Source: Xylographa opegraphella (taxonomy: Eukaryota). Taken from it: 64,000 nt of DNA. Both the position numbers and the translations under genes were made by a program. Of the stretch, positions 1 through 64,000 are shown in pieces. Where the stretch lies: contig JALDZX010000001.1 of assembly GCA_022813865.1 (NCBI GenBank), positions 682,001 through 746,000 of the forward strand. Reading direction: 5' to 3'. The first letter of the stretch is position 1. Every line of letters starts with the position of its first letter. The notes beneath the pieces are model-generated. The model worked only from the letters and a program-made list of their open reading frames with translations, did not search any database and was not told the origin of the DNA.

Positions 1-6
1 CGCCTC

Positions 7-1014
7 GTGAATGACAGCCACGCGCCTAAAGTAGAGCAGACACCAGAGGCGATTGTCAGAGGCGATGTCCCCAGTTCAAATCATCCAACCTATCCTTATC
101 CCATACCGCACTTCCCATTGCACCTTACCAACGCCTTGGTCGAAGTTCCCGCTGCTGACGGCAAGGAGATCAACGACAAGCCAGACCTTGACCTGCTTTA
201 TTTCCAGCCATTTATACCAAAGAACGTTGAGCGAGATTTGTTTGACTTTCTAAGGCAAGAATTGTTTTTCTATAGAGTCCAGTACACGATCAAAAGAGGC
301 CCCACGGAGACGCAAATCAACACGCCTCGATAGTAAGTCACCGCGAAGTCAGCTGGACCGTGATTTTAACCTCTCGCCAGCACCACAGTGTTTGGAGTAG
401 ATGAGACATCCGTCTTCGGTCCTGATGGTTCCCTTCTCGACGCCCAGTCCTTGAAGCCGGTGGCCAAGGATCGCTACCGCACATGCAAGCCACGCCCTAT
501 CCCGCACTGTTTAGATGAGCTCCGCAAGATCACGGAAGTCTTCACGTCCTGCACGTTCAATTTCTGTCTCGTCAACTACTACGCCTCTGGGGCGGATAGC
601 ATATCCTACCACAGTGACGACGAGCGCTTTCTGGGACACAATCCCGCCATTGCATCCTTCTCTTTAGGCGCGAAGCGTGATTTCTTGATGAAGCACAAGC
701 CCTTGCCGCCGGGCATTCAAGATCCAGCGCCGAGTGCAACGCTGTTGAAACTACCGCTGGCAAGCGGTGACATGGTTCTTATGCGAGGACCCACGCAGTC
801 GAACTGGCTGCACAGTATACCTAAGCGGAAAGGCGGAGAGAGCGAAAGAGGTCGGATCAACATTACGTTTAGGAAAGCCCTGGTTCGAGGAGGGACTGAG
901 AACTACTACCAGTACAACGTTGGGAGCGGTGACATTTGGCGATGGGACGCAAAGCTTAGGGAGATGAGACCATGGACGAAGCCCACAATACAAACAGAGC
1001 CATCCGCTCGATAG
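7..1014 (+). CDS. AlkB-family 2OG-Fe(II) dioxygenase (ALKBH2/3-like), probably 5'-truncated by the window edge
   Basis: Intron 333-380 (GTAAGT...CAG) joins two ORFs as ...NTPR-Y-TTVFG. Motifs present: NFCLVNYY, SYHSDDE (HxD), IASFSLG, WLHSIPK, RINITFR. No in-frame ATG in the first exon. Confidence 0.88.
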
Positions 1015-1540
1015 GTGCGCAAAAGCGAGTGTGCGTTTTTGCGGAGGAGTCCCTGGAGCATCTCGGTCAACAGTCACTCACTCTGCTTACTTCGGGCTTA
1101 TTCTTCTCTGTCTGCCGCGCAAAAACAGTGAATGCTGTTCTGGCCCGATTCTTCCTGCATTATCCACCATTACTTCTGTGACATACTGGATACTACCTGA
1201 TTCACTTCATCGGATCACGTAGTGCTTATTTCACTTCCATTAATCACGTCATGCCGAACCAGCTTTCTGTCTACGGATTTCGTGGCAATACTTCGGGATG
1301 TTAATATATTGTTATTTGATAGCGCCGCTACCGTTCTGGCATAAACGTTCACTTTTGTGTAATAATACGACAGAGAAGATAAGATCAAGGTGAGAATTAC
1401 AGTGCATACTGCCGCAGAGTTCGAGACCAACGTTTGATTCGTGTCAACAAGGATTCTCACGATTACGCTAAGATATCTTCTGTATTATCACCGTCCATCA
1501 CACTCTCAACATGTGCATATTGCTTACAAACGGAAACATC

Positions 1541-3713
1541 TCAACGGTCTTCGGTGCTTTGCTCTTGCACAGCGTCATAGAAAGCGTCAACCGCAAACAG
1601 TTCCATAATCTGGGGATCTCCTGACTGTAATGCCAGGTCCGTCATTGTATGACCTTGGCTGTTCTTGAGGTCAGTACTCGCGCCAGCTCGCAGCAATTCC
1701 CGGAGCACGTCATAGGAGTGAGTGATTATGGAATGGGCCGTTGCGGAATCCCCGCCCACGTTCACGAGATCTAGTGCGGCGCCTTCCGATATCAAATGCG
1801 CGGTCGATCTCCAGTGGTTTCTCCTCGCAGCGTACATTAGTGGAGTGTCGCCGTCATCGTCGATCGTGTTTATCTCATGCGTTGTGGCCATGATAGCATC
1901 GAGAAGCTGAACGTTGTCCTGGTTCTTGCAAGCAATGTGTAAAGCCGTGCCGCCAAAAGCGTCTCGCAGATCCGTCCTGGCACCATGAGACAACATGAGC
2001 TCAACAGACGGTATGTCTCCGTTTTTGATGGCGTGGTAAAGCGGTGGGCGCCGCTCAGAATCAGCCAAATTCGGATCTGCCCCATGGTCAAGTAGTGTCT
2101 GTGTGGTCAAATAATCTCGGCGAGCGACTGCCCATGAGAGAGGAGTTCTCTTGTTTGCGTCCACGGCATTCAAAGCTGAAGTGGTGCTCTCTAGCTCGGA
2201 GATCACTGTTCGACTTATTATGTTTAGCGTGGCCTTGTGCAAAGTTGTAAATTGACGAGATTCCATATAGTCGTCGTCCGCAAACATCTCGCTCACCTCC
2301 CTGATCTGCGCTGGTACCAATTCTTTCGACAATACGAGATTCCAAGCACTATCAGAGGGTGTGCTAATCAATCAATCATGGGTCCGACGTGGTAATGGAC
2401 CGACTCACACTTTATTTTCATCCGCCAGCGTTGGCAGAGCACCCTGCTCGATTAAGAACTTACATACTTCGAAATGACGGTATGCTATCGCATACTATGG
2501 ATGGTCAGCTCGGCGCCTAGGTATTATGATTGAACTCACATGCAAAGCCGATTGTCCGTAGGCGTTGACGTCAAAGGGAGAGGCTTCGCGATCGAAAAAC
2601 AATTTCTGAATAACATCCAGCCGTCCGGTGCGGGCCATACGCCATATTGGCGAAGACCAAGCAACCATTCGAGGCATCCGGAGAGTACCCTCAATTCCTA
2701 CAGCAGAGGACATACTCATCGAGATGGCCAGTGCTCGTGCCAGAAACCAGCTAGGGAAATGATAATCGAGTCGGATAGTGGGAGAAGCCCGATTCCGACA
2801 ACCTCTCTCGTTGCACGCGGGAGTCAGAACAGGAAGACCGGAATATCCCACAAACAGTGCACCAAAGACATGCCTGACAAGAGCTGGGGTGCGAACGGCG
2901 CGCTTCACGTGGCATACGCAACTGCACCATGCATTGCATGCATTGCAGCTTCTCTTGTTGACCACAGTACAAGTTCGTACCACGATAGTCCGATGATCAG
3001 CATAATCCAGCGCGTCAATTGATGTGGCGGGCTCGCCATGAGCACGTACATCGAGACGTGCGAGGGAACTATCAGGGAATATTCGATGCGGGATTGGCGG
3101 CTGATGGTCATCCAAATCGAATATTGTTCCTTGGGGGACGGCAGATGGTTCACGCGCGAGTATTGAGGCAAGCTGAGCTGACAGTGCCTGCTGGTCACAG
3201 AAAATTCTTTGGACGGTAAGCTCGACGCGTGAAACGGATGAGCTGTTTCTATTCGTGAATGGTCTGCATAGAGGAAAAGGTGCTGCGAACTTACGAGGTG
3301 ACCATGCCCAAGCTGGTTGCCAGATTCCAGCGTATACTCTTCAGCTCGGATTGCAGGCGCAGGACGACGTGTTTCTCCCTTAGCCAGGCAAGTCGAACAG
3401 CTTTGACGCTGCCATCGGCGCCTAGCAGCCGATATGCGATCAGCTCTTGCAGCTCCAAGATCTTGTCTTTTGCCCTTTGCACATGACTGGCCAAGGCCTT
3501 CTTTGGGCCTAGATGTTGATCGTTGTGGTCTTCTTCCTGTGAGATGTGCGCTATGGTCGTCAGTATCGCCTGGAGGTCGGTGATCTCATTGATCAATGCT
3601 GATAGCTCGTCCTTTGACTGTAGCATTGCTCTGATCTTGGCGATGGCCGTGACCGTCTTTCCAACCAGTCCGATGACTGCGATGAGACTGGCAGTGAAAG
3701 CCAAGGGATCCAT
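1541..3713 (-). CDS. HeLo-like N-terminal domain + Cys/His-rich segment + ankyrin-repeat protein (about 676 aa)
   Basis: Exons 3713-3295, 3242-2540, 2494-2409 and 2363-1541 have GT-AG introns and total 2031 nt in frame. N-terminus MDPLAFTASLIAVIGLV resembles Helo_like_N. CNACNAWCSCVCH motif. Ankyrin motifs QSALH, TTLHKA, TPLSWA, PPLYHA, TALHIA, TPLMYA. Confidence 0.82.
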
Positions 3714-4058
3714 GCTGACCAGTGCTGCCCAACAGCAATATTTTGTGCAACAGGACGTGTGAAGGAGCGTTCGATTTCACGAGGCTGAACATCTCGAAGG
3801 TGTCCAGCTTTGCCTGGCGTGAGCGATGACTTCATTGCGCAGGAATCAGGCAAAAGAACGCCCCGTTTGTTAGTCGTCGTTACAGACTGTTGATGAGCGG
3901 TTGGGCTGAAGCGCATGTGGATATGGACCATCAAGTACTCCGTACAAGAAGAATATAGTATATATATATGTGTGTAACCCGGGACAATCGTAGACAACCC
4001 AGCTCCCGTGATTTAACAACTATTTGACTGTACTGCAGTACGCAACTGCGCCGTGGCC
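3714..4058. promoter_or_regulatory. Putative bidirectional promoter with a TA-repeat tract
   Basis: 345 bp between two divergent ATGs, with TATAGTATATATATATGTGTGT at about 3954-3975. Confidence 0.45.
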
Positions 4059-6914
4059 ATGGCGATGCAAGCTTTCAATGGTTTCAGCAACAAATTCCTC
4101 GCAAACATCGACGTTGATGCTGTCGTGGTGGTATTGCTGGTGTTGGCGGAGTGGGTAGTCTCTACCGCGCTTGCGATGATCTGCTTCTGGAATGAATGGA
4201 TGGCCGCTGCGGAGCGTCGGAAGAGATACACAGCCATAGCAGCAGGTTTGACGGTCGGGCTGGGTAGGTGAGTCGACCCTGGTCCTGGTTCTTCCTAATC
4301 ACTTGTGTCCTATTTATTGTAGACATTGAGTAGTCCATCCACAGGCTGCCCTAGCCGATGCTAACGGTGGTTCTCCAGAACGGCATTCGTCGTCATTCTT
4401 ATCTTGACAGTGCAACAACGGCAACGAGAGCAAGGTGATGAAACCACCACACACGCTGCGATTGACGGGGCGTACGCATTGCACATCTTTTCGAGCGCGC
4501 AGTGTTTTTTACTGCTGGCACAGGCATTGCTCTGCGTGCAGAGAAAGGTTCGTTGGCCGAGTCTGGTGAAACCTGGACCGGCCGGCAAACGTTCCGATGC
4601 GAAGCCAGCATGCACATCCAATGACCTTCCACACGATCCTCCCCTTGTGGTGATTATTCCCAGCTACCACGAAGATTCATGGGTTCTTGAACGTACGCTC
4701 AATGCGCTTGTTGCCAACAACTATTCGCGGTCGAAGCTGTGCATCTATTTGTCTTTTGATGGACTCGATCAGATCGAGGAAATCGACAGTGTCAAGAATT
4801 TCCTCGGCCTCAGCCATGTCGTTGAGAATGGTGCAGACGGAGAATCTTGCTATGAGACAGAATTTCAAGGCTACCGCGTCGTTTTCTCTGTCTTTCGTCA
4901 CGGCGGAAAAAGGCAGTGTCAGAAGTCCACTTTCGAGCAGATCAAACGCCGTGAAGAGATTGCCTTCCTCCGCCAATCATGTATACTTCTACTGGATTCC
5001 GACACTTTCCTACAACATGATTGCATTCGCAACTTTCTGCTGACAATGGGAGAACAAGTCCCCTTAGAACCTGGATATCATGCATTGTCCGGCATCACCA
5101 GAGTATTCAGGTTCCACCAGTCGTGGCTTGGCCTTTTCCAAAAGCTCGAATACTTTTACAGTCAGCACTTCGAACGCGAAGCAGAAGCTACGTGTGGTGC
5201 TGTCCATTGCCTTCCCGGAGGTCTCACTATGCTCACCTACATGATGCTGGAAAATTGCGCCGACGAGTATTTCAAGGACGTTGTCCAAGCCCATGATGCG
5301 TGCTTCGACTACATGAAAAGGTCCTTGGGTGAAGACCGCTGGCTTACCCAACTGGCCATCAAGAGACCACGTGCTCGAGGCGGCATTGGACTATCGAGAA
5401 GAGCTTTTTGTGAAACCGTAGCCCCTACGACTATCATGAGCTTTCTCGCACAAAGGCGCCGATGGTTTCTCGGCTGCATAGCAAACGAGGTATCTGGAAT
5501 GTCTGACCCTGACGCGTGGGCATTCTACCCTATACTCTCTCTTTACCGCATCGCACACTATGCTATTGGTACTCCCGGCTTCCCGTTCATTCTAACGAAA
5601 TTCAATCTGCTGCGACAAACACCATACTACCGGATCAACCTCACGCTATGGGTGGCTGCTATCGCGCTGACCTGGACTACTCTGATCGCTATCGCTGGAC
5701 GTGAGGACCTGTACAGTGCAATTTCGTATCCGGTTTTCCTTGTGCTAAATCCATTGCAATTGACAGTCGCCTGGATATATGCTGTTTTGACCATGGGCCA
5801 CCGCACCTGGGGCGCGAGGACTGTACCACAGGTGTCCAAGTTGCCGGCAGGAGTTCCGAATCACGGCGACCGGACGGTGAAACGCTTGCCCATCCTCTCA
5901 GATGCCGTCTCTCTGGTCGCAGAGATGCAAGATTACCTGGGACGCTGCCATTCCAGCTGCGCCTCACGGGTGCTGCGAGTCTTGGGCGTGGGTTCGCAAG
6001 TGGGCGAGATCACTTGTGTGCTGTCGGACGGCATCGTGGTTGCGCGCAAGCGCTCGCCGTCGCCCACCTCCACCGCCGGGCGCGCGATCCTTCAGGAGAT
6101 CAGGATCCTGTCGCGCCTGAGCCATATCCACGTCATCTCCATGCTCAAGGCGCAGGAGTCGGGTCCGAGCACGGAAATCTTGCTGTGGCCGGTGGCGCCT
6201 TGCGATCTGATGGTCTTCCTCCCCAAGATCCACGACGCCGACCGCGGCGGACCCCTCGACCACGAGCTCTGGCAGGCTCTCGGCCTCCTCCGCCCGCATC
6301 GCCAGCGCTCCTCCCTCGACAACGCTCGGCAGTGGCTCCGGAGATCCATAGGCTGCCTCTGCAGCGGCGTCGCTTACATCCACAGCCAAGGCATCCGCCA
6401 CCACGACATCCGCACCCAAAACATCCTCGTCACGCCGCGCGGGCCCGTCCTCGCCGACTTCGGCGGCGCCGTCGTCCTCGCTACGGCGCAGACGCAGACG
6501 CAGAACCCCCCCTCTACCACCCAGCCGTTCGACAGCGCCTTCGCCTCCGACGTCCTCCTCCTCGGCTGCGTCGTCCTCGAACTCGCCTCCGCCATCCTCG
6601 GCATCGACCCGCGCGCCCACGCCGCCTTCGACGTCATGACCGACCTCCGCCAGACGTACGAGTGGAATTTCGTCCACAACGGCGCGCGCCGCGCTCGGTG
6701 GGTGGCCGCCATGCGTCGGTGCTCGCACGACGCGCTGGGTGGTGGTGGTGGTGGTGGGGGCGGGCTGCTCGATCTCGCGCAGGCCATGCTGGCGGACGAT
6801 CAGGCTCGTCGACCGTCGGCCGCGCAAGTTGTGCGAGCGCTTGGCGGCTTGGCTGCCGCGGGCGAGGTGCTGTGTGGCGCGTGTTGCGCTGCGGGGACGG
6901 GAGGGGGGGTGTGA
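4059..6914 (+). CDS. Divergent ChsD-type (class VI/division 3) chitin synthase fused to a C-terminal protein-kinase-like domain (about 914 aa)
   Basis: Exon 4059-4267, intron 4268-4378 (GTGAGT..CTAAC..CAG), exon 4379-6914 with no stop. GT2 motifs: LSFDG, HGGKR, DSDT, CGAVHCLPG, LGEDRWLT, QRRRWFLG, RTWG. Kinase motifs follow: LGVGSQVG, VARK, QEIRIL, HHDIRTQNIL, ADFG, SDV, RPSA. Confidence 0.85.
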
Positions 6915-7330
6915 GTGTTTGGTTGGTGGGGAGGGAGAGAGAGGGAGGAGGAGGAGGCTGTGGCGCGGGGCCAGAGGAGGGTACTTTATCCTCAGTCGCG
7001 CGCACATGCGCCGGATGGGTGAAGGCGGGGCGTTCACAGGGCTAGTATGCCTGCATTGCAAAGCACAGCCCAAGTAAGCACGAGCGCCTCATCCTGCAAT
7101 GCAATGCCGCAGACGCTTGACGGCCCCACCTATCCTTCTGCTTCCGCCGCCCCCCTGCCTTCCTGTCCACAGCTCTCCGCCCTGCCCTACGTAGCACGAA
7201 TATCCCACTAGCCCCCCCTCCCTTCTTTCCAATCCTTCCCCAGACAATCACAGCCCCCCTAATCGCGGCTATCCCATACATACATCCATACCATTCCCGC
7301 CCAACGAAGGAAACCGTCCCCCAATCTGGT

Positions 7331-7363
7331 ATCTAGCATCTAGCATCTAGCATCTAGCATCTA
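7331..7363. repeat. 7-bp tandem repeat (TAGCATC)n
   Basis: atctagcatctagcatctagcatctagcatcta, about 4.5 copies. Confidence 0.9.
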
Positions 7364-7976
7364 CCGCTCGCCCATGCCCGCAAACACGCCCCCGGGGTAG
7401 GGGGCAGAGAACAGAAACCGGCGGTGTGTGGGTCCTATGGTATGATATGGTAAGGCTGTGCAGAGTATCCGAAGCTCGACGATCGAAGCTCGAAGGTTGA
7501 AGAACGGCGATCGCAAGAACGGGGAAATGAGATGAGAGCAGTAATGGCAGAGGTGGATGTGGATGTGGAATGCGAACGCGATGTGGAGGAAGGGAAGGGA
7601 GGGTTTAGCGAGGCAGTGAGTGAGTGAGTTCGTACGTAGATCCCGCACCCTTCCACCCTCCGCCTTTCTCAGAGCAGCAGCAGCAGCATCAGCAATGATC
7701 ATGGTAGTGGTAGTATCTTTCTTTCCATTCTGATGCATACCCCCCCCCACCCCCTCCACCCCTCGCCTTCGGGCCGTGCTGTCGATCACATCGAACATAT
7801 CGAACATATGGATGGATGGATATATGTGTGTATGTATTTCCCCCCCCCCCCGGCACTGCACACCCACCGCATGACAGCCCCAGCGGTGCGTGACAATGTC
7901 CATCAGGGGGCCAGGGAAAACGGGGCAGAAACGGGGCAGAAGAAAAAGGCAGAGATGGAAGTAGAAGTGTAGAAGT

Positions 7977-7999
7977 GTAGTAGTAGTAGTAGTAGTAGT
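7977..7999. repeat. (GTA)n microsatellite in low-complexity intergenic DNA
   Basis: About 7 GTA copies, with C homopolymers nearby at about 7740 and 7840. Confidence 0.85.
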
Positions 8000-8243
8000 G
8001 GGTGAGTAGTAGAAGAAGTAAATATCCCTCCCCCTCCCCCATCCCTGCCCTCCCTCCCCCGTCTCGCTCCCCAAAAAACCATAAAAACAGTAAAAAACCC
8101 AATCATAGACAGCACGATCCCGCTTTCCAGAAGCACGTGTACGTACAATAAACCCTTTCGCTATGCTGTTGCCCCTCCCATCCTCGGTGCCTCCCGATCC
8201 CAGCTGCTTAGCTGATTTTTCGCTTTCCGCTGCCCAGCCAAAA

Positions 8244-8273
8244 NNNNNNNNNNNNNNNNNNNNNNNNNNNNNN
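8244..8273. other. Assembly gap (30 N)
   Basis: Run of N. Confidence 0.99.
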
Positions 8274-8377
8274 AATGGGCAAATCGTGGTACATAAAGAA
8301 ACAAGACGACTTGTCCCACGCTCTCCCCTCCACATTCTCCCCTCCCAAACCCATTTCCGCGGGGGCCCCCGAACGAA

Positions 8378-9502
8378 TCAACCGTCCTCATCCCCCTCTG
8401 CCTCCTCCTCGTCATCCTCCTCGCCCGTCTCCTCCGCGCTCTCACTCCTTCTCTTCTTCGCCACCGGCTCACCCCCACCGCCCATACTCTTCCGCTTCTT
8501 CCCGTTCCCCGCCCCACCCTTCATCTTCCCGTTCTCGCCCTTCTCGCCCATATTTTCCTTATCCTCGCCGCCCATCTCGCCGTCCATGGCGGCGACCTCG
8601 TCGGCGGTGAGGAAGCGGCCGCCCGGCCCGCGCGGACGGCGCATGGCGTGTTTGTGCCTGCTCTCGTGGAGGTATGGTTTCCGCCCTTTGCTCGTGAGTC
8701 GCAGGGCCTCTTCCAGCTTCTGTCGCGCGACGCGCCGTTTGAGGATCCGGTGGAATTGTTTCGCGTTGACGTAGAGCGGAGACTCCTCGACGGCGCCAGG
8801 GGCGGGGATGGGATCGGGTGAGGGAGGGTGTTGCTGTTGGGGCGGTGGCGGCGGCGGTTGGGCGTGCTGGTGCTGCGGCATTTGCGAGGGCGGGGCCATG
8901 GATTGCGGGGGCACCGATGCTCGATGCGGCTGCTGCTGGTGGTGGTTCATCATGACGGGCTGGGCGCTATTCATGTGAGGACTGCCGACGCCGACGTGTT
9001 GAGACATGCGTCTCTGTGGGGGCATGGGGTGACCCTGTTGGACCTGCGAGGGAAGGGGCGGCATCTGATTCCCCAGCTGCGGCGGGCTCCGCGGCGTTCG
9101 CTCGGGCTTGATCGCGTTGACGTGCGCCATGTGCGGCGACGAGCGCGCGAGACTGTCAGCTATCGACGTCGATGGCATGTGGTAGCCGTAGGCCGGGCCG
9201 GCGGCAGCTGCGGTCGCCATGGCCGCCGCTTGTCCCGGTGTGATCCCATACTGTTGTGGCATATTGGGCGGCACACCATAGGCCTGGCTGTAGATCTGTT
9301 GATGTGGTTGCGGCGGTGGTGGTTGCGGTTGATATTGCGAGCCCTGGGATGGCAGGATGGGCGATGCCTGGTGGTTCGGATGTTGTTGATGGATATGCGA
9401 GGCATGATGGTTGGGAGGAGATGTCATAGGTGGGCCGGCGGACGTCTGTTGTGGTTGGTAGTGTGGGTGAGACCCGTGAGGATATTGCGCGTAGTCCATC
9501 AT
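8378..9502 (-). CDS. hapB: CCAAT-binding complex subunit HapB/Hap2 (NF-YA)
   Basis: NF-YA core [18 protein letters not shown]...[26 protein letters not shown], Gln/Pro-rich N-terminus, first ATG at 9502. Confidence 0.95.
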
Positions 9503-12500
9503 ATGTAGGTCGGTTGCCCCGGCGGGCCTGGCGGTTGCGGTGATGCGACTTGGAGGCACCGACGGTCGGTCTGGCGTGTATTGCTATCTCGTCGAGGTAG
9601 GTAGCAGGAGCCTACCAGCTTCCAGCGCCGCGAAGTCCGTGACCTTGATGTTTATTGGTGATTGCGCCGTCCAGTGAAAGCGTAGTGCTTTGCGGCGGGG
9701 ATTGTCGAGCATGAGATTGGCTGCCGGGAACGCGCAAATCTGCAGCCCTGTCAATCCACCGGTACGTACTCGATCAAAGATATCTTGGACCGCACCTCCG
9801 ACCGCAGTTGTTCTTGTCAAGGTGTGTCCTTGATCTTCTCACGACGACGATGGTGATGAAGAGGGCGGACGCTTGTGGTTTTGTCGCCTCTGTCGAGGGA
9901 CTAGATACTTCGGGCAAGGCGGAATTGGGCCTCTCTGCAGCGCGGTGGATAGGCGTCACCCGGGTATGCGCTGTCAATTGGGACCGTTGCAACGGCCGGA
10001 AGGAGCCTCAATTGCGGGTTCCTATAACGCCGGAAGTTGTCAGCGGGCGTGGTCCCAACGTCGACGGTTCTGATCGATATTCATACCCAAGTTTAGATTC
10101 CTTGTCTCGTTCCCGCTGAAGGTGAGGCTGTGCGTTTGGTCGAAATGCTCGAAAGCCGGTGGAGGATAGCGTGCGCAGGCCAATGGCGGAGGCAAAAATG
10201 TTCGAGGCTGTCAATTCGTTCTAAGTAGACTGGGAGGCCACCAGTCAGCAGCGGACCAGGTGCTAAATGCGCGGTGAGGCGATAACTGCGAGTCGTGCGC
10301 TGGCACTGCAGGAGTAGTGTGGACAGGGTTGCGCGTACCCTTCTCACGACGACCGGGCAGCGTCCTTCTCGATCGTCTGAACCTCGGTCGAGTGACGTCC
10401 ACAGTGGTGGCAGCTTTGCACACGAGTTGGGGTTGGTCTGTTGATGTACCCTCCGTACGATTGTGGAAAAAAATAAATAATATGGGCGCGTCGGTGGGGG
10501 TATGGGATCTTGCTTTTGTACAAGCGCGGTCGGGTGCGCCGAATGTAAGCTGTGCAGCAAAAGGAATTATGCGACAGCAGCCGTCAGCACGGCGGTGACG
10601 ACGGCGGTGCAGTGTCGAGCGCCAGGCGCTGCTGCTCTGCTTGATCGATATCGAGGCTTCACACTGCGTATGTCAGGTCAGTGATGGGTAATGGCGTCAT
10701 TCATTGCCGTCGCGTCCAACAGCGTGCTCGTGGATCACGATGTGTACCTGGTAGCCGCAACAGAGACAAGTCGTCCAGATTTGGCCGAATGAGAGACTCG
10801 AGCCAGGGCGCAGCTTCGGTTGACTAACCTAATATGCCGGCCACGACACAGGAACGCTCCTCACTGGTTGACGTCGCGATTGAGTCCGTCGTAGGATTTG
10901 GGACGGTGACGGTCACCTGATGATGAGTGGGATGGCCGACAAGCTGCTTGATTGTTGGCTATGGTTTTTTGGGGATTCGCAACGAGGGCCACGGTGGGCT
11001 TTACGGCGATAGGTTCTTTCTCGAGCTGCACTGGAGATCACCCGAAGGTAGCTTTGTAGATTGGGGGGGGAGGGGAAGGGGGGGGGGGTTGTTCGGATCG
11101 TGAAGTGAGGAATCTGATTCGCGAAAGGCGAGTAGGAAGAGTGATTGGAGTGGAGAGCGAGCCAGTGAAGAGAGAAAGAATTCGGGGGGAGTGGGTGGAA
11201 GAGAAGCGTTGCAACTTTTGTGTCAAACAACAGCTACGCTCGGTAGGCTCGTGACTAGCGCCGCACGATTCCGTTGGAACGGCTTGTCGGTGCTGGGATC
11301 AACGTGCAGCTTGGAGCGGGAGAATGGGGAGGACGTTGTTCGACCAATGGAGAGGAGGGAGAGGGTGACAGGCACAAAAGGCAGCCACTTTGAGTCATGA
11401 TCATTACAGTTGAGCTACGAAGTACGGCTGGTTCTTTGCTTTTTCCGTGGCGCCAGGGGGCGGGAAGGAGAGGTGGGGTGGAAGAAAGGTGGCGATGTCA
11501 ACAAGGGCGGTGAGGAGCAGGCGGCAGTGGATGAAGTTCCAACAAGTGTCCAGAGTGGTCAAGCCAGAAGTCGGGACACGCCTCGCACCGATGTCCGTAC
11601 AGTACTCCGTACATGTGTGACACAAGAGAGCGAGCGCCTACCACGATCTCCTTCGTGATGAATGATGATATTAATCTTAAATCTTGTTGATGAAGGATGT
11701 GATGAGATTGAGAATCGAAAAGCGAGCCGCGCACACACACACTCACACCCACACTCGCATTCACGGAACTGTTCGATGCCGATCCGACGGCCCGTCCGAA
11801 GGAAGAACTCGAAACACGTGATGATGATTAATCCTCGCAAAATGGGCGATGGCGCGCGCATTTCTGTGATTCGCGCCCTCGATCGGATTATTTAAAATTG
11901 GTCGATTTGATTTGAATTACTTACTAATACGGGAGTAAGGTAATATTGTTTCGTGGCCTTTCTTCCCCCCCGGCCCCCAGTGACCCCCACCGCTTCTTCC
12001 CCCCCCGAAACCATTGCCGCCCGCCCCAATGATAAAGCCGCGAGCCGGAAACACCCCTACTCCACCACTTCCGAATCCGACTTTCCCCCCCCCCTCCCGG
12101 TCCACCGGCTCTTTCACCGCCCCCCAGCTTCCGCAGCGTGGGCCCTGCTGGCTTTTCGGCTCTGGAGGGGGCAGGAGGGAAACGGGCGCTGATCGCTTCA
12201 ACCAAGCGGACGGGCATCGATGCGGTCATGCAGAACTCGCCAACCTTGCGACAGCGCTTCCGGCTGCGGGTCATCCGTTAGCGGCTGCCAACTCGAGACC
12301 TGCCATGTCGGAGGTGGGTGTGTGTGGTGTGGGTGGTAGGGAGTGGGTGTGGATGCTGCCTCGACACCCAAAGAGCAGGAACGAGAATGGTCAAACACGA
12401 CGCGCCCCCACGTCGTCTGCAGAATATACGCGACAGGAGCGAAAGTAAGAGGGAGGGGGAGGGGTCTGGAGACTGTAGACAGACGTCGGGGAGAGAGGAT

Positions 12501-13188
12501 GGGGGCAACGGGACGAAAAAAAAGCACACTCGGATTTCAGCAACTGGGGTTTTCGTTCGGAGGGATTCACGTCCAAGTCGACGGTGCCTCAATCGCGACG
12601 ATACATGGCCCTTGTTTTTCCCCGTCCGTCCCCCACCTCTTGCCTGAGGTGAGCACACCCTTCTCCAATGTATTCAATTATTGGCGGCTTTATGCATGGG
12701 CGAGCATGGGGCCTCCAAGGCTGCCGCCTTCTGCGGAACATGCACCTTCCCTCGCCCCCCTCCCTCCCTCTCTGCCTGCAACATGGAAAAGAACGTTGCA
12801 CATCAGACCCCACGGGGTACATGGGTTCGGCATGAACATGAACATGACACTGCAGAGGACACCGGCAACGGGGCAATCCTGCAAAACCCCCAATGGATTA
12901 TTTGCGCTGCATGACTCGCGCGAACCACCCCCGAGACGGAGCTGGAACTGGGGTCTTCAACTATCATCAGCCGCATTTGGGGGGGGGGGAGGGGGGGGAG
13001 GGAGGAGGAGGAGGGGGGAAGAGCATCACATCCTCATCCGGCGCAGGGCTGTCAGCAAAAGCAATCTTGTTCAATTTCTCAATAATTTCGTTTCATTGTG
13101 CATTTCGTACATGATCAGCCGTGAATGTATCGCCGCCCCCCCCCCCCCCTCTCACCCGACTTTTTCCCCCAATCTCCCCCCACACCTA

Positions 13189-15037
13189 CTACTCGTCCTC
13201 TTCCACGCCCTCCGGGATGACCTCGCCCTCCTCCTCGCCCTCCTCGAACGTGTCCGCCGGCACCTGGTAGAGCCGGAGCAGCGGCTTGTTCGGGTCCTTC
13301 ACCAGCACGTACTTGCCCTCCGCCATCTTCAGGCACATGTCCACTATCGTCCGCACGATGCCCCAGCCGTTGGCGAGGTTGAGGTTCATCTGTTCCGCAA
13401 ACTTCCGCGGGTCGTACCCGACCACGCCGAGGATGACGTGCCGCTCGTTCGACTTCGGCGTCGCCCGGGACACGAATCTGAAAGGCCGCCGCCGTTAGCA
13501 AGCGGGCCGCAACCTCCGTCGCAACCGGAGGAGCCTTACCCGAGTTTCATCACGTCCGCTTTGGCGAGGATGCTTTGGACCGTCCACCGCGCCAGCTTGC
13601 AACTGTTATTCTTCATCTCCGTAGCCACCACCGCGCCGCGTTGACTCGTCAGCTTCGTCCTCCAGTCGAGTGCGCCTCCGCTGCCTTGCGCCTTGTGGTC
13701 GAACTCGTTGAGCGCTTTCAGCGTGAGGAACTGGTCTTCGCCACTGATGTTGTTCTTCACCACCGCATCCAGCTCGGTGCGTACAATCAGGTGCAGTGGG
13801 TCCTCATCCTTTTCAAGCGAGAGATCGAAGCGTCGGTATTTGTAAGCTTTCGAGGCTAGGGGTTCTGTCTCTTCGCTCGGATTGTAGAATGGGTTCTCGT
13901 GACTCATCTCGTACTTTGAAGTCTCCGATTCTATCACCGTCTGGTTGGCGAAGTTGTGATTGATGAATGTTGCTTCCAGAGCCAGTGCGGTGGGGAAGTT
14001 GATCGTCTCCTTGTTACCTTCTGACGCTTCCAAAGGTGAATCGGCCGCATTTTCATTCACGCTGACCATGTCGAGCGAAGAACTGTCTCGTTTGTCCAAG
14101 TATATCTTATTGCCATGGCGGGTAATAACAATGTCCCATGAATAAACAGACCTCGGAGCACACATGAGCATGGAGAGAATGTTGTCCGTCGCGAATATTG
14201 TAGCCTCATCCTTCTCAGCGAGCTCTTGGATGATTGGGTCGGAGGAGGTAGTGACATTGTAGGCAATTCGGTCAACGACGTTAAGTTTCCTCTCGGTATT
14301 CTTAACTGGCGGTTTGTCGTATGAGCGGTCGTAGTAGTATAGGAAGCCATAGGTATCGATGTCTTCTCCTGCACTTGTCTCGAGATTCAGTTTTGCCAAG
14401 CGGTTGAAGTCAATTTCCTCTAGCATCTGCCAGTCTGGCTTGATATTCACGGACGAGTCCCGGTTGCGCTGCGGCTTGTCGTAGTCCTTCCACCCAAACC
14501 TCCGACCTCGTCCCCCTCCTCGGCCCCCTCGGTTATCGTAATATCCGTTCTGCTGACCGCCACGACCACCCACACGTTGGAACGTGCCTCTTCCACCGCG
14601 TTGATCACGACCACCTCTTCCACGGCCACGGAATATGGTGCCTCCACCACGACCAAAGCCCCGGGTCTTGGTCGACGTTCTGGTATTGTCAACTACCGAG
14701 AAGGACGACTCGTCTTCTGCAACCTGGACGGCGAAAAGACTGGACGTTCCGGCACCGTATACCTGTTGATCTAAAAGCGGCTGGTAAGTCTTACGGGTTG
14801 AATGTATCAACGGGCATCGTTACCTCTGTAGTTTCGATTATACTGTTGTCGACCCCCTCGCCCATCTCGGCCATCTTTTCCTTCAGAGGTCCAATCTGCC
14901 ATTCGCCCCAACTTGTCTCCCTTCGAGTACGCAGCATATGGAACGCCATCGACAAGGGTATCCGTTGTCGTAGTAGGACCCCACGACTCGTCTGAGGGGA
15001 GAGCAGATACTACATCTGCCAATGATATTGGTGCCAT
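13189..15037 (-). CDS. eIF3d: Translation initiation factor eIF3 subunit D
   Basis: [59 protein letters not shown]. Introns at about 14772-14824 and 13479-13539. Confidence 0.95.
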
Positions 15038-15702
15038 GGTTGATAGAGTCAAAAAGCGGTGCGGCGAATTGTTATGCAGCTCAAATGTACAGTGGGATCG
15101 CGTATGTAAAATCTTGGCGCAAGTATCTCCGTAGGGCTGTGCTAGCGAGCCTAGCTTCGTATCGAGACTCCGTCTCGGTACCACCCAACCTCAATGGCCT
15201 CCACTTGGGTTATTCAACGCTTTATTACAAGCATGATTTGATATTGCAACTATCGCTCTGTATTAACATTATGTGACAGCGCTCGAATATGTAGACCCTA
15301 AGACTAAATCAGAGAAGCAGAGCCAAGCGTCACGCTCCAGCCTTTAAGTGTCTATATGGACAGAATATTGCTCCTTATCCACTTAGATAAGTAAGTCATC
15401 GTGTATCTACATTCATGCCATCAAAATCGGAAAGCTCGAATGGGAATAATCAGAAACAAGTTGTAACAAAACGAGAATTCAAGCGAACAAGCCCAGCAAA
15501 CGAAGATAGTAGAAACAGAGAACTTCATTACCATATCTCACTCTTCTCGTACCAGTACCCTGGCGGATTTTCTCCCTATTTCTATCGTCTAAAATAGCCG
15601 ATGATACCTACTCCTTCGGCGGTATCCATACTCTACTAGTTCGCCACAACCTACTCTCCTGTCTCCAGGAATCCTTTATCCTTCGGTACAAACCCTCCTC
15701 AC

Positions 15703-16746
15703 TTATACACGAGCTCTCCTCTCTGCTTCTTCACTGGCCCTCCTTTGATCTCTGCGAGCCCTCACAGTAGCAAGGGCGTCATCCATAGTTGAAAGAAAGA
15801 TCGCGTGCTCGTCTGAATCTTCAAACTCAAGGTCCCGCATGTGTTGAAGGACCTCTAAACGTAGCTCAAGTAGCTGCTGGGAATCCGGCTTCGCAAAGCT
15901 GCCCTGACGGTCTAGATCGTAGTCTTTGGCTGCGTTTCGCTGGTCGACAAAGCTGAGCATCTCTAGGACGACCTGATAGACATAATGTACACCTAAAGTC
16001 GTCACGAAGACAATGAATATGTTTCGATAGTCGGAGGTGGGCGACTCTACATTCTCCAACCAACAAAATAACAGATAAATGCCAAATCCCAGAAGATAGA
16101 GGAGGACTGCGAGATTAAGAAGGACTTTCGGAAGTGCAAATTGCTTTACTGCAGATGCAGAGCTTTCCAGTGGCAGTACCGAGAACGGCCAGGGGTAGCG
16201 TTGCAATCTCTCAGTAGTTGGCTGACCTCGGCTTAGCCAGAGACGGATTTCAAGCGGGTTGTTCAGCATGGAGGCTCTCTGTTGCTGCGAAGTGGCGGAA
16301 ATGACGGACAATATTCCCAGGGCCATGCTACAGGAGAGCAGTGCTCTCGCTGTCCAGTGCGTCTGGTCAAGGTTGGGTAGTCCCAGTGCGCTCAGGCCCA
16401 AACTTGCAAAGATGGCACCCTACATGATTATGTTAGAGGATTAAGTACGTAGAGGCAGCTGACGAACGGCGACCGCTATTGCCGAGCAAGTCGACAGATA
16501 TCCCGTCTTCCATGCTAGAACTTCCTCATCCTTCCAACGGTTGATATCCCAATGATATCTTTGAACTTCGTCCATATCGAGTATGGACAACCAGTGTATC
16601 ATAATACCGGTGACTCCATATCTAGCCCTGTGATAGTCATTTGCTGGATTGAAGACAAGCCTTTGCCATTCTTCGATAGCCGGATACGCATGACCGATGA
16701 TCTGGCTAACGATAGAGAAAACGGCAAGAACTTCAACGCCGGACAT
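15703..16746 (-). CDS. Uncharacterised multi-pass membrane protein
   Basis: Intron 16467-16420 (GTTCGT..CTAAC..TAG) joins ...SAIAVA-GAIFASLGL in frame. About four hydrophobic segments. Confidence 0.7.
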
Positions 16747-17416
16747 GTTAGGACCAAATGATAATTTTGACACGCCTGCTGTTTAATTAATGGGAGGTAA
16801 AGGACGAAAGGTTCTGCTGCCGATAAAATGCACGAAAAGCATGTAAACATTCTGCGAGACCCTCAGCCTCGTCCACATTCGAGGCGTGTCCGCCAAAGAT
16901 TCCCCGCCATTATTATTCGATGCACCCCAACAGTTGTGTTTTCCAATATTCGCGAGCAACACTACAGCGTCAGACAGATGAGTACAGATTAAGGAATAGT
17001 ATCATTGACACTGCTTCACATGGTATATTAGTGAATTGGATTGGATCACTCAAGAAGTACCCCGTTCACGTCCAGAGACTCATTTTACCGACCACGAAGA
17101 GAAAAGTCTCGCTAATGCAGCAGCAAGCTCTTTCGGGCTTAAAACCTACGAGCTCGAGGCGAAATTGGGTCTAAATCGTCGACAGCGAGGGATTTGGAAT
17201 TCATATTGTGGCTTACGAAGCAATTCAAGAAATATCCCGGAGTTAACCATAATTCCGGTGTATTTCCAACGGTAAGTGTGCGACTGCTACCCTCAGTTCA
17301 GAATGCCTCAACAATCTACCAGCAATCCCGCAAGACCCTCGATCTCGAATCTCTTGAAAAGATTTAAGACAGCAGGATCTAATAGTTGAATAGCTTTTGT
17401 CACATACTATCCTACA

Positions 17417-18404
17417 ATGCATCTTATCCTCACAGGTGCGACAGGCCTGGTCGGCTCGGCCTGTCTCCAGCAGATGTTGATGGAGAAGCGGGTAACCAAG
17501 ATCTCGATCCTGAGTCGCAGGCCCGTACCGATGGCTTCCGGTCATGCAAAGGTCCAAGTGATCCCACACAAGGATTTCTCAGCTTACGAGCCGGATGTAC
17601 TTGCAAAGCTCGAGGGTGCCGAGGGATGTGTGTGGGCTCTAGGGACTAGCTCCAACAATGTGAGCAGGAGGTATGCTCCTCTGCACCGCGTATGGTCAGG
17701 GGCATAGCAATGTGGAACTGACGTCCTTTGGTTGGAAAGCGAATATACGGAGATAACCGTTGATTACCCTCTTGTGGCTGCGAAAGCTTTCAAAGGTCTT
17801 TCTTCACCGTTCAAGTTTGTATACGTATCTGGGGAGGGCGCGACGAGTCGTCCAGGAAAGCTCACTCCATATTGTATGTATTTCTGAAGATTTCAACTTC
17901 CATCCAGGCTCAAACCTACGTTTCTAAGACGTGATTTTTTGCCAACATTTGTCGGGTTTTCTACACATGTCTTGAGAGCCGGACATTCTCCCGAGACACC
18001 TCCGTTGAGCTTGAGACCCGTGCACGAGGGATGATGCTAACTCCAACATCTTTCACCAAGATGGCGTTGTGAAGGGGCGTGCGGAAGTGGCTCTTTTGAA
18101 GCTTCACGAAGATAATCCCGATTTCCGGCCGTTCTCGGTACGACCGGCAGTGGTGGATCCATCGGCTCACCCAGAAATACGTTCTTTCATCCCCAAGTTG
18201 CCTCTTTGGCAATCGACACTCAGTGCAGGGCTTGTTCCAGTGCTGAACGGCATATGGAAAAACGGTGTCAGTCCCACTGCCGATCTTGGAAGATATCTCA
18301 CGGAATTGGCCATGGGGGACGGCGAAATGTTGCAGGGCGATGGGGTTGATGGTGATGGCCGCATCGTCAACAATAGGGCGTTTCGGCGCTTGGCGGGCAT
18401 CTGA
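17417..18404 (+). CDS. NAD(P)-binding Rossmann-fold protein (atypical SDR/epimerase-like)
   Basis: LILTGATGLVG, CVWALG, FVYVSG, KGRAE. Exons 17417-17670, 17740-17873, 18061-18404. Confidence 0.85.
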
Positions 18405-20125
18405 TCGAGACATAATCACGATGTAGACGTGCTATTGGATATCAATCGTCCTTGCCATATTAGTTCTTGTATGAAGGAATGTCATAATAATCGTCTCCAT
18501 CGTGCTCGCTCGTGCTGTCTCAGCGTGTACAATACAACACGGTAACACTCGTGACGCCCTGCAGGGTCCATCCCCGCTAAGGTACCTAGGCCGTTGATGG
18601 TCAGCTTTTCTGCATCTTTTCACACTGTGGCTTGCTCAGCAGACGGACAGAGAGTGAGTGATGCGGCGCAAGCGAACCAATCGATGCTGCGCCTAGGCCT
18701 AGGTACCTACTCCGTATGTACCTCATCTATCTTGAGATATGGTACCTACCTTACTACCTACCTCATCTTGCAGTAACCCATCTCACCCACTCTTCCATCA
18801 CGCTTCGAAGAATGCCTTTGCAGGTGGGGGACACAGAGTGTTTGCCATCCGTGCAAACGAGTGGGCCGAGCTCGCCTTCACTCCAGATCAGCAGCGATTG
18901 TCCTTTCCTTTCTGACCCCACAGTTTCGGATGCAGCTGGTGATGCAGTAGTGCCGGCTCCGACACGGCACTGTTGCTCCCAAAGTCGATAGATCCACCGA
19001 TGGCCCAATGGGAAGCCGCACTGCAGGGCCGACAGCAGTAGCGCCGCTGCCAAGCCAGTCGCTGCGAGGCCCGCCAGCAGTTTTGCAGCGTTTGCGCTTG
19101 ACCGATCCGTCAGCAGTAAGGTAGGGTCAGAGGGAAAGAAGTGGGTGGTGCTGCCAGCTGGTCGACGCTTATGAGATCGACCTCTTTGAGACGGCGGGGG
19201 GATCGTCAGTGGTCATCTGGGAACTGATGGGAAACATACGAAGGTATGCATTCCGCCCGTTCCAAATTCGAGGGGAGTCGGCCATGGAGATCGTGGTGAG
19301 ATGGCATGCACGGAACAACTCCATGGAGTCGCTACGCACGGGGCCTGAGAGTTTTTATTTTTTTCGTTTTTTCAACCATCCTTCTGGAGCATCAAGATAG
19401 TGACGGTGTGGTGATGTGTACTTCTGGGGTATGTGCCTGGAAGCCTGGTCGGGCTTTCGATCAACTCGGAGCGATGAGATCGTTTGTCACGCGTAAATGT
19501 AGTTGGTCGTGGATGAGCGGATAATGAGTCTTTGACCGACTCATTATTGGACTGCCATTGCGGTCCGGCCTTGGTCACCTGATCCGCCACCGAAGCGTTT
19601 TGGAGGAAATCAAATAATGGCCAAGAGTGTTGTCACTTATTATTGATAAGAAAGTCGTAGGCCTCCTTTGATACAACGGGGTGCTGTGCGTCTTGTTGGT
19701 AGCTCCGCCCGCGCGGTCTGGAGGCGCATGCTGGTCTCGACAATACTTACCTTTTTCTTACCCCTCCTAACAAATATCCTTCCGACTTTCTCTGTCCCCT
19801 TCCTCACCACCAACCCACTCTCAAAGACTCTATACACTCCCTTCGTTCGCGGTCCTGTATCAGCCAACACATTGATCATTATGACTTGCTAGTGCTGTGG
19901 AGCTGAGAGCTCTCACTGGCTTTCGCAGATATCTTCGGACCACGCACGCAAGAAGAGGACAGTCACAACAACGGCCCAGTCAACACCGTTGTGAGGGCCA
20001 CCATTCGCCAGATTATGTATCCACCACGCTTTCTCTAAGCGGGACGTCTCGACCACCTCAACTATACTGTGGATGGTGATTGCAGCCCTTCCTCGTCCGC
20101 GGGTCGTGCCTCTCGCCGCCTCAAG

Positions 20126-23100
20126 ATGGTCGACCAGGACGAACCTGCTGGCCAGTTTCTTGCTCCGCCGATTCTAGCTGCCATTCGCTCCGATGAGATC
20201 AAGGCACGCGTGCAGATGGAGAGGACGGTGAGCCAGGACATCCGCGAGGAGCGTGCAGATCTCAAAGAGGCGGCGGAGCAGTCCTTGAACGTCATACTCG
20301 ACCTCAGTCTTGATGGAATAGTTCGTTGGGTCAGTCCTTCGTGGCAGGATGTTGTGGGTACGACGACCGATTCAATCCGGGGCAAGCCAATTGCAGCCCT
20401 CATAGTCGACGGCAACGAAATTAGCCCATTCTATGAAGCGGTTGAGTCAATGAAGAAAGATGACTCGAGAAGCCATATCGTTCGTTTCAGGGTTCGGCTT
20501 GGACCACTTTCGGTGCTTGCCCAGAATTCTGTTGATCTTGCTGTTCAAGGAGAGGCCGAGGGCTTTCGTCAAGATGAATCGGAAGAGCTGCAGGAGGAAA
20601 GAACTATAAATCTAGAGGGTCAGGGTATCATGGTATACGATCGATCATCGGGTGGCGAGAGCCATGTAAGTCTACGTGTCCTGCTCGGCAAACCCCTCAC
20701 GCGTTGCTGACCAGTAAAAGACCATGTGGATGATTCGACCCTCCAGTGGTCCTAGAGAAATTACCATTGATCTTCCGGAACTCCTTGTCGAGTCCCTCGG
20801 TTTCGGAGCGGAAGTGCTTGCCGCCTATTTAACAGCACTTGCGGATGTCTCTACAGATGGTCCCGCCAATCATCCTCCGCCTCTTCCAATTCTGTGCCGC
20901 ATATGTGAACGCCAGATTCCTCCCTGGTGGTTCGAGAGGCACTCTGATTTATGTTTACAAGAACACAGAGCTGAAATGGAAGTACAGCTGGCTCACGAGG
21001 CCTTGACCGATCATCGGAACGCTATCGTCAAGGTCTTAGATGCCTTGGAGGCACGGAAAGGACGGCCAACGAGCAACGATCTATCGCCCTCTCCACAATT
21101 GCCTGCAGAATACAAGGGCCTCCCTATTGGCCCGACGTCAAGCCCCTCCCCCAGCGCTTCTGGAAGGGCCTCTCCGGCAACGCCACCCCACTCCAGGGAA
21201 CATTCCAAAACAGGGCTCGGTCACGCTCGTGCCAAGTCTTTTGCCGTAAGGCGACCGCTCTCACGGATTGTTGAGCTGATACTTGATCTCTGTGATACAG
21301 CCATAGAGATCAAGACCCCAATTCTCAGTGAGACGAACCAGAATGCGCTTGGCGAGTTCAGGACGCAGTCACCAGGATCCGAATCTCGCATCTCACAGGT
21401 CCTGGGCTGGCAGACACCAAGCACTAATACTCTAGAGAATGAGCAAGGTCTTGCCGCCTTGAGCGCGGACACAGAGTCACTTGCCAGAGCCAAAGTAGAT
21501 GCTACACTTAGGCATCGCCGAATTATTGAGTACTCGGAGCGCATTCGTATCGAATTCCACGTGCTTGTCCAGACTTGCATTGACGCTGCTTTGCAAAAGG
21601 CAGCTAGCATTCGGGAAGATGGCTTGAGCAGCTCCTCGGAAGGCGAAGATGATGCTGAAACACCGGCGCCGCAAACCACTACGTTCTTTTCTGAATCCTA
21701 CGATGGTTCCTCGGCAATGGCCTCGGCGCTGCGGAATGCCTCTGACCCGTCACTTGCATCGCAGGTAGACAGAAGGCAGTCGATTGCCATTTCCACAGGA
21801 TCAAATAGTCCTCTAGAATGTCCAACGCCACGGTCACATCACTTTGCGGTTGGGGTACTGGGCGGGAGTCGTTCCACCAAAAAGCGTAATTCTATATATG
21901 GAGGCGGCAGCGACGCAGGAGACAGCGATGGCAGCCTTGCTTCATCTATATTCTCTGGAGGTCTGAGGACAGAGTCGCCGGGATCGTCAGAACACGCTCT
22001 GGGCCGTTCAATGAGCTCTCGGGAACGAAAGCGCAGGAGCCTGAAGCTGCCTGGCGTTCCGTCGCCACGACGAGGCCAATCACCCGCCAGAATCATTCCA
22101 CCATCTTCGCCACTCAGACTCTCGAAACCGCGAATTACCAGTGGCACCGAAGCTATTCCCACCCCAATCCATTCGCCCCTGCTGACAAACAATGATCTGA
22201 TTTCGCCAACTGCTTCAACACACGGACACCGCAGGCAATCATCAGTAACTTCATCTGCAGATCTGACCAGGGCTCCTGTCTCACCGAGGCTATCGGCAAT
22301 GAGTCAACCCCAGCAACGAGCTGTACCTCCTTCTATAAAAGATTTTGAGATTATAAAACCTATTAGCAAAGGAGCCTTTGGGAGTGTCTACCTGTCGAAG
22401 AAGAAATCGACCGGTGACTACTTTGCAATCAAGGTACTTAAGAAATCTGATATGGTTGCCAAGAACCAAGTCACAAACGTCAAAGCTGAAAGAGCTATTA
22501 TGATGTGGCAAGGCGAGAGTGACTTTGTTGCGAAGCTATACTGGACCTTTTCAAGTAAGGACTATTTGTATCTCGTCATGGAGTATCTCAATGGTGGTGA
22601 CTGCGCATCATTGGTAAAGGTCCTGGGTGGCTTGCCAGAAGATTGGGCCAAGAAGTACCTTGCGGAAGTTGTGCTTGGGGTGCAGCATCTCCATAGCCGC
22701 GGTATTGTGCATCGAGATCTGAAGCCTGATAATCTTCTCATCGACCAAAAAGGGCATTTGAAACTGACAGACTTTGGCCTGTCACGAATGGGCTTGATCG
22801 GGCGCCAAAAACGACTTTTGAGGAGCCCGCACGACTCTGTTCCAGACTTGCTAAAGCATGGCCCTTTCGCACGGCCGCCGTCGATGACTTCTTCGCGATC
22901 TGCGTCTTTCGATTTCCAAGGCACCCATTCACCATCCTGCACGCCTGTCATGACCCCGGACTTGGCAGGCCAACTTGGTCAACCATCCTATTTCAGTCTG
23001 AATCGAGACACGATCCTTAGCCGGGATCAATCCCGACGAGCCTCTGGTTACCGCAGTGACAGCGGTAGTAGCGACACATTCAACAACATGTTCAAAGCGT

Positions 23101-25865
23101 TCTCCTTGAACGATGAACAGCCACAAAGAGGGGCACCTATAGAAGAAGAAACAAATCTGGAAGATAGAGAATCTCCAGATCCATACTTCTTGCAACCCAG
23201 TCTCAGTCATTCTAGCGTCGGCCAACATAATACTCCACCCCAGTCTGGCATGTTACCTCCACCGATGGCTTTGTTCGATCCCGAAGATCATAATCGACGA
23301 TTTGTTGGAACGCCTGATTATCTTGCACCTGAAACTATCAATGGTCATGGCCAAGATGAGATGAGTGATTGGTGGTCCCTGGGATGTATTCTCTTCGAGT
23401 TCTTGTTCGGTTATCCACCCTTTCACGCAGACACACCTGAAAAGGTTTTTGAAAACATACTCGCAAGAAGAATTGATTGGCCCGCTGAGGAGGAATGCTT
23501 AGTGTCGGACGAAGCCAAGCATCTAATGTCGAGACTGATGACGATCAACCCAAAGGAACGGCTAGGATCCAACCTCGGTGAAGAATTCGCCAACGGCGGC
23601 GATGAGATCCGCAGGCATCCCTGGTTTGATAGCATCAATTGGGAAACTTTGCTGGAAGACGAGGCTCAATTCGTTCCCGCCCCTGAGAACCCAGAAGACA
23701 CAGAGTACTTCGATACGCGAGGTGCGACGTTGCAGGCTTTTGCGGAAGAACTCGAGGATCAAGCCACTTCTCCTGCCCCAACACCCGGAGCAGATTATCC
23801 CGAAAGGCCACATGACGCTTTGTCTCGAATCAGGACTCAGGTGAATTCGATGAAGCGTGGCTTGATGCCTTTACACATTCCAGCTCATGTTCGTGATCTG
23901 AGAAGCAGGAGACTCAGCGAACCAGTGGCTACTGATGACTTTGGTAGCTTCACGTTCAAGAATCTTCCTGTACTTGAAAAGGCCAATAAGGATGTCATCC
24001 AGAAGCTGCGTGCTGAAGCTCTACATAGCCAATCTAAATCAACCGTAGGGCAGATCAATTCTGGCAATAATTCCCCAGCACCGTCGCTTGAAGGTAGTCC
24101 ATTGCTACCGTCTCCATTGAAACGGACACTTTCTGTGCAAAAAGGCGTCAATCGACCAGCGTCGCCGTCAAATCTCAGTCTCACAAATTCGTCGCCAAGC
24201 AGGGCCTCACAACCAACATCGCCTCTTCTAGTCTCGTTCTCTACGGGTCCCCATCATGAACGAAGGAAAACATCAAGTACTTCTTCAACCTTATCACACC
24301 AATCCAGTGCTTCTTTGCAGCCTGGAAGCTTCTTTGATCTTCAAAGACTTCCAATAGGTTTCTTGGCAAACTCAACCGCTTCTTCGCCGATTAAATCTGC
24401 CAGAACGCCCAATGTTATGCAGATTGCATCGCCGGAAAAGGGGCTGACACCGCAAAGAGTGCCCAGTCTTCCTACATCGCGCGCAAGATCGCAGACTGTT
24501 GGATCGCAGGAAGGTGATGTTCCTACGGTCAAACCATTTACTCATCACAAACGAAGAAGTCAGGTATTCGACGTCTCTCCGTCATCGTCGGATAACGAAG
24601 ATCCTCGTGCCAAGGCACTCCTGCGAGTGCAACGTCGCAGGCAAAGCTCCCGAAGAATGTCACAGCTACCTGGTGCGGATGGGCCCTGTTTCCGTCCGCT
24701 TGATGTGTTGATATGTGAAGATCATCCTGTCTCGCGGCTGGTCATGGAAAGGCTGTTGGAGAAGCTGCGTTGTCGGACCATCACCGTTGTCAATGGCCCT
24801 GAAGCTGTCAGATTTGCCACAAGCGAGGTACAGTTTGATATCATCATGATGGAGGTGAAGCTACCCCAATTGAACGGGGCGGATGTCGCTCGGATGATCA
24901 GAGGCACCAAGAACAGTAATCAGCAGACACCAATCATTGCAGTGACGGGCTATCTTAAAGAATTACCGCAAAACCACCACTTCAATTCACTGATCGAAAA
25001 GCCACCAACTTTAGAAAAACTTACGGAAGCGTTATCCAGTTTATGCCAGTGGAAACCTCCTCCGCCTGATTTTCAACCGGAAATGATGCATCATACACCA
25101 TCCAGTTTGCGCCAAGAGTCCTACCCCTCCGAAGACAGTCCCAATTCTCAGTCCTCCGGACCCTTCGCTCGAATGCCTGGCGTCTCATATCGTGCCTCAA
25201 GTCGCGAAGACTCGATTGGTTCCAGTAGTTTTTATGGTGATGTGGAGTTAACTCAATCTGATGGAGGGCCGGTAATCATCAGCCAGCAAGGGGACGAATG
25301 GTCTGGCAACGGCCTGGGAATCACAGACGAATCACATGATCCAAAGCAATTCATTCATCCCGGTCTGCCGCATCTACTGCATTACAACTCAGCGCCTCCT
25401 GCCCTGGAGTTGTCCTCTCCACGACGACAGCGCTCGTCAGAAGCCATCATGGCTAAGCGAGAAAGCCTCGAGAAGAAAAGACACGAGTGCGCGGAGTCCG
25501 GGGACGATGAAGACGAGGAACTGGGGGATACCTCCATACAACCGAAAAGTCCCAGAAGCAAATACCGCGGATCGAAATTGGGGACCGAGATGCTGAGGAC
25601 GAATAGTCGCGGAAGCGTTATTTCCGCTTCAGAAGAGAATACAAGTCAAGATGCTCGATCTTTACCGCCTCCTTACCTCGCAGATAACACGTCGAGCCAC
25701 GCGCACCATGCCTCCATTACCCCACCGTTGATATTTCCGAAAGAAGTTGGGGAGACGGTCAAAGTCATCGACATGGATGCTACGCCTCGGCCGTCGGGCA
25801 CTACTGGGTCGAGAATGGACGGCAAATCGCCGGAAGCGCCTCTCTCCCCGACACTTCACAAATAG
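20126..25865 (+). CDS. RIM15: Rim15-type Ser/Thr kinase (PAS, zinc finger, split AGC kinase domain, receiver domain)
   Basis: PAS-like WVSPSWQDVVG, CRICE...HSDLCLQEH, ISKGAFGSV, HRDLKPDN, DFG..long insert..GTPDYLAPE, receiver LICEDHP. Intron 20666-20720. Confidence 0.95.
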
Positions 25866-26818
25866 TTGACCCAACGCTTCTGTAGAGGCTGATATATGTA
25901 AGATACCATAATCCGAGACATGGGCAGGACCAGCGCGGTTCGCACGTCCAACTCATGTTCTTCCACCAATTCCACCGACCTCTCCTTTGTTATTTTTTAG
26001 GCCACCACCTCCGGTCCTACTTTCTTTTGTTGGCGACGGCGCTTGGGGGTGTACGAAACCGCCGACAGTGGCACGGGTGGGAGTTGCTCTTTGCAAGCTT
26101 GGCTGGGCTTTGTGCTGGACATGTCCGAAATCTCTTCTTGTGTGAATATTGTAGGTAGCGCAGAGCCCAGATTGGCTTTTGCTTGCTCTGTATACTCGTT
26201 CGAAACTGAATATCCCAACTACTGTGGCTGCTCTGATGTGTTAACATTGACTACGTAGTATACATAATTCATTGGCGGGCGTTGGTGTGCTCTGGATGAA
26301 AACCATATTTCATAAGAACATATTACCCCGAGGCTCCGTGGTTCAGTTGTGCAGTCAAGTCAAGCAGTAGGGTGTTAGTCTGTGGATCGATCAGTACCTA
26401 AGGTAGTTAGCGGCGGGGATAGGTCCCTAGCGCTGTCTGCGGCCCACGATGATCGCTGTCGGTACAACGACGGACCGAGGGAGCAAAAACGTCATGAGCT
26501 TCGAGGCTCTCCAATCTTTGGTCGGAATGAAGATGGCGGCATGCGGGACGTGCTAACGGCTATTGCTATACAAGCTGCTAAACCGAGCTTTCCACCAATA
26601 ACGTCTTGCATTGAAGCAGCTTTCCCATTGTTTTGCGGAACCCCCTTGCCTTGAATCAGGAACAACCGGATCGGGCGAGGTCATTGTGCACCAAAGTAAA
26701 CATCAGCATGACGTTCGCCGAAATGGATTTTTGGATAGCTCTGAAGAGTCCTGTTCCATGACTTGTTGCTTGCTTTCCATCTTCATCGTATTGTGAGACC
26801 GCTGCTTGCTTCTTCGCG

Positions 26819-28444
26819 ATGCACAACAGTACCCTGTTTCTTCTTTCCAGCTTCGCCTTGTCAGCCTCTGCTCAGGCATTGGCGAGCGATCCTGGTGTCT
26901 ACGGACCTGCAATTGAATTGGTGCACATCTACAACGATGAATTCCCCACCGGTCAGTTGTCGTACGATTGCGTGTGCTCGTAGTCGCAGCATGTCCATGA
27001 TATCAGATGCTGAATGAAATTCAGGCATTGCCGTCTCGTCCACGGGTCGAATGTTCTCCAATTACCCGTCTGGACTGGACGGCAACAACACCAAGTACGC
27101 CGTCGCTGAGCTCACGTCAAACAGCACAGAGACGCCCTATCCGAGCGTGGAGATGAACTCCCCTCCCGGTGGAGCCATAAACTATACCACCATCCCAGCA
27201 AGTCAGTCCTTCGCTTTATCTTCCTGAGCGAATTAAGTTGGGCTGATTTGACCTATGTGTGAGCGACAGGCGGGGCCAATTATCAGCAATACTTGATTGG
27301 TGTGCAATCCGTAGTTATCGATCCGGCTGATCGGCTGGTATGTGATTCTTGCACGAGTGTTTGGTCGGTTTTCTTACACGATTGCCAGTGGATACTCGAT
27401 ACTGGAAGAGCGTTGACTCCGAACGGGACTTTGGTACCCGCGTCCTACGGTGGGCCTAAGCTTGTGGGTGTCAACCTCACCACCAACAGCGTTTTCCAAA
27501 CAATCGTGTTTCCTACTACCGTTGCGTATGATGTTTCGGTGGGTTATACGTACTCTATTTTTGCCGCTTCACCTCACTAATATGACTGCAAACAGTATCT
27601 CAACGATGTGCGCTTTGACCTACGGCCCAACGTAACTGCGTCCGGCGGAGGTGTAGCCTATATTACAGACTCTAGCTCTGAGGGCCGTAACGGTCTTATT
27701 ATTGTTGACCTGGGCACCGGACAGTCCTGGCGTCATCTCAACAACGTTCCGCAAGTGCGACCTGAGTTTCAATGTACGTCCATGGTCAGCTTTCCTTATT
27801 GGTACAGGTGGAAGTTATGTTGTTTGCTACCTTTTTGAATCATTCCACTTCAGGACATGCTTTGCAGTTCGATTTCGATCCTAACAGTGCAACGCTAAAC
27901 GTCAAATCTTCCAGTCATCCCATACGTATGGGGAGAAGTCGTCTACCAGATCCCAGGCCCCGGGCTTCCCATCGTCTACGACACATTCGGCGCCGACGGA
28001 ATCGCTCTGTCCTCCGACGGCGAGACCCTGTACTGGAGCGTCACCGGAGGCCGCTATCTGTATAGCATTCCCACCGCACGCCTCCTCGACGATTCTACAT
28101 TTTCAGAGATCATGGCCCAAGCGTCCCTCGTATCCCACGGGCAAAAGGGTCTCTCGGACGGCCTGGAGACGGACACGAACGGCTTCATCTACGGCGGCAA
28201 CATCGAGCAGGGCTCAATTGTGCTCTTCAGCCCCGCGAACGGCACCTTCAGCACGTTTGTCAGAGATCCTCGTATCGGGTGGACGGACACCATGTCTGTC
28301 GCGACGGACGGCTATCTCTACTTTACCGAGAACCAGCTGTGGCGGACGCGGAACTTCTATCCCGGGACGGATCGGAGGGTGCGGCCGTTCGCGTTGTTTC
28401 GGGCGCCGTTGCCGGTTAATGGCTCCAAGGTGCTTCTGGTCTGA
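26819..28444 (+). CDS. Secreted major royal jelly protein/Yellow-family beta-propeller
   Basis: Signal peptide MHNSTLFLLSSFALSASAQ, then PTGIAVSSTGRMF, VQSVVID, WILDTG, PKLVGVNL, YLNDVRFD, AYITDSS, GADGIALS, SDGLETD, WTDT. Multi-exon. Confidence 0.88.
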
Positions 28445-29018
28445 TGATGGGGTGGTGGTGTTTCGAGGTGGGGGTATTTGGGGAGGTGAACAATGTACAT
28501 AATGGTTATGGAGCTGGCACAGTTCGTAATGGGAGCAATGAGAGCAATGGGTACTACGGCCCCGGATTTGATGCGAGATATCCGGATACTAGGTATCTCA
28601 ACCTTTTGATATCTGGCGGTAACCATGTGGCGATTGGTTTATATGCACGTTCCCAAGGCGAAGGCCAGTCTACACAGGTCCTGGAAGAATCTGTGACGCG
28701 AATCAAAAGAAGCTCAATCGGGGTATATTCGGAGTCTATCGATGGCCTTCATTCTGTATGGTAGTCGCTCCTCATTGGCGATTGCAGAGTTGCTCGTCAC
28801 TCATGCCTCGATCGGACCTTCAGCGTTTGGGCCACTAGCTCCGCCACTCCCCGCCGTTAAGCAGCCACACCCAGTCCTAATCTCCGACGAGGCAAGCCAC
28901 ACCAGTGACAAGGTCTGACGTAGGCAGGCACAGCAATTCAGAACCTGAGCTGCAGGCTCCAAAAAAAAACTACATCATCACCCCCGAGACCGCTCTCGAC
29001 AACCCATCGAGCTCAGTT

Positions 29019-30370
29019 ATGTCGGAGCCGCCAATGTTGTCCAAAGCAAGCAAAGATGTCCTCGCCAAGGTGCGCCAGATGGTGCCCCCCATGTTGGAGA
29101 GTTTCCACAAGGGTGCGTTTGTGGGGTTATGTGTGAGAACTGCTCGTGAAATTGCGCTGATGGGGGTTTAGGCCAGTTGGGACGGGTGGCGGTTATCGGC
29201 GGCAGTCAGGAGTATGTTAGAGACGGCGGGAGCTGGACTGGCTTTGCGAATGGACTTTGCTGATCCGGGTGGTTGTTGATAGCTATACCGGAGCTCCATA
29301 TTTCTCCGCAATGGCTTCTGCGAGGCTAGGTACGAATTTTTGTGTCCATACTACATCTTTCATCCCCTGTTATCAAGTCGTACATGTATTGGATATGTGT
29401 TTTCAAGACAATGGCTAAGAATTGGATATCTAGGCGCTGACATGGTACCCAACGACCCTCACGAGCTTTTTTCGCTATAGACTAACCACCCCTTAGAGCC
29501 ATGTGATATGCGAGCCTGAAGCAGCTCAAGTACGTTCCCCTTCCTTATCTCCTGTCTTCCTCCACTAACCTTTCTCAGGTCATCAAAACCTACTCCCCCA
29601 ACCTCATGGTCCACCCCCTCATGCGCCAATCCCACAAGCTCACCGGCTCCGAAACACCCGACCACATTGCCTCCACCGTCATCGAGATGCTGCCACGGCT
29701 GCACGTCCTAGTCATCGGCCCGGGCCTCGGCCGCGACGACCTCATGCAGTCCACCTGCGCCGCCGTCATCGCCGAGGCAAAGAAGCAAGGCCTCCCCTTC
29801 GTCCTCGACGCCGACGGGCTGCACCTCGTGAACACCAACCCCAGCATCGTCAAAGGCTACAAGCAGTGCATCCTGACCCCCAACGTGGTCGAGTTCGGAC
29901 GGCTGGCCAAAGCAGTCGGCGTGACCATCCCGCCGCACGACCAGGTGAAGCTGGACCAGAACACCGACACGGAGACGTGCGCAAAGGTCGCGCGCGCGCT
30001 CGGCGGCGTGCTCGTCATCCAGAAGGGCGCCAAGGACATCATCAGCAACGGCGAGAAGACGCTGATCTGCGACCTCGAGGGCGGGCGCAAGCGCAGCGGC
30101 GGGCAGGGCGACACCCTGACGGGGAGCCTGGGCACGCTGCTCGCGTACCGCAAAGCGTACCTCGACAAGATCTGGGACGTCGAGGGCAACATGGGCGCGG
30201 ACGAGCTGCTGATGGTGGCGGCCTTTGGCGGCAGCGCCATCACGCGCGAGTGCTCGCGGCTGGCGTTCAAGAAGAACGGGCGGAGTCTGCAGGCCAGCGA
30301 CCTGACGGAGAACGTGACCGTCAGCTTCGAGAACTTGATCGGGGAGAAGACGGAGGAGAGTAAGCTGTAG
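29019..30370 (+). CDS. NNR2: ATP-dependent (S)-NAD(P)H-hydrate dehydratase (YjeF C-terminal/CARKD)
   Basis: [54 protein letters not shown]. Six exons, including 11-nt and 33-nt ones. Confidence 0.93.
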
Positions 30371-30735
30371 GGGAGAAGGGCGCAGGAGGAAGGAGACAGG
30401 AAGGAGTGGTGGTGACGAAAAAGTGGGGGAGGGGGTTTAGATGGTTCTTGTATATTTAGACGATTTCCGATATATGATCAAAGCACAAGTATATGCTGCC
30501 CGTCACCTGCAATCCCTTCGTGATAAAGTAATCGCTCCGCAACCGTAGAGACGTCCAGACCACCAAACACAATCAACCCCCCCGATCCACCTTCCCCCAG
30601 AGCCACGAACAATTCCTCCCTGCGGATTCTTCCCCCGCAGCCGCCCCCTCACCCCGTCGGTCTTCTCCAACTCCCACCTCCAAGCACCCCAAAGGAACAC
30701 AGTGAAGAAAACTCAAATCGGTACACAACCCCCCA

Positions 30736-30804
30736 CCCCATCCCATCCATCCCATCCATCCCATCCATCCCATCCATCCCATCCATCCCATCCATCCCAT
30801 CCAT
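30736..30804. repeat. 9-bp tandem repeat (CCATCCCAT)n
   Basis: About 7 copies; produces the spurious HPSHPS and MGWMGW ORFs. Confidence 0.9.
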
Positions 30805-30874
30805 CATCCGCATCCTTCCTACCTACCCCTTTGAAAATCGGCAAGAAAAAAAGGAAAAAAATAAACCAGAAGAA

Positions 30875-30961
30875 AGGTCGTGCCCGGAATCGAACCGGGG
30901 TCCCAAGAAATATCGAGCGATAAGTCAGAATCTTATGTGCTAACCCCTACACCACACAACC
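30875..30961 (-). tRNA. tRNA-Gln(CUG) with a 15-nt intron (30910-30924)
   Basis: Acceptor stem GGTTGTG/CACGACC, anticodon arm TAAGA-TTCTGA[intron]T-TCTTG, T-arm CCCGG-TTCGATT-CCGGG, downstream T-runs. Confidence 0.93.
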
Positions 30962-31524
30962 GTGATACATGTGCTACGTATCTTATTTAAATTTATCAAC
31001 AATGTGAACAATGGAAGACGGTGAAGTGACGCTCGCTAAGAGCGCTAGATAGGGCTTTTCTTCGTATTCACTGTAGCGGTAGCCCTACTGGTCCTAAGTT
31101 AAGATACATGAAATGAGGCATCACCTAAGGTAGGTAGGTAGGGTGGGGGGCCGGGGGGAAGGGGTGGGTTTTAGAGACCACGAAAATCCACGCCATCTCT
31201 CCCGGGTCTCAAAAAGACAGTTCATTTATTTCTACGAAGGGTGCACGCTGCGCGCCTACGCGAACCAAGAAGTATATATGTTGATTTATGCCCGTCGTCC
31301 ACGTCGTCCCCCACAGGTATGCATCCACATGACCCGACAAACCCGAGCCGTGGATTTCGTTAAACTCGTTCCTCTCTCCTTGCTAGCCCTCCCATCGAAT
31401 CATAAACACCAATCATCGCAAGCACGAGCCACACTGCCAGCGGCTATGAGCGCGCTCAAAGCAGCTCAAACTCTCGCATGCCATTCCTGCGCTCCGATCG
31501 CGTGTCCGCTATTGACTACCTGCT

Positions 31525-34500
31525 CTACTCCGCAAGCACCATCCGCAACATGGCCAGGAAGCCTTCCCGCAGCTTCAGCAGCTCCGTCACCGGCGGCTTG
31601 ACAGGCTCCCCCGCCGTTCGCCGCAGGTGATCCTGCTTCCTTGCGCGCCGCTTACGTTCCGCGACGATAGGGTCCAAGTTCTCGTCGTCGGAGTCTTCGT
31701 CTTCGGAACCGGAGTCGGAGTATTGCATTTCCTGTAGATCGCTCTGCAGGGGGGCATTGAGTTAGTAAAGTCGGATATACAACTGGAAGGAGGGGGGAGG
31801 GGCGAATGATCGATGATATAAGAGCCAAATGACAGGTGAGAAAGACAGACCTCGTTAAGGCCGAAGTCGCTGCTCCTGAACGTTGCGGCGCCTGGCGCGA
31901 TTTCTGCAGAGCCTTCGGCTGCCATTTTCTGTCGTGTCTTATCTTGGTGCCACTTCTTGCGCTCCTCTTGCCATTTCACAAGCGCGTCGATCTCTCCGAT
32001 TGCCTTCTCCTTGTCTACTTGACTCATGTCGACTGCCCCCTGAAATAAGGCGTTCATGTCCAGTTTTCCTCCCTTTGGCCCGTGCCGTAGGAACTCTAGG
32101 ATACCCTCCAACCAGCCCATCAGCTGGCCAAAGAGTCCATTGTCGTGGATGTGTACTTCGTGTACAAATTTATAGAAATTGTGCTGATGCCTCGCACAAA
32201 GGTCGATGAAAGACTGAACGGTCTGATTAGGGTCGGCGGAGACATCTTGACGTTGCGCCTTTTCGACCACGACGAACATGTCGTCTGCAAAGTTAGAGAA
32301 GTCCGTGACGCTGTTGTAAACATTGGCGGACTTGTATACGCGGATAAGAGGTTCGTAGAAGATGGTAAATAGGTCGCGGAAGAGTTGGAGGGTGACCGGC
32401 TACGGTGGCATCAGCTATCATGGAAAAGGCAAGAAAAAGTGGAGTAGATTACCTCCTCAATTACACTGAGCATCATTGCCTTGTCTCGCTGTCGAGTATA
32501 CATCTTGAGCAACTGCTTCAGGTGCGCGAAGAGTTCTGCACCTTGCTTCATTTCCTCGTCGACCTGTCAAAAGGCTCTGTTAGTTTTCGACGATGAAAGG
32601 GGGCTGTTAGTTTTCGACGATGAAAGGGGGCTGTTAGTTTTCGACGATGAAAGGAGTCTGGGCATAACGTACATTCTCAACAACATTGTTCCATGCGACA
32701 TAGGCATTAAACACTTTGCCAATCTGTTCTGGACCCAGCTCTGGTGTGAAGAGCTCAGACCTTAATATGGCGACTATCAAATCCACGTCATCGACGACAG
32801 CTTCGCTACGGATAATGTTCTTTGTGTCCTCTGAAGCGTCTGAAAAATTCTTCAACTTGGTACTCAGTACAGGATCTGCAATCTTCGTAACTAGAGAATC
32901 TATGGACTTTTGGAATGACCTGATCCCATCGTTGAGTGCCATTGCGAAGACTCGTTGGGCGAGTGATCTAGAGCCAAAAGGCTGTGCTAAGAACAGATCT
33001 AGCACTCCACTCATAACAAGAGCGGGATTCGCAAAACGGATAACTTGTTTCAGAGCGGTGTAGGGTATCATGGAATGGATTCGCTTGGCTTGTGCAAGTA
33101 ATTCCGGGGAGTTGTCCTCGGCCAGGAAAAGATGATAAATCGTCGCAGCGACCCTATAGGCTTTCAGCAAAGACTTCATTGAAGAGGAAATGGTTAGTTT
33201 ACTCTATTCGAAGCCATTCCGCAAACTTTTGATATTCTAGAGTCAGATCCTCAATCTTGTCTTTCGCCTTTATCTCAGCGAAAAGTTTCGTAAGACCGTC
33301 TGCAAAGAAATAAGTACGGGTAGGCGGCAAGTGTAGGGACATGTAACTTACTACTCTCGATAATATCTCTTCTGAATCTTTCCATGTAGACATCTAATTC
33401 ACGGGCACGTTGCCGGGCAATCTCATAGAACTCCCGCTGCTCTTCGATCCGTTTTTCATCCATATCTTTCCGTCGTTGGATGTCTCCGAGTTCTTCTTCG
33501 TTAAGCTTGATAGGACTTCGGGTGAAAAATTCCTGTATTGCTTTCGATTCTGCAACCTGCTGGTTCTGGAGAATGGTTCTCAGGAACGCTCGCAGTGACA
33601 CTCTTTGATCTTCCCGATACAGCGTAACTACCTCCCGATTTACATCGACAGAATTGCGTGGGGATCCATTCGCCGGCGAACGGCTCATCTGAGAGGATGC
33701 AGATCGCCTATGGCTGTTCCCAATAAAAGCCCTCAGGGAGCCAGCTTCGCCTTGGCCTGTGCCTTGCGTAGATACAGACGACAGAGATGAGGCATCGTCA
33801 TCTCCACCGCCCATGCTTAGGAAATTTGTGGACGCTTTATTCTTCCGAGGTAGTGGTGCAAAAACTTTCCCTGGTAATTCCGTCCGAATGCGCTTGTGTA
33901 GCTTTACAAATTCTCCATATCGTCGGCCAACATAGAGGTCTGGCTTACCGGCTTGTTTGACTCTAATTACGAATTCCTAGCTGTTGTAAGTATATTTCCG
34001 ACAACAGTGATAGTGTCTGGGATGCGTACGGCATGCTGGTGGTACCTGACCGTCCTCTTTACGGAAGTTGTCCTTACCCCTGCAACATTGATGTCCCACC
34101 CATTGATAGTGTTTCCCTCAGGTGTATTGACGAGCAGTCCTTGTTCATTCGCGCCTCGATCAACAACCTCGAGTTCCGAAAACCGTATTCGCTCTTCGTA
34201 TCCCGAGGCTGTTGGTATACCTGAAACCATCATGAGCTCGACGAGCTTTCTAGCCTTGAGAGCCAGCTTTCGACGTTTGGTTTCTTCGAGCCGATCTTCA
34301 GAAGATGATATGTGCTTATTCGCGAAAGATTCCAGAAACTAGAAACTTTCAACGAAGGCTCGCTGATGTCACCTGAAGCTCAGATTGCACGTACGACTTG
34401 TAACTTGTCTTGCCAGAACTCTTTCTCCCTGGCCTGGTCCAAAAAGGGAAAGTTACGAACATGATGAACGAAGATATACCGAAGGATGGGGAGGTCGGAG

Positions 34501-34863
34501 TCCACAGGCGCTACTTCGCCATATTCCGATCGAAAGGGAGCGCCGAATCTTTGAAGAGCAGTGGTGGAAGCGAGCTCTGAAATCTCATAGTCCACTTGTT
34601 GTGCGATAAGTTCTCTCTTCAGATCTTCAGGCACCGTATTCAGCATTGACAACGAAAACTAGCACTGCTATAGGAGGCTCACAATGTTCTTGCTTCCCTG
34701 TTAGGATTTGACCCTTTGGGAGAACGTTCTTGGATGACGAAGTCCCATTTGCTGCTGGTCGCGAAGGCAGTACCTGAGGCTTCGAGTTTGCTTCTGACCC
34801 CCCCATAGGCTGTATATTTCCATCTAGTGTCTTTATGGGTGCTTCCTTGGCTAGATTTGCCAT
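31525..34863 (-). CDS. PX-domain protein (yeast Ypr097w/Lec1-like)
   Basis: LTGKQEH.LKRELI, VRNFPFL, EFWQDKLQ, PX segment YVGRRYGEFVKLHK, LYREDQRVSLRAFLR, DLFLAQPFG, FYKFVHEVH. About nine exons. Confidence 0.87.
32577..32654. repeat. 27-bp tandem repeat (about 3 copies) inside an intron
   Basis: CTGTTAGTTTTCGACGATGAAAGG(GGG) starting at 32577, 32604 and 32631. Confidence 0.95.
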
Positions 34864-35625
34864 TACGAACGATTTAGTAGTGATGCGCTATAGAGCGAAA
34901 TCCGCGGAATATGCTCATATGGAATGCCGCTGTCAAAAGACAATCATGATACTATTGCTTTATTATCGTTCGTGTTCTCAACCTTGATCGGCTAAAACAA
35001 ACGCGGCCATGACGAGCACGCAAAACTCGGGACGGTCCCGCGGTTGCCAAGCTTTGAGGGTCGCTTATATTGAGCGACCGCCGTCATGCTCGTGCATGAA
35101 CGCTCTACTCCGTATTGAGGCAGATATCCTGAATTCCTACATATGGAACATACTTATGATGAGAATCAGACGCGTGCATCTTTCAAACGAGTTATAATAA
35201 ATCGGGTGTACTATAACTATCGACACCCTGTATGAAGCGTTCTTGTACTATGTTATACAAGGTAATGAATCAAAGTCACATCCTATTGTTGGATGACAGA
35301 CTTGCGTCACTTGTGGACCGAATCCCTAGGCTACCCAACAAAGCCCATAAACACGCATGGAGTATTGATTGATAGATCCGCGTCGATCAACAACAGTGTT
35401 GCTGCACTCACGAATTGGTGTTTTGCCGAATGCCACGGCACCCTTCATGACCAACCCCAGTAAATATTGTTGCGAATCCTGGCGTTAGCTAGGAGTCTGT
35501 GTGCGAAGTTTACCAATGACTCCTGTATCTGCAGATTGTGATTTGGTCCATTACTCGGCTGAAGTTCTCGATTGCAGCCGACCATCCAGCCACTGTGTAT
35601 GCGTCCCTTGTTCTGCAACCGGAAG

Positions 35626-37172
35626 TCATCGAAATGCAACTTCTGGCGGCAGTCTGAAACTAGCGCAAAACATTCGTTTCTGTGGTGCCACATCACGGAC
35701 GTCCCAAATCTCAACTTCTTCGTCGTGCGGGTGAATATCAAAGCCGATGCGACTCGAAATCTCCTTACAGATCTTGACCGCTTCTGCCTTGTTGTCATCG
35801 CTCTTGGTGGAGAAACAGTACACGTGTATCATGGGAAGCAGTGTATTGGTGTGTGGACTAAACAACTCCTGATGTCCCTTATACAAGCCGATGAAGGCAC
35901 CCAAAAATGTTATTGCGGTTGCCGGGAGATTCATCACGTAATGATGAAATGTCTTAGGCTGAGTTACATGCATTCGGGGCTCGGATGGAGTAGATTGACT
36001 TGACTCTGTCTTCCGTGACCGTCGCTTGATTTTGGGTGTGATGTCGACTTGTCTGTGGTCTGCCAGGAGCTTTTGAGCAGACGTACGGATGAAGGAGCTG
36101 CCATCCTCGTTAAAAGGTTGAAGGAACTGGGACACCTACTCATGGTCAACAACTCGAATCCTGATAAACTTTGGCCAAGAAAAGGTATACCTTATTCACC
36201 GATATGGCATCAATAAGACTCGCGTAGCTGTCTGGATTGAGGTCGTTTGCCCAGACAAATATTCCTCGTTTCGCCGCGGGTACGGCGAAGGGGCCCACGC
36301 CTGCCATAACATCGCAGACTGCCTCGCCTGGACGGAAGTGATCGACCAGGCGCTCATGCTCGGTATTGAGCCTGCTATTCCAATATACTTTCGAGTAGTC
36401 AAACCGAAATGTGCAGTCCAGCTCCTTGATCTCAACCTGCAATGAGGGATCGCCTGCCAGTAGCTCGTACTTGAAGGTGCGATACTCATTCTCAGTGCCC
36501 ACATCGTCAATCTTGTTGATCACGCTGCGAATGACCGGGTTTTTGTCCAATAAGACTGCAGCAATGAGATTTTTGTATTGCAAGTATTGCTCCCGTAAGT
36601 TCAAATGGGCTATGAAGCTTTAGATCGTCCGCCAGGCGTTCAGATTCTCAATAGATTGTCGGCTTACCGACGTGGCCAACGATGCTGAAGCCTGCTGGTA
36701 ATTCATTCTGGGCATCTTCTGGTATGATAGCGCTCAATATATCATCTACTTAACTTTTAGTCGAAGAATTAAGAAGGGCCCGAAGCTATATTCAAGTACG
36801 GTAGGTCCAAGTGTCGTACGAGAGCTTCAGCTCGTAAGGAGTGATATTGACCTTTTTGGCCTCAATAAGCTCCAGTAGCTTCGAGCTCCATGTTGATGGA
36901 TCGTCTGGACGGATATTCGGGCTCAACAGCAGAGCTTTGCATGCCTTCTGTCCGGCACTTTGCTCACCCGGGATCGACCTTACGCAGCTGATGCGGTCTA
37001 CGTGCAGAACGTCCTTACTCAGATAGGTTCGACATCGTGAAATCTGGGCATCGTCGATCACTCGAGCCGCAGCCAAAGGGACAGATTTGCGGAAAAAGGC
37101 GCGATCAAGCACTCTCATCGCATGGTTCACCGGAGGTCGGAACATGTCGGAAAGTGCCGTTATCTCAGGCAT
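35626..37172 (-). CDS. TRM5: tRNA (guanine37-N1)-methyltransferase
   Basis: [63 protein letters not shown]. Confidence 0.93.
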
Positions 37173-38786
37173 GATAGTCGCGTTGAACCGCAAGAATTAC
37201 CATTGCGGGTATTGATCTGACGCAGGCGAGATCTTGGAAGAGTATCCTACAAGGGTCATGTGGAAAAAATCTAGATTCTCCGGCGGCGAGGAGGCTATGA
37301 AATACCTTATTGGGCCCTGCCCTTTGGATCATGAACCTTACTTCGTAAGGTAAGGTTCGGCAGGGAACAGGAGTCTGACTTCAATATTGTTTATTGCACG
37401 TTCCAGGCTGGCTACCTAGTACCTTAGTAGTAACCTGTATGATCAACATCACAACGTCTCTCTCCAAGTACGGAGTATCATGTACACGCGGAGTACAGTG
37501 GGGGCAATGTCATTTATGAATACGGCGGTCGATATCGTGACAGAACACATCGGTCGTGCAACGGCTGTTGTGGAGATCAAATTCCACTACACTATGCGGG
37601 TCCAACAGCTACAGCAACTACACAGTACCTGTACCTACCTTACCTCAAGCATTCGTCGTCTGCATGAACGTCGAGGACTCGAGCCTGCAAGCGGCAGGAT
37701 AATTACGCCGAGCTGACGGGTGTTCTGAAGCTTGTTCTCAAGCTATCCGATTAGCGTATTCACCAATACTTTAAGCCTCATGCTGCTAGTTAGCGAGGAG
37801 TCCCCTGGAGATACCGTACAAGCAGTCTGGCAGTTCGTTGATAAGTCTATTCGTGATTGATATGTACACAGTACAGATATGTGCAGGCATCCGAAGCATG
37901 CTCTCACTACTGCTCGACTTCTACCTTGGAGACCGAGATTGTGATGTTCTCTACCCCATAACCTGACGTGGAACGAGAACGAGCTTCAACGCTTCCAGCG
38001 GCGTGCTTTACCCTCGAGTCGGCGGTGGCCAATTTCGAAAGTGTTTCATCATTGCGCACCCGCTAGTTTTGATCCCTACGCCGGATTTAGGTTGCTTGCC
38101 CTTCCCTTGGCCTTACCGTCTTTGTACTAGGTAAACGGCAGGTACTGTACTGGTACAAAGATAGCAGTTCGCTAAGCTCTGTCTTCTTCGTCCTGCACCT
38201 CAGCCTCCACGCCCGCCTGCGCGCTTCAGTGGTGATTTGTGGTGAAGAAGAGTGCTGTGCCATATGCTGATTTGCATCCGTGGCTGGTCAACACTCCAGG
38301 CTAGGTTCTAAAAAGCCGCTTGGCCGGAAATAGCACTCCAACGGCTCCTGGTCCAGGCTGCGCATGGGAAAGCGAACCAGGCTGTTGGTGCTTGTTGATC
38401 CACATCTTCAAACCCGACTCCTTCACAGCCTCGACCCGCGTCCACTCCCTCCTGTTGGCATGAAAGTTTGCCCGGCTTACGCTGCCCATACTCTGCCCGG
38501 TCCTGGTGTCCACCGTTTCATCTCTCCTTATGGGTGACAGTTGTGCAACGCTAGTTGCTAGTGAGCCATAACGTGGATGTAGCATCTCGCCGTCTGGCGG
38601 TGTTGTGGAGAATGAATGCGTGCTAATCTCAGCTCCGCTTGAGTCTCATATAACACATTTTGCCCACCGTTTCCCTGCGATTTCCTAAGCTCCAAAAGCT
38701 CTCCCATCTTCTTTTCTGTAATCGCTTTCCTGTACTTGTGCATGCACCTGTGCAGCGTTGCATGGTGATCATTGCCAGTTGCGACA

Positions 38787-40851
38787 ATGTTCAAATTCCC
38801 GAAACTTCACAAGGTTACCTCCATCCATCATGTCCTCGTTGCCGACGATGAGGATGAGACCACCTTCACCATCACCCATCCAAAGCATCTGACCTGGTTT
38901 GCCAGTCCTCTGGTAGATGAACGCACTGCAGCTCGCCACAACCGTGAACATGGCGAAGCTTTCCTCAAGTATCCCCACAGCTCTGTCCACGAGACCCATG
39001 GATCGAATACCCCCGACAACGAGAAGGAGCCTGAGCAGGACGGGCACCCAGAGGAGCCGGTCTTGAAGCGGGCCCACGAGTCGAGCACCATCCAGCTATT
39101 CTACGATCTATTCTTCGTCGCCAACTTGACAACCTTCACAGCCCTCCACGAAATTGACGATGCTGAAAGTGAGTGTGATGCTGTCTCCCCGGACTTCTTG
39201 GGCTCCCACGCTTTCTAGAGGCAAATCTGATCGTGCTGCAGCTCTCAAATCCTACATCGCCTTCTTCGCCATTTTATGGTTTACCTGGTTTCAGGTTGCT
39301 CTTTTCGATGTTCGCTTCAGCAACGACTCGGCCTTTGAGCGTCTCTCCAAAGCTCTCCAGTTCGGCATCATGACAGGCTTTGCAATCGTCGGACCTAACT
39401 TTCAGCTTGGTGCTATGGATGGTACGGCGGAGGGAAAGGCAACCTTCCAAGCCTATCAAACACTCTCGTTGATCCTTATGGCCAGTCGGCTTATCCTGGC
39501 TTGCCAATACGGGGCCGCATACGTCTGGCTCATGAACTTTAAAAAAGCTCATGTTCCTTTACTCGCACATATTGGCACCTTGTTTGTCGCGGCGATGATC
39601 TACCTCGGCCTCTTCTTCTCCTTCCGCAACAATATCGGTGAAACAGGCCTGATCGCTTGGTTTATCACCATCGGCTTCGAAGCTGTTGTCATCCTATTGG
39701 TCTCTGGACGCACCAAGTTCCTCAGTTTCCGGAAAACTGCCATTGTTGAGAGACTTGGCCTCCTCACTCTCATCATCCTCGGCGAGGGTATCATCGGCCT
39801 GTGTAACTCTGTGAGTAAGGTCGGGTCTGACGGTGTCTTCGGCTCCGACATTATTGGCATGATTATTTCGTCTGTAGCGATAATTTGTATGTTCTTCCCC
39901 TCCTCGAGGAATATGTGCATGTGTTCTTGCTTACCTTGGATACAGATTTCATATGGATGCTCTACTTTGATCAAGAAGAGACAAATCACGTCGGTACCCT
40001 ACGACAGATGGCTTGGACGGTTCTCCATTTCCCATTCCACGTCAGTGTCTTGCTTGTGGTAGAGGGTCTCAATCGTTTATCAGTCTGGGTCAAGTTGCTC
40101 GATACGATTACTCCTCTAGCTCTTGTGTTCGAAACCTTCGAGAATACACTCGGCAACTCCACGATACCGGTCTCAGAAGACTTTCTCAAGGAGTCGGTGG
40201 CGAGCCTCAACGAGACTATCAACCAACTCATCGAGAAGTTTGAACTCTTGAACATTAATGCAGACACGGACGGCATTAATTACTACCTGAACGATATATT
40301 GAACAACACTTCAAGTATTACGACAATTGCAGAAGATGCGTCTCAGGTTCTCGCGCTAGGCTTCTCATACGTTTGTGAAAACCTCGGCGTCGACACTCCC
40401 GAATCTGCAGTCATCGAAACACCTACCGATCAAGTCTTCGCAATTTTCGACTTGTTCTCGACAGTGTATATTTACTTCTTCAGTGCTGCAGGCCTATGTC
40501 TCATCTTCCTTGCCGTCCTCTTCTGGCTGGGTAAACGACGCAAGCTTCGGGGCGAAATCTTGTCCATCGGTGTCCGAATTGCTGTTGGCGTCGGTCTCAG
40601 CCTATTGGCTTTGATGGATCTTCCGTCGCTGTATGCGGATGACAACGCAGCCATCAACACGTACCTGTATACTCCGTGGCTGTTGCCCACTGTTGTCATC
40701 TGTTACGCTATCGGTGAGTTACCCAGAAGTCAAATCCGTATCGGGATCTCGTCAGCTAACTCTTGCTTCAGTCATACTTGTTGACAATATCCTGATCAAC
40801 TACGTTCGCAAAGTGATCACCAAAAAGAAAATGCGGACCGAGTCTGTCTGA
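38787..40851 (+). CDS. Low-temperature-requirement A (LtrA)-like polytopic membrane protein
   Basis: QLFYDLFFVANL, ERLGLLTLIILGE, LHFPFH and many TM segments. Four exons. Confidence 0.75.
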
Positions 40852-41398
40852 TCTACTTGCTCGCATTTGCCTTCGCCAGTAGTGATGAGATTGGAAACTT
40901 CACCATCGGGCATGAAGATGGGATTATTCTGGAGTACGCTGGATTGCACTGTCGTCTTGGATCACACAACCAGATGGTCATCCTCATATTTTGGCTTCTT
41001 GTAATACCACTTGGGTGGGGAGCTCGACTTGTGCCCTATGGCGCATGTCTCCTGCGAATAGATAGGCATGCTACGAATTTATGAATTGGATTCCATTGAA
41101 TAGACTCGCCGCACCATGCATCTGCGTCTTCAGGGCTATGAACGTAGAGCTCGTGCCTGACCTTACTAGAGTATAAACACCGAGATTCAAGCCATACTTA
41201 TCGATGCAAGCTTGGTAAATCGACACCGGTCCAACTACATTAATCATAGCCGAAGATCTCCACGTGACCATTATCGATAACGTTGCCATTGACAATCCAA
41301 TCCAACCCAACCCATCGTTCCTTTCATCTCCAACAAAGCCCTACGCTCTCTCATCCATATGGCCACCACCAATCTCACTCCCCACTACAACACCCCTC

Positions 41399-41614
41399 AT
41401 GTTCTCCACCACTAGCAGCCCCCTCCGCCGTCGCGGTGGCGGTAACGGCGTCTCCCAAATCGTCCCTCTCAAAGGCCTCTTCGCCGACGGCATCTGGCAA
41501 TGCAACTGCTCGCCGCGCCTGCCGGCAGAGCACTTCCAGACGAAGAACGGCGGCCGCAATCACGGGCGCTGGTGTGAGTTCTCCTGCCCTCCTCCTGCAC
41601 CACGTTGATCGCGA

Positions 41615-41677
<63 letters not shown>

Positions 41678-42679
41678 NNNNNNNNNNNNNNNNNNNNNNN
41701 NNNNNNNNNNNNNNNNNNNNNNNNNNNCCCCCCCCCCTCTCCCCATAACTCGGAACCTTGATGGTGTGAACTCCCAACCGCTGACCCACTCCGCCTCTCT
41801 CGCTCAACAGTCTACACATGCCAGAAGCCCCAACCCTCGCGCTGCGGCTTCTTCCTCTGGGCCGACGAGGCCCGCCACCGCGAAGCGGGCGCCGTCCTGC
41901 TGAACGCGCGCTCCGAAGCCGTGGCGAGAGGCACCGCGAGCGTCCAGCCGGTAGTGCCGTACACGCCTTCAAAACCGCCCCGCACGAACATGGCGCCCGT
42001 GCCTGCGACGGGATCGCCGCCGGAGGAGTTCTACGACTGGCCGGCTAGCGACGACGACGACGACGATAAGAACAACAAGATCTCGCCTTCCCCGTCTGAC
42101 AAGCGCGTGCCGCCCCAGTCGTCGCCATCGCCAGCGCCGCGCAAAGCGCTCAAGACGGACGCGTTCAGCACGCCGACGAAGCGCTCGCACGGCGAGATGG
42201 CGTTCCCGACGCCGTCCACAACTGGGAAAGCCGTACCCACCACCTCCGGCGCCACCTTCGCCGCCGCCGCCGACGACGTCTTCACAACCCCCACCACCGC
42301 CCCGCTCGGACGCACCCTCTTCTCCACCGCCACCACCACCACCCTCCCCTCCCCCGCCACGACACCCACGCCGCAGCGCTTCCGCGCCCCGCCGGAGGCG
42401 GGCCCCTCCTCGCTCGAAGCAGAGATCCTGGACGCGCTGGGGGAGAGCGCCGTCGGGGCGGACGGGCGTGCGAAGCTGAGGGCCGTGTGCAAGCGGTGGG
42501 AGATGCACCTCCGTGGCGTGGAGAGGGGGAGGGAGGTGGTGCGCATGGCGGTGAGGGCGAAGGAGGCGCGCATCGCGGAGCTGGTGGGCAGGTTGGAGGG
42601 CTTGGAGAGGGAGAGGGAGGCCGGGAGGGCGCTGGTGAGGAGTTTGAGAGGTGGAGGAGGAGGGGAGGAAGGGGGGTGA
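41399..42679 (+). CDS. GRF zinc-finger protein with a disordered middle and C-terminal coiled coil
   Basis: WQCNC...H...NHGRW/FYTC...CGFFLW joined across intron 41574-41810 (GTGAGT..CTGAC..CAG). The intron spans a gap. Confidence 0.82.
41617..41737. repeat. Poly-C tract interrupted by a 50-N gap (41678-41727)
   Basis: 61 C, 50 N, 10 C. Confidence 0.9.
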
Positions 42680-43403
42680 TGCTGGGCAGGGGTGAGGCGT
42701 CTTATACCCCGGTTTGGTTTATGGGCTTTGCTTCTGGCGTTTATCAAGGCGGCAAGGTGGCGGCGCCGGAAGGAAGGAAAAGTCCAGCGAGCTCGGCGTG
42801 GCTTGTGTGGACGAATCCCCCATCCTCGACCGACGACGGTTGTCTCGGGAGGGTTTTCGGAGATGGCGGAACTTGGTCCCACGGATCGACAGTCGCTTGA
42901 CTTCGCTGTTTGGTAAGGTATGCTCGATTGACGAAAGGGACCCCGGCCCCGTATTATCTGGTTCCTATGGTATTTTACGACGATGTGGGAAAGCCGGGGT
43001 CGATCTGAAACAGCATACCCAACATACCGTGCCCAGGTGTTTGGTTGTAGATGGATGCCTGTTGCGTATGAAGCGCACTATTCGAGGATGTGGTTTCAGA
43101 GCACTCACGCATGGGTGCGTTGTTCGCCATCGTAATACGAGCCTTCGGTTGGATGATTGCATTCCTTAGCTGACAAACACGGCGCACTGGGTTTTCGGTG
43201 GCTGGTTATCAAGGTCAAGTCGATCAATGGCAATAACGGTTTAATGATACAATGCTCTGCGCTACGATGCTGTGACATTTATTCCGCACGCTTCGCGATG
43301 CTACGTGTCCTGTGACGACTTTAAATGGAAAAAACGCCTTTCTGATGCGATGCCTTGCTGCAACTCCGCAAGCCAAAATCCATGCGCCGAATCCCCGGGT
43401 ATA

Positions 43404-46225
43404 TCACCTCGTCTTCACGGAGACGCCAACATTTGCTATCGGCACGGCGTTTTCCGTCCGTAGCCACTCCCCGTTGAAGGCGTTGACAAGCCAGCTACTC
43501 AGTCCTATGTACATGTCAGCCAGGAGAAACTTAAAATGTAGGAGCACTACTTACGGCCATATACCATCCGGTTTGCGTTGTGGAAATAGATACTGTGATC
43601 CGAGTCGGGGAATGCATGGAAATCGTAATTTTGAACTCCCGCGAGATCGAGCTTGTCGAGAAGCGTGAGTGAGCTTTGCATGTGGACGTTGTCGTCGCCA
43701 GTGCCATGCATCATCAAGAACCGAACACTGCTCTGAAGACCAGTCATGTTACTGATCGTCGCGTTATCGTAGCCGCCAGGATTGTGCTGAGGAGTATGCA
43801 TATATCGCTCAGTGTATACAGAATCTGCGGTATGTTGTCAGCCCTGGACGCATCATAGTCCGAGTCGAGTCATTGTCGGCTTACCATAAAATCGCCAATC
43901 AGTCACCGGTGCTACGGCCATCCCGTATTGAAAAGTCTTTCCACCATCAACCTCTAAAGTTTTGAGAGCCATGAAGCCTCCGTAACTCCACCCCCAAATT
44001 GCCATCCTGCTGGCATCAACATATTTCTTTTGCCCCCAGATCTTGGCAGTCTCAATCTGATCGTTCGCTTCAAAGTGACCAATGTTTCCACGGATCGCAC
44101 ACCGTGTGGCACGACCGCTAAAGCCGGTCCCTCTGCCATCAACAGTTACAACCAGGTAACCCAAGTTAGCCGCGACATATGCCTGAAAATCGACAGTGAA
44201 CTTCTTGTTAACGGTCTGTGAGGCAGGTCCGTTGTACAAGTGGAACAATACAGGGTACTTCTTTTTGTCGTCAAAGTCATGAGGTCGACGTTCGACGACT
44301 TGCAACTCAAAGCCATCAATGTTGACTGTTGAGTATATCTCGACCGGCAAATCGTGGGAAGAAGCAAACGCCGCAAGTGGTTGGTTATCCTCGATCGTGA
44401 TATCAAACTCTTGATCATTACTTGGAGTGCTAATGATCTTCTGGTTGGGAATATCAGGACCTTTATAAGACAGCAAAGCGTAACCTGCCCCAGTGGAGAA
44501 CGAGACATCGTAATAAGCTTCCTTGCTCGTGTCTGTGACGTTCTGTAAATCCGTTCCGTCTAGTTTGACACTGTAGACGTGACGCTGAATGGGGGATTCT
44601 TTCGTGGCCACGAAGTATACTAGATTCTTCTTTAGGTCAACCGCTGATGGAGCCGTGACTACCTCCCATTTGCCAGAAGTGAGGATGATTGGCTCGGGAT
44701 TATCAAGCGGCGTAAAGTACGCCAGGTGATCGTATCCCTCGTGGATGATGGTATCAATGTAGCCATCATGGGGGCGACCATTCTTAGGGTCTCCTGGAAT
44801 GAATTTGGTATACTCTGATACCTCAAACCAGCCACCATCAATACCAGTAACGTCGACTGATCTGACAGTCTTTCCGGTCTCCATCGTAACATCAATCAGG
44901 ACAACCTTCAATGAGTCGCTTTCTCTGTTCGTCTCTCTCACCAGAACCTTTCCATCTTTTCCTGCCCAGACCACTTCTGTTACCAAGCGGTCGTTGTCGG
45001 GGTAATCATTCTCGATATCGACAGTGAAGACCTCCCCAGATTCGACATCGTAGAACTTTAGATCCACCACAGGGTTTGGAGCGCCAGCCTTGGGATATTT
45101 GATCTCTCTTACTTCCGGATAATTTTCTTCGCCAGGTGGAGGCCGCTTGCCGCTGGGCCTCGATACGTAATACTGGACAGGATACTCTGGTACCATCGTC
45201 TCGTTCGTACGCAGGAATGCTATGTAATCGCCTTTGCTCGACCACCAGGTAGCAATGTTATTCTGAAATACCTCTTCTTCGTAAACCCAGTCGGGAACCC
45301 CATAGAATAACTCTGCTCCACCATCCTCAGTTATCTGGACGACCGTTTTCGAATTGATCTTGCGCAAAAACATGTTGTTGTCCCGTGTAAAGACTATCGA
45401 GTCTGAAGTTGGAGCCCACGTTGCCAGCTGAATTCTACCGTCTGGATTTGCCGGATCTAATGCTTCCGCCGATTGACTTGCAACGTCGAATATCCAGTAC
45501 TTTCCAGTATATGAGTGTCTCCAATTACGTTGTTGCTCCGACATCACAAGAACTTTCTTCAGGTCGACACTAGGCCAGACTTTGCTGGGATAGACTTGAT
45601 GCCCGTCAACTTGGAAATAGCCGTCTTTCATGAGAGTCTGCCGATCGATAGCGCTATCCTCGTCCTTTCTCGAACGGACATCCTCTACCACAAGATAATC
45701 CCTTCCAGAACCTCCTTGCCTTTCCATTATCAATCCATCTTCTCCATCGGCACCCTTGATCCACGAAACTTGCTTCGATCTTGCCGCCCATTGCCCTCCC
45801 AGCACTTGGTCGAGCGTAACAGCTTTTTGGGACACAGGTCTTTCAGATCCTTTGGATGGTATGGCAAGAGGATTGGATGCGATGCCGCCAGGTATTGGTA
45901 TCGTACCAGACTTGAGAAAAAGAAATAGCGCAAGAAGCCAGCCTCCTAGACAAAGCCCACATAAGGTCCATACCACTACCCGCACTCTCGTACTCGGTGG
46001 CTGCTCCTCAGGCCTCAGGAGAGTCTGCTCCTCGTCATACTTCTCGTCCCTGTCACTCATCAGAGGTGTCTTCAGATTCGTCTTCATATGACCATTTTCG
46101 TTCAATTCAGCGGCGTCATTAAGGTGTTCAAGTACAGCCGATGTCGAGGACACCGAACTGGTAGAGCCAAGGGAGCGACGGGAATTGTCAGAACTTGGTG
46201 AGTCCTTGTAACGAGTGCCAGCCAT
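43404..46225 (-). CDS. dapB: Dipeptidyl aminopeptidase B (DPP IV family S9B, type II membrane protein)
   Basis: N-terminal TM segment, DWVYEEE, YPKAG, GWSYGG (catalytic Ser), [13 protein letters not shown]. Three exons. Confidence 0.93.
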
Positions 46226-46945
46226 CTTAAACAACTGGCTCCGAAGAATGTCAGTAGTATGGATTAAAGATCACAATGCCATGAATACCGCTGTGCAGAT
46301 GCGGAGGAGGTAAGAATATCAATTCAAAATGAATGAGGGAGAGGGAGAGGGGCTGATGAAAAACCATGAGCATCCTTGATTTGTATCCAACATAGTGTCC
46401 TGTTGGATCGTCTTCATCGGACAATGTTGCAGAGCCGTGCGCATGGGCTTAGATGTGTTTTGTGACCTTCCCGGTTGAGGCCTAGTCAGCGTTTCGACAA
46501 CCTTTGTCAGGCTTTGCCCAAATCTTCTTATTGAGGGCTCAATGCGGTCTACGACACAACAAGCACAGGATAATCATTGAAGAATATGCCTCAAGCAGAA
46601 GTAGCATATCTCTTGATTGCAGTTAATTCGGGTACGCTATGTCTCCACTTGCATGGCTGTCCGTTCAAACCTGCCCAAGGATTTTGATAAATGAAGACTA
46701 TTGTCAACCTGGTATGCCTCGTACCTATTGACATCCACTTTCCGTTGAGCAAGTCTTCACTTTCTCCTCGCCGAATTTACCACGACGACGTGGAAAGTCC
46801 TGGCTGTATCTCGAGCCATTTCCAACAGGATTTCTCTCCAAGACCTGCCGTAGGGCCTATTTGCCGTAATCATGCGCGATCTCTCAACATTACTCATGAG
46901 TGATACAAATCGAAGCAGTGGTGGACCAGTCTGCTTTCATAGAAT

Positions 46946-47612
46946 TCATAGAGTACTTTAAAGCTTTAGTAGAAAACCATGTGGCTGACTTAGCAAGACT
47001 TACCCAAGAAAGTCCTCCTTGATGCTGCCAATTGCAAACATGCTCCCCACATCGCCCCTTATGCCAATGAGTTTTATGCGAAGATGAGTACCCTTCTCAA
47101 TGACTTGGTCTCCATTGTCGGTGTACTGTGGCGGTGTTGCATTTGGATCCCATTTGATATCGGACGGTATGAGCTTCGGCCCTTATCAGTATCAAAACGA
47201 AGACATCTGAAGGAGATAATTATACATGGCTCGATACAAACACTGGCAGAGGGCCAACATCGGCGAAAACGCCCATTCTGTTAACAGATGTTACGACAGC
47301 GTCCACCTAGTACCATGCGAAACGGCGTCAGCATTTGAGCCATTTAAGCACAAGCTCACAAACCGTTTCGCCCTTGAACGGCCGCCACACCACTGCACGG
47401 TAGTGTACTGTGAATTGCGCGACTGCGCTTCCTGGCATAACCTTTCCTTCCGAAATATCAAAAGCGTCCATGACGCATATTATGTAGTATTGTCCCTCAC
47501 ACATTCCTTCAACATCCAGAAGCAATCTGTTGGTCAGATATTCTTTGACCTTGGGCCCGAAGAACGATGGGTGCAATGTGATAACACGTTCAAGTTCATG
47601 GAGAAAAAACAT
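46946..47612 (-). CDS. RPB7: RNA polymerase II subunit Rpb7
   Basis: MFFLHELERVITLHPSFFGP, RPFKGE, VGPLPVFV, IGSIKEDFLG. Four exons. Confidence 0.95.
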
Positions 47613-48173
47613 GACGAGTGGAACTTTTCGCGCTGTGCGCGCTTGATTGAGCTTTTGGTATGTAATCGGAGATTATATCTAGTGCAGTCTCTTGCTCAAT
47701 ACTGTACAACTTGTCGATAGTCCCTCAGTTTGAATCTGTGGGCTAGAAACGAATGAAAGCTTCAGTCATGGCAATCATATCAGCATAGACCTCACGCAAT
47801 GAAGCGCGATAACAACATACTGCGCAAGACGTCTACGCAGCACCAAGCTGGTACCTGCAGTCTGCCACGACCGGATAAGGAGTGGAAGGTAGACAGTCGA
47901 CCAAGTACGAGGAACGAGTTCCGGTAAGCTTGGGAATCGCATTTCAAATGTCGTCCACAAGTGCAGTCCTGAAAGTTCGCAGTGACGCAAAGTTCAATAC
48001 TTCACTCTAACCTCGGCGTGAGCTGCCGACCACTCCGGGACATTATTGCCTGGAGCTTGACGGAGCACAAATCGTCCTTGTGCAAGAGTTCAGGTGAATG
48101 TTCTACCATGATCGTACGATACTGATAGGTCTGCCCAAAGTTGTCAAAGCCTCAAAGCCCTCCCTACACTATC

Positions 48174-48942
48174 ATGGCGCTTAATCTGGAGAAGCAATTG
48201 CTCTTTGTACGTCGGTCTCGAATAGCATATGCACTTTGTAAGCTTCTCACTGACAGATGTTCTCTAGTATTGCTCATATCACCATGACTCTGTATGGAAT
48301 ATCAGAGTTCGACTGAAGAGTCATTGCACTGACTTGTGACTGGTGTAGACCAATAAAGCCATCCATGTCGTCTGTATACCAATATTGGCCATGACAGCCT
48401 TCTTGCTCGTTCGTGTGACATGGAGTACTTCTTAGAAATCTTAAGCTTACCGTTGCACCTAGGCTACCAACTCTCCACCCTTAATACCCTTGCCGAGCTG
48501 GCTCACGATTCCGAATCTTCCGCCCAACCTCGGTACAATAGCTACTATCATCTACTCCTTGTTTTACATCATGATGGAGCCTGTAGCTGGGGGCCTTCTG
48601 ACACCATTGCTATTTGCTTGGACGGCCTATGGAAAGCATATAACAAGTACTTGCGGCTCGACTGCAAACTACGTGGCAGTAGTGTTACATATCGGTAGTT
48701 GGATATCGCAGTTTATTGGTCATGGTGTGTTTGAAGGAAGAAAGCCAGCTCTTTTTGATAATTTAGTACAGGCTCTGCTGCTAGCCCCTTTCTTCGTATG
48801 GATGGAAATACTTTTCTACTTCGGATATCGGCCGGAGTTGAAGAACAGGCTCGATAAAGCAACCGAAATTGAGGTTGCGAAATTCAACAAGTCAAAGTCA
48901 CAGGCTAACGGTGCAGCCGCAAATGGCAAGGCTAAGAGTTGA
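48174..48942 (+). CDS. DUF962/Mpo1-like membrane protein (2-hydroxy fatty acid dioxygenase-like)
   Basis: MALNLEKQLLF-YCSYHHD-NKAIHVVCIP, QFIGHGVFEGRKPALFDNL, APFFVWME. Four exons. Confidence 0.88.
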
Positions 48943-49285
48943 GATCAGTATACTGGTTCAAAACAATTCCACGTTGATCTGAAAGATGAGAAGGAAATGC
49001 TAACAACTCCTTGGCCTCATGATAGTTGTGTCACAAGCGTGTGCATAAGTAATGAATAAACATTAATATGTGAGACCATTCTTGAGCAACTAACCAAGTG
49101 TACACTGCAATGTACAGCGGAGGAAGCATTATCCATTACAGTCTGCCACATCTACATTCTGTTTGAAAGTCTCTGGTGAATAACGCAGACACTGAAACTT
49201 CGTGCAATCACGAGTATGTGCAGCATTCGTTATATAATACCTATCAAAAACCCTTGAAACTGATTCTGTATCACTCAAAGATAAT

Positions 49286-50502
49286 TCATGGCCGCTTCCT
49301 GAGAACCCTCCTACCCGCTGCTGGCGCCTCCACCTTGGCAGCAGCAACCTTCTTTCCTGCTGCACTTACGCCAACACCCTTTTTAACACCAGCCTTGGGT
49401 ACCGGTGGCGCTTTTTTATTGGCTTTTGTGTTCGCTTTAACAACAGTTGTGCCAGTAGAAGCGCCAGAGTAATTGCTGCTACTGCTTGCGGTCCTGCTTT
49501 CGGCAACGATGATTTTTGCGGCTCCTCTCCTCGGACGTGTTTTGGTAGTCGTAGATTCTAAAACGGGTTTGGACGGTTTCCGCCTTCCTTTCACTTCCGC
49601 TCGTCCGGGTGCCAGCTTTTCACCGACGAGATTGGCAAGGGTTGCCGTTGCGGCAACGGCGGCCGCCTTGGCTGGTGAGGCAGTTTTGGTTGCTGAGGCG
49701 GTTTTACTAGGTGAGAGTGTTTTGCTCGGTGAGATTGGTTTTAGGGGCGAAACAGGATGTGAGAGACATGACTTTTGAGGTGAACCAAACGGCGGTCGAA
49801 TAGGAGAATGTGGTAAAGTCCGCGAATTGGAAGATTTGGGAGACAGCACTGAAGAAGGATTCGTGACTTGACGGGACGGCGCTGTCGCCGCTGTTTTGCT
49901 ACGCTTCTTTGGATTGGGGATGGGTTGGTCCATGTCAATGGCATTCTCTTTATCAGCTGTTGCAAAGATTTCACTGCTTCAATCAGTACACATTCAATAT
50001 CCCAGGAATAAGGGAGACGAACCTAGATCTCTTAACACCACGCGTATGACCATTGTTTTCTAATTCTGCTGCTTGTAGATTCGCATTTGCGATCCTCTTC
50101 TCTGTCGATTTGGTGGGCACCGGCTTGACAGTAGCTTTGGCGCCAACTTTCGCATCTTGCTGATTGCTTTCCGCATATTTCAAAAGCAGCTCTCCCATTT
50201 TCGCTGTTCGCAAATTCTTGGGAATTCTATTCACCCGTGACTCCACCCGGGTGCGAAGACTCTGGGCTTGTAGAGCATACTGAGCTCGGAGTTTTCGCGC
50301 GCGCTCCGTAACTAAACATGTCAGTATCGAACCGTGCAAGCGGTTGAGTCTCCTGTGTCTACTCACTTTCAAGCTGTAGATTATCAATGAGCGCTTGCTT
50401 CTGCCTTTGGGTAATCTGAAATGGCCTCTTCTTCATTGGACTCCGTTCCGGAGTCCTCAAGGGTGACGTCTTACTGACAGTATTCGGATCGGATGTGTCC
50501 AT
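49286..50502 (-). CDS. Borealin/Nbl1 N-terminal domain protein
   Basis: QKQALIDNLQLE-VTERARKLRAQY...RVNRIP followed by a basic low-complexity tail. Three exons. Confidence 0.8.
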
Positions 50503-50807
50503 GGTAACGCGTGGTTCTACCAAACACTTGTACGAGAAGTTACGGCAATGATGATGATAACTCAAACTGTGTTGGATGATTGAAGTAAACAAAGCATAAT
50601 TTATGCGGCTACATAAAATACGCTAATGGACTGTGCATAAAGTCAACCTTCAACTTCTAGCATGAGCTACATTATCAGAAGCACTACCTTACCACCTATC
50701 TCGACATCCACCCTATTTATCAAAGAGTAAAACGTCAAAATAATACCTTCCACCAGATATCACTCGTCATCACTCGTCAAGTTGAGCTCGTTCCAGGCTA
50801 AGCTAAG

Positions 50808-51871
50808 ATGGTACTTGAGGCGACTATGATAGTGTATGTAGCATCACGTAGACGACCAAGCTCTAGCTAATCTTCCTCACAGGGTGGACAATAGTGAGAG
50901 CAGTCGGAATGGTGACTATGTGTCAGCCTTTCTATATCGAATCCGTACAACCCTACTCTGACACATCTGCAGGCCATCACGGTGGGAAGCACAATCCGAT
51001 GCTGTGAACATGATCTTCTCCGCCAAGACACAAGCGAACCCAGAGTCTTCTGTCGGGCTGATGAGTATGGGCGGCAAGGGACCTGAGATGCTAGTGACTC
51101 TGACAACGGACTTTGGGAAGGTCTTGGATGGCATGCATAGGACGAAGATACGGGGCAGTACATACCTGGCCACAGGTATTCAGATCGCTGGAGTAAGTTG
51201 GAAATGAATCGTGTCATAGCCTTCAGTTAAGCTGATATGGAGGATAGCTTGCACTCAAACATCGACAAAATAAATCTCAGAAGCAGCGAATTATAGTCTT
51301 TACCTGCTCAACAATACACGAGGACGAAGCTTCATTGGTCAAGCTGGCTAAGAAGATGAAGAAGAACGGTGTCTCGGTAGACTTCGTGGCATTCGGCGAC
51401 TTGGATCCAGACAACACTAGAAAGCTGGAGGTTTTCAGTGAGACAGTCAACTCGGGCGATGGATCACATCTAGTCATAATACCACCTGGACCCAGTCTAC
51501 TCAGCGACCACCTGCTATCATCTGCAATTCTTGGCGGCGATGGCTCAGCAACAAGAGGCGGGGAGGACGGGGTTGGTGGAACAGGAGAATCAGGAGGTGG
51601 ATTCGAGTTTGGAGTCGACCCAAGTGCGGATCCGGAATTGGCACTGGCGTTGCGCATGAGTATGGAGGAGGAGAAGGCGAGGCAGGAAAAGGAAAACAAG
51701 GCTAAAAGTGAAGCGGCAAAGGAACCTGGCTTAGAAGGGATACCTGAGGAGGGCGGAGAATCACAGCCTCTTTTGGATTCGAGTGCGGAGGCTAGTGGCA
51801 GTGGAAATGCGCCGGCCACAGAAGACAAGAAAGATAAAGAAGATGATGCGGACAAAATGGATATTGCATGA
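50808..51871 (+). CDS. RPN10: 26S proteasome ubiquitin receptor Rpn10
   Basis: [55 protein letters not shown]. Confidence 0.96.

Positions 51872-64000: not shown

Follow-up and report, generated by a model that had tools for sequence, protein, structure and literature searches.

In Neurospora, cwr-1 and cwr-2 form a linked two-gene allorecognition system with a chitin-related component. The repeat arrays of variable fungal NLRs are expected to be homogenised. For fungal chitin synthases, a myosin motor, a cytochrome b5-like domain and DEK-C are described as accessory domains in the available part of PMC12653383; in the same part, class VI chitin synthases are restricted to the Pezizomycotina, and the word 'kinase' is used only for signalling pathways and in a reference on the phosphorylation of Chs2 by Dbf2. 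In another published analysis, the Helo_like_N profile has been aligned with MLKL (PMC9815663, available part). A fusion of a chitin synthase with a kinase was not found in the literature searched. Such a fusion gene (gene B) and its divergent neighbour, a gene for an ankyrin-repeat protein (gene A), are described here from a window of 64,000 nucleotides of the fungus Xylographa opegraphella, i.e. the whole stretch of DNA that was analysed.

Locus organization and gene models

The gene pair and its flanks comprise the following features (positions within the window):
373-1011, plus strand, flanking gene, 2OG-FeII_Oxy_2 (Pfam)
1541..3713, minus strand, gene A, whole transcription unit (sequence and splice-site search; orthologue model P0258)
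3714..4058, no strand, divergent intergenic region of 345 bp, presumed shared promoter (read from the sequence)
4059..6914, plus strand, gene B, fusion of a chitin-synthase-like GT2 domain and a kinase-like domain (sequence, open frame and Pfam; orthologue P0257)
8381-9583, minus strand, flanking gene, CBFB_NFYA (HapB) (Pfam)

Sequence and splice-site search place the ATG of gene A at 3713 and its stop codon at 1541-1543 on the minus strand. In our model, its coding sequence consists of four exons (3713-3295, 3248 (or 3242)-2540, 2494-2409 and 2363-1541) separated by introns of 45-52 nt each, with GT..AG borders throughout, and the product has 676-678 aa. Gene B starts at the ATG at 4059 on the plus strand and comprises two exons (4059-4267 and 4379-6914) and one intron (4268-4378; GTGAGT...CTAAC...AG); the product has 914 aa. 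Its chitin-synthase and kinase parts are encoded within a single open frame of 849 codons in one uninterrupted exon, and the fusion is therefore independent of any splice prediction. The models for the X. bjoerkii orthologues at NCBI (P0257, 917 aa; P0258, 662 aa) are consistent with our own, with the exception that intron 1 of P0258 ends at a later acceptor, whereby approximately 14-16 residues are skipped; in the alignment, these residues are kept as protein in P0121, P0122 and P0259.

The divergent ATGs at 3713 and 4059, with 345 bp between them, had been reported in an earlier note on this DNA and were confirmed from the sequence; its placement of the pair between an AlkB-like and a hapB gene was confirmed by the Pfam assignments of the flanks (2OG-FeII_Oxy_2 and CBFB_NFYA), both of which are core genes. 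The intergenic region, presumably a promoter common to genes A and B, contains a TA-rich stretch near 3958-3975 as read directly from the sequence.

The chitin synthase-kinase protein (gene B)

Two regions were delimited in gene B:
4638..5681, plus strand, GT2/chitin-synthase catalytic region (Pfam, motif positions, hydropathy, alignment to the solved Chs1)
5973..6836, plus strand, kinase-like domain (Pkinase Pfam match, invariant residues, family consensus)

The earlier designation of gene B as a chitin synthase with a kinase was borne out by Pfam, in that both families matched above their cut-offs: Chitin_synth_2 (PF03142) with 74.4 bits (cut-off 27; profile positions 201-382 of 527) and Pkinase (PF00069) with 55.8 bits (cut-off 31.7; profile positions 4-259 of 263); in addition, Glyco_trans_2_3 matched with 52.5 bits. 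The GT2 motifs (DSD 276, QKLEY 324, GEDR 387, QRRRW 428 and TWGAR 546) are invariant in the six family members and match the solved Chs1 motif for motif in the alignment, and catalytic competence is presumed. Hydropathy indicates three hydrophobic segments ahead of the GT2 region and two after it, followed by TWGAR; the latter two segments separate the GT2 domain from the kinase, a layout consistent with a cytosolic position of both domains.

In a tree of the fusion sequences and class VI chitin synthases, the fusion sequences form a clade (SH-aLRT 100) on a stem of approximately 10 substitutions per site, which falls beside one Arthoniomycete sequence in what is a long-branch placement; the internal branches of the clade are long in comparison to those of the canonical class VI enzymes. 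The separation of this family from the canonical class VI enzymes of Lecanoromycetes, with a clade and a very long stem to itself, suggests that gene B is probably an extra, diverged paralogue and not the class VI orthologue.

The kinase-like half carries the landmarks VARK, alphaC Glu, HHDIRTQN and DFG; K557 (beta3 Lys), E573 (alphaC Glu), D676 (HxD), N681 and D693-F694-G695 are invariant in the six sequences, which argues that nucleotide binding, at least, may be retained. In the catalytic loop, HHD[IL]RT[QE]N, an Arg replaces the Lys of HRDxKxxN and a Thr replaces the Pro, and the APE/P+1 segment is absent, with the domain about 11 residues short of the family consensus GTxxYxAPE. Because these are departures at near-invariant positions of its own kinase family, the domain may be a pseudokinase. 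An LxGxCC tail is encoded 3' of the domain (6860-6880). Among the 70 nearest kinase-domain relatives, four contain ankyrin repeats in the same protein and one contains a near-threshold HeLo match and DUF7580, a weak indication from domain fusion that kinases of this family might work with ankyrin and HeLo-type modules.

Relatives of gene B were searched for in a database of 5.77 billion proteins, with 120 matches listed. Kinase families were represented in five of these, i.e. the window's own protein and P0002-P0005; the remaining 115 matches listed were chitin-synthase-only, class VI proteins with a query coverage of 46-61% and an identity of 31-38%. Among 1.84 billion representatives, E<=1e-30 together with the kinase domain was reached only by the protein from the window itself and by a fragment, P0261. 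The fusion is conserved end to end in six sequences of the alignment, with 71% identity over 911 aa between gene B and its orthologue P0257. The chitin synthase-kinase fusion is thus rare; its family is tiny and appears to be limited to a small number of Lecanoromycete-type (lichen-forming) fungi.

The ankyrin protein (gene A)

Gene A was divided into three regions:
3295..3713, minus strand, helical N-terminal domain, exon 1, with a sub-threshold match to PigL_N/Helo_like_N (PF17111) (Pfam, AF2, hydropathy)
2672..2983, minus strand, middle domain, beta-rich and Cys/His-rich, exon-2 residues ~87-190 (alignment, AF2)
1541..2671, minus strand, ankyrin-repeat region, end of exon 2, exon 3 and exon 4 (Pfam, AF2, alignment)

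Of the label 'HeLo-like/ankyrin' that gene A had been given, the ankyrin part stands (Ank_2, 158.6 bits), whereas the HeLo-like part reduces to a partial, sub-threshold match: PigL_N (PF17111, formerly Helo_like_N) scored 22.4 bits (E 8.8e-5; cut-off 27.2) over profile positions 1-88 of 209, and the scores for P0260 (24.0) and P0258 (18.3) were also under the cut-off. The alignable paralogues P0127 and P0129 exceed the cut-off (31.8 and 30.3 bits), so that gene A is likely a distant member of PF17111, a membership that is short of established for this protein itself. The first helix (residues 6-24) is hydrophobic, and AF2 modelled five helices in the N-terminal domain with low confidence.

The middle domain is characterized by the motif CxxxCxCxCH ... 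CxExxC, of which C102, C106, C108, C110, H111, C143 and C148 do not vary in 18 sequences and hardly vary in a set of 84. AF2 modelled it as beta-rich (pLDDT ~66-75); no Pfam family was found for this domain, Foldseek gave no match at E<=0.001, and structure comparison yielded a top VIA Z of 3.7. The ankyrin region was modelled with a pLDDT >85 for residues 460-650 of P0258, and the acidic C-terminal motif FYDAVQEQ is conserved in the alignment.

Gene A is 81% identical to P0258 of X. bjoerkii over 677 aa, and in the comparison with this species it is more conserved than gene B; conservation is even along the sequence (84%, 80% and 84% for three parts). Tandem DNA repeats were not detected in the region that encodes the ankyrin repeats, i.e. 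these are not homogenised. No Walker A motif was seen in the sequence of gene A, and Pfam scans of gene A and of its orthologue gave no NACHT, NB-ARC or HET domain. The family of gene A is a large one within the Ascomycota; in the Atlas, gene A is surrounded by ascomycete clusters of the 'ankyrin family'.

Linkage of genes A and B

In X. bjoerkii, a single contig of 26,883 nt encodes both proteins, whose locus tags, MMC18_009131 and MMC18_009132, are consecutive. The gene A relative P0138 (84% identity) is located on an ENA contig of 19,420 nt that carries both genes; further gene A relatives were P0139 and P0121 (69% and 67%; Logan contig of 7,240 nt) and P0140 and P0122 (59%; contig of 2,306 nt). 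The gene B relatives P0002 and P0003 were from the same sources and from contigs of the same sizes as the gene A relatives; by this agreement in source and length, both genes very probably lie together on the Logan contig of 7,240 nt, which is from a more distant relative. Beyond these close relatives, similarity drops to 33% or 46% for gene A and to 38% for gene B, and both orthogroups are restricted to the same handful of assemblies. Adjacency and patchy distribution of the homologues, which had been suggested as a check on the pairing, were thus found, with the genes consecutive in X. bjoerkii, together on the ENA contig and very probably together on the Logan contig; adjacency among relatives so close may be plain inherited synteny. 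For the paralogues of gene A, 80 loci were covered, of which 49 spanned at least 8 kb. A kinase-like ORF was found within 10 kb at five of all 80, which is about chance level by a rough reckoning and not by a computed control, and the fusion profile matched at none of them.

Proposed function of the gene pair

The reading that we favour, tentatively, is that this lineage-restricted, co-inherited divergent gene pair cooperates at the plasma membrane as a cell-wall-linked signalling pair, with A as an adaptor or regulator of B. Gene B would represent a processive, Division-3-like GT2 enzyme that has diverged strongly, with all catalytic chitin synthase motifs intact, and whose cytosolic C-terminus would have been turned into an atypical protein-kinase domain; gene A would be a cytosolic protein in which a HeLo-like helical N-terminus is followed by a beta domain rich in Cys and His and by an ankyrin platform. 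The kinase domain may report or control the state of the synthase, and the ankyrin region or the C-terminal motif of gene A may dock on the kinase or become phosphorylated; at the membrane, gene A could then act on the position or activity of the synthase. Both the contact between A and B and the biological output of the pair are presumed. With a kinase of its own, the synthase would bring signalling and the synthesis of the cell wall together in a single membrane protein, and its constant HeLo-like/ankyrin companion would be a concrete, testable partner for it; the tiny size of the family limits the general importance, unless the mechanism is a death or symbiosis switch.

Alternative explanations

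We consider it somewhat less likely that A and B are neighbours by descent only, i.e. young, fast-evolving, lineage-specific genes in one variable slot, co-inherited in a few related Lecanoromycetes and otherwise uncoupled. The genomes that exhibit the linkage are all fairly close relatives (59-84% identity for A, 51-73% for B), the slot is bounded by housekeeping genes, other members of gene A's Ascomycota family have no preference for kinase or chitin-synthase neighbours, and the stem of the gene B chitin-synthase domain (~10 substitutions per site) and its internal branches are long, all of which would fit mere descent; however, the orthogroups of A and B are limited to one and the same small set of assemblies, beyond which similarity falls off sharply, the head-to-head spacing is just 345 bp, and ankyrin repeats are found within one polypeptide in members of the same kinase family. 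The co-restricted distribution would be left unexplained if gene B were a self-contained enzyme, in which a pseudokinase domain only dimerises or auto-regulates the synthase, and gene A were unrelated, which we regard as improbable. The lost APE/P+1 segment and the altered catalytic loop agree with such an enzyme, as do the cytosolic trafficking domains of published chitin synthases, e.g. the myosin motor (PMC12653383, available part), whereas the beta3 Lys, alphaC Glu, HxD Asp, Asn and DFG that are invariant in six sequences speak against it.

Less probable still is the role in non-self recognition or defence that the earlier note had proposed, i.e. an allorecognition or heterokaryon-incompatibility pair in which A guards, or is activated by, B, and non-self contact leads to cell death or wall deposition. 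The HeLo-like effectors of fungal NLR systems make up the family PF17111, and its Helo_like_N profile aligns with the MLKL executioner domain (PMC9815663, available part); the hydrophobic N-terminal helix of gene A, the conserved linkage with its very narrow distribution, and the combination of kinase and HeLo-type domains in one kinase relative are also in line with such a role. Direct support was not obtained, however: NACHT, NB-ARC and HET domains are absent by Pfam, no amyloid-type motif was seen in gene A and its C-terminus holds the conserved acidic motif instead, its ankyrin repeats are not homogenised, unlike variable NLR repeat arrays, its HeLo-like match is partial and sub-threshold, and its conservation is even (81% overall relative to X. 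bjoerkii; 84%, 80% and 84%) and exceeds that of gene B. The Pfam scans of both genes gave only GT2/chitin synthase, kinase, PigL_N and ankyrin, with no HET domain and no known het/cwr homology, and the suggested parallel to cwr-1/cwr-2 is therefore an analogy only. With regard to allelic variation, the stretch was present in just one sequencing run, which may be that from which the DNA itself derives. Least probable of all is a reading of the pair as a death or alarm switch of the MLKL/RIPK kind that is split over two proteins and connected directly to the synthesis of the cell wall. The synthase part would respond to a disturbed wall or membrane or to contact with a partner organism (of relevance in a lichen fungus), the fused kinase would phosphorylate or release the ankyrin-bound HeLo-like protein, and the N-terminal helix of the latter would then enter the membrane; if true, polysaccharide synthesis in fungi would be tied in a new way to regulated cell death or to signalling in symbiosis. 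Gene A as adaptor or regulator of the synthase-kinase, as in the signalling pair that we favour, is more likely than gene A as killer.

Comparison with known systems

The top-scoring relatives of the N-terminal half of gene B among the matches listed are Division 3/Class VI chitin synthases ('chitin synthase D', ChsVI; 31-38% identity), which share with gene B a CS2-type GT2 domain between transmembrane regions and the motifs QxxEY, EDR, QRRRW and (S/T)WGxR. Class VI enzymes are without an accessory domain according to the available part of PMC12653383, whereas gene B has a kinase-like C-terminus of 300 aa, and this C-terminal Pkinase domain places gene B outside the class VI definition given there; the gene B family is also set apart from the canonical Lecanoromycete enzymes as a separate clade with a very long stem. 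The myosin-motor chitin synthases are a precedent for the combination of a synthase with a cytosolic nucleotide-binding accessory domain, which controls delivery and tethering (PMC12653383, available part). Their accessory domain is an N-terminal myosin head, in contrast to the C-terminal kinase of gene B, and they belong to Division 2 and are broadly distributed, in contrast to the few lichen fungi with gene B.

The overall architecture of gene A is common to the PigL-type ankyrin proteins of the Ascomycota (PigL_N and ankyrin repeats), whereas the PigL-type paralogues do not adjoin kinases or chitin synthases. As in cwr-1/cwr-2, two linked genes and a chitin-related component are involved in the A/B pair, though no sequence relationship was seen. 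With the HeLo-like (PF17111) effectors of the HELLP/HELLF type and with MLKL, gene A shares a helical N-terminus with a hydrophobic first helix; its match to PF17111 is sub-threshold and spans 88 of 209 profile positions, and no NLR gene was seen adjoining gene A. Ankyrin repeats take the place of the amyloid motif or pseudokinase of HELLP/HELLF/MLKL in gene A, and whereas in MLKL a kinase-type domain controls the helical domain, the kinase of the A/B pair is located on the partner protein, fused to a synthase.

Organization of the locus

The pair comprises gene A, a HeLo-like/ankyrin gene, and gene B, a chitin synthase-kinase fusion gene, which are divergent with 345 bp between their start codons. 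The locus had been described correctly in all details in an earlier note (both genes, their ATGs, the divergent spacing, the flanks and the fusion). The predicted features are:

373-1011: 2OG-Fe(II) oxygenase (Pfam); housekeeping flank
1541-3713, minus strand: gene A, ATG at 3713 and stop at 1541; four exons, GT..AG introns of 45-52 nt, 676-678 aa
4059-6914, plus strand: gene B, ATG at 4059 and end at 6914; one 111-nt intron (4268-4378), then a single 2.5-kb exon; 914 aa
7364-8377, minus strand: 338-codon open frame without a Pfam family, immediately downstream of the HapB frame and on its strand
8381-9583: HapB (CBFB_NFYA; Pfam); housekeeping flank, followed by eIF3 subunit zeta and a Rim15-like kinase
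20042-25862, plus strand: Rim15-like large gene; Pkinase (204 bits), preceded by a weak PAS_9 match and followed by a receiver domain of the response-regulator type

The frame at 7364-8377 is the C-terminal end of HapB or else a gene of its own that lies between HapB and B; the Rim15-like gene is unrelated to the findings on A and B. A search around the pair for signs of a mobile element gave no noteworthy direct or inverted repeats.

Domains of gene B

The product of gene B was assigned to Chitin_synth_2 (74.4 bits), to two general GT2 families and to Pkinase (55.8 bits; cut-off 31.7) by Pfam, and since a single open frame of 849 codons spans both the chitin-synthase and the kinase part, the fusion is no annotation artefact. 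All motifs diagnostic of processive chitin synthases are present in the protein (DSD, residue 276; QKLEY, 324; GEDR, 387; QRRRW, 428; TWGAR, 546), and in an alignment these five motifs match those of the solved Chs1 one to one. Hydropathy analysis gave three N-terminal hydrophobic segments and two from QRRRW to TWGAR; because an even number of segments follows the cytosolic GT2 domain, the kinase domain would be located in the cytosol.

In the kinase half, the beta3 Lys (VARK), the alphaC Glu, the HxD Asp, the catalytic-loop Asn and the DFG motif are kept in all six aligned fusion members. The consensus of the kinase family to which B belongs reads HKDLKPxNILL ... DFG ... GTxxYxAPE ... GxCC; unlike this family, B has the loop HHD[IL]RT[QE]N, with the catalytic-loop Lys replaced by Arg, and the APE/P+1 segment is deleted. 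The kept core residues together with these departures would make the domain an atypical kinase or a nucleotide-binding pseudokinase, between which sequence alone does not decide. Among the 70 nearest kinase relatives of B, four also contain ankyrin repeats, and one has a HeLo match slightly below threshold (22.8 bits; threshold 23.2) together with DUF7580; such domain fusions give a weak hint that A and B are used together.

Gene B is 71% identical to its orthologue in X. bjoerkii (P0257, 917 aa), with the kinase half less conserved (66%) than the GT2 half (79%). The chitin-synthase half has a G+C content of about 50%, which rises sharply to 68-70% in the kinase half (window 6001-7000), and the HapB region (8501-9500) is also G+C-rich (63-67%). 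A (GGT)n tract at 6738-6757 encodes an eight-glycine run in the kinase C-lobe, which is missing from all five other fusion-family members (alignment columns 857-863). Near the C-terminus of B (6860-6880), an LxGxCC motif is found, as LFGxCC in the five other members; its Cys-Cys is invariant in six of six fusion proteins, GxCC recurs in the related fungal kinase consensus, and the motif may serve for lipidation or for anchoring to the membrane.

Rarity and phylogenetic position of the fusion

A word-indexed search with gene B was performed against 5.77 billion proteins, and the best 120 of 155 matches at E≤0.001 were listed; in all three homologue searches, target length was limited to 0.55-1.75 times that of the query, such that longer fused or shorter split forms could escape. 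Kinase families were detected in five of the 120 listed matches, i.e. the window's own protein (P0001), P0002 (72%), P0003 (55%), P0004 (51%) and P0005 (51%). The remaining 115, which bear the names chitin synthase D, VI or class VII, have chitin-synthase families only and cover 46-61% of B at 31-38% identity. The kinase domain was searched with filter-free HMMER against 1.84 billion representatives with no length filter; only the window protein and a 316-aa fragment (P0261, 69%) reached E≤1e-30, followed by fungal kinases of 30-40% identity, and no close stand-alone kinase was found among these representatives.

For a tree of the chitin-synthase domain, the five fusion sequences were combined with 30 named class VI sequences chosen from the 115, with Lipomyces as root. 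The fusion sequences group together in a single clade (SH-aLRT 100). Its stem is very long, and the canonical class VI enzymes of Lecanoromycetes, which have short branches, lie elsewhere in the tree. Gene B thus appears to be an extra, highly diverged paralogue, for which the tree does not settle class VI ancestry.

Domains of gene A

Pfam predicted strong ankyrin repeats in gene A and none of NACHT, NB-ARC and HET. Of the designation HeLo-like/ankyrin in the earlier note, the ankyrin part was thereby confirmed; the HeLo-like part stayed below threshold, as PigL_N (PF17111, formerly Helo_like_N) scored 22.4 bits (cut-off 27.2; profile positions 1-88 of 209). The threshold is passed by two paralogues that align with the N-terminus of A (P0127, 31.8 bits; P0129, 30.3 bits). 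The N-terminal 140 residues are helical in the model, with a hydrophobic first helix by hydropathy, and comparison with PDB sequences gave chance-level rows only (E≥0.5).

The N-terminal part is followed by a linker of low model confidence and then by some 100 residues that form a conserved domain, in which C102, C106, C108, C110, H111, C143 and C148 (exon-2 numbering) are invariant in 18 sequences and nearly so in 84. This middle domain is beta-rich in the AlphaFold model (84-row alignment; pLDDT about 66-75). It had no Foldseek match against the PDB at E≤0.001 and nothing convincing in the wide VIA-align comparison (best Z 3.7), where a missing match does not equal a new fold; in the ESM Atlas, the region falls among unnamed ascomycete 'ankyrin family' clusters. 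The remainder of A is modelled as a confident ankyrin solenoid, and the full-length model of the orthologue (mean pLDDT 61) is confident in the ankyrin part only. There are no tandem DNA repeats within the ankyrin-coding DNA, hence the repeats are not homogenised. At the C-terminus, an acidic motif FY[DE]AV[QE]EQ (window 1541-1600, FYDAVQEQ) is common to the window, X. bjoerkii and the relatives P0139 and P0140, and is a candidate short docking motif.

The open frames of the gene A family (P0121-P0136) all continue past '...GQSALH' into non-homologous sequence (window 2540, end of exon 2), which suggests a family-wide conserved intron position inside the first ankyrin repeat of the paralogues. 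Furthermore, the NCBI model of the X. bjoerkii orthologue (P0258, 662 aa) omits about 14-16 residues (SSVSRVELTVQR) opposite window 3207-3248; P0121, P0122 and P0259 conserve these residues at the protein level, and the shorter intron 1, as modelled for the window, is probably the right one.

Linkage of A and B in relatives

Linkage was checked by searches with exon 4 (ankyrin) and exon 2 of gene A, and the sources were compared with those of the gene B relatives.

Matches of gene A exons (identity; source and contig size)
Exon 4: own protein, 100%; window
Exon 4: P0138, 84%; ENA, 19,420
Exon 4: P0139, 69%; Logan, 7,240
Exon 4: P0140, 59%; Logan, 2,306
Exon 4: next match, 33%
Exon 2: P0121, 67%; Logan, 7,240
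Exon 2: P0122, 59%; 2,306
Exon 2: further matches, at most 46%

The B relatives P0002 and P0003 derive from exactly the same records (ENA, 19,420, and Logan, 7,240), and in a cluster look-up each linked A or B relative was seen on one contig of the stated size. The clusters of P0002 and P0138 include NCBI proteins of X. bjoerkii whose locus tags directly follow each other: MMC18_009131 for B (917 aa) and MMC18_009132 for A (662 aa). The two share one 26,883-nt contig. Linkage is thus shown in X. bjoerkii and on the ENA contig, where four ORFs lie on one contig; the latter represents a different but close taxon, because P0002 and the X. bjoerkii protein share 91% identity. For the more distant Logan relative (B, 55%; A, 67-69%), we infer linkage from the equal contig size and source. 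The orthogroups of A and B both end abruptly after the same few assemblies. The test proposed in the earlier note, whether homologues stay adjacent and are patchily distributed, thus gave a positive result.

Of three sequencing runs, X1 alone contains the stretch and may be its source. When reads of the runs were aligned to window 1-12000 at 80% likeness, X1 gave full cover, and X2 and X3 gave short pieces on conserved parts only. The pieces of X2, another organism of the same study, are at 2403-2657 and 4042-4199 (2-3.4x, 81-84% likeness), and a few changed letters are found near 5000; a relative with both A and B may be present in X2, with pieces too short and fragmentary to indicate either linkage or absence.

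Paralogues of gene A were located at 80 metagenome loci (26-55% identity; 49 of them at least 8 kb) and their surroundings searched by tblastn and HMM. A kinase-like ORF was found within 10 kb at five loci and a chitin synthase-kinase fusion beside the paralogue at none of the 80, and a general pairing of A paralogues with kinases was rejected; by rough reckoning, not computed, the five are about the chance expectation. In a subgroup, the paralogue is followed some 2.7 kb downstream, in the same orientation, by a 515-codon ORF that includes a kinase-like segment of E about 4e-13 (locus L040, 10001-10414 with 13159-14703; likewise the related contigs L042 and L051).

Interpretation of the pair

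Because of their co-restricted distribution, head-to-head layout and retained adjacency, we argue that A and B are inherited as a unit, and they are probably also used as one. How they would be used is read tentatively, and with some doubt, as a cell-wall-linked signalling pair: B would be a plasma-membrane chitin-synthase-like enzyme whose fused kinase domain communicates with A via the ankyrin platform or the conserved C-terminal motif, and A would be an adaptor or regulator at the membrane. A complex prediction for X. bjoerkii A 141-662 and B 570-917, with no alignments used, gave a score of 0.00 (mark 0.34) and no verdict, and it speaks neither for nor against a contact. Pure synteny of two uncoupled genes is a somewhat unlikely but live alternative to a signalling pair, because the genomes with linkage are all rather closely related. 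The lack of a general pairing among the 80 paralogue loci likewise counts against a strong claim.

It is improbable that B is a self-regulating enzyme to which its neighbour A is irrelevant. The allorecognition or defence module proposed in the earlier note is judged quite improbable, since A is evenly 81% identical to its X. bjoerkii orthologue (84%, 80% and 84% in three parts); this looks like ordinary constraint and not recognition-type hypervariability, and between-species identity is silent on within-species alleles. Very improbable is the most daring reading compatible with the data, in which a wall synthase would bear a split switch of the MLKL/RIPK type.

Comparison with known chitin synthases

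In a full-text search of the literature, no description of a chitin synthase-kinase fusion was found. Class VI enzymes are described as a CS2 domain with flanking TM regions, and the accessory domains named for fungal chitin synthases in the available portion of a 2025 review are limited to the myosin motor, cytochrome b5-like and DEK-C domains (PMC12653383).

Follow-up and report, generated by a model that had tools for sequence, protein, structure and literature searches.

Chitin synthases are classed partly by their accessory domain, which may be a myosin motor, a cytochrome b5-like domain or DEK-C, and a locus of the fungus Xylographa opegraphella raises the question of whether a protein kinase can belong to such an enzyme and what it would do there. 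The locus (4059..6914, + strand) lies in a window of 64,000 nucleotides, the whole stretch of DNA that was analysed, to which all coordinates refer. An earlier note on this DNA had proposed that one reading frame leads from a complete family 2 glycosyltransferase (GT2) core into a kinase fold. This proposal holds, as the frame is free of stops from 4365 to 6914 (+ strand, 849 codons by ORF scan), the motifs lie exactly at the positions first assigned (DSDT 4995, GEDR 5328, QRRRW 5451, TWG 5805, G-loop 5982, HHDIRTQN 6399 and DFG 6456), and a Pfam scan judged by curated cut-offs (27 bits for Chitin_synth_2 and 31.7 bits for Pkinase) recovers both domains, at 74.4 and 55.8 bits respectively. An open frame by itself is weak evidence in a 3' half of 70% GC, where two further frames of 374 and 446 codons are also open; it is the domain matches and the conserved homologues that make the fused frame more than a product of chance.

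The same architecture was found in four full-length homologues (P0002-P0005), which share the layout at 51-72% identity and align end to end over 95-100% of the open frame; they document a conserved open frame rather than a conserved mRNA, and they may simply be open frames called on contigs. A word-indexed search placed GT2 and kinase Pfam families together in all five family members, and a profile search that covered 1.84 billion representatives exhaustively gave one fused cluster. Two partial members, P0006 (kinase part) and P0015 (GT2 end into the linker), fall in the same clade. Identity to the four homologues is 81, 63, 56 and 55% in the GT2 core and 68, 57, 56 and 55% in the kinase, that is, the two halves diverged in parallel, and the join is therefore older than the split of the homologues.

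Exon 1 (4059..4267) begins with ATG at 4059, contributes 69 codons plus 2 bases and encodes a hydrophobic N-terminal helix at approximately residues 23-41. The intron that follows (4268..4378, 111 nt) keeps the phase and is predicted from splice signals, namely a GTGAGT donor at 4268, the branch sequence GCTAAC (4359-4364) and an acceptor AG (4377-4378; CAG 4376-4378). Exon 2 (4379..6914), which ends in the stop TGA at 6912-6914, encodes membrane helices, GT2 core, linker and kinase, and the spliced coding sequence of 2745 nt translates into 914 amino acids with a single terminal stop. An upstream exon is required because no in-frame Met precedes the GT2 core in exon 2; as phmmer gave exon 1 no match among 386 collected proteins, including more than 100 of class VI, the case for this particular exon is that of its splice signals. 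The likeness to ChsD that had been read into an N-terminal LAEW helix also disappears, since LAEW occurs in none of the same 386 proteins.

Within exon 2, Pfam, kept motifs and pLDDT delimit a GT2 catalytic core, predicted to be cytosolic (4632..5474; exon-2 residues 85-365), after which hydropathy and alignment place interface and transmembrane helices (5475..5822) with TWGAR at their end (5805-5819). This stretch aligns with the membrane helices of the Chlorella-virus hyaluronan synthase through its WGTR, and hydropathy peaks lie at full-length residues 491-509 and 522-540. A linker of low pLDDT (5823..5981; exon-2 residues 482-534) connects it to the kinase domain (5982..6839), defined by Pfam Pkinase, catalytic residues and pLDDT, and a C-terminal tail (6840..6911) carries an (L/C)xGxCC motif whose residues are kept in all five members. 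A nine-glycine insertion in the kinase C-lobe (6738..6764) is specific to the X. opegraphella genome and absent from P0002-P0006. The AlphaFold2 model (mean pLDDT 82) comprises two confident domains, the GT2 core mostly at 85-97 and the kinase at 81-96, separated by a low-confidence linker (residues 478-528 below 50) that is disordered save for one helix directly ahead of the kinase. The topology, drawn from homology with hyaluronan and chitin synthases of solved structure, would have the kinase face the cytosol. We conclude that the gene is real, intact and fungal and that its product, as the predicted gene model has it, is a 914-residue polytopic membrane protein. A second kinase match in the window (22644-22778) is part of an unrelated large gene with Pkinase and response-regulator domains.

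The kinase half covers positions 4-259 of the 263 of the Pkinase profile, and its landmarks can be followed along the sequence as the G-loop LGVGSQVG at 5982, the VARK lysine at 6048-6050, HHDIRTQN at 6399-6422, DFG at 6456-6464 and the arginine of RPSA. Invariant in all five fused members are K557, E573, H674, H675, D676, N681, D693, F694, G695 and R811, as well as G833, C835 and C836 in the C-terminal tail; thus the ATP-binding and catalytic set (G-loop, beta3 Lys, alphaC Glu, HxD Asp, Asn and DFG) is kept throughout. The best kinase relatives are free proteins, P0112-P0154, which score 110-130 bits against the profile of the fused family and have the signatures LLWPVAxCDL, GCL and FGxCC in common with it, the last ending the kinase domain in eight of nine aligned free fungal relatives (P0112 has SHC). 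A scan of 13 free relatives showed three with other partner domains (HeLo/DUF7580, ankyrin repeats or C2H2 fingers), up to five with a second kinase-domain match and none with a GT2 partner; by these sequence comparisons, the kinase half belongs to a fungal kinase family with varied partner domains. Only Ascomycota and Basidiomycota kinase clusters were returned by the ESM Atlas, at 0.77-0.78, below the level that counts as more than a lead. Foldseek places the kinase nearest a plant receptor-like kinase and IRAK4 (E approximately 4e-9; for the receptor-like kinase, IRAK4 and CDKL1 as targets, TM is 0.60-0.65).

The motif GTxxYxAPE, present in all nine aligned free relatives, is absent from all six fused-family sequences, and the activation segment (6465-6548) is shortened by 10-13 residues relative to the free kinases. 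As judged from these alignments, the P+1/APE peptide-binding segment is lost. This loss is one argument for regarding the kinase half as a pseudokinase, a scaffold with an ATP-binding or purely structural part to play, which would transfer no phosphate but tether the synthase to partners or set its localisation or oligomeric state. The fused kinases also have HHD in place of HRD or HKD, and two of their variants, an arginine for the catalytic-loop lysine and a G-loop lengthened by an insertion of one residue, point in the same direction, as does a Pkinase score of merely 55.8 bits, compared with 105-243 bits in the 13 free relatives. However, the beta3 Lys, alphaC Glu, HxD Asp, Asn and DFG remain invariant across members that are just 51-55% identical, a conservation unusual among dead kinases, and a D-x-R-x-x-N catalytic loop is the form found in active Src-type tyrosine kinases. 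We therefore regard a pseudokinase as an appreciable though lesser possibility. The earlier note had supposed a coupling of glycan synthesis to signalling; ordinary signalling through protein substrates is less certain than it then appeared, because the segment present in the free relatives is missing here.

Turning to the membrane half, Chitin_synth_2 is the best GT2 model in Pfam, ahead of Glyco_trans_2_3 (52.5 bits) and Glyco_tranf_2_3 (43.8 bits). The core contains LSFDG, HGGKRQCQK, DSD at 4995, QKLEY..QHFER, CGAVHCLPGG, GEDR at 5328 and QRRRW at 5451, and in an alignment of 16 class VI-type and fused sequences it retains 60 of 60 invariant columns, including DSD, GEDR, QRRRW and WG. Chitin synthases are recognised by the catalytic motifs D, D, D, Q(R/Q)xRW in the available text of one study (PMC5122149), and the GT2 half has all of these in addition to EDR and (S/T)WG. 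The QHFER follows QKLEY after eight residues; its class VI counterpart, QDMEY..QLFER, occurs in the five named class VI proteins checked, and the QxxEY tandem, seen in four of the five fused members, may be equivalent to the 'duplication' that papers describe for class VI. A profile search with the GT2 half returned 119 matches at E<=1e-20, of which those with a name are called 'chitin synthase D', 'Chitin synthase VI', 'class VII chitin synthase' or 'family 2 glycosyltransferase'. Kinase Pfam families occur in only five of the 119, which constitute the fused clade, and a Pfam scan of 21 GT2 relatives detected Pkinase in none of them. Class VI proteins instead have at this position a non-conserved C-terminal tail without a Pfam domain, in keeping with the suggestion of the earlier note that the kinase replaces the usual tail.

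In a careful maximum likelihood tree of 48 GT2 cores with 200 bootstrap trees, the fused and class VI sequences were joined at a node of 98/98 and the fused clade itself at 100/100, on a stem of 2.10 changes per site as compared to 0.02-0.3 inside class VI, which agrees with the fast evolution proposed in the earlier note. Class VI was monophyletic without the fused clade in 30% of the bootstrap trees, and both placements fit, the fused GT2 either descending from class VI or being its sister, so far as the cores can tell. A larger quick tree joined the fused clade to two other long rows and came with a warning of long-branch effects. The fused gene may be an extra paralogue, as the earlier note supposed; canonical class VI proteins are present in other lichen-forming Lecanoromycetes.

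What this membrane half makes is a separate matter. Class VI is a class without proven chitin synthase activity and with an N-terminal part reported to be HAS-like in the portions of PMC5122149 available, and chitin synthase activity is normal in the A. fumigatus chsD deletant, as the accessible part of PMC9865612 states; chitin may be the wrong product for the fused synthase, since class VI activity is unproven and the deletant normal. The membrane half might accordingly have ceased to be a chitin synthase, or never have been one, and form another beta-linked product (hyaluronan-like, mixed or short GlcNAc chains), or it might serve mainly as a sensor or anchor for the kinase, in the sensor version a receptor-like kinase whose input would be substrate or polymer occupancy. 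The solved structures lend this some weight, as the best match in both sequence (E 3.4e-7 over residues 89-480) and fold is a hyaluronan synthase and not a chitin synthase: Foldseek ranks the Chlorella-virus and Xenopus hyaluronan synthases first and Chs1/Chs2 after them, with E 1.5e-14 for the Chlorella-virus enzyme (TM 0.57-0.61 on target) and 2.3e-13 for S. cerevisiae Chs1. The very long stem of the fused clade and the nearness of the kinase fold to receptor-like kinase and IRAK4 structures fit as well. Against it, the motifs LGEDRWLT, QRRRW and TWG have the chitin-synthase form, the best GT2 model is that of chitin synthases, the conservation of all invariant catalytic columns speaks against a dead enzyme, and the fusion of a distant relative, P0038, to a polysaccharide deacetylase would suit a wider group that makes GlcNAc polymers. 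On balance we find this account rather doubtful and infer that the GT2 half, which makes up the N-terminal two-thirds of the protein, is a processive polysaccharide synthase.

The linker is 25-70% identical to those of the homologues, its frame is kept in all five members, and S507, D508, L512, V513 and E515 are invariant. That the synthase ends or splices in the linker and a separate kinase follows, or that the contig is chimeric near 5900, is highly improbable: GC3 does step up precisely where the two domains meet, with 0.54 before and 0.85 after, long frames open by chance in DNA of 70% GC and P0006 is a kinase-only record, but the same unbroken junction frame occurs in four more assemblies at 51-72% identity, linker residues are conserved with no frame-breaking indels even where linker identity drops to 25%, no Met lies near the beginning of the kinase part, P0015 spans the GT2 end into the linker, and P0006 is a truncated record, since it lacks a start Met and begins within the G-loop. 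The conserved frame in the homologues rules out an assembly chimera at the GC step. GARP residues make up 0.35 of the X. opegraphella kinase as against 0.24-0.27 in the homologues, and a GC-rich amino-acid bias confined to this one kinase half argues for later local drift and not a foreign join.

The fusion is rare. A kinase-fused class of chitin synthases, which the earlier note did not know of either, was not found in the available parts of classification papers and an Aspergillus review or by full-text searches. In a JGI metagenome scan none of the best 80 of 148 relatives was fused; these 80 are 32-37% identical, their match ends by query residue ~526, and they are therefore ordinary class VI-type genes. 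A tblastn search with linker plus kinase against the best 80 of the 148 loci, with up to 6 kb of flank, was likewise empty, which leaves unsupported an origin of the fusion from a conserved neighbourhood of synthase and kinase genes. It may be that only lichen-forming Lecanoromycetes have this design, the lineage being known for X. opegraphella alone.

Taken together, we consider it moderately probable that the gene encodes a fast-evolved, class VI-related synthase whose tail has been replaced by a kinase acting in cis as an ATP-dependent regulator. Under this proposal, a kinase from a multi-partner fungal family would have been recruited and would have displaced the poorly conserved class VI C-terminal tail. 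A flexible linker of ~50 residues would tether it directly after the last membrane helix and TWGAR, in the cytosol, the side of the membrane on which the sugar-nucleotide active site also lies. The kinase keeps every residue for ATP binding and phosphate transfer and would presumably be active, its target being the synthase itself or proteins held beside it, through autophosphorylation, in the linker or in cytosolic loops, or else through nucleotide-dependent gating. A cytosolic ATP-using module in cis seems the likeliest role because the catalytic residues are kept but the P+1/APE segment is lost; a general signalling kinase is less likely. That kinases and signalling pathways regulate chitin synthases is well established, for instance through the phosphoregulation of the yeast and Candida enzymes. 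The expression of chitin synthase genes is controlled by the cell-wall-integrity pathway, as the accessible text of PMC9865612 describes.

A bolder version, which we think unlikely, is that of a kinase-gated polysaccharide synthase, or of a fungal receptor-like kinase with a glycan synthase-translocon as its membrane module. Here a domain of the IRAK/receptor-like-kinase type, devoid of its peptide-binding segment, would use ATP, and this use would either gate polymer synthesis or report the occupancy of the synthase to the cell.

Class VI is the sole class defined by the lack of an accessory domain and the one whose product and role are least understood, and a conserved enzyme derived from it that carries a cytosolic kinase would extend the accessory domains of the chitin synthases by a new one. 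Such a protein would also be a fungal case of a kinase anchored in the membrane, in a kingdom generally held to lack receptor kinases. The fusion would offer a natural handle on how the synthase is switched and would show which kind of regulator acts on it. The lichen-forming habit of the source may hint at cell-wall or matrix biology peculiar to its lineage. Should the kinase be dead or irrelevant, the finding shrinks to a rare lineage-specific domain fusion.

Among known systems, the free fungal kinases keep HKDxKPxN, DFG and GTxxYxAPE, whereas the fused kinase is without the APE/P+1 segment and, in its catalytic loop, has Arg where they have Lys. The Chlorella-virus and vertebrate hyaluronan synthases (PDB 7sp7, 8sne and 8smn) match the membrane half over the GT core and the membrane helices as far as WG(T/A)R, but at 16% identity and with no C-terminal kinase, and the fused protein has chitin-synthase-type motifs. 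In the bacterial cellulose synthase BcsA, a processive GT2 synthase-translocon, a C-terminal PilZ domain after the last membrane helix gates the active site. The resemblance would be one of design, a cytosolic nucleotide-binding domain placed directly after the last membrane helix; the PilZ fold and its c-di-GMP ligand are unrelated and bacterial, and any contact between the kinase and the active site would be hypothetical.

Chitin synthases of class V/VII, with a myosin motor, and of class IV, with cytochrome b5-like and DEK-C domains, resemble the fused protein in bearing a cytosolic accessory domain on a synthase/membrane module, a domain which there controls delivery or activity. They differ in the domains themselves, in the N-terminal position of the myosin motor and in their division 2 GT2 cores; P0081 and P0101, taken as being of the class V/VII or IV kind, lie in the other half of the maximum likelihood tree from the fused clade. 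A kinase is not among the accessory domains given in the available portions of the chitin-synthase classification literature. The closest system is class VI (division 3, 'recCHS'; A. fumigatus ChsD Afu1g12600 and A. nidulans ChsG), with which the fused clade is grouped at 98/98. As the earlier note had recognised for LSFDG, HGGKRxCQK and CGxVxCLPG, the motifs are common to both, and so are DSD, QxxEY..QxFER, LGEDRWLT, QRRRW and (R)TWG, the N-terminal membrane helices and a hyaluronan-synthase-like GT2 core matched by Chitin_synth_2. The fused GT2 half is only 33-38% identical to class VI and sits on a long stem, whereas class VI is described as a single well-conserved copy per genome in the accessible text of PMC5122149; and where class VI has Chitin_synth_2 as its sole domain with no accessory domain, according to the parts of PMC4734345 and PMC9865612 that were available, the fused protein has a kinase for its tail.

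The forward-strand frame 4365-6914 runs for 849 codons without a stop and contains no in-frame methionine upstream of the glycosyltransferase core. The two-exon model put forward in the earlier note was reproduced: exon 1 (4059-4267, +), a 69-codon frame from the ATG at 4059, ends at a GTGAGT donor at 4268, the intron (4268-4378, +) has its branch site, GCTAAC, at 4359-4364 and its acceptor, CAG, at 4376-4378, and splicing to exon 2 (4379-6914, +) yields a coding sequence of 2745 nt, with 914 codons and one terminal stop. Exon 1 is predicted from these splice signals; a phmmer search against 386 proteins gave no match, and the likeness of its LAEW helix to ChsD found no support, 'LAEW' occurring in none of the 386. 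On re-reading, all the motifs previously listed proved to be correctly placed, namely DSDT (4995), GEDR (5328), QRRRW (5451) and TWG (5805), and, in the kinase, LGVGSQVG (5982), HHDIRTQN (6399) and DFG (6456). Both expected Pfam domains exceed their curated cut-offs in the exon-2 product: Chitin_synth_2 at residues 198-374 (74.4 bits, cut-off 27), accompanied by two broader GT2 models scoring 52.5 and 43.8 bits, and Pkinase at residues 532-819 (55.8 bits, cut-off 31.7), covering profile positions 4-259 of 263.

The open frame alone proves little, because the 3' half of the gene is 69 % GC and keeps two further frames open for 374 and 446 codons; it is the comparative evidence, at the level of predicted proteins, that is decisive for the fusion. 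A word-indexed search of 5.8 billion proteins (8000 candidates, E ≤ 0.001) returned five proteins: besides the product of the window itself, four homologues of 857, 852, 829 and 801 residues (72, 55, 51 and 51 % identity, 95-100 % query coverage). In each of the five, Pfam recognises a GT2 as well as a kinase family. A profile search with HMMER, run exhaustively over 1.84 billion representatives clustered at 50 % identity, gave 7025 matches at E ≤ 1e-3, and among the 150 best of these both halves were matched only by the window's own cluster. Two shorter records are partial fused members and not split forms: P0006 (316 residues, 546 bits, kinase part) starts within the G-loop without a methionine and is therefore a truncated record, and P0015 (259 residues) spans the GT2 end into the linker. 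The fused proteins can be aligned end to end with the reading frame unbroken across the linker, where identity to the distant members is only 25-36 %, yet S507, D508, L512, V513 and E515 (exon-2 numbering) are invariant. Identity to the four homologues is 81, 63, 56 and 55 % in the GT2 core and 68, 57, 56 and 55 % in the kinase; the two halves have thus diverged in step, as expected if the join is older than the radiation of the family. We consider the fusion very probably real, its conservation being established for the open frame and not for an mRNA, and the homologues may be plain ORF calls.

A sharp step in composition lies within the gene, GC3 being 0.54 in the GT2 half (4380-5822) as against 0.85 in the kinase half (5900-6914), with peaks of 0.97; the kinase-half value exceeds that of every neighbouring ORF tested (0.46-0.73). 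The combined fraction of Gly, Ala, Arg and Pro is 0.35 in the window's kinase as against 0.24-0.27 in the kinases of the four homologues, and is alike in the GT2 halves (0.23-0.25). The kinase half also contains a nine-glycine insertion (6738-6764). Since the GC-rich composition is found only in the window's kinase half, it is lineage-specific and later than the fusion; as to the cause, GC-biased gene conversion or local mutational bias may be guessed at.

A GT2 profile built from the window's GT2 part and 15 of its best non-fused relatives detected 119 proteins at E ≤ 1e-20. The named entries among them, which are 33-38 % identical to the window product, are 'chitin synthase D' (Aspergillus, Metarhizium, Cordyceps, Lasiodiplodia), 'Chitin synthase VI', 'family 2 glycosyltransferase' and, in older numbering, 'class VII chitin synthase'. 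Kinase Pfams occur in five of the 119, the fused proteins only, and a Pfam scan of 21 GT2 relatives found a kinase domain in none. Two distant GT2 relatives carry other domains, an N-terminal polysaccharide deacetylase in P0038 (863 residues) and a C-terminal RbsD/FucU domain in P0034 (910 residues). In a careful maximum-likelihood tree of 48 GT2 cores (412 columns), the fused proteins and class VI form one group with support of 98/98. The stem of the fused clade itself (support 100/100) measures 2.10 changes per site, as against 0.02-0.3 for branches inside class VI, and class VI is monophyletic to its exclusion in 30 % of 200 bootstrap trees. In a larger quick tree (94 rows) the fused clade joined two other long rows, with a long-branch warning, and still fell in a starred set with class VI. 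The window protein keeps all 60 columns that are invariant in an alignment of 16 sequences, class VI-type and fused, including HGGKR, DSD, GEDR, QRRRW and WG, and the class VI-type QxxEY..QxFER tandem is also present. It is highly likely that the GT2 half descended from class VI or is sister to it.

The eIF3 subunit D encoded downstream (13539-14819, minus) is 100 % identical to the protein of one Xylographa species and 98 % to that of a second, and the next-best named matches are almost all from other lichen-forming Lecanoromycetes; the window is therefore that of a lichen-forming fungus. Several lichen-forming genera (Caloplaca, Gyalolechia, Letrouitia, Lobaria, Agyrium) have canonical class VI proteins, which makes it plausible that the fused gene is an additional paralogue. 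In a scan of JGI metagenomes, the best 80 of 148 relatives were all ordinary class VI-type genes, with no kinase-like sequence in their flanks. The divergent upstream neighbour (1544-3776, minus) combines a PigL_N-type N-terminal domain, matched weakly (21.9 bits, under the cut-off of 27.2), with ankyrin repeats; ankyrin and HeLo domains are also among the partners of the free kinases related to the fused one. NF-YA lies downstream (8381-9583, minus). Elsewhere, a 1715-codon open frame unrelated to the fused gene (20718-25865, +) encodes a Pkinase domain that is split, together with a response-regulator receiver, a layout known from Rim15-type kinases. The heptamer ATCTAGC is repeated four times in tandem in the intergenic region 3' of the fused gene (7331-7358), and runs of N at 8244-8273 (30 bases) and 41678-41727 (50 bases) are gaps or masked stretches.

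The best relatives of the kinase half are fungal proteins (110-130 bits against the family profile), in which the kinase occurs alone or with varied partners; among 13 free relatives scanned, three carry HeLo/DUF7580, ankyrin repeats or C2H2 fingers and up to five a second kinase-domain match. Alignment of the fused family with nine free fungal relatives revealed LLWPVAxCDL, GCL and terminal FGxCC signatures common to both. The (F/H)GxCC motif (6840-6911) ends the domain both in the fused kinases and in eight of the nine aligned free relatives (P0114-P0148), and lipidation or metal binding are possibilities for it.

An AlphaFold2 model (74-row alignment, mean pLDDT 82, pTM 0.62) predicts two confident domains, with the linker 478-528 (exon-2 numbering) below pLDDT 50. 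Hydropathy helices lie at about residues 23-41, 60-78, 105-123, 491-509 and 522-540 (full-length numbering). The best solved relative by sequence is the Chlorella-virus hyaluronan synthase (E 3.4e-7, residues 89-480), and the alignment extends across the last helices up to the WG(T/A)R motif, which lies at the cytosolic face in solved structures of the hyaluronan synthase type. By this homology the GT core, TWGAR, linker and kinase would all be cytosolic. The kinase, as a nucleotide-using domain, would be tethered beside the active site, about 50 residues past the point where the last membrane helix leaves the membrane. The most likely explanation is that it regulates, in cis, the synthase itself or proteins attached to the synthase, possibly by autophosphorylation or ATP-dependent gating. 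We put forward this cis-regulatory role tentatively, at somewhat under an even chance.

The main alternative, a pseudokinase acting as a scaffold, would suit the activation segment, which in all six fused-family sequences has 10-13 residues fewer, without the GTxxYxAPE present in nine of nine free relatives; a kinase that has lost its APE/P+1 segment tends to be either a pseudokinase or an atypical enzyme (ATPase-like or non-peptide-directed). It has to be weighed against the β3 Lys (VARK), αC Glu, HxD Asp, Asn, DFG, subdomain-IX Asp and subdomain-XI Arg, invariant in five of five fused proteins, and we regard it as unlikely. In all six sequences HHD replaces HKD and Arg the catalytic-loop Lys (HHD[IL]RT[QE]N), D-x-R-x-x-N being the catalytic-loop form of active Src-type tyrosine kinases; the G-loop has a one-residue insertion. 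In predicted fold the kinase comes nearest to a plant receptor-like kinase and IRAK4 (E ~4e-9, TM 0.60-0.65 on target). The reading that the product is another one, or that the role is that of a sensor, which overlaps with either reading of the kinase so that these probabilities are not shares of one total, is more doubtful still.

The remark in the earlier note that it knew of no kinase-fused chitin synthase class agrees with the published classifications: 'kinase' occurs nowhere in PMC5122149, which has no such class, and PMC4734345 gives division III a CS2 domain only and likewise no such class. A full-text search of the main texts of mostly non-subscription literature, from which a listing in a table could escape, found no kinase-fused chitin synthase, and texts naming both Pfam families do so in unrelated passages. 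PMC5122149 (Goncalves et al. 2016) describes the N-terminal part of class VI ('recCHS') as hyaluronan-synthase-like, with which the Chlorella-virus enzyme as best solved relative agrees. The window protein departs from class VI as characterised in the literature, being neither strongly conserved (PMC5122149) nor without accessory domains (PMC4734345, PMC9865612), as it carries a kinase. Its predicted fold is also closest to the Chlorella-virus hyaluronan synthase (Foldseek E 1.5e-14), followed by Xenopus HAS1 and the yeast, Candida and Phytophthora chitin synthases. An analogue of the fused-kinase design is bacterial BcsA, which ends in a C-terminal PilZ domain.
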